Positions 1 to 64,000 of a stretch of DNA of 64,000 bases are shown in pieces. The notes under the pieces were generated by a model. The model was not told the origin of the DNA and ran no database searches. It was given only the letters and a program-made list of their open reading frames with translations. A program made the position numbers and the translations under genes. The DNA comes from Octopus vulgaris (lineage: Eukaryota): contig OX597816.1 in assembly GCA_951406725.2 (NCBI GenBank), positions 106,144,001-106,208,000 on the forward strand. Reading direction: 5' to 3'. Every line of letters begins with the position of its first letter. Position 1 is the first letter of the stretch.

Positions 1-926
1 TATTAGTGTTGATCTAGAGCAAAAGAACATATTAGTCTTATGCTTAATCAAATGATATCAATATTGATTTTGATATTGTCTTGATTGATATTATTCAGTC
101 TGAATTCAGTATCATCTTCACTATCTACATTACTGAAGTTTGGAAATCATAAACGTATTCATTGAATAAATGATTAGTGGGTGTAGAAATTCAGAATTCA
201 TCTTATTACATGTTTCTGCTGTTTATATTCTATTCATTTTGACTTATGTTACAGTATTCTATGAATACCTCAATGCGACCTGAAAAAAAATCAAAATTCT
301 AGGCACAACCCAGTGAGTGGTCTCAACATAGCCACTTGACTTGCTAGAAATAATGTCAAAACGGCCCTCAAATGGCATTCTACTGACACATTGGATAATG
401 TATTCTTAGATACATTATGACTGAAACAAAAGATATTTCAGGCTTATTGTGTCTCTAGTCAGGTTGAAGCTATTACAGTTGGTTATCACTAGTCCGCTTT
501 ACTTGTGAAGACTTTTTGTCATAAGCCTGTTCAATCAGGGCTAATATGTAGCTTAGCAATAACAATATTTTGGACAATGTTCAGACATATTACTTATCTG
601 AGAATGTCAACAGTACATATGTTATAATAAAGGATGAAGAACCAATTCGATTCTAACAGAGATTAAAAGAGTTATCTATCTAGCATTCCTTTCTTAGTTG
701 ATGCCTGTTGATTGAAAATCAAGTCAATTGCTTGATCATTAATGATCAGAAGTATCTATCAAAAAGTGATCAGCTCTAGTGACTAATGAATGTTAAGTAT
801 GACCAGTGGGCTACAACTGTTTATTTTTAGCTACATCCACAGAAGGTGTTGTGCACTATAAGCCATCGAATCACTAGTCAATTTTACAATGCTGCCACCA
901 CTTATCTTGGCTAGTTGCTTCTACTA

Positions 927-1817
927 CAGGGTGTCCCAAAAGTCACTGGTGGGTTTCAATTTTTAATAACTTCCTTAACTTTACAAATAAATGCATGAAA
1001 TTTTGATACAATATAAAGGGCATAATTGGAAATTAATATGCACAAGCCAAATTTTGCAACACCACTATATCACATATGACAAATGACATTGCTTAAATGG
1101 CAGCCATTTTCGATTTCGCATGCCCATGCTCTTTCCAAAACTTGCACTGTAACACCCTCAAGAGTTTCAGACCCCACTTCTCTAATTTCTCTATTGATGT
1201 TTTCCTTCAGTTGCACCAGGGTCTCCGGTTTGTTGACATAAACACTCTCTTTCAGATATCTCCATAAGAAAAAATCCAGGCTAGTCAAGTCAGGGGAATG
1301 TGAAGGCCAGTTGACATTGCCGTAGCGGGTGATTATTCTCTCTCCAAAGCACTGCCATAGCAACTGCATTGTTTCTCCTGTGGTATGAACAGTTGCCCCA
1401 TCTTGCTGGAACCATGTCTGAGGTCTACTTTGAATGGCCTTCACGTTCGCCAGACTTGGCTAGCCTGGATTTTTTTCTTCTGGAGATACCTGAAAGAGAG
1501 GGTTTACGTCAACAAACCGAAGACCCTGGTGCAACTGAAGGAGAGCATCAATAGAGAAATTAGAGAAGTGGGGTCTGAAACACTTGAGGGTGTTATGGTG
1601 CAAGTTTTGGAAAGAGCATGGGCATGCGAAATCGAAAATGGCTGCCATTTAAGCAATGTCATTTTTCATATGTGATGTAGTGGTGTTGTAAAATTTGGCT
1701 TGTGCATATTAATTTCCATTATGTCCTTTATATTGTATCAAAATTTCATGCATTTATTTGTAAAGTTAAGGAAGTTATTAAAAATTGAAACCCATCAGTG
1801 ACTTTTGGGACACCCTG
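927..1817. mobile_element. Fold-back Tc1/mariner (DD41D/rosa-type) element made of two inverted 3' ends
   Basis: TA|CAGGGTGTCCCAAAAGTCACTG ... CAGTGACTTTTGGGACACCCTG|TA. Arms ~927-1309 and ~1435-1817 are reverse complements. Minus ORF 1070-1444 has WFQQDGA..H...WPSHSPDLTSLDFFLW with 41 residues between the 2nd and 3rd catalytic Asp. Confidence 0.9.
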
Positions 1818-4253
1818 TAAATAGTACTTATTTACAACTAAATGAACTGAGCCATTTGACATTTTTTTGGTCACATTTATAATACAATGCTAGTGAGAGG
1901 ATATTAACATTAATGCCATTATTAAAATTATTATTGAACTTTACTGAATGGTTTTAGCCAGCATAGACTCGAATTTGGGTTTTAATTCCAAATTTATACT
2001 CTAGCTATCTTGCATATGCACCAACAAAGTTTCAGTTAGACTATGTTGTCCAAAAATTTATTGTTGGCACGTATTTACACAGATACATGTCATAGGAGAT
2101 ATAAAACCAAAGAACTTTGGGAATCTTGGACTCGTCTTTGTAGAAAGTGGCAAACGGTGTAAAACCACTCAAGTATGACTATAGAAACAGCAGTTCTCGT
2201 ATAGATTTAAGCGATTTTTAAAACTCACCACTTAAGTCTATCTTTTTGAAGTAGACTATTTCTACTTCCAATTTTTTGACGAAAAAATGTATTTATTTAC
2301 AAAATACATTATGACGTCATTAAAATCAATCTTTGTAATAAGTCAACATATGACAGGTATTTGTTTGTCATTTTATTATAATCCTTAACTTTGATGATTT
2401 TCAAAGCTCTGAGGTCTACATGCCACCTCTCAAATTGATTTTGCTTTTTATTTATTTATTTTTGTCTTTCCTGTTACGTTTTCAATCGAGTAAAATAAAC
2501 ACACAAGGAATAATTTAATTTAGATATAAATACAATAGTGGTCTTATTAAATGAATGTTATCAATTTAATCAGAATAAAGTAATAAAGACAAACAACACT
2601 TTAACATATTGTATATTCGAAGTAATATATTATATAAATATTATATATTCGAAGTATTATTCCGTAACAAGATTCTCTCGGCAATCTTATTAAAATTCTT
2701 AAACAGCATTAAAAGTTCAACGATTTAGTAAGTTACAATTAATCTGAAATCTAATTTTATACTCCTAAAGTATAAACAGAAGTTCATGAATTTGTATAAG
2801 TTCTAATGCCAAGTGAAGAAGTGACATTTGACATTTCGGGCTTCACAGCTGCACGATTTTTAAGTATTTTATTTCACACTGCGTACCGTTATAATTAACA
2901 AAATGATCACGAACTATTTAATTTCATTTGACTATATGTATTTAAAACTAGAAACTCATCCTGTTAATATTAAGTGCAAAAAATATGGATATTCATTTCC
3001 ATTTCAAGGGAGCCTTAAGACACAATTCGCTGTGATTTTTCAGTCTGGTAGAAATAGCAGCCAAATTTTCCCCAAACTACAACTTACTGTCTCATAAAAG
3101 AAAAAGCATATTACATATTATAGTTCTATGCATACTATGCTTGAATAAAAGATGAGAGGGTCAGATACTAGAACACTTTTGATCATATGTCTGCCCAATC
3201 AGAACTATCGTGAGGCTAAACAACAACTCGTAGAACACTACCCGAACTAACAATGATTTTAGTTTTACTTAGTTAGTTTACTAAGTTAGAGTAGTATAGA
3301 TAGAACTGGCATTTATATAAACGACCTCGGAATGATGAAAGGCAAAAACTGAATCAGCCGATTCCCCTCACTTTGTCAAAACAAAAATTAAAAACTTAGA
3401 TAACTGGTCATGAGTAACATATTCAATTGCCACACCTTAATAATACAAATAGTGAAATGGCAATTTTCCCAGAGAGAATATTCGTATTTCGTCATCCTTG
3501 GAAAATAAAAAATTGAGTCCCAATTAAAACTATGGGGAAAAAGTTTGTTCGGTGCGAAATCTTGTCAAAGAAGAAAAAAATGGAAATAGAGAGAAAGAGA
3601 GAAGAGGCAAAACGAAAGAAATAGGAGATGTTTTCGCAATTTCTTCGATTCAAATAAAGTTAAAAATTTAGTAGCTCTATCATTTGAAGGAAAATTATAT
3701 AATTATTTACTTCTATAATTATTTAATGTTGACGTTCTTCCATAAATACGAAACATCAACGAAAAGTGAACTCGATGCGATTAAGATAATGTAAGCATTA
3801 AAAACAATAACAACAATAATAAATTAACAGTGACAAATTTCAAGCTAGAAGTAACAATAAATCTTTATTTAAAATTATACTAATTAAAGATATTAATTAT
3901 TTAACTTACTTGATTAGAAGGAGTAAACAAATACTGCTGAGACGTTACATGTTTACAACTATCAGGTGCTTGTATACGCAGAGTAAGACCCCAAACACAG
4001 ACATGTCGGAATGTCTGTTAACATAATCTTTAAGAAAAGGATACTTTCCATATTCGACATTGTGAAATATTATAGATCAAAAATAATATTTTCGAGGAGT
4101 ATTAATGAACAACCTGTATTTCTTGACTAATCAACTCGAGTTACTGACGTAATGGCAGAGCTAGAAAATTATTTTGAGCCACCCGCTTTCTGTCTTACAC
4201 TGGTGTGTGCGCACGTAAGTGTTTATACACACATGGTAATCTATCTATCTATC

Positions 4254-4298
<45 letters not shown>

Positions 4299-4973
4299 CA
4301 TAAATAATGTATAAATATATGCATATATACATACATATATGTACATACCTACATCTATATGTATATATACATGCATATATGGGTACAGGACATAAAAAAA
4401 CGTTGAACACAATGAGAAACGAAAACATAACAACAAAAACATGGAAACGAACTTTTTTTCAAACAACGGCAAAACAGAGTACAAGACATACAACACAAGG
4501 AATTGTCCCTGTTTCGTCTACTCCGCGTTTCGAAGGTAACGACAAGACGCAACTTCATTGAAACAAACCTTCCCGCAAAGCAAATTAAATAAAATTTGGG
4601 ATTTTTTGCGGAGGGGTAAAAGTGGTAACAAGAACAGGACAGTAAAAACAAAACAAGACAGTACAAACAATACAAATAAAAACAGTAAAAGACAGGACAA
4701 GGAGAATAACAGTAAAAACAAACTCTCACTGGACAATGATGATGACGATGATAATAAATCCAGACAATTTTTTTTTTAAATAACTTTTATCAAAACAAGA
4801 CAGCCCGCTTAGAGTAGACACCTGGTTGTGCCATTTTTAAAGGCCAAGAATCAACTCATCACTTTCTATTGAAAGAACTGGCCAGTTGTATAGATGTAAA
4901 TACGATTTTTTTCTTCTTTCTTTCCTTCTCTTTTCCATTGACACCTCTTTCAGATACACAGGCACACACACAC

Positions 4974-4974
<1 letters not shown>

Positions 4975-5011
<37 letters not shown>

Positions 5012-5012
5012 T

Positions 5013-5044
<32 letters not shown>

Positions 5045-5045
5045 A
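4975..5045. repeat. (CT)n microsatellite
   Basis: Direct reading of the sequence. Confidence 0.95.
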
Positions 5046-5264
5046 CTCCCCATTCCTCACACACTTTTACTATCCTATATCTCTCTCCGCCTCTACACAC
5101 TCAATAATACTATAAAAAGAGACGATTCCCTTCAAAAAATTCAAATCTGAAGAATCTACTAGAGTAGATGCAAGCGCTGATATATGATTTATAAAAACAT
5201 GTGACATATCAATAAAAATCTGTAAATGTACAACCATCCAGATTTCTGAGTACCTTATTTTTTG

Positions 5265-5312
<48 letters not shown>

Positions 5313-5772
5313 AGACAACAAAAGAATGAAAGAGACCTCAGTATTATGTAAATATAATATGTGACAATTATTCGGTTGCCATAATAAAACTCCGAGTTTT
5401 GGATGTCGGGGCGGAAACCTGCTCCAGCATCTTTCCAGTTATCGAGGCAATCAAAATATGCTATGAAAATGACCGTTAAACAAAGGGAAATTACTATGTA
5501 ATTGACCGTTATTAAGGCAAAAGAGCTATTAGAATGACCGTTAAATAAGGAAAAATGCTCATAGCAATCGCGTATGCGCACATGTACATATATACACATG
5601 CGCGCACGCACATCCATGTACATTTGCCTATATACATACGCTCACTCACACTCACATGGTTGTATATATATGTGGATGTACATGCATGTGTTCCACGCGA
5701 GTATGAGTGAGCATATGGCATGTGCATATTTTAGACGTGTATTTGGATATAACTGTGCGCGTATGGGTATGT

Positions 5773-5821
<49 letters not shown>

Positions 5822-5934
5822 CGCGCGTGTGGATATGTATGCGTGTACATGCATGGTTGCATATATATATATGTGTGCATCTATAGGCGTATGTGTGGGT
5901 GCGCATGTATGTGTTTCATGCGAGTATGAGTGAG

Positions 5935-7927
5935 CATGGTCCCATTCATCCTCAGCTTCCTTACTACAGACATCAACCTTTTTCCGAACGTACTTTGCGA
6001 CAGGCACCTTTTCTCCAGGCGGATCTTTCTCGACAGGTGGAAGCTGAAATAGCTTACCAGCCCGTGTCCGGAGATGAAGTGACCAGTCCCAATCCCTTTC
6101 GCTCATGTCGTCCATAACGTTTCTTTCAAAATGGTTACTACGCAGAAAAACGATGCCTTCTTTTCCTTGTTGAATGAAGAAGGCGGTACGATCTTAATCA
6201 TGGACCCAGTCGAGACCCGTACTCTCTCTCTCTCTGCATCCGACATCAGTTGTTCGACATAAGTTATCAACTCCCTCAACTCCTTACAGTGTAAGGCGTG
6301 CGCGACAGATTCACTGACGCGACAGATTCACTGACGCGACAGATTCACTGACCTCGGACAAGTGGGGGAGGTGTCAAAACCGTTTCTAGACAACCTCTCT
6401 CGAACCGGTCAGGCCGATCGGTAGCACAACCAAGCCAAGGATTTCTGGAAGTTATCCAGATACCTCGGCCCGAATGTCCTTCCGAACAGGGTGGTCAGTT
6501 GTTCCTCATCGAAGCCCAGAGACTTCCCCGGGACAACCCTCTATAAAAATCTGCGATGGTAACTTCGCTGCCGGTATTGCTCGCCCGAGAGAACAGAGTG
6601 AGTATTTCTCTGCATTCCCTCTGCCATTTTCCCATCCTAGGTTAGGCGGTTAGGTTATCACCGATGCTATAAACACCTATGCAACCTCGGCTCTTCCGAA
6701 CAAAGATAACGTCCTCCCAGACCAAGTTTGGGTTATGGCCGTCATCTTGCTCGCCACTTCGCTCCAGTTTTTCTCCTGCTGGAAATCTGGTCCAAACCAG
6801 ATTTCGATCAATTTAACCGGGCCCTCCGTCCAGCCTCCGACGACGCTGTTGGGTGGCATCGACTTGCCACGCCAGGTGCAGAGTTGCAAGCCGACTGATT
6901 TCTCCTGGTTAATTTTTGCCCCTCCACCGCTTCGTATCCTTTGATGGCGTCTTCTACACGAGGTAGCTGTCCTTTATCAGACATGGTGATGGTAACATCA
7001 TCTGCATATATCGTCGCACTTCTACCGTAACACAGATCACGCGGGTCTACCCCCATAGTCCCCAACCTCTGCAGCAGTGACTCAAGAGCCAAAACATACA
7101 GCAGCGGGGACAGGGGGCAGCCCTGGCGAACCGAACGCTCGATCGCGAAGGACCCATTCACTCGGATGACAGATTTGATTTTGCAATACATAGCTTCGAT
7201 CCAGCCTCGGATAGTCGGGCCCAATCCCACTGCCCGGAGGACCCCCGCCAGATACCAATGGTCAACCCTGTAGTGACGCCATTTTAGAAATCTTCAGCAC
7301 GCATGCGCAGAGTTGGATTCTTCCGAGAGGCCTGCCGGAAGTTCCCTCATGCGCGTGCGCAGAAAACTAGCAGTAGCAAAGTTTCCCGCGTATTGTTCTC
7401 TCGAATGCTGACAGCCGAACAGGACGGACGTGTTTCAGCAGCTCTTTCAAGCCGCACCTTGTGGAGTTGCTATGCTATGCTTGAATAGAAAGGATTTGGA
7501 TCAGTCCATTTGACTACTGCGACGAACTCCTAGGCTGCCGATTCGCCCAGAAGAAGAATGTATATATTGCGAATCCAGAAATAAAATATTTATGCTGTAG
7601 AAGTTATTCGGAAGTCTTGACTCTTTTCTTCGATTAATATTTTAGTGTAAAGGATGAGAGCTGCACTCGTCCAGTGTTACAGACCTTTCATCCTGTTACA
7701 ACCCTATCGAATGCCTTAGACTGGTCTAAATTCACCAGTGCCCCACCTTTGCCAGGAACTTTACCAACCCACTCTATGGTATAGCGAATGAGTTGAAGGA
7801 TGTCATGTATCGTCCTTCCTGGGATGGCACGTGTCTGTGTCTCTCCCACCAGGTCGCCCACGACAATCCTCACTCTTTTGGCTAGCACCTTGGCAAAAAT
7901 CTTTAACTCTGTGTTTAGCAGAGTTAT
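5935..7927 (-). mobile_element. Degenerate, 5'-truncated L1/Tx1-like LINE ORF2 (RT and C-terminus), interrupted by a solo LTR
   Basis: Minus-strand fragments TLLNTELKIFAKVLAKR, LDQSKAFDRV, SVRQGCPLSPLLYVLALE, YADDVT, W..RTLSLFGRAEV, with frameshifts and stops. A 17-bp x3 tandem duplication lies at 6301-6351. Confidence 0.85.
7269..7700. mobile_element. Solo LTR (432 bp), probably Gypsy-type, with 4-bp TSD ACCC
   Basis: Starts TGTAG and ends TTACA. ACCC at 7265-7268 and 7701-7704. Removing the insert restores the host RT frame KAFDRV-DHWYL. Internal TATATA and AATAAA near 7561-7585. Confidence 0.85.
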
Positions 7928-8379
7928 GAACCAAAGACATCAAGACGAGGAAAAGTTAGGTTTTTTTATAAGGAGTTGTAGGCTCAGCTGAGGTAGAAAA
8001 CAGGCTATCACACGTAACCTTATCTGAAGTCTGCGATTAGTTGGGTTGCATATTGGTGCGCGATAGAGCAAGAGACAAATTGCGCCAATACCAACCCATC
8101 AGTGTAGTGGATACAACAGGGTCCAAAATACGGCCAAAGGCTAGCTGTTATCTACTACGTTCGTATGTATATATAATAGAGAGGAGAGGAGTTTTACTCA
8201 AGTGTACGCTACAGGTTGATCCTCATAACTAAACTACTGAAGGACACTTTTTTGCCTAATATCAGGGCGATACTACGTACAAATGATACGATTTTACGTA
8301 TTTTATTTATTCATATACTATGCTACATTGATATTCTATAGTAAGTGAATTGAATAGGTTTCAAATTGGAATCAAAACA

Positions 8380-8800
8380 ATGCCGTGACCTTTGCTTCGT
8401 CTGCTCGACAACTGTTGATCTGTTCCAACATTGTCGTTGATGCTGTGCTCGCGTCTACGCTTTACATTAGATTCGTCCTTCACGCTTCTGAAAATGACCA
8501 GGTTATCAGCTCTACACCTTATAGGTCCTGAGGCGGCTTATTAGTAAATTTAGGCATAAAATCCGCAATTACAATGGAGGCACATAATAGTGAAGCCAAG
8601 ACCTGGTGGGACTCTTGCTTTCCGCTCAACCCACATCTCATTAACTTCTCATATTAGATTCAAAGTGCTGTACTCCAGAGTGCACAGCACTGCGCCACAG
8701 TCAGCGATCCCGAATAAGATGTCACCAAATACACTGCTCTAAGCTACATTTTTCAAGGTTGTCATGAGTGTCTTTGTATCTTTTCTTTGATCCAGCATAT
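8380..8800 (-). mobile_element. Highly decayed RTE-like LINE C-terminal remnant
   Basis: Minus strand reads KKRYKDT..NLEKC, resembling the RTE post-RT GQKKRYKD.LK motif. The rest is degraded. Confidence 0.35.
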
Positions 8801-9169
8801 GACTGAGAGCTAACTGTTTGAAATCTAGAGTTGAGCATACGCTTTACGTATATGCAGTAGAACACGATTTTAAGTTCTAAAGTTTTACATATTGCAGTGA
8901 TCTTGCAGATTAGAACTCAGTTTCACTTTGTCATCCAACAATCATTTTTATTGTTTGATGGTCGACGAAGAATTTTGTATTGAAATTTTTATGCAAAGAT
9001 ATTTTTTTTAATGTTTTGCAAGTAAGATGTTGCTATAGTTTCTTGTTCTCAAAAGAATGTCAAGAAATACTTTCTGAAAGAAGTACAAGGTAGACAGATA
9101 CACACATATAGTTCAATATTATATAAATTTTTATTTTCCGATATAAAAAAAAAGAGACAGTTTCCATAC

Positions 9170-10340
9170 CTACGAAAGTGTATCCCTCCTTACCCCTGGT
9201 TTCGTTTCCTCATAACTTCTAGAAAAATAGATATTTTTTAATGATTTTTTTTTTTAATAAATACGTTTCAGATGGTATAAATTCTGATTATATTGGAATT
9301 TGTAATGACAAAAAATTTTCCGTGGGTATGGAGAGGAATTTCGGAAAATTCAAATGAGCCGGCTTTGTTTCCTCATAGCTTTCAGAAAAATATTTTTTAA
9401 TAAAATTTTCTACAAGTACCTTTCAGATGGGACACATTATGACTGTATGGGAATTTAATAAGAAAAAAAAATTGGGCTCACACACATCACATATATCTAC
9501 AAAATGAAATTTGAAATTTCAAAAAAATTTGTGTTGTGTGTCAGTATGTATGTGTGCGCGCTCACTATTTTCTTTTTCATATCAAATTCCGATATAATAA
9601 TAGTTTACACGTTCTGAAAGGTATTTTGTAGAACATTTCATAGGCACAGGCGTGGCTTTGTAGTAAGAAACTTGCTTCTCAACCACATGATTCTGGGTTC
9701 AACACCCACTGCGTGGCAACTTAGACAAGCCTTGTGAGTGGATTTCGTCGACGGAAACTGAAAGAAGTACGTTGTATATGTGTGTGCATGTGTGTGTGTG
9801 TCCGCCATCGCTTGACAACCGATGTTGGTGTGTTTACGTCCCCGAAACTTAACAGTTCAGCCAGAAAGATCGATAGAATAAATACTAGGCTTACAAAGAA
9901 TAAGTCCTGGGGGTCGATTTCTTCGACTAAAGGCGGTGCACCAGTATGGCCGCAGTCAAATGACTGAAACAAGTAAAAGAATTCTAAGTTATGGGTAAAA
10001 AGGCGGAGGTAAAGGACATGGAACGCACTCCACTTGCAGTTATTATTTTTACTTTGTTTTTCTTTTTCTACAGAAACCCTCTTTTTCTACAGAAATCCAC
10101 CTTGTCAACTGCGGAGATTCCGATTCTGCAAAAAAAAAAAAAAAAAAAAAAATCGGCATTTCAAAACTTTACCTCCGCCAGGATATAAAGCCGACTCGTA
10201 TAATTTTTCCGAAACTCCTTATCCCACCTCGGAAAAAAATTTTGCCCCTAATAAATTCTGATATGAACTACACAATCTGAAGCGTATTTGTAGAAAATTT
10301 CATTAAAAAATATCCATTTTTCTAGAAGTTATGAGCAAAC
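9170..10340. repeat. Dispersed repeat family with internal sub-repeats in both orientations (probable non-autonomous DNA element)
   Basis: Motif TATTTGTAGAAAATTTCATTAAAAAATATCCATTTTTCTAGAAGTTATGAG at ~10286-10335, reverse copies at ~9208-9270 and ~9372-9430, and further copies at ~11355-11420 and ~41245-41460. Confidence 0.55.
9642..9981 (+). mobile_element. tRNA-derived SINE with CR1-type 3' tail
   Basis: A-box-like TGGCTTTGTAG, B-box-like GGTTCAACACC, central (TG)n, and 3' AAGGCGGTGCACCAGTATGGCCGCAGTCAAATGACTGAAACAAGTAAAAGA. Related decayed copies elsewhere, e.g. ~17010-17205. Confidence 0.75.
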
Positions 10341-10680
10341 AAATACTAAGCCAAAATATTTAAAAATCTTCGCTGTGTTTTTTTTTTTATTTGAATCTCG
10401 CTGCCTTCCACTCTAAAATAAAATAAAATATAAGGGAGGCAACTATAAATGACTACCACGTTTATTAAAACAAATTGTACACTTTTTCTCGAAAAAATAT
10501 ATATATTTATATATTGGGTTTATATTTAGAAAATAAAGCAAAAATTCTCATTCTACATTTAAATAATGGCAATAATAATAAGCGTTTTTTTTATTGTTCA
10601 CAACACAACAATAACAAAATTACGGAACTAATTGAAATCATATTTATGTATATACTGCACTTTACCACGTGTGGAACAGC

Positions 10681-10840
10681 ATGGCGACAGTAGACGATTG
10701 TTCGAAAATGCCTCAAAAAAGAAGCGCCGAGGAAATGTCTTTGGACGAACCAACAGCTAAAGCCATTAAGCTTTCAGATGATGCTTATACTTATACAGAT
10801 TTTATCACAGAACTGAAAGACACATCAACTTCTATGAGCG
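10681..10840 (+). CDS. URB1: URB1 exon 1 ([18 protein letters not shown]...TSMS)
   Basis: ATG at 10681 in a CpG-retaining region, donor G|GTAAG, phase 1. Confidence 0.85.
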
Positions 10841-13800
10841 GTAAGATGAGATATTGCTCTCGCATCGATGTCGTATAAAATGTTTACATGTGTAAAATTC
10901 TGGGCATTTCTGTTTAGATAAGTTTGCAGGATATAACATTTTTGGCCGGTGCTTACTTTATTATCTTTTTTAAAAGTATTCTTAGTAGAAAACTATTGCA
11001 TTCACTCCCAGCTTTCTATCAATGTTTCATTAAACGCTACCGGGTGTTGAAAATTAGTTTCCTGAAATTGGAAGCAACAATTATCTGTGAATTAGTTATA
11101 ATTTACAGATAGTTCTCAAACTCGTTTATGTTGCAGAATGAGTAAAGCAGTGATAGAGATTCAGCAAATTATATTGATAACACCAATCAATAAAGTATTC
11201 GATTATGACTGGCACACACGCCTTGTAGGGTTTGTGAGATTTGGCTGTTATTTCTAGCATGTGGATAGCCTACTTCAAGGCCGGGGAATTGAAAATATGA
11301 AAATTGTTTTTCCGTAACCAAAAACGGGATTCCGTGAAAAAAAAATCAATATATACATATCCATTTTCCTGAAAGTTATGACGGTAAAATCGGATCTTGT
11401 GAATTTTCCGAAAGTCCTCTCTACACAGTTCTTAACACCCAGCAGGTCGGGCTTTTTGTGTGTGTGTTAACGGGTGAAGATCTTTATATTAACCGAAATC
11501 TGTAGTTATGCCGAGTCGTAGTGTATTGCCACCCTGTAAAAATGAGCAACTAGAACCTCAACTACAAACGCTAGACCTTACCCTCACTGAGTATCTCCTG
11601 GAGAACACACATGTACTGCTTCACATTTAGTACAACGCTGCTATATGTAGACATCCCATAATGCATCTTAAAAAGAGGCTACCTTACTGATTAGGTATGA
11701 ACTTGTGTACCAACATACTCCAACCTGAAAGTCTCAGACGTGCTGTCTCCTCTCTGAGTCTTTACTCCTTGTACTGCAACTATAGAGGTCTTTATTCTCT
11801 AGTTTCCAGGCACCTCCACTTAAGCAACTCATTTATCTTTTGTCAGCATATTGTGCCTAAGCCTTGCACTAACCATATGTCCAGTCTTTCCTCTCCAGAA
11901 CAGTTGTCTTCAGGAATTCTCTCTTGGCCCATACATTTCCAACAATCATTGGCTTGCAAGTTGTTCAACTACATTGATCTCCTCTTGCATGTCCAGGTGA
12001 AATCTATAAGCCCCTCCCCCAAACTCCATTACATGTGTTGTGATATGATTGTCATTGATATATGTGCACTCGTTCATTCCTTTTTAAATCTTTTTTAAAC
12101 CCTATTAAGCTAGGAAGGGGTGGGGTCCAAGAGCCCCCTTCCTCTGTGGGTTTTTTTTTTTGCATAACTTTTGAAAGAAATTTATCCTGTTAAATCTTCA
12201 CATAACTAATTTTGAAAATAAAGTTTTCCATTGCCACAGAAACAGCAGGAATTGAATAAGTAGCATAAAACAATATTATGTTTTTCATTTTTCTAGTTAC
12301 AAAATTTGATTATACAGACTTTGTAATCAAAACAATAGCAAAGATGTTTATTAATGATGTATATTCCTGCCAAGTTTCATTGTCATATCATAAGTAATTC
12401 TTTGCAAATTTAAAGATTTGTAATTCTATCTTGTAGCCATTTGTTCAGCAACTTTAGCTTCCCAAATATGTTTGGAAAATAGAATGGGTAGAATATGTCA
12501 CATTTGGTAGCTGGGGTTTCTTCTTCTAGCTGCTTACTAGAAGCTTCACAACATTGTCCCAAAGTTTAATGAAGTAACACGAGCAATTACCCTTTGAGAT
12601 TATCACCGTATGAACTCAAAGTAGTAATCATCATCATTTAACATTTGTTTTCCATGCTGGTATGGGTTGGATGGTTTGACAGGAGCTGGAAACGGTTTCT
12701 ACAGCTGTATACCCTTCTTAATGCCAACCACTTTACAGAGTGTACTGGGTGCTTTTATACAGCACTAGCAAGGGTGCTTTAACATGGCACCAGCACAGGT
12801 ACTTTTTACATGGTACCAGCACCCACGAGACTATCCAATGCCATCTTGATACTTTATTCATTGTAATAACTGTCCTTTAATGTCTGTTTTCCATGCTGGC
12901 ATGGGTTGGATGCTTTGACCAGAGCTGCACCAAGTACCAGCCTGATTTGGCTTGGTTTCTATGGCTGGATGCCCTTCCTAATGCGAACCACTTTACAGTG
13001 TGTGCTCGGTGCTTTTAATGTGGTTCCCCACATCTGCTTGATGAATTATTATTGAAATGTTAGTGAATCCTTTTATTTTTTCTGTCATGACAGAACTTAA
13101 ATAGAAAATGCATTGTGTGTATGTATGTTTAGTGTGTAAATTTTACACACATTAATAGAAAATTTTAGAAAGAAACCAAGTGGTAATTGTGTACTCTGCT
13201 TCATTGGACCTGTTCCTCCTCTCCCTCTACACCTCAATTCCCAAATTTTACCATGGTCTCAGGTTGAGAAACAGAGCCCTAGTGTATTTTAAATATTGAA
13301 TGAAATCTCTTTGATCTAAGGTTAATGAGGATTAACTTGAGACTAAATAGTTACTACAATCCAATTAACCAGAACAATGACCACTGCCATCACCAACTTG
13401 GAAACCAATACAAGCTACACCACCATCTCTAGCAACCCACCAACTTTTGAGTAGCCTACTAACAACAACAATAGTGGTATCGGCATGATAACAATGTCTC
13501 TAGATATATGCTTTATATCAATGCAATGGTGTGTTGAGTAGTGTGTATTTATGGCTCAAATCATAGGTGCAAGGGGCAAATTGCCCATGAACCTGGTAAA
13601 CCTTCAAGAAACTGTAATCATGTAGTACTTCCACTCCTTCACCTTTTCATCTTCATATTTTCATTCTTACAACCATAAGAATAAGACAACAATTTTTGTT
13701 TACATAAAACAATTCTTTCCTAATGCTATATTTTTTAATACTTTCATTATACCACACCCTTCACATAGTTGTCAACATATTTTGTGGAAAGTGCATACCC

Positions 13801-16800
13801 TATTATGATAGTAAGATTCTTATTTATCCCGTCATATATTTTATGTACACATATTGTATTGTGTATGTTTAGCAGTTGTTATTTTCATGCTTGACCATTT
13901 TCTTTCTGTTGTTTTTTGAAAATATCAGCTGGAACCCAAACTCAATGAGAAAATTTATTTCATGTTACAGGATTTTGCAATTCAGCTAGTTTTTCAGGAA
14001 CACATTACTCTCATAGTATGGTGATTCCTGTACTTATTTTATTACTCTCTATTCTTTCAAATCACAAAGTTACATACATATCTAACATAGAGACACATGA
14101 TTCAGCACACTGGTTTACACTAGTAAGCATAAGCATGGATATATGAACATACATATAGATATATAATAGACCTTTGCACAGTTTCTATATACCAAATTCT
14201 ACTTACAAGTGGGTTTGAACTCATTATATGATTGCAAAGTTAATCTCTTAACCACATAACCATGTGTATGTATTCACAAATCTCTTATTTATTAGGTTTT
14301 ATGAAAATCATCAATTTATATCTTTGATTCTGCTTCTTATGGTCCATTGATTCTTATTCAGAGTTAGGTGAGCCAGAGGACCATGTATCATTCGTATATT
14401 CTATTTTGGATTGACTTCTATGACTGGATGCTATTCCTAATACCAGCCACTTTATAGAACATACTTGAGGCATTTTATCATGGTACCAGCACTAAATAAT
14501 GTCATGTCCTCAACAAAACTAGAGAATCCTCTTCACCCAACATGCTTCATAAATTGATCCAAGGAAAATTAGGTTAGATTATTAGTTATACAGAAAATGA
14601 GCTTCATTCAGCTTGATTTGAATGTTTTACTTGCAGTTACTGGTTATATGAATGAAAGACACCATAAAAAAGAAAAGGTTCAAATAAGTAGTTGTATTAT
14701 TACTTTAATTAGAAACATACTTTTTTGAAAGATTCAAACATATTTCTGTAGTTTTGTTCAAACTTAAACATATTTCTTTTACAGCTATATATAAATTCAC
14801 AACATCAGCCTCAAAATATCCAGACATTAGTTATGACTTGGTGGCTCATTACTGTGAAAATTCCAATGATTTTGAAGATCTTTTCTCTGTTCTGTTTTCT
14901 ACTGAGAAAAATTGTAAAGACGTGAGTTATATTTTAATTTCTACTTTTTAATTGCCACTTTAAAATTAATTCAAATTTTTTTTTTTTTACTTTCTCAGTG
15001 GTAAGTTTGTTATATTTTCTAAGAAATCTTTCTTGCAATATTTTAAAATTTTCCTTATTTTAACAAGTTTGATGTTATAGTAAGTAATTACTAGCATAAA
15101 GTTAGATAAGTCTGCAGCAAGCACATTACCATTAGGTTGTGGGCTAATCTCTAACCTAGGTTAACACATCATCAGCCCTTGGGTATCTTTAGTAGGTTCA
15201 TTCTATTGCAAGTATTCAGGTCAAGTTTCTCATCTGATGGTAGCTCATTATTTTGGTGCACTGTTTTCTACTGCAACAGCTATATTTCTCATGCCAGACT
15301 TTGAGGCCCTGCAGTAGTCAAGTTCTTTTGGTAATTCTTGTAATATTGTGTGAAGACCAATATCAGGAAATCTAAGTTCAACACTTTCTCTCATAACTTT
15401 CTTGGTTTTCCTCTGCCATAAGTACCTTCCACAGTTAACACATAACACTTAAAAACAAATTTGATATTCATGCATCACAATACTGAAACTGGGATGTCTG
15501 ATCTCTCCTGCTACCTTAGACGTATCAGCTGCCATGGAAGCATGATTTTGATTTGGGGATTACATATAGCAAGATCTACTTTCAGCTCACCTGATTGAGT
15601 AAAGTAAAATAATGTTTTTCAAACAAGATTATAAAGTAGGTTGTTCCTCTAGCAGATACTTTCTTTTCAGTCAGGAAAATGTGTCTGGTCTCTGTTGACC
15701 ACAATAAAGAGTTACACATTACAGTAACCAGTCAAGCTGATGTTTGAATATGCATTACCATCCAAATGTTGATGGCTTGCCAAAAGATTTCAAAGATATT
15801 TTCAAAATATAATGCACAAAAATCTCTAGATGTTAGCTATTCTCTGTCAAAACTTCAGTTAGAAATTACTTATTAGAAGCTTGTAATTCAATTATTATTT
15901 TTTTCTTTTTTCTATCACTGTTTTTAGGCTATTCTTGTCTTTGATGCTCTTCGCCTGATTTTGATTCGAATTGCTAGTGACCTGAACTGCTATCGGAATC
16001 TTGGTAACATGATTGCTCAGAAACTTCTTACTGTACATTTAGAAATGTTGGAAAATGTTTGCAAACTTGGCCATTCTCATGTGACATCAGCCATAAAACT
16101 TTTAACAACCATTGTTGTTTTCAGTGAAACAACTGCAAAATTAGTCATAACTAACTTTCCTTTTGATAAACCTGACTTTGTTAAAAATATATTAAGCAGA
16201 AGAAATAAAGCGGTAAGTCAACTGATTTTCTCTTTATATGTTACATATACAAAATAGTTTTTTTTTTATTGTATTGTTTGTAGTGTTTGCTGAGTAATTC
16301 TTGTCTGAGAAAAAATGTTGTATTTTCAACTGCCCTGTTGAAATATTGTTGAAAGTATTGTTTTTTAGTAATATAATAGCTTAAAAGCAGTACTTCATGT
16401 GGACTTTTAAGCTAGCTCCTGCAGAGGGCTAATTGGGCCTGCGGCCCAAAACTAAGCAGGGAAATATTAATTAAGCATTTATTGGTATCCTACCATCTCA
16501 GATTTATATCACAGGATATCACATTTGAAGAATTTCGTATCACTGTGACATTTGAAGATCACTGTAAAGCAGCAGAGTAAACAGCATTCTATGTTTTACT
16601 ATCTTGTGTGAGTATGAAGAGATTATTGTCGTTTCCAGCTCTGGAACAACCAACATAGAGCTGACCGTGGGAAAAGCATTGATGCATGAAGTCTAGCAAT
16701 TTTCAGTGATTATCCTTGAATTTAAAGGGTATGTCTGCTGGAATCAGTGGAATTCTTGAAATAAGCACATTTTCTCTCTTTCCTTGTCCAGTGAGGATTG

Positions 16801-19800
16801 TTGCCTCCAAAAGATGTGGATTGCATTTGCCTGACAATCAGTCTTGCTCTATTGCACAGCTTTGGGGGATCCAGCTTTTTCAAAAGCATGACTGAAATTC
16901 CTTTCTTCAATGTCAAGGCATACCAGGAGGATCCAAGGAGTTAAGAAACTCAGTATTTATTTTTATAGAGGATATATATATATATATATATATATTTATA
17001 CATATATATTGTGGCTTTGTGTCTGTGTTTTTTTCCCCACCACTGCTTGATAACTGATGTTAGTGTGTTTACATTCCCCTAACTTAGTGGTTCAATAAAA
17101 GAAGTGCAAGGCACAAAAAAAAAAGAAATTGATTTGTTTGATTTAAATTCTTCAAGGAGGTGCTCCAGCGTGGTCACAGTCTGATGACTGAAAAAGATAA
17201 AAGAACAAACCACTAAGTTCCTTAGTAAAACCCTAAGCTAAGGGAAGTAACTCTTGTTCACCTATCTCAGTAATGCAGTGGCCCTGAAACGTCTTGTGGT
17301 TGCTTTACCTGCTAGAAATACCAACCCAAATGCTTTTAAATCAGATCCTAATGTTGGATGTTTAAGAACCAAATAAAGGGCAGATTTTCAACCCCAGGAT
17401 CATCCTGATTCCAAGAAAGGTTTAATATGTGTATGTTTAGCAAATGTAGACTGAGATAGAAGAGTCCCGGACAGACAGAATTTCACTTTTATTAATATAG
17501 ATTTGTAGTCATTAAGCTTTACAATGTAACTAAATTATTTATCATCATCATTTGATGTCCATGTTCCTAGCTGGCATGAGTTAAATGGTTTGACAGAAAC
17601 CTATGTGTCTAAGGAATGCATTGTGCTCCATTGCTTTGGTTTGGTTTTTACTGTTGGGTGTCCTTCCTAATGCCAATCACTTTACAGTGTGGACTAAGTG
17701 CTTTTTTTTCTGTGCCACCTGCACTTTTGAGGTTACTGTGCAATTTGCAGGACTACAAGCCCTAAGGGAGGTGGGTGAGGTCAGCATCATGCTAGGGTAT
17801 GAAGGTAATTACTATGAGAAAGTGAGGTAGAGCAGGTTCCTGCAAAGGGATTCACATGGATGCTCACATCTAGTATAGAAAGAAAACAAATTTGTTAAAG
17901 ATAGATTTAGAGGAAATATAATACTTGATATCTTTGGAAATAACCTTAGCATGTGATAAAGGCATGATGTATGATTGTCAGTTATTGTACTCTGTACTTT
18001 GATGGGGCATATGACTGTTTTCAATTGTTTGTCAAACAGACAAATCCTACTCCAACTCTACAGTTGTGTTGTTGTATAGTCACACCCTACTGTCTTAGAA
18101 ATAGCATCATATGTTGGGTAATGTTGTCTAAGATGTACTATGTCTGAATAAAAGATGAGATGGTCATGATTAGAATGCCTTTGAATATAGGTTTGCTCAA
18201 TAAAAATTGACCTGCAGTTAAACAAAACTTATCCATCTGTCTAACGTACTGTATATAAATACATGACAGTTATGACAATGAGGGTGCCACTTGATCCAAT
18301 TAATGTGCAAGTGGCTGAGCACTCTACAGACACATGTACCCTTAAAGGAGATCAGTGTAACACAGAATGTGACAAGACAGGCCCTTTAAATTACAGTTAC
18401 AATTCATTTTTGCCAGCTGACTTGACTGGAGCAATTTGAAATAAAGTGCCTTGCTCAAAGACACAACATGCCACCAGGAATTGAATTCATGACCTTAAAT
18501 GGATCTCCAAAGTTTTGAAAACTATTGTTTAGAAATTAGATGCCAGCATTTGATGAAAGAGAGGCAACTTTAAAGTTTATTATGAAAAGAATATAGGGAA
18601 ATGAAGCAGCATATATTAAAGAAAAATATATGTAACGTACCCCAGAATAAGTAAGTTAAACCATCCATGACCATATTTCTAGCACTTCCTGTGTTTTAAT
18701 AAATTCAAATTTTAGTAAAATGACTTCATTTATTGTTAAAATAAACTGTCGTTTGAAATAAATGATTCTTTCATACAAATATGATTTGGAGGATCAACAA
18801 AGTAAAGTACCAGTCATGTACTAGAGTTGATTTGATTAACCAACTATTGCTTTTTTCCAAACTTTTAGCCTTGCTCCTTTCCATCCAGAAAAGGTAGTTG
18901 TTATTAACTACATTTTTGTCTTGTTTTCTTTTCTAGGTTGATGAAGATGCACGTACCTGTTTTTTCCATTTTATATCCTCATTTTTGGTTACCAGGAGTG
19001 ATGCTGTTATCAGTGAACTAATTACTAAACACCAAAGTATTTCCATTTATATTTCACATTCAAAAAATTCAAGAAGATTTTTTTTCCTTTGTTTAATAAT
19101 AATAGCAAAATAGAATCTTTCACCAAAACTTAAAATCCAAAGAGCTTTAACGCCGAGTTTTAAAAACTCACTCAGTTGCAATGTTATATATACCTGTAAA
19201 TATATACTCAGTTGCATGTTATATATACCTGTAAATGTCTCCTGAGTCTTATAGCTTTACTCCTAAGAAATCTGGTACTTATACCCAACAGCTAAGTGAA
19301 TTGCAAAGAAAGTGTTCTGCCCAGAATCAATGAAACAAATGCATTAGGCCATATCTCTAGTCCCAAGATAACTTCTTCCATTCTTCCTATTCATCTTAGA
19401 GACCCTGTATAGGGTTGCTGGTGCTGTTCTTCTCTTTATCATTAAAAAAAATAGTATATAAAATTTCATTATTACAGATGTTATCATCTGTGTTACACTG
19501 AATGATTAGAGCTTCAAACAAAATGTCATGCAGTATTTGTTCTGACTCTTAACATCTCGACTTCAAATCCCACGAAGGTCGACTGTACCTTTTATTCTCT
19601 GAGATAAGTTAAATAAATTACCAGTCAAATACTGGCATCAATTGGATTAACCCTTCCCTAGAATTTCAGGCTTTGTGCTTATATTGGAAATGATGATAAT
19701 CAATATCACAAATTTATCCAAAAATTATATTTCAATTTTACTTTTTTAGCAATTGTGAAACTGATGTTTGAAGAAATGGCAGTAGACAAGGCATCTTCAC

Positions 19801-22800
19801 TTAAAATTTTTCTGCCCCTTGTTTTAGAAAAGGTAAGTGAAATTAACATTTTAATCACATTCCTCATAAAACCAAACTGAGTTTAGTAACTTTAATTCAA
19901 TTTGAAAGAGTTTGATAAAAGTTACTGCATAACCTACAAAGGGGTGCTGAAAAGTTCCTGGCTTTGAGGGTATCACAAAAGGCCTGGTTGAAGGCCCAAC
20001 CTTCTGAGTTCTTTTACAGAGCTTAGGAAAACTGAACTGCCACTGCAATAAGTGTGTGAATCTAATCATAATTAACTGATCCTCCTGTATTTGCTTTTAC
20101 CCAAAGCCAAGAACTTTTCAGCACCTCCTTGTATACTACATTAAATGTTTGGGGTCCATCAATAATAGAATATAATTGGAGTATAATCTAATCTAATCTT
20201 ATTTATTGTTTTTAAATAATGAGGGGTTAATGGTGCTGAACTGCTAAACACATCATCAATGGTTCAGATTTTGCTAGGCTTAATGTTGAAATCCTTTGCA
20301 AGTTGTGTGACTGCCTGGGTGAGTAAAAAATTTCTTAAAATACCTAGCTTTTTGGTTTGTAGTGGCATCCACCTTAAAAAAAGAGAACAAAAATAATCTT
20401 ACCTCTCTGATGCAGTGGTTGTGTGTGTGCACTCTTAGTTGGAAGAGATTGCTATTTACTATCCCTTTTGAACTACATTCAGTTTAAATCAGACAGCAAG
20501 ACTTCCTCTGTGTCAACAGATCTTAACCTGAACGATTTCATCCTCTTGACAGACTTTATGGGTATGCTATGGTGGGGTGCTGAATGTTCAGAAGGGGAAT
20601 GTCATGAATCTTCTTAGAAATATTTAAATCAGGTGAACTGGCAGAAATGTTAGCACGCTGGGTGAAGTGCTTAGCGGCATTTCGTCTGCCGTTACATTCT
20701 GAGTTCAAATTCCGCCGAGGTCGACTTTGCCTTTCATCCTTTCTGGGTCGATAAATTAAGTATCAGTTACACACTGGGGTCGATGTAATAGACTTAATGC
20801 CTTTTTCTGTCCTTGTTTGTTCCTTCTATGTTTAGCCCCGTGTGGGCAATAAAGAAATAAGAAATATTTAAACCAGGTGCAATGCTTATATTTTAAACAC
20901 CTTTTCAAAAAACAAATTTGTTAGGATTAGAATATGAGTCAGACATTTTGTTATCAGTGTGCTGAACACATGATTGATGATACATAAAGTTCCAATATAA
21001 ATTCATTACATAAGTCCTCATAGTAATTTCCATGAAAATTTAACTTAGGGGACTAATCCATGCATACACATACATGTTTTCATAAATACCCATGGTAAAT
21101 ATCATACTACCAGTCATATCTACTGTGTCATTGTTGTTAAAAGATATGGATAAAAAATAGCTACAAGCTCTTTTTTCCAGATCTTCTAACAATTCTTTCT
21201 TGATTTTGTTTAATTACAGATTGTCAAAAATGATGTAATTGGTAAAGGTCCCAAGGTGAAAATATTTAAATTTCATGAATTAACTGGATTGGTTACGTTA
21301 TACAATTGGATTGGTCCTGAACACTGGAAAAAAGTAGTGTTACAGAGAGTTAAAGTAAGCATAATTATTGTTTTGATATATGTTGATTTCTTTAAAACTT
21401 ATTGTTTGGTTTATAAGTGCATGTTAAGTGCTAAATGATTTCTGGAGATTGTTTGGATGTATCAGTTGTACAAGAGAAATTAACAATATAAGAAATTCAG
21501 CTACTTGGAGAGTTTGCTGGAAGTAGTGGATAAGCTCTGTTACATAAAAGATATAATTCATGCTGGAGGTGAAATTTGCAGTAGCATGGGGACTAGTTAT
21601 CAATATCTTAAAAACTATTTTGTCTTGCTATAATTGTCTAATATGAAATAGGTATGATTTTGTATTGTAGTAAATGCATACAGAAGATCTAAGGTGATTT
21701 GTAGAAAAACGAATTATTACCTGTTGGATATGCACTGTTTTATTTACAAAACAAGCTGATGTTAAATAAGTTGAGAAAATAGCTATACAGAAGAAATGTT
21801 TTCTTGCATGCTCATATTATTTGAATAGATACTCAATACTAAACAATAAAATGCTATGACTTGATAGTGAACCTAAGATTGCAAGGTGTTTGTTTTAGAC
21901 AAATCTACAATGTCCCTTTCCATCTCTGCAATTTATCTCAGCTAAAAAATCCAATAATTTTCAGGTTGGGTTTTACTTTTTCTTACATTTATCAGTCTAT
22001 ATCTATCATAAGTATCTTTTAACATCAACCAACTCTTGGCATTTTTTTTTTTTATTTTCAAAACTACTGCAAGTATTTCTTTTTACTAGTAATTCTCTTT
22101 TATTCCAGGACACTTATCTTCATTTATCTTTGGTTTTATACATATGAAAAAAGAAAATTGTTATAAATTTTAATATAGAAGTATAAAATTAGAAAGAAAT
22201 GGTTAAAATTTGAACTGAATTATATTGCTGTGTTTAATTTTCTCTCTTTAGGTTCAATTTTGTTTTCATTCCTGTCATATTTATAAAAAATTAATATTGG
22301 AGTCAGTTAAGACATCTTTTCTTTTCTACGAAATCTCATTGTACCAAAGGTTTTCAGTAATGACATTACTTATTTTCATGGATGTCTTTTGCAGGTGAAA
22401 AAATGTGATAGTCCTGAAGAGCTTGATATAGTGCGAAAATGTACACATGAACTTCTCCTTGAACTTTTGACCTCTCCCCGTAATGGCATTATATTCTTTA
22501 ATAAATCCTTTAGACTGTAAGTGAATGTTTCTTTTCAATATTATCACTCCCTCTTTAATGAGTTGTTTCAAGATAAATATCATGACAAAAATTTCTTTAA
22601 TTATAGTGTTTCGTAGAGCAGGATAACCTATTCTGATCTGCAATTTTGAAAACTGAGTTTTACATCTGTTTCTCCTTGCTTGCAAAAGTGTGATGACCTA
22701 TTTGTTGGGACTTTTGTTTTTAGAGCTTGATAAAATACCTACACATCTATTGTTCATGAAAGCGGAGTAGAAGCCTTTCTTTTCTTTTTTTTTTTTAGTT

Positions 22801-25800
22801 GGGAAAACTGGAGTAAGCAAAATTAGGGGTGTAGTACTATGTATGAGAAGTGTTCATTAAAGATCTCCCCTGACCCACTTCCAGTTATTACAGGAAACAG
22901 AACTTGTGTAGGTGTAATCATACATGTCTCTACATATCACATTGTAAATTGCAGTTTTCCACTATTATTCATTTGTCTTTTATGGTTGCTGAAGTGGACT
23001 AAGGTATTAATGGAAGCAGTTGAATACAGATCAGTGATCAAGTTCTTATACTCGAAAGGACATACACCAAAAGAGACTTTCAGTGAGATGAAAGAAGTTT
23101 ATAGTTACGATACACCATCATACAGCATAGTCAAGCACTAGCATCGCCAGTTCAAATGTGGTCAGACATCAATAGAAATTGCTCCTATACCTGGACGACC
23201 ACATTCTGCCATTGATGATAACACCATCCATAAAGTAGAAGCCGCCATTTTGGAGGATTGCCACATAACTATTCAGCAACTAACCTGAGAAGTTAAGGTG
23301 AGGGTCCATGGAAAAAAAGTCATTCACGACTATTTGCACATGTGGAAGTTGTCTGCACAATGGATTCCCCCAGATGCTCACAACTTTTCAAAAGCAGGAA
23401 CAAGTCAGTTGCTCCCAGGCTCTTCTGGCAATGTGCCAAGAAAACAAGGACATTTTCAGCAAACTTATCACACAAGATGAAACATAGGTCCATCACAATG
23501 ATCCTGAGACTAAAGTCCAATCGAAGCAATGGAAGCATGATAACTCACTACCTCCAAAGAAGGCTCATGTCTGACCCTCAGCAGGCAAGGTGATGCTCAG
23601 TCTTTTGGGACCAGCAAGGAGTAGTGATAATGGATTTTCTGGCAAAAGGCACCACAATTCACAAGGCATAATATGCTTCTCTACTGCAGAAGTTGCAGGG
23701 CGCCATCAAAGCAGAGAGGCGTGGCATGCTGACCAAAGAATCCTGCCTCCTCCAAACAAGACTCCAGTTCACTATGTGCATGTTGCCAAGATGAAAGCAC
23801 ACTCCTGCAACTATGAAATCCTTCCTCATCCCCCTTATTCTCCTGACTGCCACCTCTTTCCAACCACATGATGAACTTATTTCCAAAGTAAAATCTTAGC
23901 TCTAGACACAACCTACCAACTTCTACAGATGGAAGTCTTCACAGCTGCATAAAGCGATGGGAGTAGTGTTAACAAAGGTGATGGCTTTGTAGAGAAGGAC
24001 TTATAGTTATGCCAAGTTTCTTTAATCTCAGTCCTTGCGGCTTTCTATACTTCTTTTATTTTTCAAAATTAAGATAAACACAGTTCTTTTTTTAATCTAA
24101 AATATACTCTCCTTCATTTTCTACAATGCTCTTCCATCTATCTGGTAGACTTGCAAGGCCCCTCTTCCAAAATTCACTTGTGCTTGACAAAAAATGCTTC
24201 TCCACTACTGCTCTGACCTCGTCTACGGAATTCATTTTTTTGGCATCCAAATGATTTTGAAGACTGTAGAATAAATGGTAATCAGATGGGACAATGTCCA
24301 GCAAATTTGGCGGCTGGGGCATTGTTTCCCATTTAAATTGCTCCAGCCTTTGGAATGTCATCCTCACTGTATGTGGCCAAGCATTATCCTTATGGAAGAA
24401 CACCTTTCGTCATCATCATCATCATCTTCGTTTAATGTCCGCTTTCCATGCTAGCATGGGTTGGACGATTTGACTGAGGTATGGCAAACCAGATGGCTGC
24501 ACCAGACTCCAATCTGATCTGGCAGAGTTTCTACAGCTGAATGCCTTTCCTAACGCCAACCACTCCGAGAGTGTAATGGGTACTTTTACGTGCCACCAGC
24601 ACAAGGGCCAGTCAGGCGGTACAAACAAAAGATTTTTTTTTTTTCCTAGTGCTGACTTAAGCCACTAAAGCTGCTCACAGTAGATCTCCTTTGTTATTTG
24701 GTTTAAAAGTTTAAAGTGGACTAAACCTTTCATATCCCACCAAACAGTTAACATCACCTTACGTGGGTGAAGACCTTCTTCAACATGGGTTGTCAGTGTT
24801 TCTCCTCTCCCTACCCACCATCTTTGGCACTTGACATTTTTATAGAGAACCCATTTCTCGTCACCAGTCATTATTCAGTCCAAAAAAGGTTCATTCATGA
24901 GAGCACATATTCACTCTCAAAAAGCAATTAGACTTGGAAAGTTTGTGAGGAACCCATTGACCTAATGTAGTAACTTTTCTGATGGCATGCAGGTGTCGAT
25001 GAATGGTTGAATGACCAAATCCAAGCTTCTCTGCTAGTTCCTAAACAGTTATGATGAGATTTTGTTCCCCACAAGGTTTGCAGGATGTCCTCATTGAGCT
25101 CTACAGATCTTCCAGGAAGAGGCTTATCTTCTGAGCTTGTAGTTTCCAGCTTGGAATTTCTGAAACCACTGACAATGGCTTACACTTATTGTCCGATTCT
25201 CATATACTTGCATTAATATTCTTCATACTTTCCATTACATTGTTGCCTTTATTGAACTCACAAAGCAAACTATGCCAAATATGCTTCTTTGTCACTTCTG
25301 TTACCTAGGTGACCAAGTCAGTAGCAAGGTGTATGCTCTGATCGTGTAGCTGCTAGAATAAGAATAGCCTAGGCAAAATTCAGAGAGCTCGTAGTTCTGC
25401 TGGTAACAAAGGGCCTCTTCCTCAGTAGAAGGTAGACTGTATGAACAGCCATGTTACATAGCAGTGAAACATGGGCTGTGACTGCTGAGGACATGCATAG
25501 GGTTGAAAGAAATGAAGCTAGTATGCACTGCTGGATGTGTTCTGTCAGTATGCATACATGGCATAATGTAAGTACCCTGAGAGAAAAGGTGGACATAAGA
25601 AGCATCAGATGTGGTGTGCAAGAAACGACTGCGCTGGTATGGTCATGTGATGCATATGGATGAGGACAGCTGTGTGAAGAAGTATCACACCCTAGCAGTA
25701 GAGGGAATCTGTGAAAGAGGTAGACCCAAGAAGACTTGTGATGAGGTGGTGAAGCATGACCTTCAAACGTTGTGCCTCACAGAGGCAATAATAAACGACT

Positions 25801-27286
25801 GAAACCTTTGGAAATATACTGTGCTTGAGAAGACACAGCAAGACAAGTGAGCTGTAGTTGTGGCTGATGGCAGTGTCGCATAACTGGCTCATTTAAAAGC
25901 ATCCATCAATCGTTGGGCAATAGGCCATGCTTGTGAAGAAAGACCTGTTGAACCGAGTGAAATCGTCATGACCAATGCCAGTGCCGCCTGACTGGCACCC
26001 ATGCTGGTAGCATGTAAAAGCACCATTCGAGCTTTGTCGATGCCAGTGTCACCTGACTGGCACCCATGCCAGTGGCACATATAATGCACCATTCGATCGT
26101 GGCTGACGCCACTACACTCTCAGAGTGGTTGGTGTTAATAAGAGCATCCAGCTGTAGAAGCCTTGCCAAATCAGACTGGAGCCTAGTGCAGCCTCCTGGC
26201 TTGCCAGTTCTCAGTCAGACTGTCCAACCCATACCAGCATTGGAAGTGGACATTAAATGACATCAATGATAATGATTATAGTTTTGAAAAAATAACTGTT
26301 AAAATCGAACTGCTCTCTCCCAAACTTGCACTAAGAATAAGGACAAGGTGAAATTACTATCTGCTTTTATAGCAAGTTGATGCATGTAGTTTATCTCATC
26401 CCTCTCTGACTTTTAGTTCATGCAATTGCAATAACTGCATTATTTATGGGATGAACCAACATATACAGGGTGCGATGGGTAAATTGTCACCATTTTATAT
26501 TTTTAATTTCACGCATGTGCATTGCTTGTTTTTGATTTTGTCGATTATACAGTATAGTAGAGTCAGTTGGGCACAACCTGTGAGAAAAACAGCACTATGA
26601 TGTAATTCACTCTGCCAGAAATTTGGAAACGACATACTGTACTGCTTGGAATTCATGCTGGAAACTCTAATACAAACATTTCAGAGTGTTTGGGTGTCAA
26701 TCTGAGGACATGTACCAAGAGTGATAAAAATCAAACATCCAGTCAACATCATGGTGTTTGGAGTGATCACTAGTGATGATAACTTTATGTCTCCATTCAT
26801 CTTCCCACACGGCCTCAGATTTGACATGGAGACTTACATCAAGTGCCTGGAAGAGGTAGTGCTGTCCTGGGTCAAGCGGGTGGCTGCTGGAAGACCCTGT
26901 GTCTGGCAACAGGACTCTGAACCATGCCTCAGAAGCAGGAGAACCCAATCATGGCTGTCAGACATTTTCTACAACCACATCACCCCCAACATCTGGCCAC
27001 CTAACTCCCTAGACTGCAACCCCCTTGATTATTATGTGTGTAACACCAAAAATGAACTGAAGGCAAGGATTACGGCAGCATTCACCAACTTAAACAAGGT
27101 GACCATCCAGAAGAGTTGCAGGAGATTCCGAAGTTGTCTGGAGGCTATGGTTGAAGCCAATGGTGATTTTATTGAATGAATTTACTGTTTAGTATTTCAA
27201 GATATTTTTATGTAATTTTGATAAATATATCTGTTAAAATGAGATCTCAATGTTATTTTCATTTTTGCATAATTTAGATGACCCTG

Positions 27287-27329
<43 letters not shown>

Positions 27330-30300
27330 ATATTTATATATATATATGTATTATCATTTAATGTCTGTTTTCCACGTTGGCATAGGTTAGATGGTTTGAC
27401 TGGGGCTAGCAAATCAGAGGGCTGCTCCAGGCTCCAATTGTCTGTCTTAGCAAGGTTTCTGTAGCTTGATGCGCTTCCTTACCATGTTGAGCTGGGTGTT
27501 TTTTTTACATGGCACCAGCACTGGGGCTGTCACCAAATAACTTGCAAGACAGACTTTACAACTGAGACAGGGAGTGTTATTGAGGAAGGTGGCTTTGTGC
27601 TATTTGAAGAGAGATTAGAGTATAATAGAGGAATAGAAATGTCTTGTTGAGGTGACATATGACTACCACTGCTGGAAATGGGAGAGATGTTGGTGAGATG
27701 TGTTAAGGGTCTACCATCAAGGTACAGTGGGGTGAATATAAGTGGTACAGGGGATTGGACAGGAAGGTCATGAGAATTAGAAAGGGAAGTGGGAGATAGA
27801 GGGGAGTGGAGAGGGAATGCAGTGAGGTGAGGTGGGATTAAGAAGATTGGCATACATTGTGTGCAGGGGCATAGAAATAAGCAACATGCTTTAGTGCTTA
27901 ATTTTTACTTAGATGAAAGTCTTCTCAAGTACAGCAAATTGTCATTCATCTTGTGATGTGTGTGTGTGTGTGCATGCTTTTGTGTATCTCAGGCTATTTG
28001 GTTATGGTACAGTATAGTAAAGGAGGAGGATGAAATACTGTAAATGAATAAATTAAGAGAATTTAAAGAAGTTAAAAGCAATTAAGAAAAAAAAAGGTGA
28101 AAAGTTTTCAGTATTTTTCTTGAAGAAAGCTCAAAAGAAATCACTTAACAAAAAAGATTTTTTTAAAGCTTTTCTAGAACAATTAACAAAATCTCGAAAA
28201 AATTTTAAGGAATCTCAAAAAATTCAAGTTTCAGAGTTATAGAGTTAGGGTTAGGGTTAGGGTTAAAGTTTTAAAATTTGTTAAAGTTTCAGCGTCTTTA
28301 AAATGTTCATGGAGTTAAGAGACAGATGGGGAGGTGGATAGATAGACAATTAGACAGACAGACTGAAAGATAGACCCTACATACATGTATTCTGTAAATA
28401 GCATTTTTGCTAATTGTTAGATTAGGTTTAAACAAGTGAGCACCTTTGGAATAAAGATCTTTCATCAAATGTTCTTTCCATTTGCTCTTTGTGGTGATCA
28501 TTGCTGGTTAAAAGCTCTGGAAGCAGTGTATATACTTCAGCCATCGAGCTCATTCCAGCAATTACGGCTGCGTACTTTCTTCCTAATGGAGTTTGCCTCC
28601 ATAATTCTGTACCCACTCAGGACAGGAGAGCAGGAGCACATGGGTGAGTGAAAGGGACAGATAGTCAATCTCAGAATCAGGGAGGCACACTTAGAAAATG
28701 CAACCAATTCTCCTTCATACGACTCAAAAATGAAATGGTCTGCTTTGGCATGGATTCTACATCATCCAGCTATAGAAACGCCAAAGTGGATATTGGAATG
28801 CAATTTTGTCCTTGGACCTATCAGACTGTCGAACCCATGCTGGCATGAACATTTATACACTCTCGCACACACATAAACATTAAATGATGATATCATGACT
28901 AGAATGCCTTTGTTCTTCTTGATTATACATTTATATATAAGCCATACATGTGTAATAATGGTATCATACTTTTGATTTATGCAGCTCTTGTAACAGAACC
29001 CTTCAGCATATTCTAGAAAAGCTTCTCAAGAAACCTTTCCTTCAGGATCCGTTAATGACTGAACTTATTTGGAAAGCATTTCAAGTTTGCCCTGAACAAA
29101 TTCAACCATTCTTCCAGAAAATGCAAAAATGCTTCAATTTTAAAGATACTACCAATTTTTTACTCGTTATTGAATTCTTTAAAAAGGTAAGCTATTTTCA
29201 CGTTTGATTTATGATTACTGTTGTAATAACCCTTTAACAGTCAGGCTACTCTGATGTATGTAATCTGTATTCACATCATTTTGAATTAATTATGCATTGT
29301 ATCATAACTTTGAGATTTCAATAATGTGACTGTTTATTTTTACAATGATATTGTTGGGTTGGTGTGAGTGGTCAGATCTGGCTAGTTTGAATATAAAACA
29401 GGTAGAATATTTGGCTGGTTTAAATGCTAATCCAACACTACTACAGATACTGATTCCAGCACCTTCGTTCCAATATGATAAATGAAAAACATAAGATAAA
29501 CACCAATTTGTATTTTTTACCACATTCATTCACTCATTACTTCCTTACCCCATCTCTCTCTCTCTCTCCCTCCCTCTCTCTCTCTCCCTCCCTCCCTCTC
29601 TCTCTCTTTCTCCCTCCCTCTCTCTCTACACACACACATACACAATATCATAACCACTTTTCAATGCCCGGATGCCCCTTCCTTTTGTTAACTCTCACTT
29701 GTTTCAAAATAAGTTCATATAAGTATTATACACGCACACATACACAAACATATCTGACAATCTTCTTTCAGTTTCTATCTTTCAAATCAACTGACAAGAC
29801 TTTGGTTGGTTCAAAGCTTTAATAGAAAACACTTGCCCTAACATGTTACTCAATGGGGCTGAATCCAAACTACTTGGTTGGGAAGCAAATGTATCATTAA
29901 ATGTTTTGATTTCTCTTATTCATTTTAGGTTTTGGAATGTCAGCCAGACATCCTCACTCCTTTGAAGACATTCAAAAAACTTCCTCTGGAGAAACTTGCT
30001 GAAATGGTATTTTCCATTCTTATACCACCTTCATTCATCATAAAAGAGATTGAGTGCAATTTAAAAGTAAGTAGATGAAATGATATTGTATAGTTTGTGT
30101 GTTGTCTCTACTGTGTTTAAGTTCAAAGTCAACTCGGATAACTGCCATTTCAGCTGTGACCATCCCATCTTTTTAATGGTGTCTAAGAATACATTTATAG
30201 CTCTGCTATTTCATTGCTCTTTTTGTTTTTTCTGACTGTACCCATCCTGCCTTTTTAATGATATCAAGAAATGCATTACTTAATGTGCCCTTCCTTGTTT

Positions 30301-32425
30301 AAGATTGTAGGGTATGATTTGGCTATTTGGCCAAAAGAGTGGGATAGAGATGGCTTCATTCTCATCTGTAAGATATACAACATGAATTTATACCAGTATT
30401 TCTTGAATTAGGTGTTGGGATTGTAGAAGCAAGTTGATAAAGTGAATAAAGTATTGGGTATTTTGTACATATGTACAAAACACTTTATTCTACATTGTGC
30501 TAACTCAAAACGTTAATGAGAATCTATGTCGGATGACTTGGCAATATTGCCTGCATACTATCCAAGGTATTAGAGTGTTGGAGAGCCATCTTTTGTCTAT
30601 TCAATACCATTGAATCAGAGCTAAACACTGACCCTTTAAGTTTCTTCAGGGGATTAGAAAATAATACAATTACTGAAAGAAGAATTATTCAGGAGTGCTT
30701 TTCTAAGTAAGTGTTGGGCTCGTTTTTGGACTGGAAGAATTAGTAGAGCACAGGATATATTTTGTTGTGGTTCTTTACATTTCAAGGGAAATCCTGCCAA
30801 GATCCACTTCAACTTTCAGCTTTCTAGAGTTAATGAAATAATGGGTACTGGGTTCAGTTTAATTGACTACATCCTTTGCCCAAGTTTGAATCCTTCTGTC
30901 CATGTTAGAAATTGATAATATCATTAGGGTTGTTGGGGACAAAGTGTTGAGCTTAACCAATAGAAATCAATATTGTATATGTATGCATATGTGTATATAT
31001 GTAGGCATGTGCATGTATGTGTGTATGTATATATTTGTACAGTATAACAAGCTTCACTGAATGTTAAGTTGGTTCTAAATATCTTTTTGGTTGTTATTTC
31101 TTTTGCAGAATCGTGAATTACACATTAGACATGTTTGCCTGGATTACATATTCACATTGTTGAAGAAATTATCAAACATCTCAAACTATTGCACATCAGG
31201 CACTTTTCTAGCCAACACCACAGTCTACAGTAAAGCAGACATTGAAGAATTCCATTCACTTTTCAGAGCAGAAATGAAGAAAGTAAGTTAACATTTACTG
31301 AGTTCAGTTTACTAACTAGTTTAAACCTTATGAATGTATAAAATGAATTTGTTCTCTCACCTTCTCTCAATCAAGCACAGAAACAAAGACACACACACAC
31401 ACATTTATATATACTAGCAGGACCTGTAAATATTTCATGGAATTAATGATAAACTTATTGGGTTATTTCTGAAAACTTTATCCAAAAAACCTGTGTTGTG
31501 TCCGTATCAAAAGATAGTTATTCATCTGCTAATCATTGAAAAGGGAAGGGAATTGGAATACGATGTTAACTTAATGCAATGTACCGCCTGACTGGCCCCC
31601 ATGCTGGTGGCACGTAAAAGCACCCACTACATTCTTGGAGTGATTGACGTTAGGAAGGGCATCCAGCTGTAGAAACTCTGCCAAATCAAGACTGGAGCCT
31701 GGTGCAGCCATCTGGTTTGCCAGCCCTCAAGTCAAAATCGTCCAACCCATGCTAGCATGGAAAGCAGACGTTAAACGATGATGATGATACTTTATGCACA
31801 ATTTTATAGACTTAATACATAACACTCTCCTTCTTTCTCTCTCACTGTTTGTTTTACCCTTTTTTTCTCTCCCTTTTCTTTCACTCTTTGCCTTTCCCTT
31901 CAGCTAATCATGTGAAAGCATTACAGATAGGTTAAGTAAAAGAGGTAATAAACTTAGTTCAAAACACAAATTACATTTCACTTACCACTGCCTCATATGA
32001 AATCTATTAGCTACTCATTAATAAAGACTGTTACTCTCAAAAGACAATACAAGAATGAGCTAACTGAATAAAGTTTATGTACATGAAAACCTGGCACACC
32101 AACAGCTGTTTCAAACGTATAAAATAACGAAAATATATTATGCAAGTATAAGTGTTTTTATATGCTTGTTTGTGTATGTGTGTATATATATATATAATGT
32201 GTGTGTGTATGTGTAAATATATGTATATATATGTGTCTGTGTAAATATATGTATATATATATATGTGTGTGTGTAAATATATGTATATATATGTGTGTGT
32301 GTGTAAATATATGTATATATGTGTGTGTGTCTGTATAAATATATGTATATATGTGTGTGTGTAAATATATGTATATATATGTGTGTGTGTGTAAATATAT
32401 GTATATATGTGTGTATATATATGTG

Positions 32426-32481
<56 letters not shown>

Positions 32482-32611
32482 CATATGTATATGTATATAT
32501 ATTTGTGTGTATATATGTATATGTATGTATAAGTATATATGTATATGTATGTATAAGTATATATGTATATGTATGTATAACTATATATATGTTTATGTAT
32601 GTATATGTATA

Positions 32612-32644
<33 letters not shown>

Positions 32645-35600
32645 TTACACATATCTGGTCCTGTATTTTGATGGTGATGTTGGGATCTTTGGCACCATGC
32701 AGTGGTGCCCCGTTCTGCTGTTAGGGTAACTTTCAATGCCAAAATTTGGGACAAGGCCCTCCAGGATTTTCCAGATGTATATCACTGCATATCTCTCCCA
32801 CCTTCACTCCAGGGAGAAGAGTTTTAATACTTTCAGTCTTTCCCAGTAACTGATATGTTGCATTGAGATTATCTTCTTAGTGTAGCTTCATTGGATTGCT
32901 TCGAGTTCTGCTGTTGACTTTATATTGTGTGGGAGCAGTAGTCCAAGTGGCTGAGGACGAATGTCTTCCAAAGGACCATCAGTGTCTCCTTCTCTCTTGT
33001 TCTGAAAGTTCGGAGGATCCATCCAGCTAGCCGTCTGCATTTTATTACCAAATTGGCAATATGCACTTGGAAAGATGCATCATTGCTCATGTCAATGCCC
33101 AGGTCATGCACTGATTTTGACTCAGGAATTGCAATTCTTCCCAGGCCAGTGTATCCAGTCTGCATGTAATTCAGCTTTGTGTGCCAGTAGCGCAAGGCTT
33201 GGAACTTCCCTGCCTTAAACTGCATGTTGTTGTCCTCAGCCCACCTGTATATTGTATCCAACTCCCGTTGCAGATGTGCAATATTTCCAGGGTTTTGTAT
33301 TGTCTGAGAGACTTTTGTATCATCTGCGTTGCTTGCAAGGGTGGCCATCTTAGCAACTGAGGGCATGTCTGAAAGGGCCACAATGAACAACAGTGACCCC
33401 AAGACAGTGCCCTATGGAACACCACTTGTTATTTGTGTTGCCTAGGAGGTGACTCCATTGGTTGCCTTCTATCTTTTAGGAAGTTGTGCAGCCACTCTCC
33501 AAGTTTTCCGCCTATGCTGAGATCACGCAGTTTGTGGCAGATCATACCATGGTGACTTTATCAAAGGCTTTTGCAAAGTCGAGATATATCACATCCACAC
33601 TTGAGCCATTGAGTAGCTGTTTTAACACCCAGTCAAATTGTTGCAGGAGCTGTGTTAGACAGCTTCTGCCTGGTCAAAATCCATGCTGGGTGTCAGTCAA
33701 CCAGTCATTTTCTTTAAGGAACATGATTAGTTTCTTGCAGACTATCGTTCCATGACTTTGCTGATGTGTGAGGTCAGAAAGATAGGCCTATAATTTTTAG
33801 CATCTGCTCTGCTTCCTCCCTTATGGGTAGGGCATATTATCCCTTCTTTCAATTTGACTGGGAGCTTACCACTTGCAAGAAAGCTCTGAAAAAGAAGCTG
33901 TAACGGTTTTGCAAGGGCTCGTTTGCACGATTTGAGAAGAATCACTGGAAATCCATCAGGTCCAGCAGCTGAGTTTGTGTCAATCTCATCTATGGCCAGT
34001 GTGAGTGATATCATCATCTTCAATGTTGATGTACTCAATTTTTGCTTCTTTGGCTACAGGTAAAGTGGCAAAGAATTCTTCTGGTTTATTTACTTGTCTG
34101 TGTCTTAGAGGTGTAGTGAACACACTTTGGAACTGTTCGTTCAGTATTTCACTTATCCTCATGGGATTTCCTGTGAGGGAACCATCTTTTTGGAAGAGAG
34201 GTCCTATCCTCTGGCGCACTGCGGCCATCTCTTTGGCAAACTTAAAGAAGGCTTTAGGGTTTGACTTGATATTTTCTATAACCCAAGCTTCTTTATCTGC
34301 TCTCTCCTTTTCATGAGACTGATGCAGACTTTTCTCAATTTCCATTAGCATTCTCTCGAGGCGAGACTTCTCACCACTTTTGGTGTGCTTGCTCAGGCGG
34401 TTCGCAATCCTTGTCCGTTGTTTCATAAGAATCTTCCTTTCCCTAGGGATCCTGTTTTTGTGTGTGCTGGCCCTGCACACTGGGACATATTTGTCACATA
34501 TGGCTTGTATTATGGCCTTGAAACGTTTGCATTTCATATCAATGTCTGGTGTGGAAAAACATTTAGGCCAATCCTGTTTGCGGATCTCTTTCTCAATCAA
34601 CTTTCAATTTGCTTTATGAAAGTTTAGTTTGGAGATATTGTGGTTGGTAAGCAAGCTTCTTACCACACAGCCACTCTTGTTGGCAAGTAGATGGCTCTAT
34701 TATTATTAATACATTTAATAAAATACATTAAGGTATTTGATTATATCTTTTTAAGTCTTGTTTTCAAATCTTGCTCTGGTTCTGTGTTGAAAATCTTTTG
34801 TCTTATATGTGTTTTCCCTATACTCCTTCGTCATCTTTCTTTGCAATTTTTTTACTCTTATTACATTTATATAGATATATGTATCTGCATGTGTATAAAA
34901 TTGAATTTTATTTTGCTCCTCACAACAGTTGCTTCCAAGTACTGCTACTATATATCAGTGTTGGATAAAAATGGACCAACCAAAACCTACAGAGACAGAC
35001 ACTAAAGAAAATTATTCAGGTTTGGTTACTTTTTCCTATTTTTTAAAATATAAGAAAATTTTCTGTCATTAGTTTTAGTTGAAGAACCAGTTCAAAGTTT
35101 GATATGTTGTTTAGCTCATATAAACAGTTTGAAATATCTGGTTTTGAAGATCTAAATTGAATGCTTAGGGAAAGCCTTAGATTTGACTCATCAAGCATTC
35201 TATACTTTTGATGAATCTATCATGCAGAAAGGCCATATCAAATGCAGTGTTGTAAGTTAAAGCATTAGGTATTCATTTTACTGTTTAGTTTGATCATATA
35301 GGCTGAACACACTAGAATTAAATACATTAGAGATTGGCATGGCAAATTCTTTAAAATTCATTAGTAGTTTGCATAGAATTTAACATCTTGTCATAATGAG
35401 TAGATAGCAGAAACAGTAAAGTGTTGAAGAAATATTTTGTGGTATTTGGTTATGTTCTGAGTACTGATCCCCTTCAAGTCTACTTTTCATGCTTTACTTT
35501 GCATACATTTCTTACTTAAACTAAAATCTATTAAGTTCATGAAATAAGTACCCTGATTGTAACCTAGAAGGCAGTACCTCAGCAAGGCTACAATTGAATG

Positions 35601-38600
35601 ACTAAACAAAAAGATTCAAATGAATTCAGTAAAACAAAAAAAGGGAGAAAGAATTCATCATTTTTAAGATGCTGCTTTTTGGCATTAATACATTTGATCC
35701 ACAAACTAAATTATGTAGAAGCTCAAAGTTATGTATGTTCTAGTTGTATTGGTGAAATGAATGGTGGTAGTAATACAGGTAGTTGTAAGGAATAGTAAAA
35801 AGTTATCTATGAGCTAAATTCAAACTATTTCAAATTGCTTCTATTCTTCATTATTGTTGATGTTATAGTTGTGTGAATGGAAGTGGCAGTTGTGGCTGTG
35901 ACTTGTAATGTTATGATATGACCGGAGTGGTTGTTGTGGCAGCTTTAACAGCAATCACTGCTGCCAGAGTTATTTATGAGAGTAGTTGTGAATGTGGCAG
36001 TGGTCATGGCTGTTGCTGTGACAGTGGATACTCTCACTTGTAGTTTTGGTTGTTTCAGTAAGGATTGAAGAAATAATTTTTCTGGTAGTTGCTTTTGTTT
36101 CTCTCTCAGAAGGATAAGACCAAACCTGGTTTCAACACCCAGTTAGAATTACCTCTCTGACATTATTGACATCCTGAATATTGTCATGAACATTACTTCT
36201 GCTTTCTCTTTCTTTAAAAGAATTTTTTTTCCTTGAAAATTAAAACTTTTGTTTTTTTTTCAGACAAAGTTGATCCTCTTGAACATGTGGCACTCAGTAT
36301 GCAGATATTTTGCCTCTATCAGTCTTTGATGCCTTCTTCTCTGTCTGATGCTACCTTTGGAGAAATCATAATTAGAATGCAGAAGCTTTTTAATCTGTGG
36401 AAAGAAGACAAGGAAACTACTGAGGAAGACAACAGTGGTAATAGTTATTCAGTGTCAGATGAAAGAAACCTGAAGATTCATTTGCAGACTAAAATAAAAT
36501 TATATTTTTTCAAGATATTTGCTGACATTGGTCTACGGTGGACAAAGATTGTAAGAAAATATTTGTTTTTATCATTATCATCATCATGTTTGTCAATTTT
36601 GATTCTGCATCCTCTGAGACCTTAAATTTGACCTCCATTCCTTTTTCCATCATATCTTTTCTTGGTTTTCCTTTTCATGGCTACATTTTATTGTCAGCAC
36701 ACTATTTTTTCCACGCAATTGCCATCCATTTGCATTGTCTTTCCATTACATTTGCTGACATCAGACTGGTAAAATCAGAGCAGATTAATTTTCAATTTTT
36801 TTTTTTACTGATAGGTAATGTCCTTATGCAGAAATTTAGGTAAAGATGGAGTTGACAGGTTTGCAATTCCAGATAGCATTTGTTGAAATACTTGGGCTTC
36901 AGGATTGAAACATAGTAGGAATGATAAAAGAACTTGTTTAGATTGAGAATCAGCTATACATTTCACTACTGATGTGCTATTTCAAAGTTTTATGTATAAA
37001 GATGTTCTGTTCAATTCCTCTTTATGACTTCCATTCTGTTTAATTAGTTTTCCATTCTCCCAAGGTATTAACATTATTTAAAAATATCAATTTTAGATTA
37101 CTATTTTGTCAATCCAGTAAAATAAAATTTATTTAACGATATAGAAATAGTTTATTCTCAAACACATGATAATGCTAATACAATAGCATGAACACGATAA
37201 ACTATCCATATATTGCAGAAAAAATCGTTACTGGCCAGCCTGCTGTTTATTTTAGGATTTTTTCTCTTTTTTTCTAATCATTACTAAGTCAGGGGAAAAA
37301 CCCAGAGAGGAAATTATCAGATTGGAGACCTAGCTTAAATGTTTGCAACAGAGGTATTACATGAAGCTGTTTGAGCAGTGTCATCTGCTTGGTGCTACTT
37401 TATTTGCATGTCTTTTTGTTTATAATACAATTCCTTTATGTAAATCATCCAAGTCAGAAAGATTGCTCTGATAATTATATTGACTGATTTGGTATATGAA
37501 CTGGGCCTGCCTTTAGGAAGCTGGCTGCTCTTATATGGAACATGGACAACTTCATACCTCTAATTGCTTTAACACATTAATGCAGATTATATATGGAAGG
37601 ATTCACATGGTTAAAATTATGCAAGTACTGGTGGTAAAATAAAAAATTTAATTTGTTTTGAAGCATTTATGTCTTTGCTTTTAACCTCATTTTCTTTCTT
37701 ATTTTCTAGAATGATCTGAAGCAAGCTCACATATACATTATTCTGGATTTGTTAGTAACCATTCGAGATCCTCAACTGCTTATAATCAACAAGTCATTAG
37801 TATGTCAGGTAAATTTGTGTTATTCTTCAGATAAGTACAGGCACTGCCACACGGTATTTTGCAAACTATTCGATCTAAATCTTCTTGGAGTAAAGTTTAC
37901 ATATAAGCATAACAGTAAGGAATATACAGTTAATATTTAGAGGTGAAGGGGATTAATCTTTTATTTATTTTAGCCACTATATTCTAGGTATTGGGACACC
38001 ACCTTGAAGAATTTTTAGTCAAATGAACCAATGCATAATATTGTGTTTTTTTTTCATTTTATAAATTTCTTTTTGTTTTTTCTTTTTCTTTTTAACCAGC
38101 TCCTCTACGAAACTGGTTTCTTTGCGGGTTTGGAAAATGAGATCCTTATATGGCTTGATTGGCTGGTTCATTTTAGTGCTGGCCAAGAAGGGGATACTTT
38201 ACTCCAGTTTATGTCAAATTTATTTATGGTTTATATTTCAAATCCTTACACATACATTGACCAAGTGATAAATGTGATTGCTAAGGCTCCCAAACTTGGA
38301 ACTGAAGTCAGTGAAAATGACAAACTAAGCACATCTGATCTTGATGCAGTTTTAGAAAGTAAGTATATTAGTGAAATATCTTTAACCTTATAGCATTTAA
38401 ACTGATTTCCAGCCCAAATATTCTTCCAGTTTCATGTTCAAACCAGCCAGATCCAGCCTCTCACACCTACCTTACAATGTCATCCTGTAACAAAATAATC
38501 ACATCATGATTGTCTCAAAGCTATGAGATATTGCATGATTAATTTAAAACTATGTAAATAAGTATTACATTTGACAGAGTAATCTGAATGCTAAAGGGTT

Positions 38601-41600
38601 ATAATAGTAATGATAATAATCATCATCATTATATAACCTCTGTCTTCCATGCTGGCATGGGTTGGATGGTCTGACAGGAGCTGGTAAGCCTTGGAGCTGC
38701 ACTAAACTCCACTGTCTTTTTTGGCATGGATTTTACTGCTGGATGCACTTTATAGAGTGAACTGGATGCTATTTGTATGGCACCAACACTGACAAGGTTT
38801 GCTTTGACATGGTTTTATGGATGATTGCCCTTCTTAATGCCAGCCACTTTACAGAGTGAACTGAGTGCTTTTTATGTGGCACCAGCACCAGTAAGGTCAC
38901 TTCTGTGAATAATCTTGCTAAAAGATATACAACAGGCAAACCAATATCAAATTAAGCAGAATTAGAGTCCTTTCATTGAGTGCTGTAACTAATGATACTA
39001 TTTATTGTTCACAAATGCATGACATAGGAGAAAGGTAGTACTGTAAGAGAAATAAATGAATAATCCCCTGAGTTCAACCATGCTGGTTTTTTGGGGGTGT
39101 TTTATTGTATTTACATGATAACAATGGTTAGATTTTTGAGAAAATCTGGATGTATAACAAGTGTTTTATAACTATGACAGTCTTTCTAAAACTTGTCATT
39201 TGATCATAAAGTAGAAATAGTACCAATTTTCATTTAGGTACATAGTGGTCACAGGAGCAGTACTTGCAGTTCACCATTGCATCAATAAGCTTGCTTGTAT
39301 ATCATCCAACTTTTATTGGTTTGTCAGAATGAATGATTAATCCATACTTTAGGTTTAAAATTAATTTTCAGAAAATTCACAATTCCTATTTAAATATATA
39401 TTTGGATACCCCTTTCTATTTTTATTTTATTTACTCTCTGTCTAGTTTTATCTGTTTCATTATACTTGTATATTCACTTAAAAAATTATGAAAAATTTCT
39501 TTACTTTTTGATTTTGCCATGTGTTTAATAGATTTTAATGAAGCTGAGTTAAATGAGGCTGAATCTGAAACTGTTGTAGCTGACAGCATCAGGTAAATGA
39601 AAGAAGTTTTATCCTTTTCTTTTTAAAATTTGCTTTTATATTATAATGGAAAAAGCTGCTTATTAATTAGGTATGTAACAGTTACTAAAAGTACTAAAAG
39701 AAAGCAATTATTAAAGGCTTGACTATCTGGGAAATTTTTTTTATAAATTCATGTTCCAAGAAATTTCATATAATTTCGGTTTCTGAACTTTATCGAATTT
39801 TTTAACTCCAGTTTTTCACAAATTTAAATACTCCATAAAATTCATTATGGAGTATTCCATTTTCATTTTCAAAGTCTCTCACTCCTATTTCATTGTTTTC
39901 ATTTCAAGTTTTAATTTGCTATTTGGAAAACCCAGTTTATTCTGTATACATAATATAACAACATTATTTATTGAAGGAAAATATTTTCATATACTGGTAT
40001 AATTTTTGTAAAATAAATTAAGTGATTTTGTTGTTATGGCTGTTTGGAATACTATAAGCCTTACAATAATAACTATCCGGACAGATTTGGGCCATATTTT
40101 AAATTAAAAACCATGGTAAAAAGAAAAAAATGTAAATATTTTCAGAGGAAATGGTGAACAATTCAAGGGAGGTTTGGTTGTTTTTTAATATACCAGTGTA
40201 ATTTTTGTAAAAAAAATTAAGATGTGATTTTGTTATTATGGCTGTTTCAAACAGTATAAGCCCTATGGTAAGTATCTGGACCGACTTTGGTTCCCCATAC
40301 TTTTCTTTTTTTATATAGATTAAAAGCCATGGGAGGAGCTTTTTCAGTGAAAAAAGAAGAAAAAATTGTAAATATTTTCAGAGGAAAAGATGAACAATTC
40401 AAGGGTGGTTTGACTATTGTTTCTAGCACAACCCAAACCACACTCCATTGTCACTCTCGTGTGTATTGATGTTTCTTCAATATTTTTCTACCACACATGG
40501 TCCATTGGTGGAATTTAAGCAACAAAAATAAATTGTAATCTAAATTTTTACCCTCACAATCAAGCGAAGCTGTATGTGTAAGAAAAACATTTTACAACAG
40601 AAAAGTATACTATTAAAATGAATTATCATTTACATAACTCTTCCTTCACATCACTGAGGATAAATGCTAGCAATGACCTTCTCAGGCTCTCCAATGTTTT
40701 TTATTTCTAAACAGAAACAATTGGGAGCAGGGAGTGGCATTGCAAAAAATTCATTTATCACATTTTCGTCTCTTTAGCATATAAATGTATTTGTGGGGAG
40801 AAAAATATTGAAAACATCAATACATGCAGGAGTGATAAAGAAACGTGGAGGGTTATCTTCGGATGTGCTAGAAACACCCAAATCTTCCTTAAATCACTTA
40901 CTTTTCCCTCTGAAAATATTAAGGTTTTTTTTTGTTACCAAAATGGTTCCTCCCATGGTTTTGAAGTGCAACAAAAATTGGCCAAAATAGGTCTGGAGTG
41001 GGATGATGAGGGAGGGGGTGAGTTGTATAAAAAAAAACCTTGAAAACTTTTTTCTTATAAAGATGCCCCCCTGCTCCCACCCCATCATTTTGAAGGCTGT
41101 GGTTTTAAAAAAATGGGCAAAAAATCCCCATCAAAACAGTAGTTCTAACGTATTTTGTCCTCCTGATCTGAAACTCCTCTCCTCACCTCCTCGGAAAAAA
41201 TTTTCCCCTCAAATTTCTTTATAATCGTAATCTATGCCATTTGAAAGGTATTTGAATAAACTTTCATTAAAAGATACCCATTTTCATAAAAGTTATGAGG
41301 TGGAAAAGTTGGATCATGCGATTTTTCCCAAATTCCTCTCTTCACCCTCTCGGGAAAATTCTTTCCCATAAATCCCTATATACTCTAAAGCCACAACATC
41401 GAAGCAGTATTTGTAGAAAATTTCATTAAAAAGTAGCCATTTTTCTGGATGTTATGAGGCAGCACAGTCAGGGGTGTATACATCTGTAGTTATACCCTTT
41501 TATTTCTAGGGTTTTTTTCCATTTCATCTTTATTTCACTCATTGTTTGCAATGTTCTCTCTTCCACTCTCAGACATTGCAAAGCTTACAGATGGGCTGCT

Positions 41601-44600
41601 GAATTGAAATTTCTATGTTGCTTTGAGGGGAAGGTAAAACTTGACAAACTGCTTCCCCTTCCGTAGTTGATGTTTGTTTAGAAAAGAGAGATTATGATTG
41701 TGATAAAATAATGAAAGCAATATTTACAAAGCAAGTGAGCACTATTATACAAAGAAATAATTAAATGTAAAATATTGTAAAAATGATTAGAATTGGGAAT
41801 CAAATGTGAAAATATTATCAAGTAGCTAGCAGAAAATTGCCCAGAGGTTGGTCTTTCTGCTAGTATTAATTAATTTATTAAATAGACACACAAAGGTGGT
41901 AGATTCAATCTGCTGTTGTTGAGTGTAAAACCACCACTTGGTTCTTGGGCTATTGTAGTAAAGTCCACTCAGCTGCAAACATTTAAGCTGGGTCTCTGAT
42001 CTGAAGATAATTTCTTCTTTCTCTTCTAGTCTATGAAGTCTCAAAAAAAAAGTCATGTGGGAACAATTACCTTTTTTCTTCTGACCAAGCCAAAAAACAA
42101 AAATTACTGATTACATCATTGTGGGTTTAATCATTACTCCCAATATGTTAAGCTCTGAACAATGCTCATGATCTTGCTTTAATTTGTCAAACTGACAAAA
42201 CATATTCCTTTCCAGAATGTCTCTCATTACAGATTTCATTTCTTTAAAATTAGAACTGAAAAAGTAAGAGGAGAGCATCCTTTGAAGATGGTTGCTAACT
42301 ATCATGCTATTTTAAGAACTTTGAAAGATGGGTGTTCCAAAATCCCTTGTTTGTTGTAGATATTACGATTATTCTGTTTTGAAATTGAATGGAGGAATAT
42401 GAGTTGTTGCTGTGTGACCCTAAGTTAGCTTTGGTTACAGTAACCTCTAGCATGTAGATAAGTAGTTGACTAAAAAAACTAGGTATTATCTACAAAGCTA
42501 TTGTTTCAGATATACATTACCTCTACCTATCTCAGGACCTTATTGCAATCTCCATCAGACAGTAATTAATCATTTAGTGTTGCAATCTGGACATGTTGCT
42601 TTCTCTGAACTGTCCAGTCTATTTCTGTATGCCAATAGATTTGTATGAGTATTTTGTTGAAATATATACCCATATCTTTCATGGATTTAAAGGTCTTTTT
42701 CATGTGAAATCATGAAATTCAACTTTTATCTTAAACGGGCTGCATGTTTATTTTTTTCTTTGTTATCAACTAACACTCAGCTACAACCATCATGTTTGGC
42801 ATCTCATATCCAGGTCTAATTTATTCAGTATATTCATCTATTTTGAATAGGTGATAGAAAAAATTTGAAGATTATGCTGCTATTTCTAGTATGCCAAACA
42901 GTCACATTGGTATGCTAACCAATTACTGCAGTTACTTGAGACATCATTCTCATGTTTAAATCTTTAAATATCTGAACAAAAGTCAATCACTGGGAATTAC
43001 TTTCTCCTCAGTAACCTTATGAGAGATTTAGGAGTCTTCATTCTTTTAAAGTCTTCCAAAATTGGTGGTGCTAATATCTCAATACCCTTGGACCAGAAAT
43101 CTGTTCCTAATGTTTGCAACAGAGTTAACACTACTAAATGCATGTGAGGACAAGGTGATGTTATTGAAAAACCAGGTGGTGAATGAACACTATCTCCCAA
43201 AAATAGAAACAGATCTACCCAACATCACTGAAAAGATCAACCTGAGACCATGGTAGAAGACACTTGGCCAAAATGCCATGTAGTAGGATTGAACTCAAAT
43301 TCACATAATTGCATCCAAAAGGTGATTCCGTCAACAGTATCTTCTGCCTTGAGTCTTATCAAAAGAAATTATCATCATCATGTATAACATCTGTTTATTT
43401 AATTAATTATTGTTCTCTTACTTTTTTTTAAATATCTAGATTACCATTCAGTCCTCTGATTATCATTGCTTCTGATCTGACAAAGGAAATACCTGCATCA
43501 AAAAATTCTGGTAACTTTTTTTTATTATTCTTGCTTCAGCATCTTCATTATGTTTTGTAATTATAAAATAACTAACACAAACTTATACACATAAATACAT
43601 AATGTCAGTATTTTCTGCTCTGATTTCTTGCATTTTGATTTTCATCATAAATCTGGTGATAAGTAACTGGTAATCTGAAGGTTTGGATTGTCTATGTTCA
43701 TTCCACTGCAGGACAAAGGCCTCAGCATGTTTTCTCCACCAATCACTGTCTGATATGCAGGTCATGAATTTGAGCTTGAAACCATTGGTTTGATGGACCT
43801 ACTCCGCTACATAGGCTCAACGTGGCTTGGCAGAAGGGTGCAGTTTTTATACTCTTACCCAGAAATAGTTAAGTCAATTACTTCAATCCCAGTGCTCAAC
43901 TGGTACTTATTTTATTGACCCTGAAAGGATGACAGGCAAAGTCAACCTGACAGAATTTGAACTAAGAACATAAAGAGGAATAAAATATCACTAAGCATTT
44001 CACCTGGTATGCTAGCAATTCTGCCAGCTCACTGCCATATAAGGGATAATGTTCTTAAGTGGGGCTTTTTTTGTATCATCATGAAATACTGTTTTATTTG
44101 TTTCAGTCACTAGACTGCACACATACTTGGGCAATTTCTCCTTTCATAATAAAATCTGTACAAAGAACATTGACTTTGCCTCTGACTACATCATGTTTTT
44201 AGGTACTTGTAGTTAACCCTAGACCTGTCCTGATCATGCTTACTTATGGTCAGAAGTGTTCCAGCCATAACCACCTCATCTTCTTTTAACTCTTAGAGTG
44301 ATATAGTGGAGGCAATGCTAGGTGTGCACGTGTTGTAGCACTGGTAAAGTGGTGTGGAAACATTGAGGGCAGCATGTTCTTGATTATGCATGTTTCGACC
44401 CTGTTTTGATCGACCAATCAAAATGTCAGTTACACCTGAAAGTAAGAGAATATGTCTGCGACCAGTCTTATTATTTTGGTAGTGTGTTCTTATAGGAATA
44501 GTGAGAAATTTCACAATGAAGTAAGATCTGATATGTGAAAGTGAGCCTGAGCCATCAAGATCAAAACACAAGAGCCAAAAGCTCTACACTACCAGCCAAG

Positions 44601-47600
44601 TGCTGGACATATTGGATGAATTCAATAGCCAATGCAGACACTACTGATTCTTCAAATTATGGGACCAGAACATTCCAGACAGCGTAAATGGTGAGTCTCA
44701 GCCAAATGTGTTTGTAAATATATTTTTAGATAATCAATTCTGGGAAAACCTTGCTATAGGAGCCTTGCTTCTCATCCATGTCAGAACTGGGCATAAATGG
44801 CTTGGGAGCCCAGACACAGGATTAGAGAGCATCAAAGTCAGGGCTCAAAGGTTTAAGGCAGGAGTGTTATTTTAGTGAGACATGGTTGCTATTTCTAGTA
44901 TTTCCTATAAACAAGTAGCAACTTCTTTTATATGTTCAGTATGTTTTTTATAATGGATATTTTAATTTTTTCTACAGAAACTTGTTGCAAAATATTGTTT
45001 TTTAATTTGTTTTGAAATTTCTTCTGGTTTTAACCATTTTATTTTCAGCCTTGAAAAATTTTCTAAGATTCGTGTTATTAGATTTGTTCCATGCTCAGTC
45101 GGATCCACTGGCTCTTTGTTCTTTTGTGCTCAACAAAAATATCAAAGACCTCTGGTGGATGAACAAAAGAATTGTTAATTATATCAGATTGATCTTACCA
45201 GACACAAAAGTAAGTAACAGTTAGATTTCAATATTGTTTCAAAGCCTGTTTCTGTACCTAAATTTTAATCCTTCCTAAATCAATCATATCATTTATATTT
45301 TCAGTTGAAAATAAAAACCAATCCTGTTGACCTTGAAACTGCTGAAACAGAAACATTTTCAGATTTGTTTAAAACATTCTACCGAAATTCTTCTGTCTGT
45401 ATTAACAATGAAAAATTCATAAAGCTACTACTGGATTCATTGAACTCCTTAAATGTTACTGAAACATTCAGGGCCTTCAATCAGAATCTATTTTATATTA
45501 AAGTTTCATTAAGCTGTTTTGCAAAGGTTTGTAAATCTATTTTTTACTTCCAATTAAACAAAATCTAAACGTATCTAAGTAAATTAACATTGCAAATTCA
45601 AAGCAAAATATTTGACTTCTTTCTCTCTTCCTGAAGTTGATGCTAATGGGATTTTTATGAACCTTTCAACTAACCTATTCCTTAAAACTGCAGCATGTTC
45701 ACCTTCTGGTCCAACTATTCTCTGTTGTAGACTTCTAGTCAGTCCGACTGGTCTTAGTTGCAAATTCTTTTCCATTTAGTCAAATCTACATGTAGCAATT
45801 TTGTGAGTATGTAATATTGAACTTGGGTGTAATAGTCTCAAGATTTGGATGAAGAGAAAAGACTGGACTTCGATTGATAATACCTGCATTGTAAATATCA
45901 TGCTAAGTTATAATTCTCTTCAGCTTAACATAGGCTCCTCACTGTTTGCAATAAATGACCTTTCATTGTAGACTGCAGAAAAACGAAACTTATTATTTAA
46001 CTATGGTGTTTAATTTTGATTTTTTTTTTTTTGATTTTTACAGGGTACTGAAGTTTTACCTGATGCCAGAAAAACTTTAGAACTTTATTTCAAAATTATA
46101 AAGAAAATATTAAATCATTTATTTGAAGCACTTTCAAAGGATTCCTCTGTAAATCCTTTAGAACAGTTTGCTCTGAAAGATTTTGAAATATTTCAAATGC
46201 AGAAGACTCCAGTGGGAGACCTCTTGAAGCAAGTCATTGATGTTCTCTCATCTCAAAGCTCTTTGCTGTATTGGTTTTTCTTTCTTGATAAAAATTCCTC
46301 AGAATCTAAATACACCAGTGAAACTTGCAGTTTTATCAAGAATCTTGTTACTGATGAATTAGTTCAGATATTTTGTCTTTTGTCTAAGGTATCCAGTAAG
46401 AAAAAACAGATCCTTTCCAGAAGTTTATAGCCTGAAAATACTTCAGTCTATAAATAATTTATGTCAGCAGTCCAAGAAAAAAGGAGATGTTAAAGCAGAT
46501 GAATTATCATTTATTTTTAGAAATTTAAGTGACCTTGTTGATACTCTTGATTTTATTATCATCCAAAAAATTATTACTACTTTTGTTCAATCCAAAAAGA
46601 ATAGGGTAGTTTATGAAGATAGTTTGAATATTTCTGGTGAAACTTTAATGAAGTTACTGAATCATTTATTAACAAATAGTAAAGATGTGGACTTAGAAAT
46701 AACAAATGTAAATATTATTTTTCATCTCCTGAAATCCTCTAAACTGTTGATGGGACTCTTTACGAGATTACTTCTTTAAAACCATATTACTGTTTAGTGT
46801 GCTCTGCCAAAACATTTAAATATTTCCTCACTGTGGAACCTCCAAATTATTTAAACCTGGTTCAGATTTTGATGAAATTTAATCCAAATTTAGATCAGGT
46901 TTTTGTTGACTGGATTCTGGAAGATGGCTTGACTAAGGACTTTTTGGAAACATATCTTGAAGTGTGTATTTCTTGGTGCCAATTGCAGAATGTACCACTT
47001 GAAGGTTTGTGGATTTCTTGATTATATTAACCTTAATCTTTTATCTAATGAAACATTTTTTGAAATATGTTAAGTATTTATTAACTGCAATTTTTAACAG
47101 TATTTACTTCCAAACTTTGTTGTTGTTGTTTTTTTGTTTTTTTTTTGACAAATTTTAGTTTTTACTTTTTACTGCCTTCCCAATATGTACTTCAGGAGAC
47201 ATATCAATAGAGTCACCACTTCCTTTTTTTCGTGTGACTTTTATCTGAAATTAATAGCTCTCTATCTACTTAATTTGAAGATTGTAAGTTGGCAAGTGAA
47301 AAACACCCAATATGCTTTTAAGTGTATATTCCAAAACAATAGCTGTTTCTGGTTTTCAGTGTAGTTGCTAATATTAATTTAATTTTCCATGTTACAGGTG
47401 ACAAAATAGTATGTCTCAAGAAAATCAGCAAGATTTACCGTAAATATCTGTCTAAATGGATGAACCAACTGGGAACTGAACCAGAGGATAGTTCTCACAA
47501 TACCAAATGNNNNNNNNNNNNNNNNNNNNNNNNNNNNNNNNNNNNNNNNNNNNNNNNNNNNNNNNNNNNNNNNNNNNNNNNNNNNNNNNNNNNNNNNNNN

Positions 47601-50600
47601 NNNNNNNNNATAACTAACACAAACTTATACACATAAATACATAATGTCAGTATTTTCTGCTCTGATTTCTTGCATTTTGATTTTCATCATAAATCTGGTG
47701 ATAAGTAACTGGTAATCTGAAGGTTTGGATTGTCTATGTTCATTCCACTGCAGGACAAAGGCCTCAGCATGTTTTCTCCACCAATCACTGTCTGATATGC
47801 AGGTCATGAATTTGAGCTTGAAACCATTGGTTTGATGGACCTACTCCGCTACATAGGCTCAACGTGGCTTGGCAGAAGGGTGCAGTTTTTATACTCTTAC
47901 CCAGAAATAGTTAAGTCAATTACTTCAATCCCAGTGCTCAACTGGTACTTATTTTATTGACCCTGAAAGGATGACAGGCAAAGTCAACCTGACAGAATTT
48001 GAACTAAGAACATAAAGAGGAATAAAATATCACTAAGCATTTCACCTGGTATGCTAGCAATTCTGCCAGCTCACTGCCATATAAGGGATAATGTTCTTAA
48101 GTGGGGCTTTTTTTGTATCATCATGAAATACTGTTTTATTTGTTTCAGTCACTAGACTGCACACATACTTGGGCAATTTCTCCTTTCATAATAAAATCTG
48201 TACAAAGAACATTGACTTTGCCTCTGACTACATCATGTTTTTAGGTACTTGTAGTTAACCCTAGACCTGTCCTGATCATGCTTACTTATGGTCAGAAGTG
48301 TTCCAGCCATAACCACCTCATCTTCTTTTAACTCTTAGAGTGATATAGTGGAGGCAATGCTAGGTGTGCACGTGTTGTAGCACTGGTAAAGTGGTGTGGA
48401 AACATTGAGGGCAGCATGTTCTTGATTATGCATGTTTCGACCCTGTTTTGATCGACCAATCAAAATGTCAGTTACACCTGAAAGTAAGAGAATATGTCTG
48501 CGACCAGTCTTATTATTTTGGTAGTGTGTTCTTATAGGAATAGTGAGAAATTTCACAATGAAGTAAGATCTGATATGTGAAAGTGAGCCTGAGCCATCAA
48601 GATCAAAACACAAGAGCCAAAAGCTCTACACTACCAGCCAAGTGCTGGACATATTGGATGAATTCAATAGCCAATGCAGACACTACTGATTCTTCAAATT
48701 ATGGGACCAGAACATTCCAGACAGCGTAAATGGTGAGTCTCAGCCAAATGTGTTTGTAAATATATTTTTAGATAATCAATTCTGGGAAAACCTTGCTATA
48801 GGAGCCTTGCTTCTCATCCATGTCAGAACTGGGCATAAATGGCTTGGGAGCCCAGACACAGGATTAGAGAGCATCAAAGTCAGGGCTCAAAGGTTTAAGG
48901 CAGGAGTGTTATTTTAGTGAGACATGGTTGCTATTTCTAGTATTTCCTATAAACAAGTAGCAACTTCTTTTATATGTTCAGTATGTTTTTTATAATGGAT
49001 ATTTTAATTTTTTCTACAGAAACTTGTTGCAAAATATTGTTTTTTAATTTGTTTTGAAATTTCTTCTGGTTTTAACCATTTTATTTTCAGCCTTGAAAAA
49101 TTTTCTAAGATTCGTGTTATTAGATTTGTTCCATGCTCAGTCGGATCCACTGGCTCTTTGTTCTTTTGTGCTCAACAAAAATATCAAAGACCTCTGGTGG
49201 ATGAACAAAAGAATTGTTAATTATATCAGATTGATCTTACCAGACACAAAAGTAAGTAACAGTTAGATTTCAATATTGTTTCAAAGCCTGTTTCTGTACC
49301 TAAATTTTAATCCTTCCTAAATCAATCATATCATTTATATTTTCAGTTGAAAATAAAACCAATCCTGTTGACCTTGAAACTGCTGAAACAGAAACATTTT
49401 CAGATTTGTTTAAAACATTCTACCGAAATTCTTCTGTCTGTATTAACAATGAAAAATTCATAAAGCTACTACTGGATTCATTGAACTCCTTAAATGTTAC
49501 TGAAACATTCAGGGCCTTCAATCAGAATCTATTTTATATTAAAGTTTCATTAAGCTGTTTTGCAAAGGTTTGTAAATCTATTTTTTACTTCCAATTAAAC
49601 AAAATCTAAACGTATCTAAGTAAATTAACATTGCAAATTCAAAGCAAAATATTTGACTTCTTTCTCTCTTCCTGAAGTTGATGCTAATGGGATTTTTATG
49701 AACCTTTCAACTAACCTATTCCTTAAAACTGCAGCATGTTCACCTTCTGGTCCAACTATTCTCTGTTGTAGACTTCTAGTCAGTCCGACTGGTCTTAGTT
49801 GCAAATTCTTTTCCATTTAGTCAAATCTACATGTAGCAATTTTGTGAGTATGTAATATTGAACTTGGGTGTAATAGTCTCAAGATTTGGATGAAGAGAAA
49901 AGACTGGACTTCGATTGATAATACCTGCATTGTAAATATCATGCTAAGTTATAATTCTCTTCAGCTTAACATAGGCTCCTCACTGTTTGCAATAAATGAC
50001 CTTTCATTGTAGACTGCAGAAAAACGAAACTTATTATTTAACTATGGTGTTTAATTTTGATTTTTTTTTTTTGATTTTTACAGGGTACTGAAGTTTTACC
50101 TGATGCCAGAAAAACTTTAGAACTTTATTTCAAAATTATAAAGAAAATATTAAATCATTTATTTGAAGCACTTTCAAAGGATTCCTCTGTAAATCCTTTA
50201 GAACAGTTTGCTCTGAAAGATTTTGAAATATTTCAAATGCAGAAGACTCCAGTGGGAGACCTCTTGAAGCAAGTCATTGATGTTCTCTCATCTCAAAGCT
50301 CTTTGCTGTATTGGTTTTTCTTTCTTGATAAAAATTCCTCAGAATCTAAATACACCAGTGAAACTTGCAGTTTTATCAAGAATCTTGTTACTGATGAATT
50401 AGTTCAGATATTTTGTCTTTTGTCTAAGGTATCCAGTAAGAAAAAACAGATCCTTCCAGAAGTTTATAGCCTGAAAATACTTCAGTCTATAAATAATTTA
50501 TGTCAGCAGTCCAAGAAAAAAGGAGATGTTAAAGCAGATGAATTATCATTTATTTTTAGAAATTTAAGTGACCTTGTTGATACTCTTGATTTTATTATCA

Positions 50601-51589
50601 TCCAAAAAATTATTACTACTTTTGTTCAATCCAAAAAGAATAGGGTAGTTTATGAAGATAGTTTGAATATTTCTGGTGAAACTTTAATGAAGTTACTGAA
50701 TCATTTATTAACAAATAGTAAAGATGTGGACTTAGAAATAACAAATGTAAATATTATTTTTCATCTCCTGAAATCCTCTAAACTGTTGATGGGACTCTTT
50801 ACGAGATTACTTCTTTTAAAACCATATTACTGTTTAGTGTGCTCTGCCAAAACATTTAAATATTTCCTCACTGTGGAACCTCCAAATTATTTAAACCTGG
50901 TTCAGATTTTGATGAAATTTAATCCAAATTTAGATCAGGTTTTTGTTGACTGGATTCTGGAAGATGGCTTGACTAAGGACTTTTTGGAAACATATCTTGA
51001 AGTGTGTATTTCTTGGTGCCAATTGCAGAATGTACCACTTGAAGGTTTGTGGATTTCTTGATTATATTAACCTTAATCTTTTATCTAATGAAACATTTTT
51101 TGAAATATGTTAAGTATTTATTAACTGCAATTTTTAACAGTATTTACTTCCAAACTTTGTTGTTGTTGTTTTTTTGTTTTTTTTTGACAAATTTTAGTTT
51201 TTACTTTTTACTGCCTTCCCAATATGTACTTCAGGAGACATATCAATAGAGTCACCACTTCCTTTTTTTCGTGTGACTTTTATCTGAAATTAATAGCTCT
51301 CTATCTACTTAATTTGAAGATTGTAAGTTGGCAAGTGAAAAACACCCAATATGCTTTTAAGTGTATATTCCAAAACAATAGCTGTTTCTGGTTTTCAGTG
51401 TAGTTGCTAATATTAATTTAATTTTCCATGTTACAGGTGACAAAATAGTATGTCTCAAGAAAATCAGCAAGATTTACCGTAAATATCTGTCTAAATGGAT
51501 GAACCAACTGGGAACTGAACCAGAGGATAGTTCTCACAATACCAAATGCCATAAACTTTTACAAGAATTTACTCGATTACATGTTTCTG
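10681..51589 (+). CDS. URB1: URB1/Npa1 nucleolar pre-ribosomal-associated protein 1, multi-exon, 5' ~1300 codons (3' part lies beyond the window)
   Basis: 20 GT-AG exons with consistent phases. Peptides [43 protein letters not shown]...[20 protein letters not shown] and [13 protein letters not shown] match, in order, motifs I recall from human URB1 (ILLRTASDL, LYNWNG, ILPDLNTVVWVW, VICLYQKVVP, DTGVF..ELELWL, VANPYSYTD, FPFSA, DLLHTQRDPLALC). Confidence 0.92.
14785..14921 (+). CDS. URB1: URB1 exon 2
   Basis: ttttacag|CT ... GAC|GTGAGT, peptide [23 protein letters not shown]. Confidence 0.88.
15928..16212 (+). CDS. URB1: URB1 exon 3
   Basis: tttttag|GCT ... GCG|GTAAGT, 95 codons, [19 protein letters not shown]. 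Confidence 0.9.
16410..16960 (-). mobile_element. Helitron PIF1-type helicase 3' remnant
   Basis: Minus-strand [29 protein letters not shown] and [15 protein letters not shown] hairpin TTGGGCC-TGC-GGCCCAA (16433-16449) precedes CTAG (16412-16415) on the minus strand. Confidence 0.7.
18937..19036 (+). CDS. URB1: URB1 exon 4
   Basis: ttctag|GTT ... A|[23 protein letters not shown]. Confidence 0.88.
19750..19832 (+). CDS. URB1: URB1 exon 5
   Basis: tttttag|CA ... AAG|[33 protein letters not shown]. Confidence 0.88.
19937..20131. mobile_element. mariner-type MITE
   Basis: TA-flanked TIRs CAAAGGGGTGCTGAAAAGTTCCTGGCTTTG / CAAAGCCAAGAACTTTTCAGCACCTCCTTG. Confidence 0.75.
20634..20860 (+). mobile_element. 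SINE (tRNA head with conserved central domain) with apparent TSD
   Basis: GAGTTCAAATTCCGCCGAGGTCGACTTTGCCTTTCATCC core and AATAAAGAAATAAG tail. Flanked by AGAAATATTTAAA(T/C)CAGG at 20616-20633 and 20860-20877. Confidence 0.7.
21220..21354 (+). CDS. URB1: URB1 exon 6
   Basis: ttacag|ATT ... AAA|[22 protein letters not shown]...LYNWIG. Confidence 0.9.
22395..22516 (+). CDS. URB1: URB1 exon 7
   Basis: ttttgcag|GTG ... CT|[30 protein letters not shown]. Confidence 0.9.
22840..24010 (+). mobile_element. Degenerate mariner transposon
   Basis: [38 protein letters not shown] and [12 protein letters not shown] across frameshifts. Confidence 0.85.
24411..24625 (-). mobile_element. RTE-tail short repeat ((CAT)n-GTTTAATGTCCGCTTTCCATGC family) inserted in mariner
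   Basis: Same motif as 31581-31789, 55917-56305 and 56575-56820. Confidence 0.8.
25302..26277 (+). mobile_element. 5'-truncated RTE-clade LINE (RT C-terminus plus 3' UTR)
   Basis: [33 protein letters not shown]. The 3' UTR ends GTCCAACCCATACCAGCATTGGAAGTGGACATTAAATGA...GATAATGAT. Confidence 0.85.
26466..27286 (+). mobile_element. Internally deleted maT (DD37D) transposon
   Basis: TA|CAGGGT...ACCCTG|TA. ORF 26721-27179 has MVFGVI and VWQQD-x37-D ([14 protein letters not shown]). Confidence 0.85.
28985..29186 (+). CDS. URB1: URB1 exon 8
   Basis: tgcag|C TCT ... AAG|[24 protein letters not shown]. Confidence 0.9.
29929..30066 (+). CDS. URB1: URB1 exon 9
   Basis: ttttag|GTT ... AAA|[14 protein letters not shown]...[10 protein letters not shown]. 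Confidence 0.88.
31109..31282 (+). CDS. URB1: URB1 exon 10
   Basis: ttttgcag|AAT ... AAA|[15 protein letters not shown]...[20 protein letters not shown]. Confidence 0.9.
31581..31789 (+). mobile_element. RTE-tail short repeat copy ending in (GAT)n
   Basis: ...TCCAACCCATGCTAGCATGGAAAGCAGACGTTAAACGATGATGATGAT. Confidence 0.8.
32170..32645. repeat. (TA)n/(TG)n compound microsatellite
   Basis: Direct reading of the sequence. Confidence 0.95.
32653..34690 (-). mobile_element. Degenerate CR1-group LINE ORF2 fragment
   Basis: [50 protein letters not shown], with stops and frameshifts. Same family as 62290-64000. Confidence 0.9.
34929..35019 (+). CDS. URB1: URB1 exon 11
   Basis: aacag|TTG ... G|[21 protein letters not shown]. 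Confidence 0.8.
36264..36550 (+). CDS. URB1: URB1 exon 12
   Basis: ttttcag|AC ... ATT|[17 protein letters not shown]. Confidence 0.88.
37710..37808 (+). CDS. URB1: URB1 exon 13
   Basis: ttctag|AAT ... CAG|GTAAAT, 33 codons. Confidence 0.82.
38100..38358 (+). CDS. URB1: URB1 exon 14
   Basis: accag|CTC ... A|[14 protein letters not shown]...[11 protein letters not shown]. Confidence 0.9.
39532..39592 (+). CDS. URB1: URB1 exon 15
   Basis: aatag|AT ... AG|GTAAAT, acidic [13 protein letters not shown]. Phases fit both neighbours. Confidence 0.78.
43440..43510 (+). CDS. URB1: URB1 exon 16
   Basis: tctag|A TTA ... G|[15 protein letters not shown]. Confidence 0.85.
45049..45209 (+). CDS. URB1: URB1 exon 17 (copy 1; duplicate at 49091-49251)
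   Basis: ttttcag|CC ... AAA|[20 protein letters not shown]. Confidence 0.88.
45305..45526 (+). CDS. URB1: URB1 exon 18 (intact copy 1; copy 2 at 49347-49567 has a 1-nt deletion)
   Basis: tttcag|TTG ... AAG|GTTTGT, 74 codons open. Confidence 0.82.
47510..47609. other. Assembly gap (100 N)
   Basis: Run of N. Confidence 1.
50084..51044 (+). CDS. URB1: URB1 exon 19 (intact copy 2; copy 1 at 46044-47004 has +1/-1 frameshifts)
   Basis: ttttacag|GGT ... G|GTTTGT, 961 nt open, includes most of ORF 50237-51061. Confidence 0.85.
51437..51589 (+). CDS. URB1: URB1 exon 20 (copy 1 at 47398-47509 is cut by the gap)
   Basis: ttacag|GT ... G|[27 protein letters not shown]. Confidence 0.82.
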
Positions 51590-52325
51590 GTATGTGTTTT
51601 ATCTCTTTTTCTTTTCTTTGAAGACTTCATTAAAAAAAAGAACATGCACACACACACACATTATCTGCATTCAGAAAAAAATTGAAGCTGACAAAATGGT
51701 TATAAAGTTAAGCAGATTTGCCTACAGACCATATGCTTGCAAATTCACATTTTACAACTTAAGCCCAGACAGTATTTTGTGTCTCTAAACAAAACATTTG
51801 CTTACTCCACTTTATCTTACTGATTTGCGACTTCACGATTGAGTAGTTAGTTGTATGAAGGATATCCAGCTGTAACAATTGGTCAAACAAAGAACCCATC
51901 TATTTTCCCAAACAAGCACAGAAAGATGAATGTCCACAAATGTGTGTGTGTGTGCATGCATGCGTGCACTCATGTCTACACTTTTACTGGTGTCAGTCAT
52001 TAGATTGCAGCCATACTTTAATCATATTGATCTCTATTTGTCAGACCACTTGGTTGAGGAACATACACAACAGTACCATATGGGTGTTTGTATTCATTGG
52101 TTTTAATGAATGTGAGAAAAAGTATTCAGCATAGTATTGAGTGGAGTATACTTTTGGTTTCCATGATGGCTATACACCAAAGAATCTCAAGAATAACAGA
52201 TTTTTAGATTAGCCTAAATAAATTCTTTGTGTAATGAGCTTGTGCATAGTTTTTGTTTACCAATATACATACATATATATATATTATACATGTATATATA
52301 TATATTATACATGTATATACACACA

Positions 52326-52361
<36 letters not shown>

Positions 52362-52641
52362 CAACAATTGAGGGTAAAATTAATTAATTAATCAATTTCA
52401 CCAAGTATTCAGTATACAAAGGGACCATTTAAGGCGAATTCAAATTATTACATTATATAAAAGGGCTTAGTAAAATAATTTACTTTGCCGCATACTGAAC
52501 TCATTAGAAATAGCAGCTAAAAAAACTTTTTTAAAACTATCTCCAATACTTAAAGAAAATCTCTCTCGTATAGTGTTTGCTCAATTCAACTCACGAAAGT
52601 ATGAGGGTAGAGACATTAAAAAATCAAATGCAAAGGTTATT

Positions 52642-52693
52642 TGAGAACGTACGTTTCAAGATTAGTCAAATCGACACTTCTATCATCAGCTCA
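52642..52693 (-). ncRNA. Minimal type-I hammerhead ribozyme motif, copy 1
   Basis: Minus strand UGAG-CUGAUGA-UAGAAGUGUCGAUUUGACUAAUCUU-GAAAC-GUAC-GUU-CUCA: stem I UGAG/CUCA, intact core, palindromic stem III. Confidence 0.72.
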
Positions 52694-53198
52694 GAACTCC
52701 CTGGTTTGGATTTGAAAACACTGAAAGCGGGAGCATACCCTTTCGGCCTGTTATCGCTTCTGAAGATCTGTTCAAAACTAACAGTGTTAGCAAATTCAAA
52801 TATGCAAACGAAGAATTTCTGCTCTCCCCTTTCCACCAGCGTGGGTTAAAATCAGCAAACATTATGCTTTTTTTCGGTAAAATCCGAGGCATTATATAGA
52901 GAGAGATGAATTATAATTTCAACAATTGAGGGTAAAATTAATTAATTAATCAATTTCACCAAGTATTCAGTATACAAAGGGACCATTTAAGGCGAATTCA
53001 AATTATTACATTATATAAAAGGGCTTAGTAAAATAATTTACTTTGCCGCATACTGAACTCATTAGAAATAGCAGCTAAAAAAACTTTTTAAAACTATCTC
53101 CAATACTTAAAGAAAATCTCTCTCGTATAGTGTTTGCTCAATTCAACTCACGAAAGTATGAGGGTAGAGACATTAAAAAATCAAATGCAAAGGTTATT

Positions 53199-53250
53199 TG
53201 AGAACGTACGTTTCAAGATTAGTCAAATCGACACTTCTATCATCAGCTCA
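53199..53250 (-). ncRNA. Minimal type-I hammerhead ribozyme motif, copy 2
   Basis: Identical to copy 1, 557 bp away. Confidence 0.72.
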
Positions 53251-53480
53251 GAACTCCTGGTTTGGATTTGAAAACACTGAAAGCGGGAGCATACCCTTTC
53301 GGCCTGTTATCGCTTCTGAAGATCTGTTCAAAACTAACAGTGTTAGCAAATTCAAATATGCAAACGAAGAATATTTGAATTTGCTAACACTGTTAGTTTT
53401 GAACAGATCTTCAGAAGCGATAACAGGCCGAAAGGGTATGCTCCCGCTTTCAGTGTTTTCAAATCCAAACCAGGGAGTTC

Positions 53481-53532
53481 TGAGCTGATGATAGGAGTGT
53501 CGATTTGACTAATCTTGAAACGTACGTTCTCA
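53481..53532 (+). ncRNA. Minimal type-I hammerhead ribozyme motif, copy 3
   Basis: TGAGCTGATGATAGGAGTGTCGATTTGACTAATCTTGAAACGTACGTTCTCA, with one A>G in stem II. Confidence 0.72.
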
Positions 53533-54037
53533 AATAACCTTTGCATTTGATTTTTTAATGTCTCTACCCTCATACTTTCGTGAGTTGAATTGAGCAAACA
53601 CTATACGAGAGAGATTTTCTTTAAGTATTGGTGATAGTTTTAAAAAAGTTTTTTTAGCTGCTATTTCTAATGAGTTCAGTATGCGGCAAAGTAAATTATT
53701 TTACTAAGCCCTTTTATATAATGTAATAATTTGAATTCGCCTTAAATGGTCCCTTTGTATACTGAATACTTGGTGAAATTGATTAATTAATTAATTTTAC
53801 CCTCAATTGTTGAAATTATAATTCATCTCTCTCTATATAATGCCTCGGATTTTACCGAAAAAAGCATAATGTTTGCTGATTTTAACCCACGCTGGTGGAA
53901 AGGGGAGAGCAGAAATTCTTCGTTTGCATATTTGAATTTGCTAACACTGTTAGTTTTGAACAGATCTTCAGAAGCGATAACAGGCCGAAAGGGTATGCTC
54001 CCGCTTTCAGTGTTTTCAAATCCAAACCAGGGAGTTC

Positions 54038-54089
54038 TGAGCTGATGATAGAAGTGTTGATTTGACTAATCTTGAAACGTACGTTCTCA
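54038..54089 (+). ncRNA. Minimal type-I hammerhead ribozyme motif, copy 4
   Basis: TGAGCTGATGATAGAAGTGTTGATTTGACTAATCTTGAAACGTACGTTCTCA. A C>T in stem II keeps a G-U pair. Confidence 0.72.
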
Positions 54090-54285
54090 AATAACCTTTG
54101 CATTTGATTTTTTAATGTCTCTACCCTCATACTTTCGTGAGTTGAATTGAGCAAACACTATACGAGAGAGATTTTCTTTAAGTATTGGAGATAGTTTTAA
54201 AAAAGTTTTTTTAGCTGCTATTTCTAATGAGTTCAGTATGCGGCAAAGTAAATTATTTTACTAAGCCCTTTTATATAATGTAATA

Positions 54286-55916
<1,631 letters not shown>

Positions 55917-56305
55917 CATCATCATCATCATCATCGTTTAACGTCCGCTTTCCATGCTAGCATGGGTTGGACGGTTCAACTGGGGTCTGGGAAGCCCGAA
56001 GGCTGCACCAGGCCAGTCAGATGTGGCAGTGTTTCTACAGCTGGATGCCCTTCCTAACGCCAACCACTCCGAGAGTGTAGTGGGTGATTTTATGTGCCAC
56101 CGACACAGGTGCCAGACGAGGCTGGCAGACGGCCACGCTCGGATGGTGTTTTTTATGTGCCACCGACACAGGTGCCAGACGAGGCTGGCAGACGGCCACG
56201 CTCGGATGGTGTTTTCTTATGTGTCACCGACACAGGTGCCAGACGAGGCTGGCGGACGGCCACGCTCGGATGGTGTTTGTTACGTGCCCTCAGCACGGAG
56301 GCCAA
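55917..56305 (-). mobile_element. RTE-tail short repeat with internal ~62-bp x3 tandem
   Basis: (CAT)n-CGTTTAACGTCCGCTTTCCATGCTAGCATGGGTTGGACGG. ATGTGCCACCGACACAGGTGCCAGACGAGGCTGGCAGACGGCCACGCTCGGATGGTG is repeated three times at ~56090-56280. Confidence 0.8.
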
Positions 56306-56320
56306 TACATATATATATAT

Positions 56321-56382
<62 letters not shown>

Positions 56383-56421
56383 GTATATATATATGTATAT
56401 ATATACATGTATATATATATG

Positions 56422-56456
<35 letters not shown>

Positions 56457-56574
56457 GTATATATATATATATACATGTATATATATATGTATATATATAT
56501 GTATATATATATATATGTATATATATATGTATATATATATGTATATATATATGTATATATATATGTATATATAT

Positions 56575-57562
56575 CATCATCATCATCATCATCATCGTTT
56601 AACGTCCGCTTTCCGCGCTAGCACGGGTTGGACGGTTTGACCGGGTCTGGGAAGCCAGGGGCCGCACCAGGCTCCAGTCTGAATCTGGCAGAGTTTCTAC
56701 GGCTGGATGCCCTTCCTAACGCCAACCACTCCGTGAGTGGATTGGGTGCTTTTTACGTGCCACCTGCACAGGGGCCGGAGGGTCCGGCATCGTCACGATC
56801 GGTTCGAGCATTTTAACGTGTCAGCGGCACGGGGGCAACGAGGTCCGGGGTACTTTGGGGATCCAGGGTACTTTGGGGATCCGGGGTACTTAGAATGAGT
56901 AGGGGGTATGTGGAATTGCTGCAGAAAGCAGCCCGGGTCTTTGTAGTCACAGCATTTATCGTCACTGAGTAAGGAAGGGTTGGTGTAGGTTCCTAAGAAA
57001 TAAAGACATTCGTTATCGTCACTGAGTAACGTTATTAGGTAGAGGAAAGAATACAGATATTCTAGAGTTGAGTTGGGGAGGGGGGGGGGTCCAGTTGAGG
57101 TGGGTAATATAGGGGAGCAACCAGTGGGGAAGGTTGGGGTAAGGAGGAACGATGGCAGGAAGGGTTGGTGTAGGTTCCTAAGAAATAAAAACGTAGGATA
57201 TTACGAGGCGGGAGGGTGCTAAAGGGGATAGTCGGAATGAAGCAGTGTCAGGAGGAAGCGTAAGATCGGTGGGCAGTTGATGAGCTATGGCGCTAGCAGC
57301 TTGTCTTTTCACAGTGAAAGCATATGAGGAGAAGGGGTAGTGGGGGGAGGAGGAGGGAGTAGGGCGTACCCGGTGTAGATGAGTAAGGCGTATCCGGTGT
57401 AGATGGTGAGGACAGGGTATACTGGTATTGGTGGTGGGGGGTGAGGAACAGTGTTCACCAGTATTGGTGGTGTTGGCGGTGAGAACAGTGTTCACCGGTA
57501 TTGGTGGTGGGGGTGAGAACAGTGTTCATCGGTATTGGTGGTGGGGGTGGGGGGCGGGCGCA
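56575..57562 (-). mobile_element. Longer non-autonomous RTE-tailed element (G-rich + strand, minisatellites) running into the 317-bp array
   Basis: Same (CAT)n tail motif at 56575-56820, an 18-bp x3 repeat at ~56845-56890 and ~36-bp repeats at ~57420-57545. No coding capacity. Confidence 0.65.
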
Positions 57563-60500
57563 CCGCCAATGGCTGAAAGATGGAAAGAGAAGGGAAGAGA
57601 TGGGATTACGGCTTGAGGTAGCCTAGCCTAAGGTTAAATTTTGTAGAGAGAGAGATAGAAAGATAAATCAAGTTATGGCGAAGGCTTGAAAGTAGCCTTA
57701 AAAGGTTAAATTTTCGTAACAATGTATGAATAAACGTAGTAACAACGAATAGAAATATTAAGATAAATTTTTTTAAAGAACTTGCTGCGGACATCGGTCG
57801 GGAGTTGAAATTGAAGAAGTAAGTTAGTTGAATTGGGAATTTAAATTGTAGAATCGTAATGGTAAGAGGAGGAAAAAGACCGCCAAATGGCTGAAAGATG
57901 GAAAGAGATGGGAAGAGATGGGATTACGGCTTGAGGTAGCCTAGCCTAAGGTTAAATTTTGTAGAGAGAGAGATAGAAAGATAAATCAAGTTATGGCGAA
58001 GGCTTGAAAGTAGCCTTAAAAGGTTAAATTTTCGTAACAATGTATGAATAAACGTAGTAACAACGAATAGAAATATTAAGATAAATTTTTAAAGAACTTG
58101 CTGCGGACATCGGTCGGGAGTTGAAATTGAAGAAGTAAGTTAGTTGAATTGGGAATTTAAATTGTAGAATCGTAATGGTAAGAGGAGGAAAAAGACCGCC
58201 AAATGGCTGAAAGATGGAAAGAGATGGGAAGAGATGGGATTACGGCTTGAGGTAGCCTAGCCTAAGGTTAAATTTTGTAGAGAGAGAGATAGAAAGATAA
58301 ATCAAGTTATGGCGAAGGCTTGAAAGTAGCCTTAAAAGGTTAAATTTTCGTAACAATGTATGAATAAACGTAGTAACAACGAATAGAAATATTAAGATAA
58401 ATTTTTAAAGAACTTGCTGCGGACATCGGTCGGGAGTTGAAATTGAAGAAGTAAGTTAGTTGAATTGGGAATTTAAATTGTAGAATCGTAATGGTAAGAG
58501 GAGGAAAAAAAGACCGCCAAATGGCTGAAAGATGGAAAGAGATGGGAAGAGATGGGATTACGGCTTGAGGTAGCCTAGCCTAAGGTTAAATTTTGTAGAG
58601 AGAGAGATAGAAAGATAAATCAAGTTATGGCGAAGGCTTGAAAGTAGCCTTAAAAGGTTAAATTTTCGTAACAATGTATGAATAAACGTAGTAACAACGA
58701 ATAGAAATATTAAGATAAATTTTTAAAGAACTTGCTGCGGACATCGGTCGGGAGTTGAAATTGAAGAAGTAAGTTAGTTGAATTGGGAATTTAAATTGTA
58801 GAATCGTAATGGTAAGAGGAGGAAAAAAGACCGCCAAATGGCTGAAAGATGGAAAGAGATGGGAAGAGATGGGATTACGGCTTGAGGTAGCCTAGCCTAA
58901 GGTTAAATTTTGTAGAGAGAGAGATAGAAAGATAAATCAAGTTATGGCGAAGGCTTGAAAGTAGCCTTAAAAGGTTAAATTTTCGTAACAATGTATGAAT
59001 AAACGTAGTAACAACGAATAGAAATATTAAGATAAATTTTTAAAGAACTTGCTGCGGACATCGGTCGGGAGTTGAAATTGAAGAAGTAAGTTAGTTGAAT
59101 TGGGAATTTAAATTGTAGAATCGTAATGGTAAGAGGAGGAAAAAAGACCGCCAAATGGCTGAAAGATGGAAAGAGATGGGAAGAGATGGGATTACGGCTT
59201 GAGGTAGCCTAGCCTAAGGTTAAATTTTGTAGAGAGAGAGATAGAAAGATAAATCAAGTTATGGCGAAGGCTTGAAAGTAGCCTTAAAAGGTTAAATTTT
59301 CGTAACAATGTATGAATAAACGTAGTAACAACGAATAGAAATATTAAGATAAATTTTTAAAGAACTTGCTGCGGACATCGGTCGGGAGTTGAAATTGAAG
59401 AAGTAAGTTAGTTGAATTGGGAATTTAAATTGTAGAATCGTAATGGTAAGAGGAGGAAAAAAGACCGCCAAATGGCTGAAAGATGGAAAGAGATGGGAAG
59501 AGATGGGATTACGGCTTGAGGTAGCCTAGCCTAAGGTTAAATTTTGTAGAGAGAGAGATAGAAAGATAAATCAAGTTATGGCGAAGGCTTGAAAGTAGCC
59601 TTAAAAGGTTAAATTTTCGTAACAATGTATGAATAAACGTAGTAACAACGAATAGAAATATTAAGATAAATTTTTAAAGAACTTGCTGCGGACATCGGTC
59701 GGGAGTTGAAATTGAAGAAGTAAGTTAGTTGAATTGGGAATTTAAATTGTAGAATCGTAATGGTAAGAGGAGGAAAAAAGACCGCCAAATGGCTGAAAGA
59801 TGGAAAGAGATGGGAAGAGATGGGATTACGGCTTGAGGTAGCCTAGCCTAAGGTTAAATTTTGTAGAGAGAGAGATAGAAAGATAAATCAAGTTATGGCG
59901 AAGGCTTGAAAGTAGCCTTAAAAGGTTAAATTTTCGTAACAATGTATGAATAAACGTAGTAACAACGAATAGAAATATTAAGATAAATTTTTAAAGAACT
60001 TGCTGCGGACATCGGTCGGGAGTTGAAATTGAAGAAGTAAGTTAGTTGAATTGGGAATTTAAATTGTAGAATCGTAATGGTAAGAGGAGGAAAAAAGACC
60101 GCCAAATGGCTGAAAGATGGAAAGAGATGGGAAGAGATGGGATTACGGCTTGAGGTAGCCTAGCCTAAGGTTAAATTTTGTAGAGAGAGAGATAGAAAGA
60201 TAAATCAAGTTATGGCGAAGGCTTGAAAGTAGCCTTAAAAGGTTAAATTTTCGTAACAATGTATGAATAAACGTAGTAACAACGAATAGAAATATTAAGA
60301 TAAATTTTTAAAGAACTTGCTGCGGACATCGGTCGGGAGTTGAAATTGAAGAAGTAAGTTAGTTGAATTGGGAATTTAAATTGTAGAATCGTAATGGTAA
60401 GAGGAGGAAAAAAGACCGCCAAATGGCTGAAAGATGGAAAGAGATGGGAAGAGATGGGATTACGGCTTGAGGTAGCCTAGCCTAAGGTTAAATTTTGTAG

Positions 60501-61664
60501 AGAGAGAGATAGAAAGATAAATCAAGTTATGGCGAAGGCTTGAAAGTAGCCTTAAAAGGTTAAATTTTCGTAACAATGTATGAATAAACGTAGTAACAAC
60601 GAATAGAAATATTAAGATAAATTTTTAAAGAACTTGCTGCGGACATCGGTCGGGAGTTGAAATTGAAGAAGTAAGTTAGTTGAATTGGGAATTTAAATTG
60701 TAGAATCGTAATGGTAAGAGGAGGAAAAAAGACCGCCAAATGGCTGAAAGATGGAAAGAGATGGGAAGAGATGGGATTACGGCTTGAGGTAGCCTAGCCT
60801 AAGGTTAAATTTTGTAGAGAGAGAGATAGAAAGATAAATCAAGTTATGGCGAAGGCTTGAAAGTAGCCTTAAAAGGTTAAATTTTCGTAACAATGTATGA
60901 ATAAACGTAGTAACAACGAATAGAAATATTAAGATAAATTTTTAAAGAACTTGCTGCGGACATCGGTCGGGAGTTGAAATTGAAGAAGTAAGTTAGTTGA
61001 ATTGGGAATTTAAATTGTAGAATCGTAATGGTAAGAGGAGGAAAAAAGACCGCCAAATGGCTGAAAGATGGAAAGAGATGGGAAGAGATGGGATTACGGC
61101 TTGAGGTAGCCTAGCCTAAGGTTAAATTTTGTAGAGAGAGAGATAGAAAGATAAATCAAGTTATGGCGAAGGCTTGAAAGTAGCCTTAAAAGGTTAAATT
61201 TTCGTAACAATGTATGAATAAACGTAGTAACAACGAATAGAAATATTAAGATAAATTTTTAAAGAACTTGCTGCGGACATCGGTCGGGAGTTGAAATTGA
61301 AGAAGTAAGTTAGTTGAATTGGGAATTTAAATTGTAGAATCGTAATGGTAAGAGGAGGAAAAAAGACCGCCAAATGGCTGAAAGATGGAAAGAGATGGGA
61401 AGAGATGGGATTACGGCTTGAGGTAGCCTAGCCTAAGGTTAAATTTTGTAGAGAGAGAGATAGAAAGATAAATCAAGTTATGGCGAAGGCTTGAAAGTAG
61501 CCTTAAAAGGTTAAATTTTCGTAACAATGTATGAATAAACGTAGTAACAACGAATAGAAATATTAAGATAAATTTTTAAAGAACTTGCTGCGGACATCGG
61601 TCGGGAGTTGAAATTGAAGAAGTAAGTTAGTTGAATTGGGAATTTAAATTGTAGAATCGTAATG
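57563..61664. repeat. Tandem array of 13 x 317-bp units (last one truncated)
   Basis: Unit starts (CCGCCAAATGGCTGAAAG) at 57563, 57880, 58196, 58514, 58831, 59148, 59465, 59782, 60099, 60416, 60733, 61050 and 61367. Units are nearly identical. Confidence 0.97.
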
Positions 61665-62288
<624 letters not shown>

Positions 62289-62289
62289 T

Positions 62290-64000
62290 TTACTCTTTTA
62301 CTCTTTTACTTGTTTCAGCCATCCGGCTGAGGCCATGCTGGGGCACCGCCCTTGTTGCTACCCTCTCTAAGTCCAGTTTGCCGTGGCTGGCCACTGATCT
62401 AAGAGAGAGTTTGTAGCTGCTGCCCTTAGGTTACCTTCGTACCTTGCAGTGGGTTCATCTGGGATCCTGGAAAGCAGCTTGTCTAGATGTTTTTTGAAAA
62501 TGTCCACATCCGCATCATGTAGATCTCTTAGTTTTCTTGGCAGTTTGTTGAAAAGCTGAGGGCCCCTGAACCCCAGGCTATTACAGTATCTGCTCCTTAC
62601 CCTGGATGTGGAAGACGGGACCTTTGGCACCACACAGTGACGTCCTGTACGGGGATTGGAACAGCTCTCAATTCCAAAATTTGGTGCTAGTCCCTCCAGG
62701 ATTTTCCATATGTATATCACTGCATATCTCTCTCGTCTTCGTTCCAAGGAGTACAAATTGAGTTCCCTAAGCCTCTCCCAATAGTTCTTTTCTTTCATGG
62801 TGGAAATCCTCTTGGTGAAATGTCTTTGGATTGTCTCAAGCTCTGTGGTTAGTTTGACACTATGCGGTGACCACAGTTGGGAGCAGTAGTCCAGGCGGCT
62901 TAGGACAAATGTCCTCCATAGTGTCAACATGGTCTCGCAGTCTCTTGTCCGGAATGTCCTCAGGATCCAGCCAGTGAGTCGTCTGCACATTGTCGCCACC
63001 TTCGCGATGTGTGAAGAAAAAGATGCATCGTCACTCATGTCTATCCCCAGGTCCCGTATTGATTTCGATACTGGGATTTCGATCCCTCCTGGACCAGTAT
63101 AGTTGTGTTGTAATGTATATGTGTTTACAGCTTGATATTGTAAGGCTTGAAATTTGCCAGCATTAAATTGCATGTTGTTGTCTTCAGCCCATTTGTATAT
63201 GGCATCCAGATCTTGTTGTAAAAGGTCAGCATCAGCTGGGTTTTTGATTGCCTGTGCTACCTTTGTGTCATCAGCATAGCTAGTGAGGGATGTTGTTTGT
63301 GCTACCAAGGGCATGTCAGAGAGCGCCACCAAAAACAGCAAGGGTCCCAAGACTGTGCCCTGTGGCACCCCGCTTGCTATTGGTGTCTTTCCCGAGAGGG
63401 CTCCATTGGCTGCAACCATCTGGCTTCTGTCCTTCAGGAAGTCATGTATCCACTCACCTACTTTTCCTGTTATGCCGAGTCTGAGTAATTTGTGACATAT
63501 CACTCCGTGGTCGACTTTGTCAAAGGCCTTCGCAAAGTCGAGATATACCACATCCACCTGTGAGCGATCCAGTAGTTGTTTCAGTACCCAGTCGTAGTGT
63601 TGTAACAGCTGCGTAAGGCAGCTTCTTCCTGGGCGAAAGCCATGCTGTGTGTCAGTGAGACGGTTAGTTTCTTCGAGGAACGTGATCAGTTTTTTTCTGA
63701 TGATTCGTTCCATGACCTTACTTATGTGTGACGTCAGGGAGACTGGCCTGTAGTTTTTGGCCTCTGCTCTACTCCCTCCTTTGTGGATAGGGCATATGGT
63801 GCCTTCTTTAAGCGCCCTGGGCAGTTTACCGTTAGCCAAGGAACCACTGAAGAGCTTCTTCAGTGGTCCCGCTAGGGCATGCCTGCATGTTTTTAGGAGG
63901 ACTGCTGGGAATCCATCTGGTCCAGCAGCTGAGTTTATTCTCATTTCTTCTATGGCAGATATTACATCCCTCTCTGTTATGTCTATGTGGTCGATGGTTG
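62290..64000 (-). mobile_element. Young CR1-group LINE, 3' part with open ORF2 RT domain and 3' tail
   Basis: Uninterrupted 525-aa ORF 62367-63944 ([59 protein letters not shown]), followed by a short UTR and an (AAAGAGTA)n tail. Confidence 0.93.
62367..63944 (-). CDS. LINE (CR1-group) ORF2 reverse transcriptase, partial (continues past the window edge)
   Basis: Canonical non-LTR RT motifs and no stops. Confidence 0.9.

Follow-up and report, generated by a model that had tools for sequence, protein, structure and literature searches.

A high-copy, non-coding 557-bp repeat with a candidate hammerhead ribozyme, inserted head to head in a likely URB1 intron of Octopus vulgaris

In a 64-kb stretch of Octopus vulgaris DNA (the whole stretch analyzed, called the window here), four hammerhead-like motifs lie downstream of exons of the gene URB1. 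What kind of element carries them, and is it likely to make RNA that cuts itself? The initial annotation proposed a non-autonomous retroelement mobilized by a Penelope reverse transcriptase (RT). We analyzed the locus, its predicted RNA folds, and related copies in public sequencing runs, and compared them with published elements.

Layout of the insertion and its surroundings

We took the full unit at 52354-52911 as the reference for unit coordinates (positions 1 to 558). The initial annotation described a single tandem arrangement. Instead, the locus is an inverted insertion in which two partial tandems are set head to head, 1.83 units on the minus strand and 1.65 units on the plus strand (Table 1), and only one unit, the reference, is complete. 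The right arm is an inverted copy of 52442-53359 that stops 88 nt before the family end, leaving the arm ends unequal by that length. Both arms start near unit position 100. Over 917 aligned bases, the mirrored parts (52442-53359 and 53371-54289) differ by three substitutions and three one-base indels. Each difference is private to one copy, and three of the six are homopolymer indels. With an octopus rate of 0.0036 per million years (PMC13282606), the three substitutions suggest that the insertion is under ~1 million years old, a rough figure that ignores gene conversion.

Table 1. Coordinates of the insertion, its motifs, and its flanks in the window
Feature	Positions	Strand	Remarks
Last located URB1/Npa1 exon	51436..51589	+	GTATGT donor at 51590, 764 nt before the insertion
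(TA)n microsatellite, left flank	52263..52357		Likely target
Left arm	52354..53372	-	1.83 units: full unit 52354-52911 plus unit positions 96-558
Type I hammerhead motif, left outer	52642..52693	-	Predicted cut after 52646
Type I hammerhead motif, left inner	53199..53250	-	Predicted cut after 53203
Head-to-head junction	53358..53372		11 unpaired bases, 13-nt offset in unit coordinates, 2-nt AT microhomology
Right arm	53371..54289	+	1.65 units: unit positions 109-558 plus 1-470
Type I hammerhead motif, right inner	53481..53532	+	A>G at 53495 gives G·U in helix II; predicted cut after 53528
Predicted 557-nt cut-to-cut RNA	53529..54085	+	34% GC; no ORF with a database match
Type I hammerhead motif, right outer	54038..54089	+	C>T at 54058 gives U·G in helix II; predicted cut after 54085
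(TA)n/(CA)n microsatellite, right flank	54292..55916		Likely target

Both outer ends of the insertion abut (TA)n, and no target-site duplication is readable because the insertion sits inside this repeat. The left outer end, 52354, is the recurrent 3' end of the family (see below). We infer that the head-to-head junction is likely a snap-back (self-priming) point. Nested hairpins at 53756-53801 and 54228-54241, including a 13-bp stem, lie just ahead of the recurrent 3' end at 53820. As modeled, they are a candidate recognition signal for the mobilizing enzyme.

The host gene was identified from an exon ORF that matches nucleolar pre-ribosomal-associated protein 1 (URB1) of Octopus bimaculoides (89%; one match among 4501 candidates) and from an upstream exon with a Pfam Npa1 match (one of 13 ORFs scanned; one other matched RVT_1). 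URB1 exons span 10708-51589 on the plus strand. The insertion had been placed in a URB1 intron. The upstream half of that claim holds, with octopod URB1 exons and a splice donor at 51590, whereas no downstream exon was located, because the only homologue found ends at the last exon. Judged from the gene structure, an intronic position is likely. Within the gene, 43568-47509 and 47610-51548 form a 3.9-kb direct duplication (99.87%) across a 100-N gap. It repeats URB1 exons, its first copy is frameshifted, and it is likely a false duplication in the assembly.

The window holds other repeats. At 57562-61664 is a 317-bp tandem array of 12.9 copies, of which the inner ones are 100% identical. The array ends mid-unit directly in (TA)n at 61665, and it has no hammerhead in a relaxed scan, no tRNA, and no Rfam match. 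Possibly it is another young concatemer insertion or a collapsed satellite. A 386-nt inverted repeat (925-1309 versus 1435-1819; 94.6%) covers ORF remnants that lack a Pfam match and that we presume to be transposase-like. Three copies of a ~200-bp dispersed repeat, SINE-like in size, occur at 24410-24623, 31580-31788, and 55916-56122 with 85-89% identity.

Six-frame translations of the insertion, read with X at stops, had no Pfam match, and no RT plus GIY-YIG ORF was found within it. An 84-aa sense ORF (53791-54042), which ends in the motif and looked like a GIY-YIG C-terminus, was rejected as such after database searches gave no homologue. The missing RT ORF had been called unusual, but lack of an RT ORF is what defines retrozymes. 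The ATG inside the hammerhead core is followed by a stop after six codons at the locus, whereas the corresponding ATG of the anole element PAc is reported to start an ORF (PMC11167929). RT-like remnants elsewhere in the window are more than 17 kb from the insertion. One LINE remnant has an RVT_1 Pfam match at 6808-7290 (ORF 6808-7293, minus strand), and another consists of broken RT-like frames at 32920-34603 (minus strand) without a Pfam match. Neither adjoins the insertion.

The hammerhead motif and its predicted folds

All four motifs lie exactly where they were first annotated, and the two in each arm are spaced 557 nt apart. Their common sequence is UGAG / CUGAUGA / U / helix II / U / GAAA-C-GUAC-GUU / CUCA. 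The conserved core (CUGANGA / GAAA / UH) is intact in all four copies, with helices I to III around it and with stem I formed by UGAG/CUCA, as the initial annotation had it. Helix I has four Watson-Crick pairs. From its base, helix II runs through a U·U, 3 bp, a 3x3 internal loop, and another 3 bp to a 5-nt loop, and the motif lacks the conserved G10.1-C11.1 pair. Helix III has two pairs, with GUAC as the closing loop, and ACGUACGU is a palindrome throughout. The description of stem III as reduced therefore needs amending: it is palindromic, but it is not a loop-less minimal form, having 2 bp plus a palindromic GUAC loop.

The exact pattern matched four times in the window and never in 100 shuffles. 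Because the pattern was drawn from the motif and its matches are copies of one unit, these count as a single independent motif. Relaxing the pattern to the core plus a palindromic helix III plus a stem I of at least 3 bp added no further match on either strand of the 64 kb. The Rfam hammerhead models, to which the initial annotation had looked for corroboration, do not supply it: no family reached its gathering score in the 64-kb window, and there was no hammerhead match in it up to E 10. The E-value matches that did appear were microRNA models on the central palindrome and the microsatellites, which we rejected as chance. Pattern scans of metagenome contigs for the motif gave zero matches.

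With one independent motif and no Rfam match, the repeat could be an ordinary satellite or a SINE-like sequence, amplified at the DNA level, with a hammerhead-like string by chance. However, the core, helices I and II, and the palindromic helix III coincide in one 52-nt stretch and nowhere else in the 128 kb scanned. Furthermore, the fixed (TA)n end and the head-to-head junction point to retrotransposition, and there is no tRNA gene in the window. We regard a chance resemblance as very improbable.

A second, decayed hammerhead was considered at ~54184-54228. It was rejected, being a hairpin without GAAA that is present too in a variant loose end of sequencing run X3. At this hairpin, which has equivalents in the other copies, most family contigs have A-U where the window has G·U (54187 and 54190), and some have C-G in place of the U·G at 54195. 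By this sequence comparison, the hairpin 3' of the hammerhead is a conserved-looking structure.

Folding energies for the hammerhead itself ranged from -1.1 to +1.2 kcal/mol for the monomer, versus -15.0 for a double hammerhead and -9.8 for the helix III duplex. Therefore, any activity is predicted to need a dimer. Single motifs have minimum-energy folds other than the hammerhead, and these do no better than the folds of shuffled sequences (z +0.7 to +1.7). Likewise, the unconstrained two-strand fold (-27.3 kcal/mol, with longer flanks) is another structure and not the double hammerhead.

Folded as a circle, the predicted 557-nt RNA had -138 kcal/mol with 62% of its bases paired, and 0 of 40 shuffles were as stable (z -4.4). 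The rotated unit folded as a circle gave z -8.0 for the sense and -3.0 for the antisense strand. Thirteen of 15 control tiles were above z -2.7, and the other two were at -4.1 and -24.5. Covariation across the listed family variants gave no clear signal for the circle fold: 13 variants broke predicted pairs, against 14.6 expected by chance (p 0.34), and 16 kept them, against 10.8 (p 0.02). Since variants break pairs about as often as chance, selection on the circle structure is not established. The four copies at the locus, being nearly identical, carry no covariation of their own.

When the full locus is folded as a read-through transcript, both sense motifs are predicted to pair along their entire length (52 of 52 bases) within a ~920-bp hairpin. 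With both buried in this way, the copies at the locus are unlikely to cut URB1 pre-mRNA. Since the read-through RNA carries the antisense arm first and then pairs, the model predicts that the ribozymes here are silenced in it. Octopus is known for heavy A-to-I editing, and a ~920-bp hairpin in a likely intron would be a candidate editing substrate.

A dispersed family in public sequencing runs

The unit or part of it was present in 20 of 24 public runs, which came from nine studies and four organism codes and none of which is recorded as RNA. We aligned contigs from four of the 20 unit-bearing runs (X1, X7, X17, and X3) to 53733-54289 at a likeness of at least 80%. This gave 4055, 2768, 1736, and 210 unit-like contigs, respectively, most of them 90-99% alike; these are contig counts per run and not the true copy number of the unit. 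The initial annotation had named a single-copy unit as evidence against its proposal. What we found is a dispersed multi-copy family with many variant sites and a shared end.

That end is at 53820, the equivalent of the left end 52354. There, at least eight contigs in X17 and at least three in X3 pass into (TA)n, among the 24 of 274 loose ends listed, which makes it the recurrent 3' end of the family. The comparison covers the left end of the insertion, the right end lying at the edge of the stretch used for alignment. Other contigs continue across the family end, reaching at least 31 letters into both sides in X7 and X1 and 27-28 letters in the other two runs. Therefore, head-to-tail copies exist at other places. 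A joint from 54289 to 53733, seen in all four runs, was rejected as proof of tandems: the stretch used for alignment is a rotated unit, and the joint lies inside the monomer.

Among the variants listed, five substitution sites fall in the 52 nt of the motif: one at the free core position N7, one that turns the U·U into A-U, and three in helix II or its loop. The U>C variant at N7 occurs at equal depth to the U>A that closes helix II with A-U. None of the 40 variant sites listed (of 56) is in the 26 constrained motif positions, but this is not significant (P about 0.14). A diverged subfamily appears as loose ends at 54023-54060 in X7 and X17. The sequence ahead of its motif is replaced, but its core still reads CUGACGA, its helix I arm is UGGG, and the base of its helix II has an A. 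The share of depth of the A-U subfamily, 11% in X3 versus 2.4-2.5%, was set aside: that X3 is RNA is only a guess, and contigs cannot show ends.

The joints in these runs bear on whether the inverted doubling is an assembly fold-back artifact, with only one arm real. The window's own head-to-head junction was absent among the joints listed in X1, X7, X17, and X3. The near-identical 3.9-kb duplication across its gap is 800 nt upstream in the same assembly, and homopolymer indels make up half of the arm differences. However, X7 has other opposite-strand joints, at two other places in the unit, and one locus among thousands may be absent from the sequenced individuals. Furthermore, the mirror stops 88 nt before the left-arm end, without reaching unique flank as a chimeric read would, and the arms carry three private substitutions. 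We consider an artifact very unlikely.

Relation to Penelope-like elements and non-LTR retrozymes

The initial annotation thought the GUU triplet and the U·U at the helix II base unusual. However, GUU occurs in 12 and U17 in 20 of the 44 rows that we counted in a published Penelope hammerhead alignment (PMC4209133), two Lottia motifs among them. The U·U is found in the Drosophila willistoni row of that alignment and in axolotl HHR_Amex2 (PMC7229834), which also has a 2-bp helix III like that of the octopus motif. In addition, the D. willistoni row has CUGAUGAU-AGAA...UCU-U in common with the octopus motif, and the Saccoglossus row has the GUAC loop. A short helix I, a palindromic helix III that requires a dimer, and frequent GUU are traits shared with the hammerheads reported from Penelope pseudo-LTRs (pLTRs) (Cervera & de la Pena 2014, PMC4209133). 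Dimer dependence has been described for published Penelope hammerheads (PMC4209133, PMC6765202). In contrast to the pLTR hammerheads in PMC4209133, the octopus unit has no ORF between repeats, no G10.1-C11.1, and a 3x3 loop in helix II.

Non-LTR retrozymes with type I hammerheads have been reported from coral, mussel, and axolotl (Cervera & de la Pena 2020, PMC7229834). Like them, the octopus repeat is a non-coding tandem unit with GC below 45% (34% here), a predicted self-paired circle, and many copies; each unit has a single type I hammerhead, and two or more motif-bearing units follow one another. Known mussel retrozyme families measure 350-390 bp (PMC7229834; Li, Clavereau & Pollet 2026, 10.64898/2026.07.22.740005). 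At 557 bp, the octopus unit is longer than the 150-450 bp of most non-LTR retrozyme repeats and is within the 51-972 bp given in 10.64898/2026.07.22.740005. It also differs from metazoan non-LTR retrozymes in having a helix I of only 4 bp and no recognizable contact between loop 1 and loop 2. Three of the four octopus motifs pass the -5 kcal/mol filter described in that preprint, but only via non-hammerhead folds. By the account in the same preprint, non-LTR retrozymes derive from Penelope pLTRs, and 44% of X. tropicalis retrozyme copies are in introns.

The insertion resembles those described for Penelope elements, which have partial tandems, AT-rich or microsatellite targets, and unequal ends (Arkhipova et al. 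2013, PMC3846280; Craig et al. 2021, PMC8557442; Frangieh et al. 2024, PMC11167929), as well as an inverted, 5'-truncated copy that meets the first head to head at a short offset (PMC3846280, PMC8557442). It differs in that both arms are longer than one unit and the ends differ by 88 nt and not by a 30-40-bp tail. Cleavage of AT-rich DNA by a Penelope enzyme has been reported in vitro (PMC11167929), and palindromic head-to-head junctions of Penelope have been read as self-priming (PMC3846280, PMC8557442).

The 557-bp unit might then be the pLTR of an autonomous Penelope family, with the locus a 5'-truncated inverted remnant and no separate non-autonomous family. Inverted and partial-tandem pLTRs are described as the norm for autonomous elements (PMC8557442, PMC3846280), and 30 recently active Penelope families are reported in octopus (PMC13282606). 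However, the unit closes head to tail twice at the locus without a coding insert. Almost no aligned contig runs on into unlike sequence (a share of 0, 0, 0, and 0.01 in the four runs), though the contigs are short. Furthermore, the six frames have no Pfam match, and the 84-aa ORF has no homologue. We think this origin unlikely.

Instead, we read the observed motif, unit, inverted layout, flanks, high copy number, and recurrent end as a head-to-head insertion of a high-copy, non-coding 557-bp repeat. It was probably mobilized in trans by a Penelope-like RT/endonuclease, as a non-LTR retrozyme would be. That it belongs to a Penelope-dependent, non-coding class of element, without regard to details, is very likely. 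The original call of a non-autonomous, hammerhead-bearing, Penelope-type element is thus strengthened by the high copy number, the recurrent (TA)n end, and the head-to-head junction, while ribozyme cleavage keeps its candidate status.

How might the locus have formed? In the scheme that we propose, a tandem source locus would be transcribed, and two hammerheads would pair through the ACGUACGU palindrome and cut after GUU. The 557-nt RNA released would then be circularized. A Penelope enzyme would nick (TA)n, prime at the family 3' end (52354), and copy 1.83 units from the circle or from an uncut multimer. The cDNA would fold back on the 2-nt AT match, copy itself for 919 nt, stop 88 nt short of its start, and be joined to the other side of the (TA)n tract. 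Snap-back of a cDNA would account for the left end alone being the family end, for the right arm lying inside the mirror of the left, and for the short offset. Twin priming was considered for the inversion. Alone it fails to explain why the mirror of the left arm contains the whole right arm at a 13-nt offset, by which it is disfavored rather than eliminated. The four copies differ only by private changes in a diverse family, which fits one circular template; a homogeneous uncut multimer fits too.

The last point matters because the same Penelope-dependent element could have a weak or vestigial hammerhead and move as uncut linear multimer RNA, without a circle. Helix II is weak and interrupted and has U·U at its base instead of G-C, the minimum-energy folds of the motifs are not hammerheads, and the conservation of the core is not significant. 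Both arms start near unit position 100, which might be a transcript 5' end. Published cases offer parallels. PAc is reported to insert from uncut RNA; its hammerhead is protein-assisted and dispensable for insertion in vitro, and no RNA-seq ends are reported at its cut site (PMC11167929). Among nine Xenopus retrozyme dimers, one was reported to be cleaved and eight were not (10.64898/2026.07.22.740005). However, the core is intact in four of four copies, and the diverged subfamily in X7 and X17 retains CUGACGA with a compatible helix I arm. In addition, axolotl HHR_Amex2, with an equal U·U and a 2-bp helix III, is reported to cleave, and better as a dimer (PMC7229834). A weak or vestigial ribozyme is a serious possibility, if not the one that we favor, and we put the chances of real cleavage with circular RNA as about even.

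Most likely, then, the repeat is an octopod member of the known class of non-LTR retrozymes, with predicted ribozyme activity, and new for cephalopods in the literature searched. No hammerhead or retrozyme family of cephalopods was described in that literature, though Repbase, Dfam, or the O. vulgaris Zenodo library may contain it. Penelope-like elements are reported to make up 6.83% of O. vulgaris, in 190 families, in the supplement of PMC13282606, where the words ribozyme, hammerhead, and retrozyme do not occur.

No concept is changed by this locus, since the class, the motif variants, and the layout are already published. The locus is a clean young example (three substitutions in 917 bp) of a head-to-head junction of debated origin, and the repeat is a high-copy candidate ribozyme family that Rfam misses. 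A bolder reading, which we offer tentatively and think rather doubtful, is that the genomes of octopods harbor a very abundant retrozyme family that is undescribed, remains active, and produces a circular RNA of 557 nt. Its loci would directly record rolling reverse transcription from one template, followed by snap-back of the cDNA, with the palindrome silencing the ribozymes. If that were true, thousands of such junctions would allow genome-only tests of the unsettled mechanism of Penelope inversion. The finding itself would extend non-LTR retrozymes to cephalopods.
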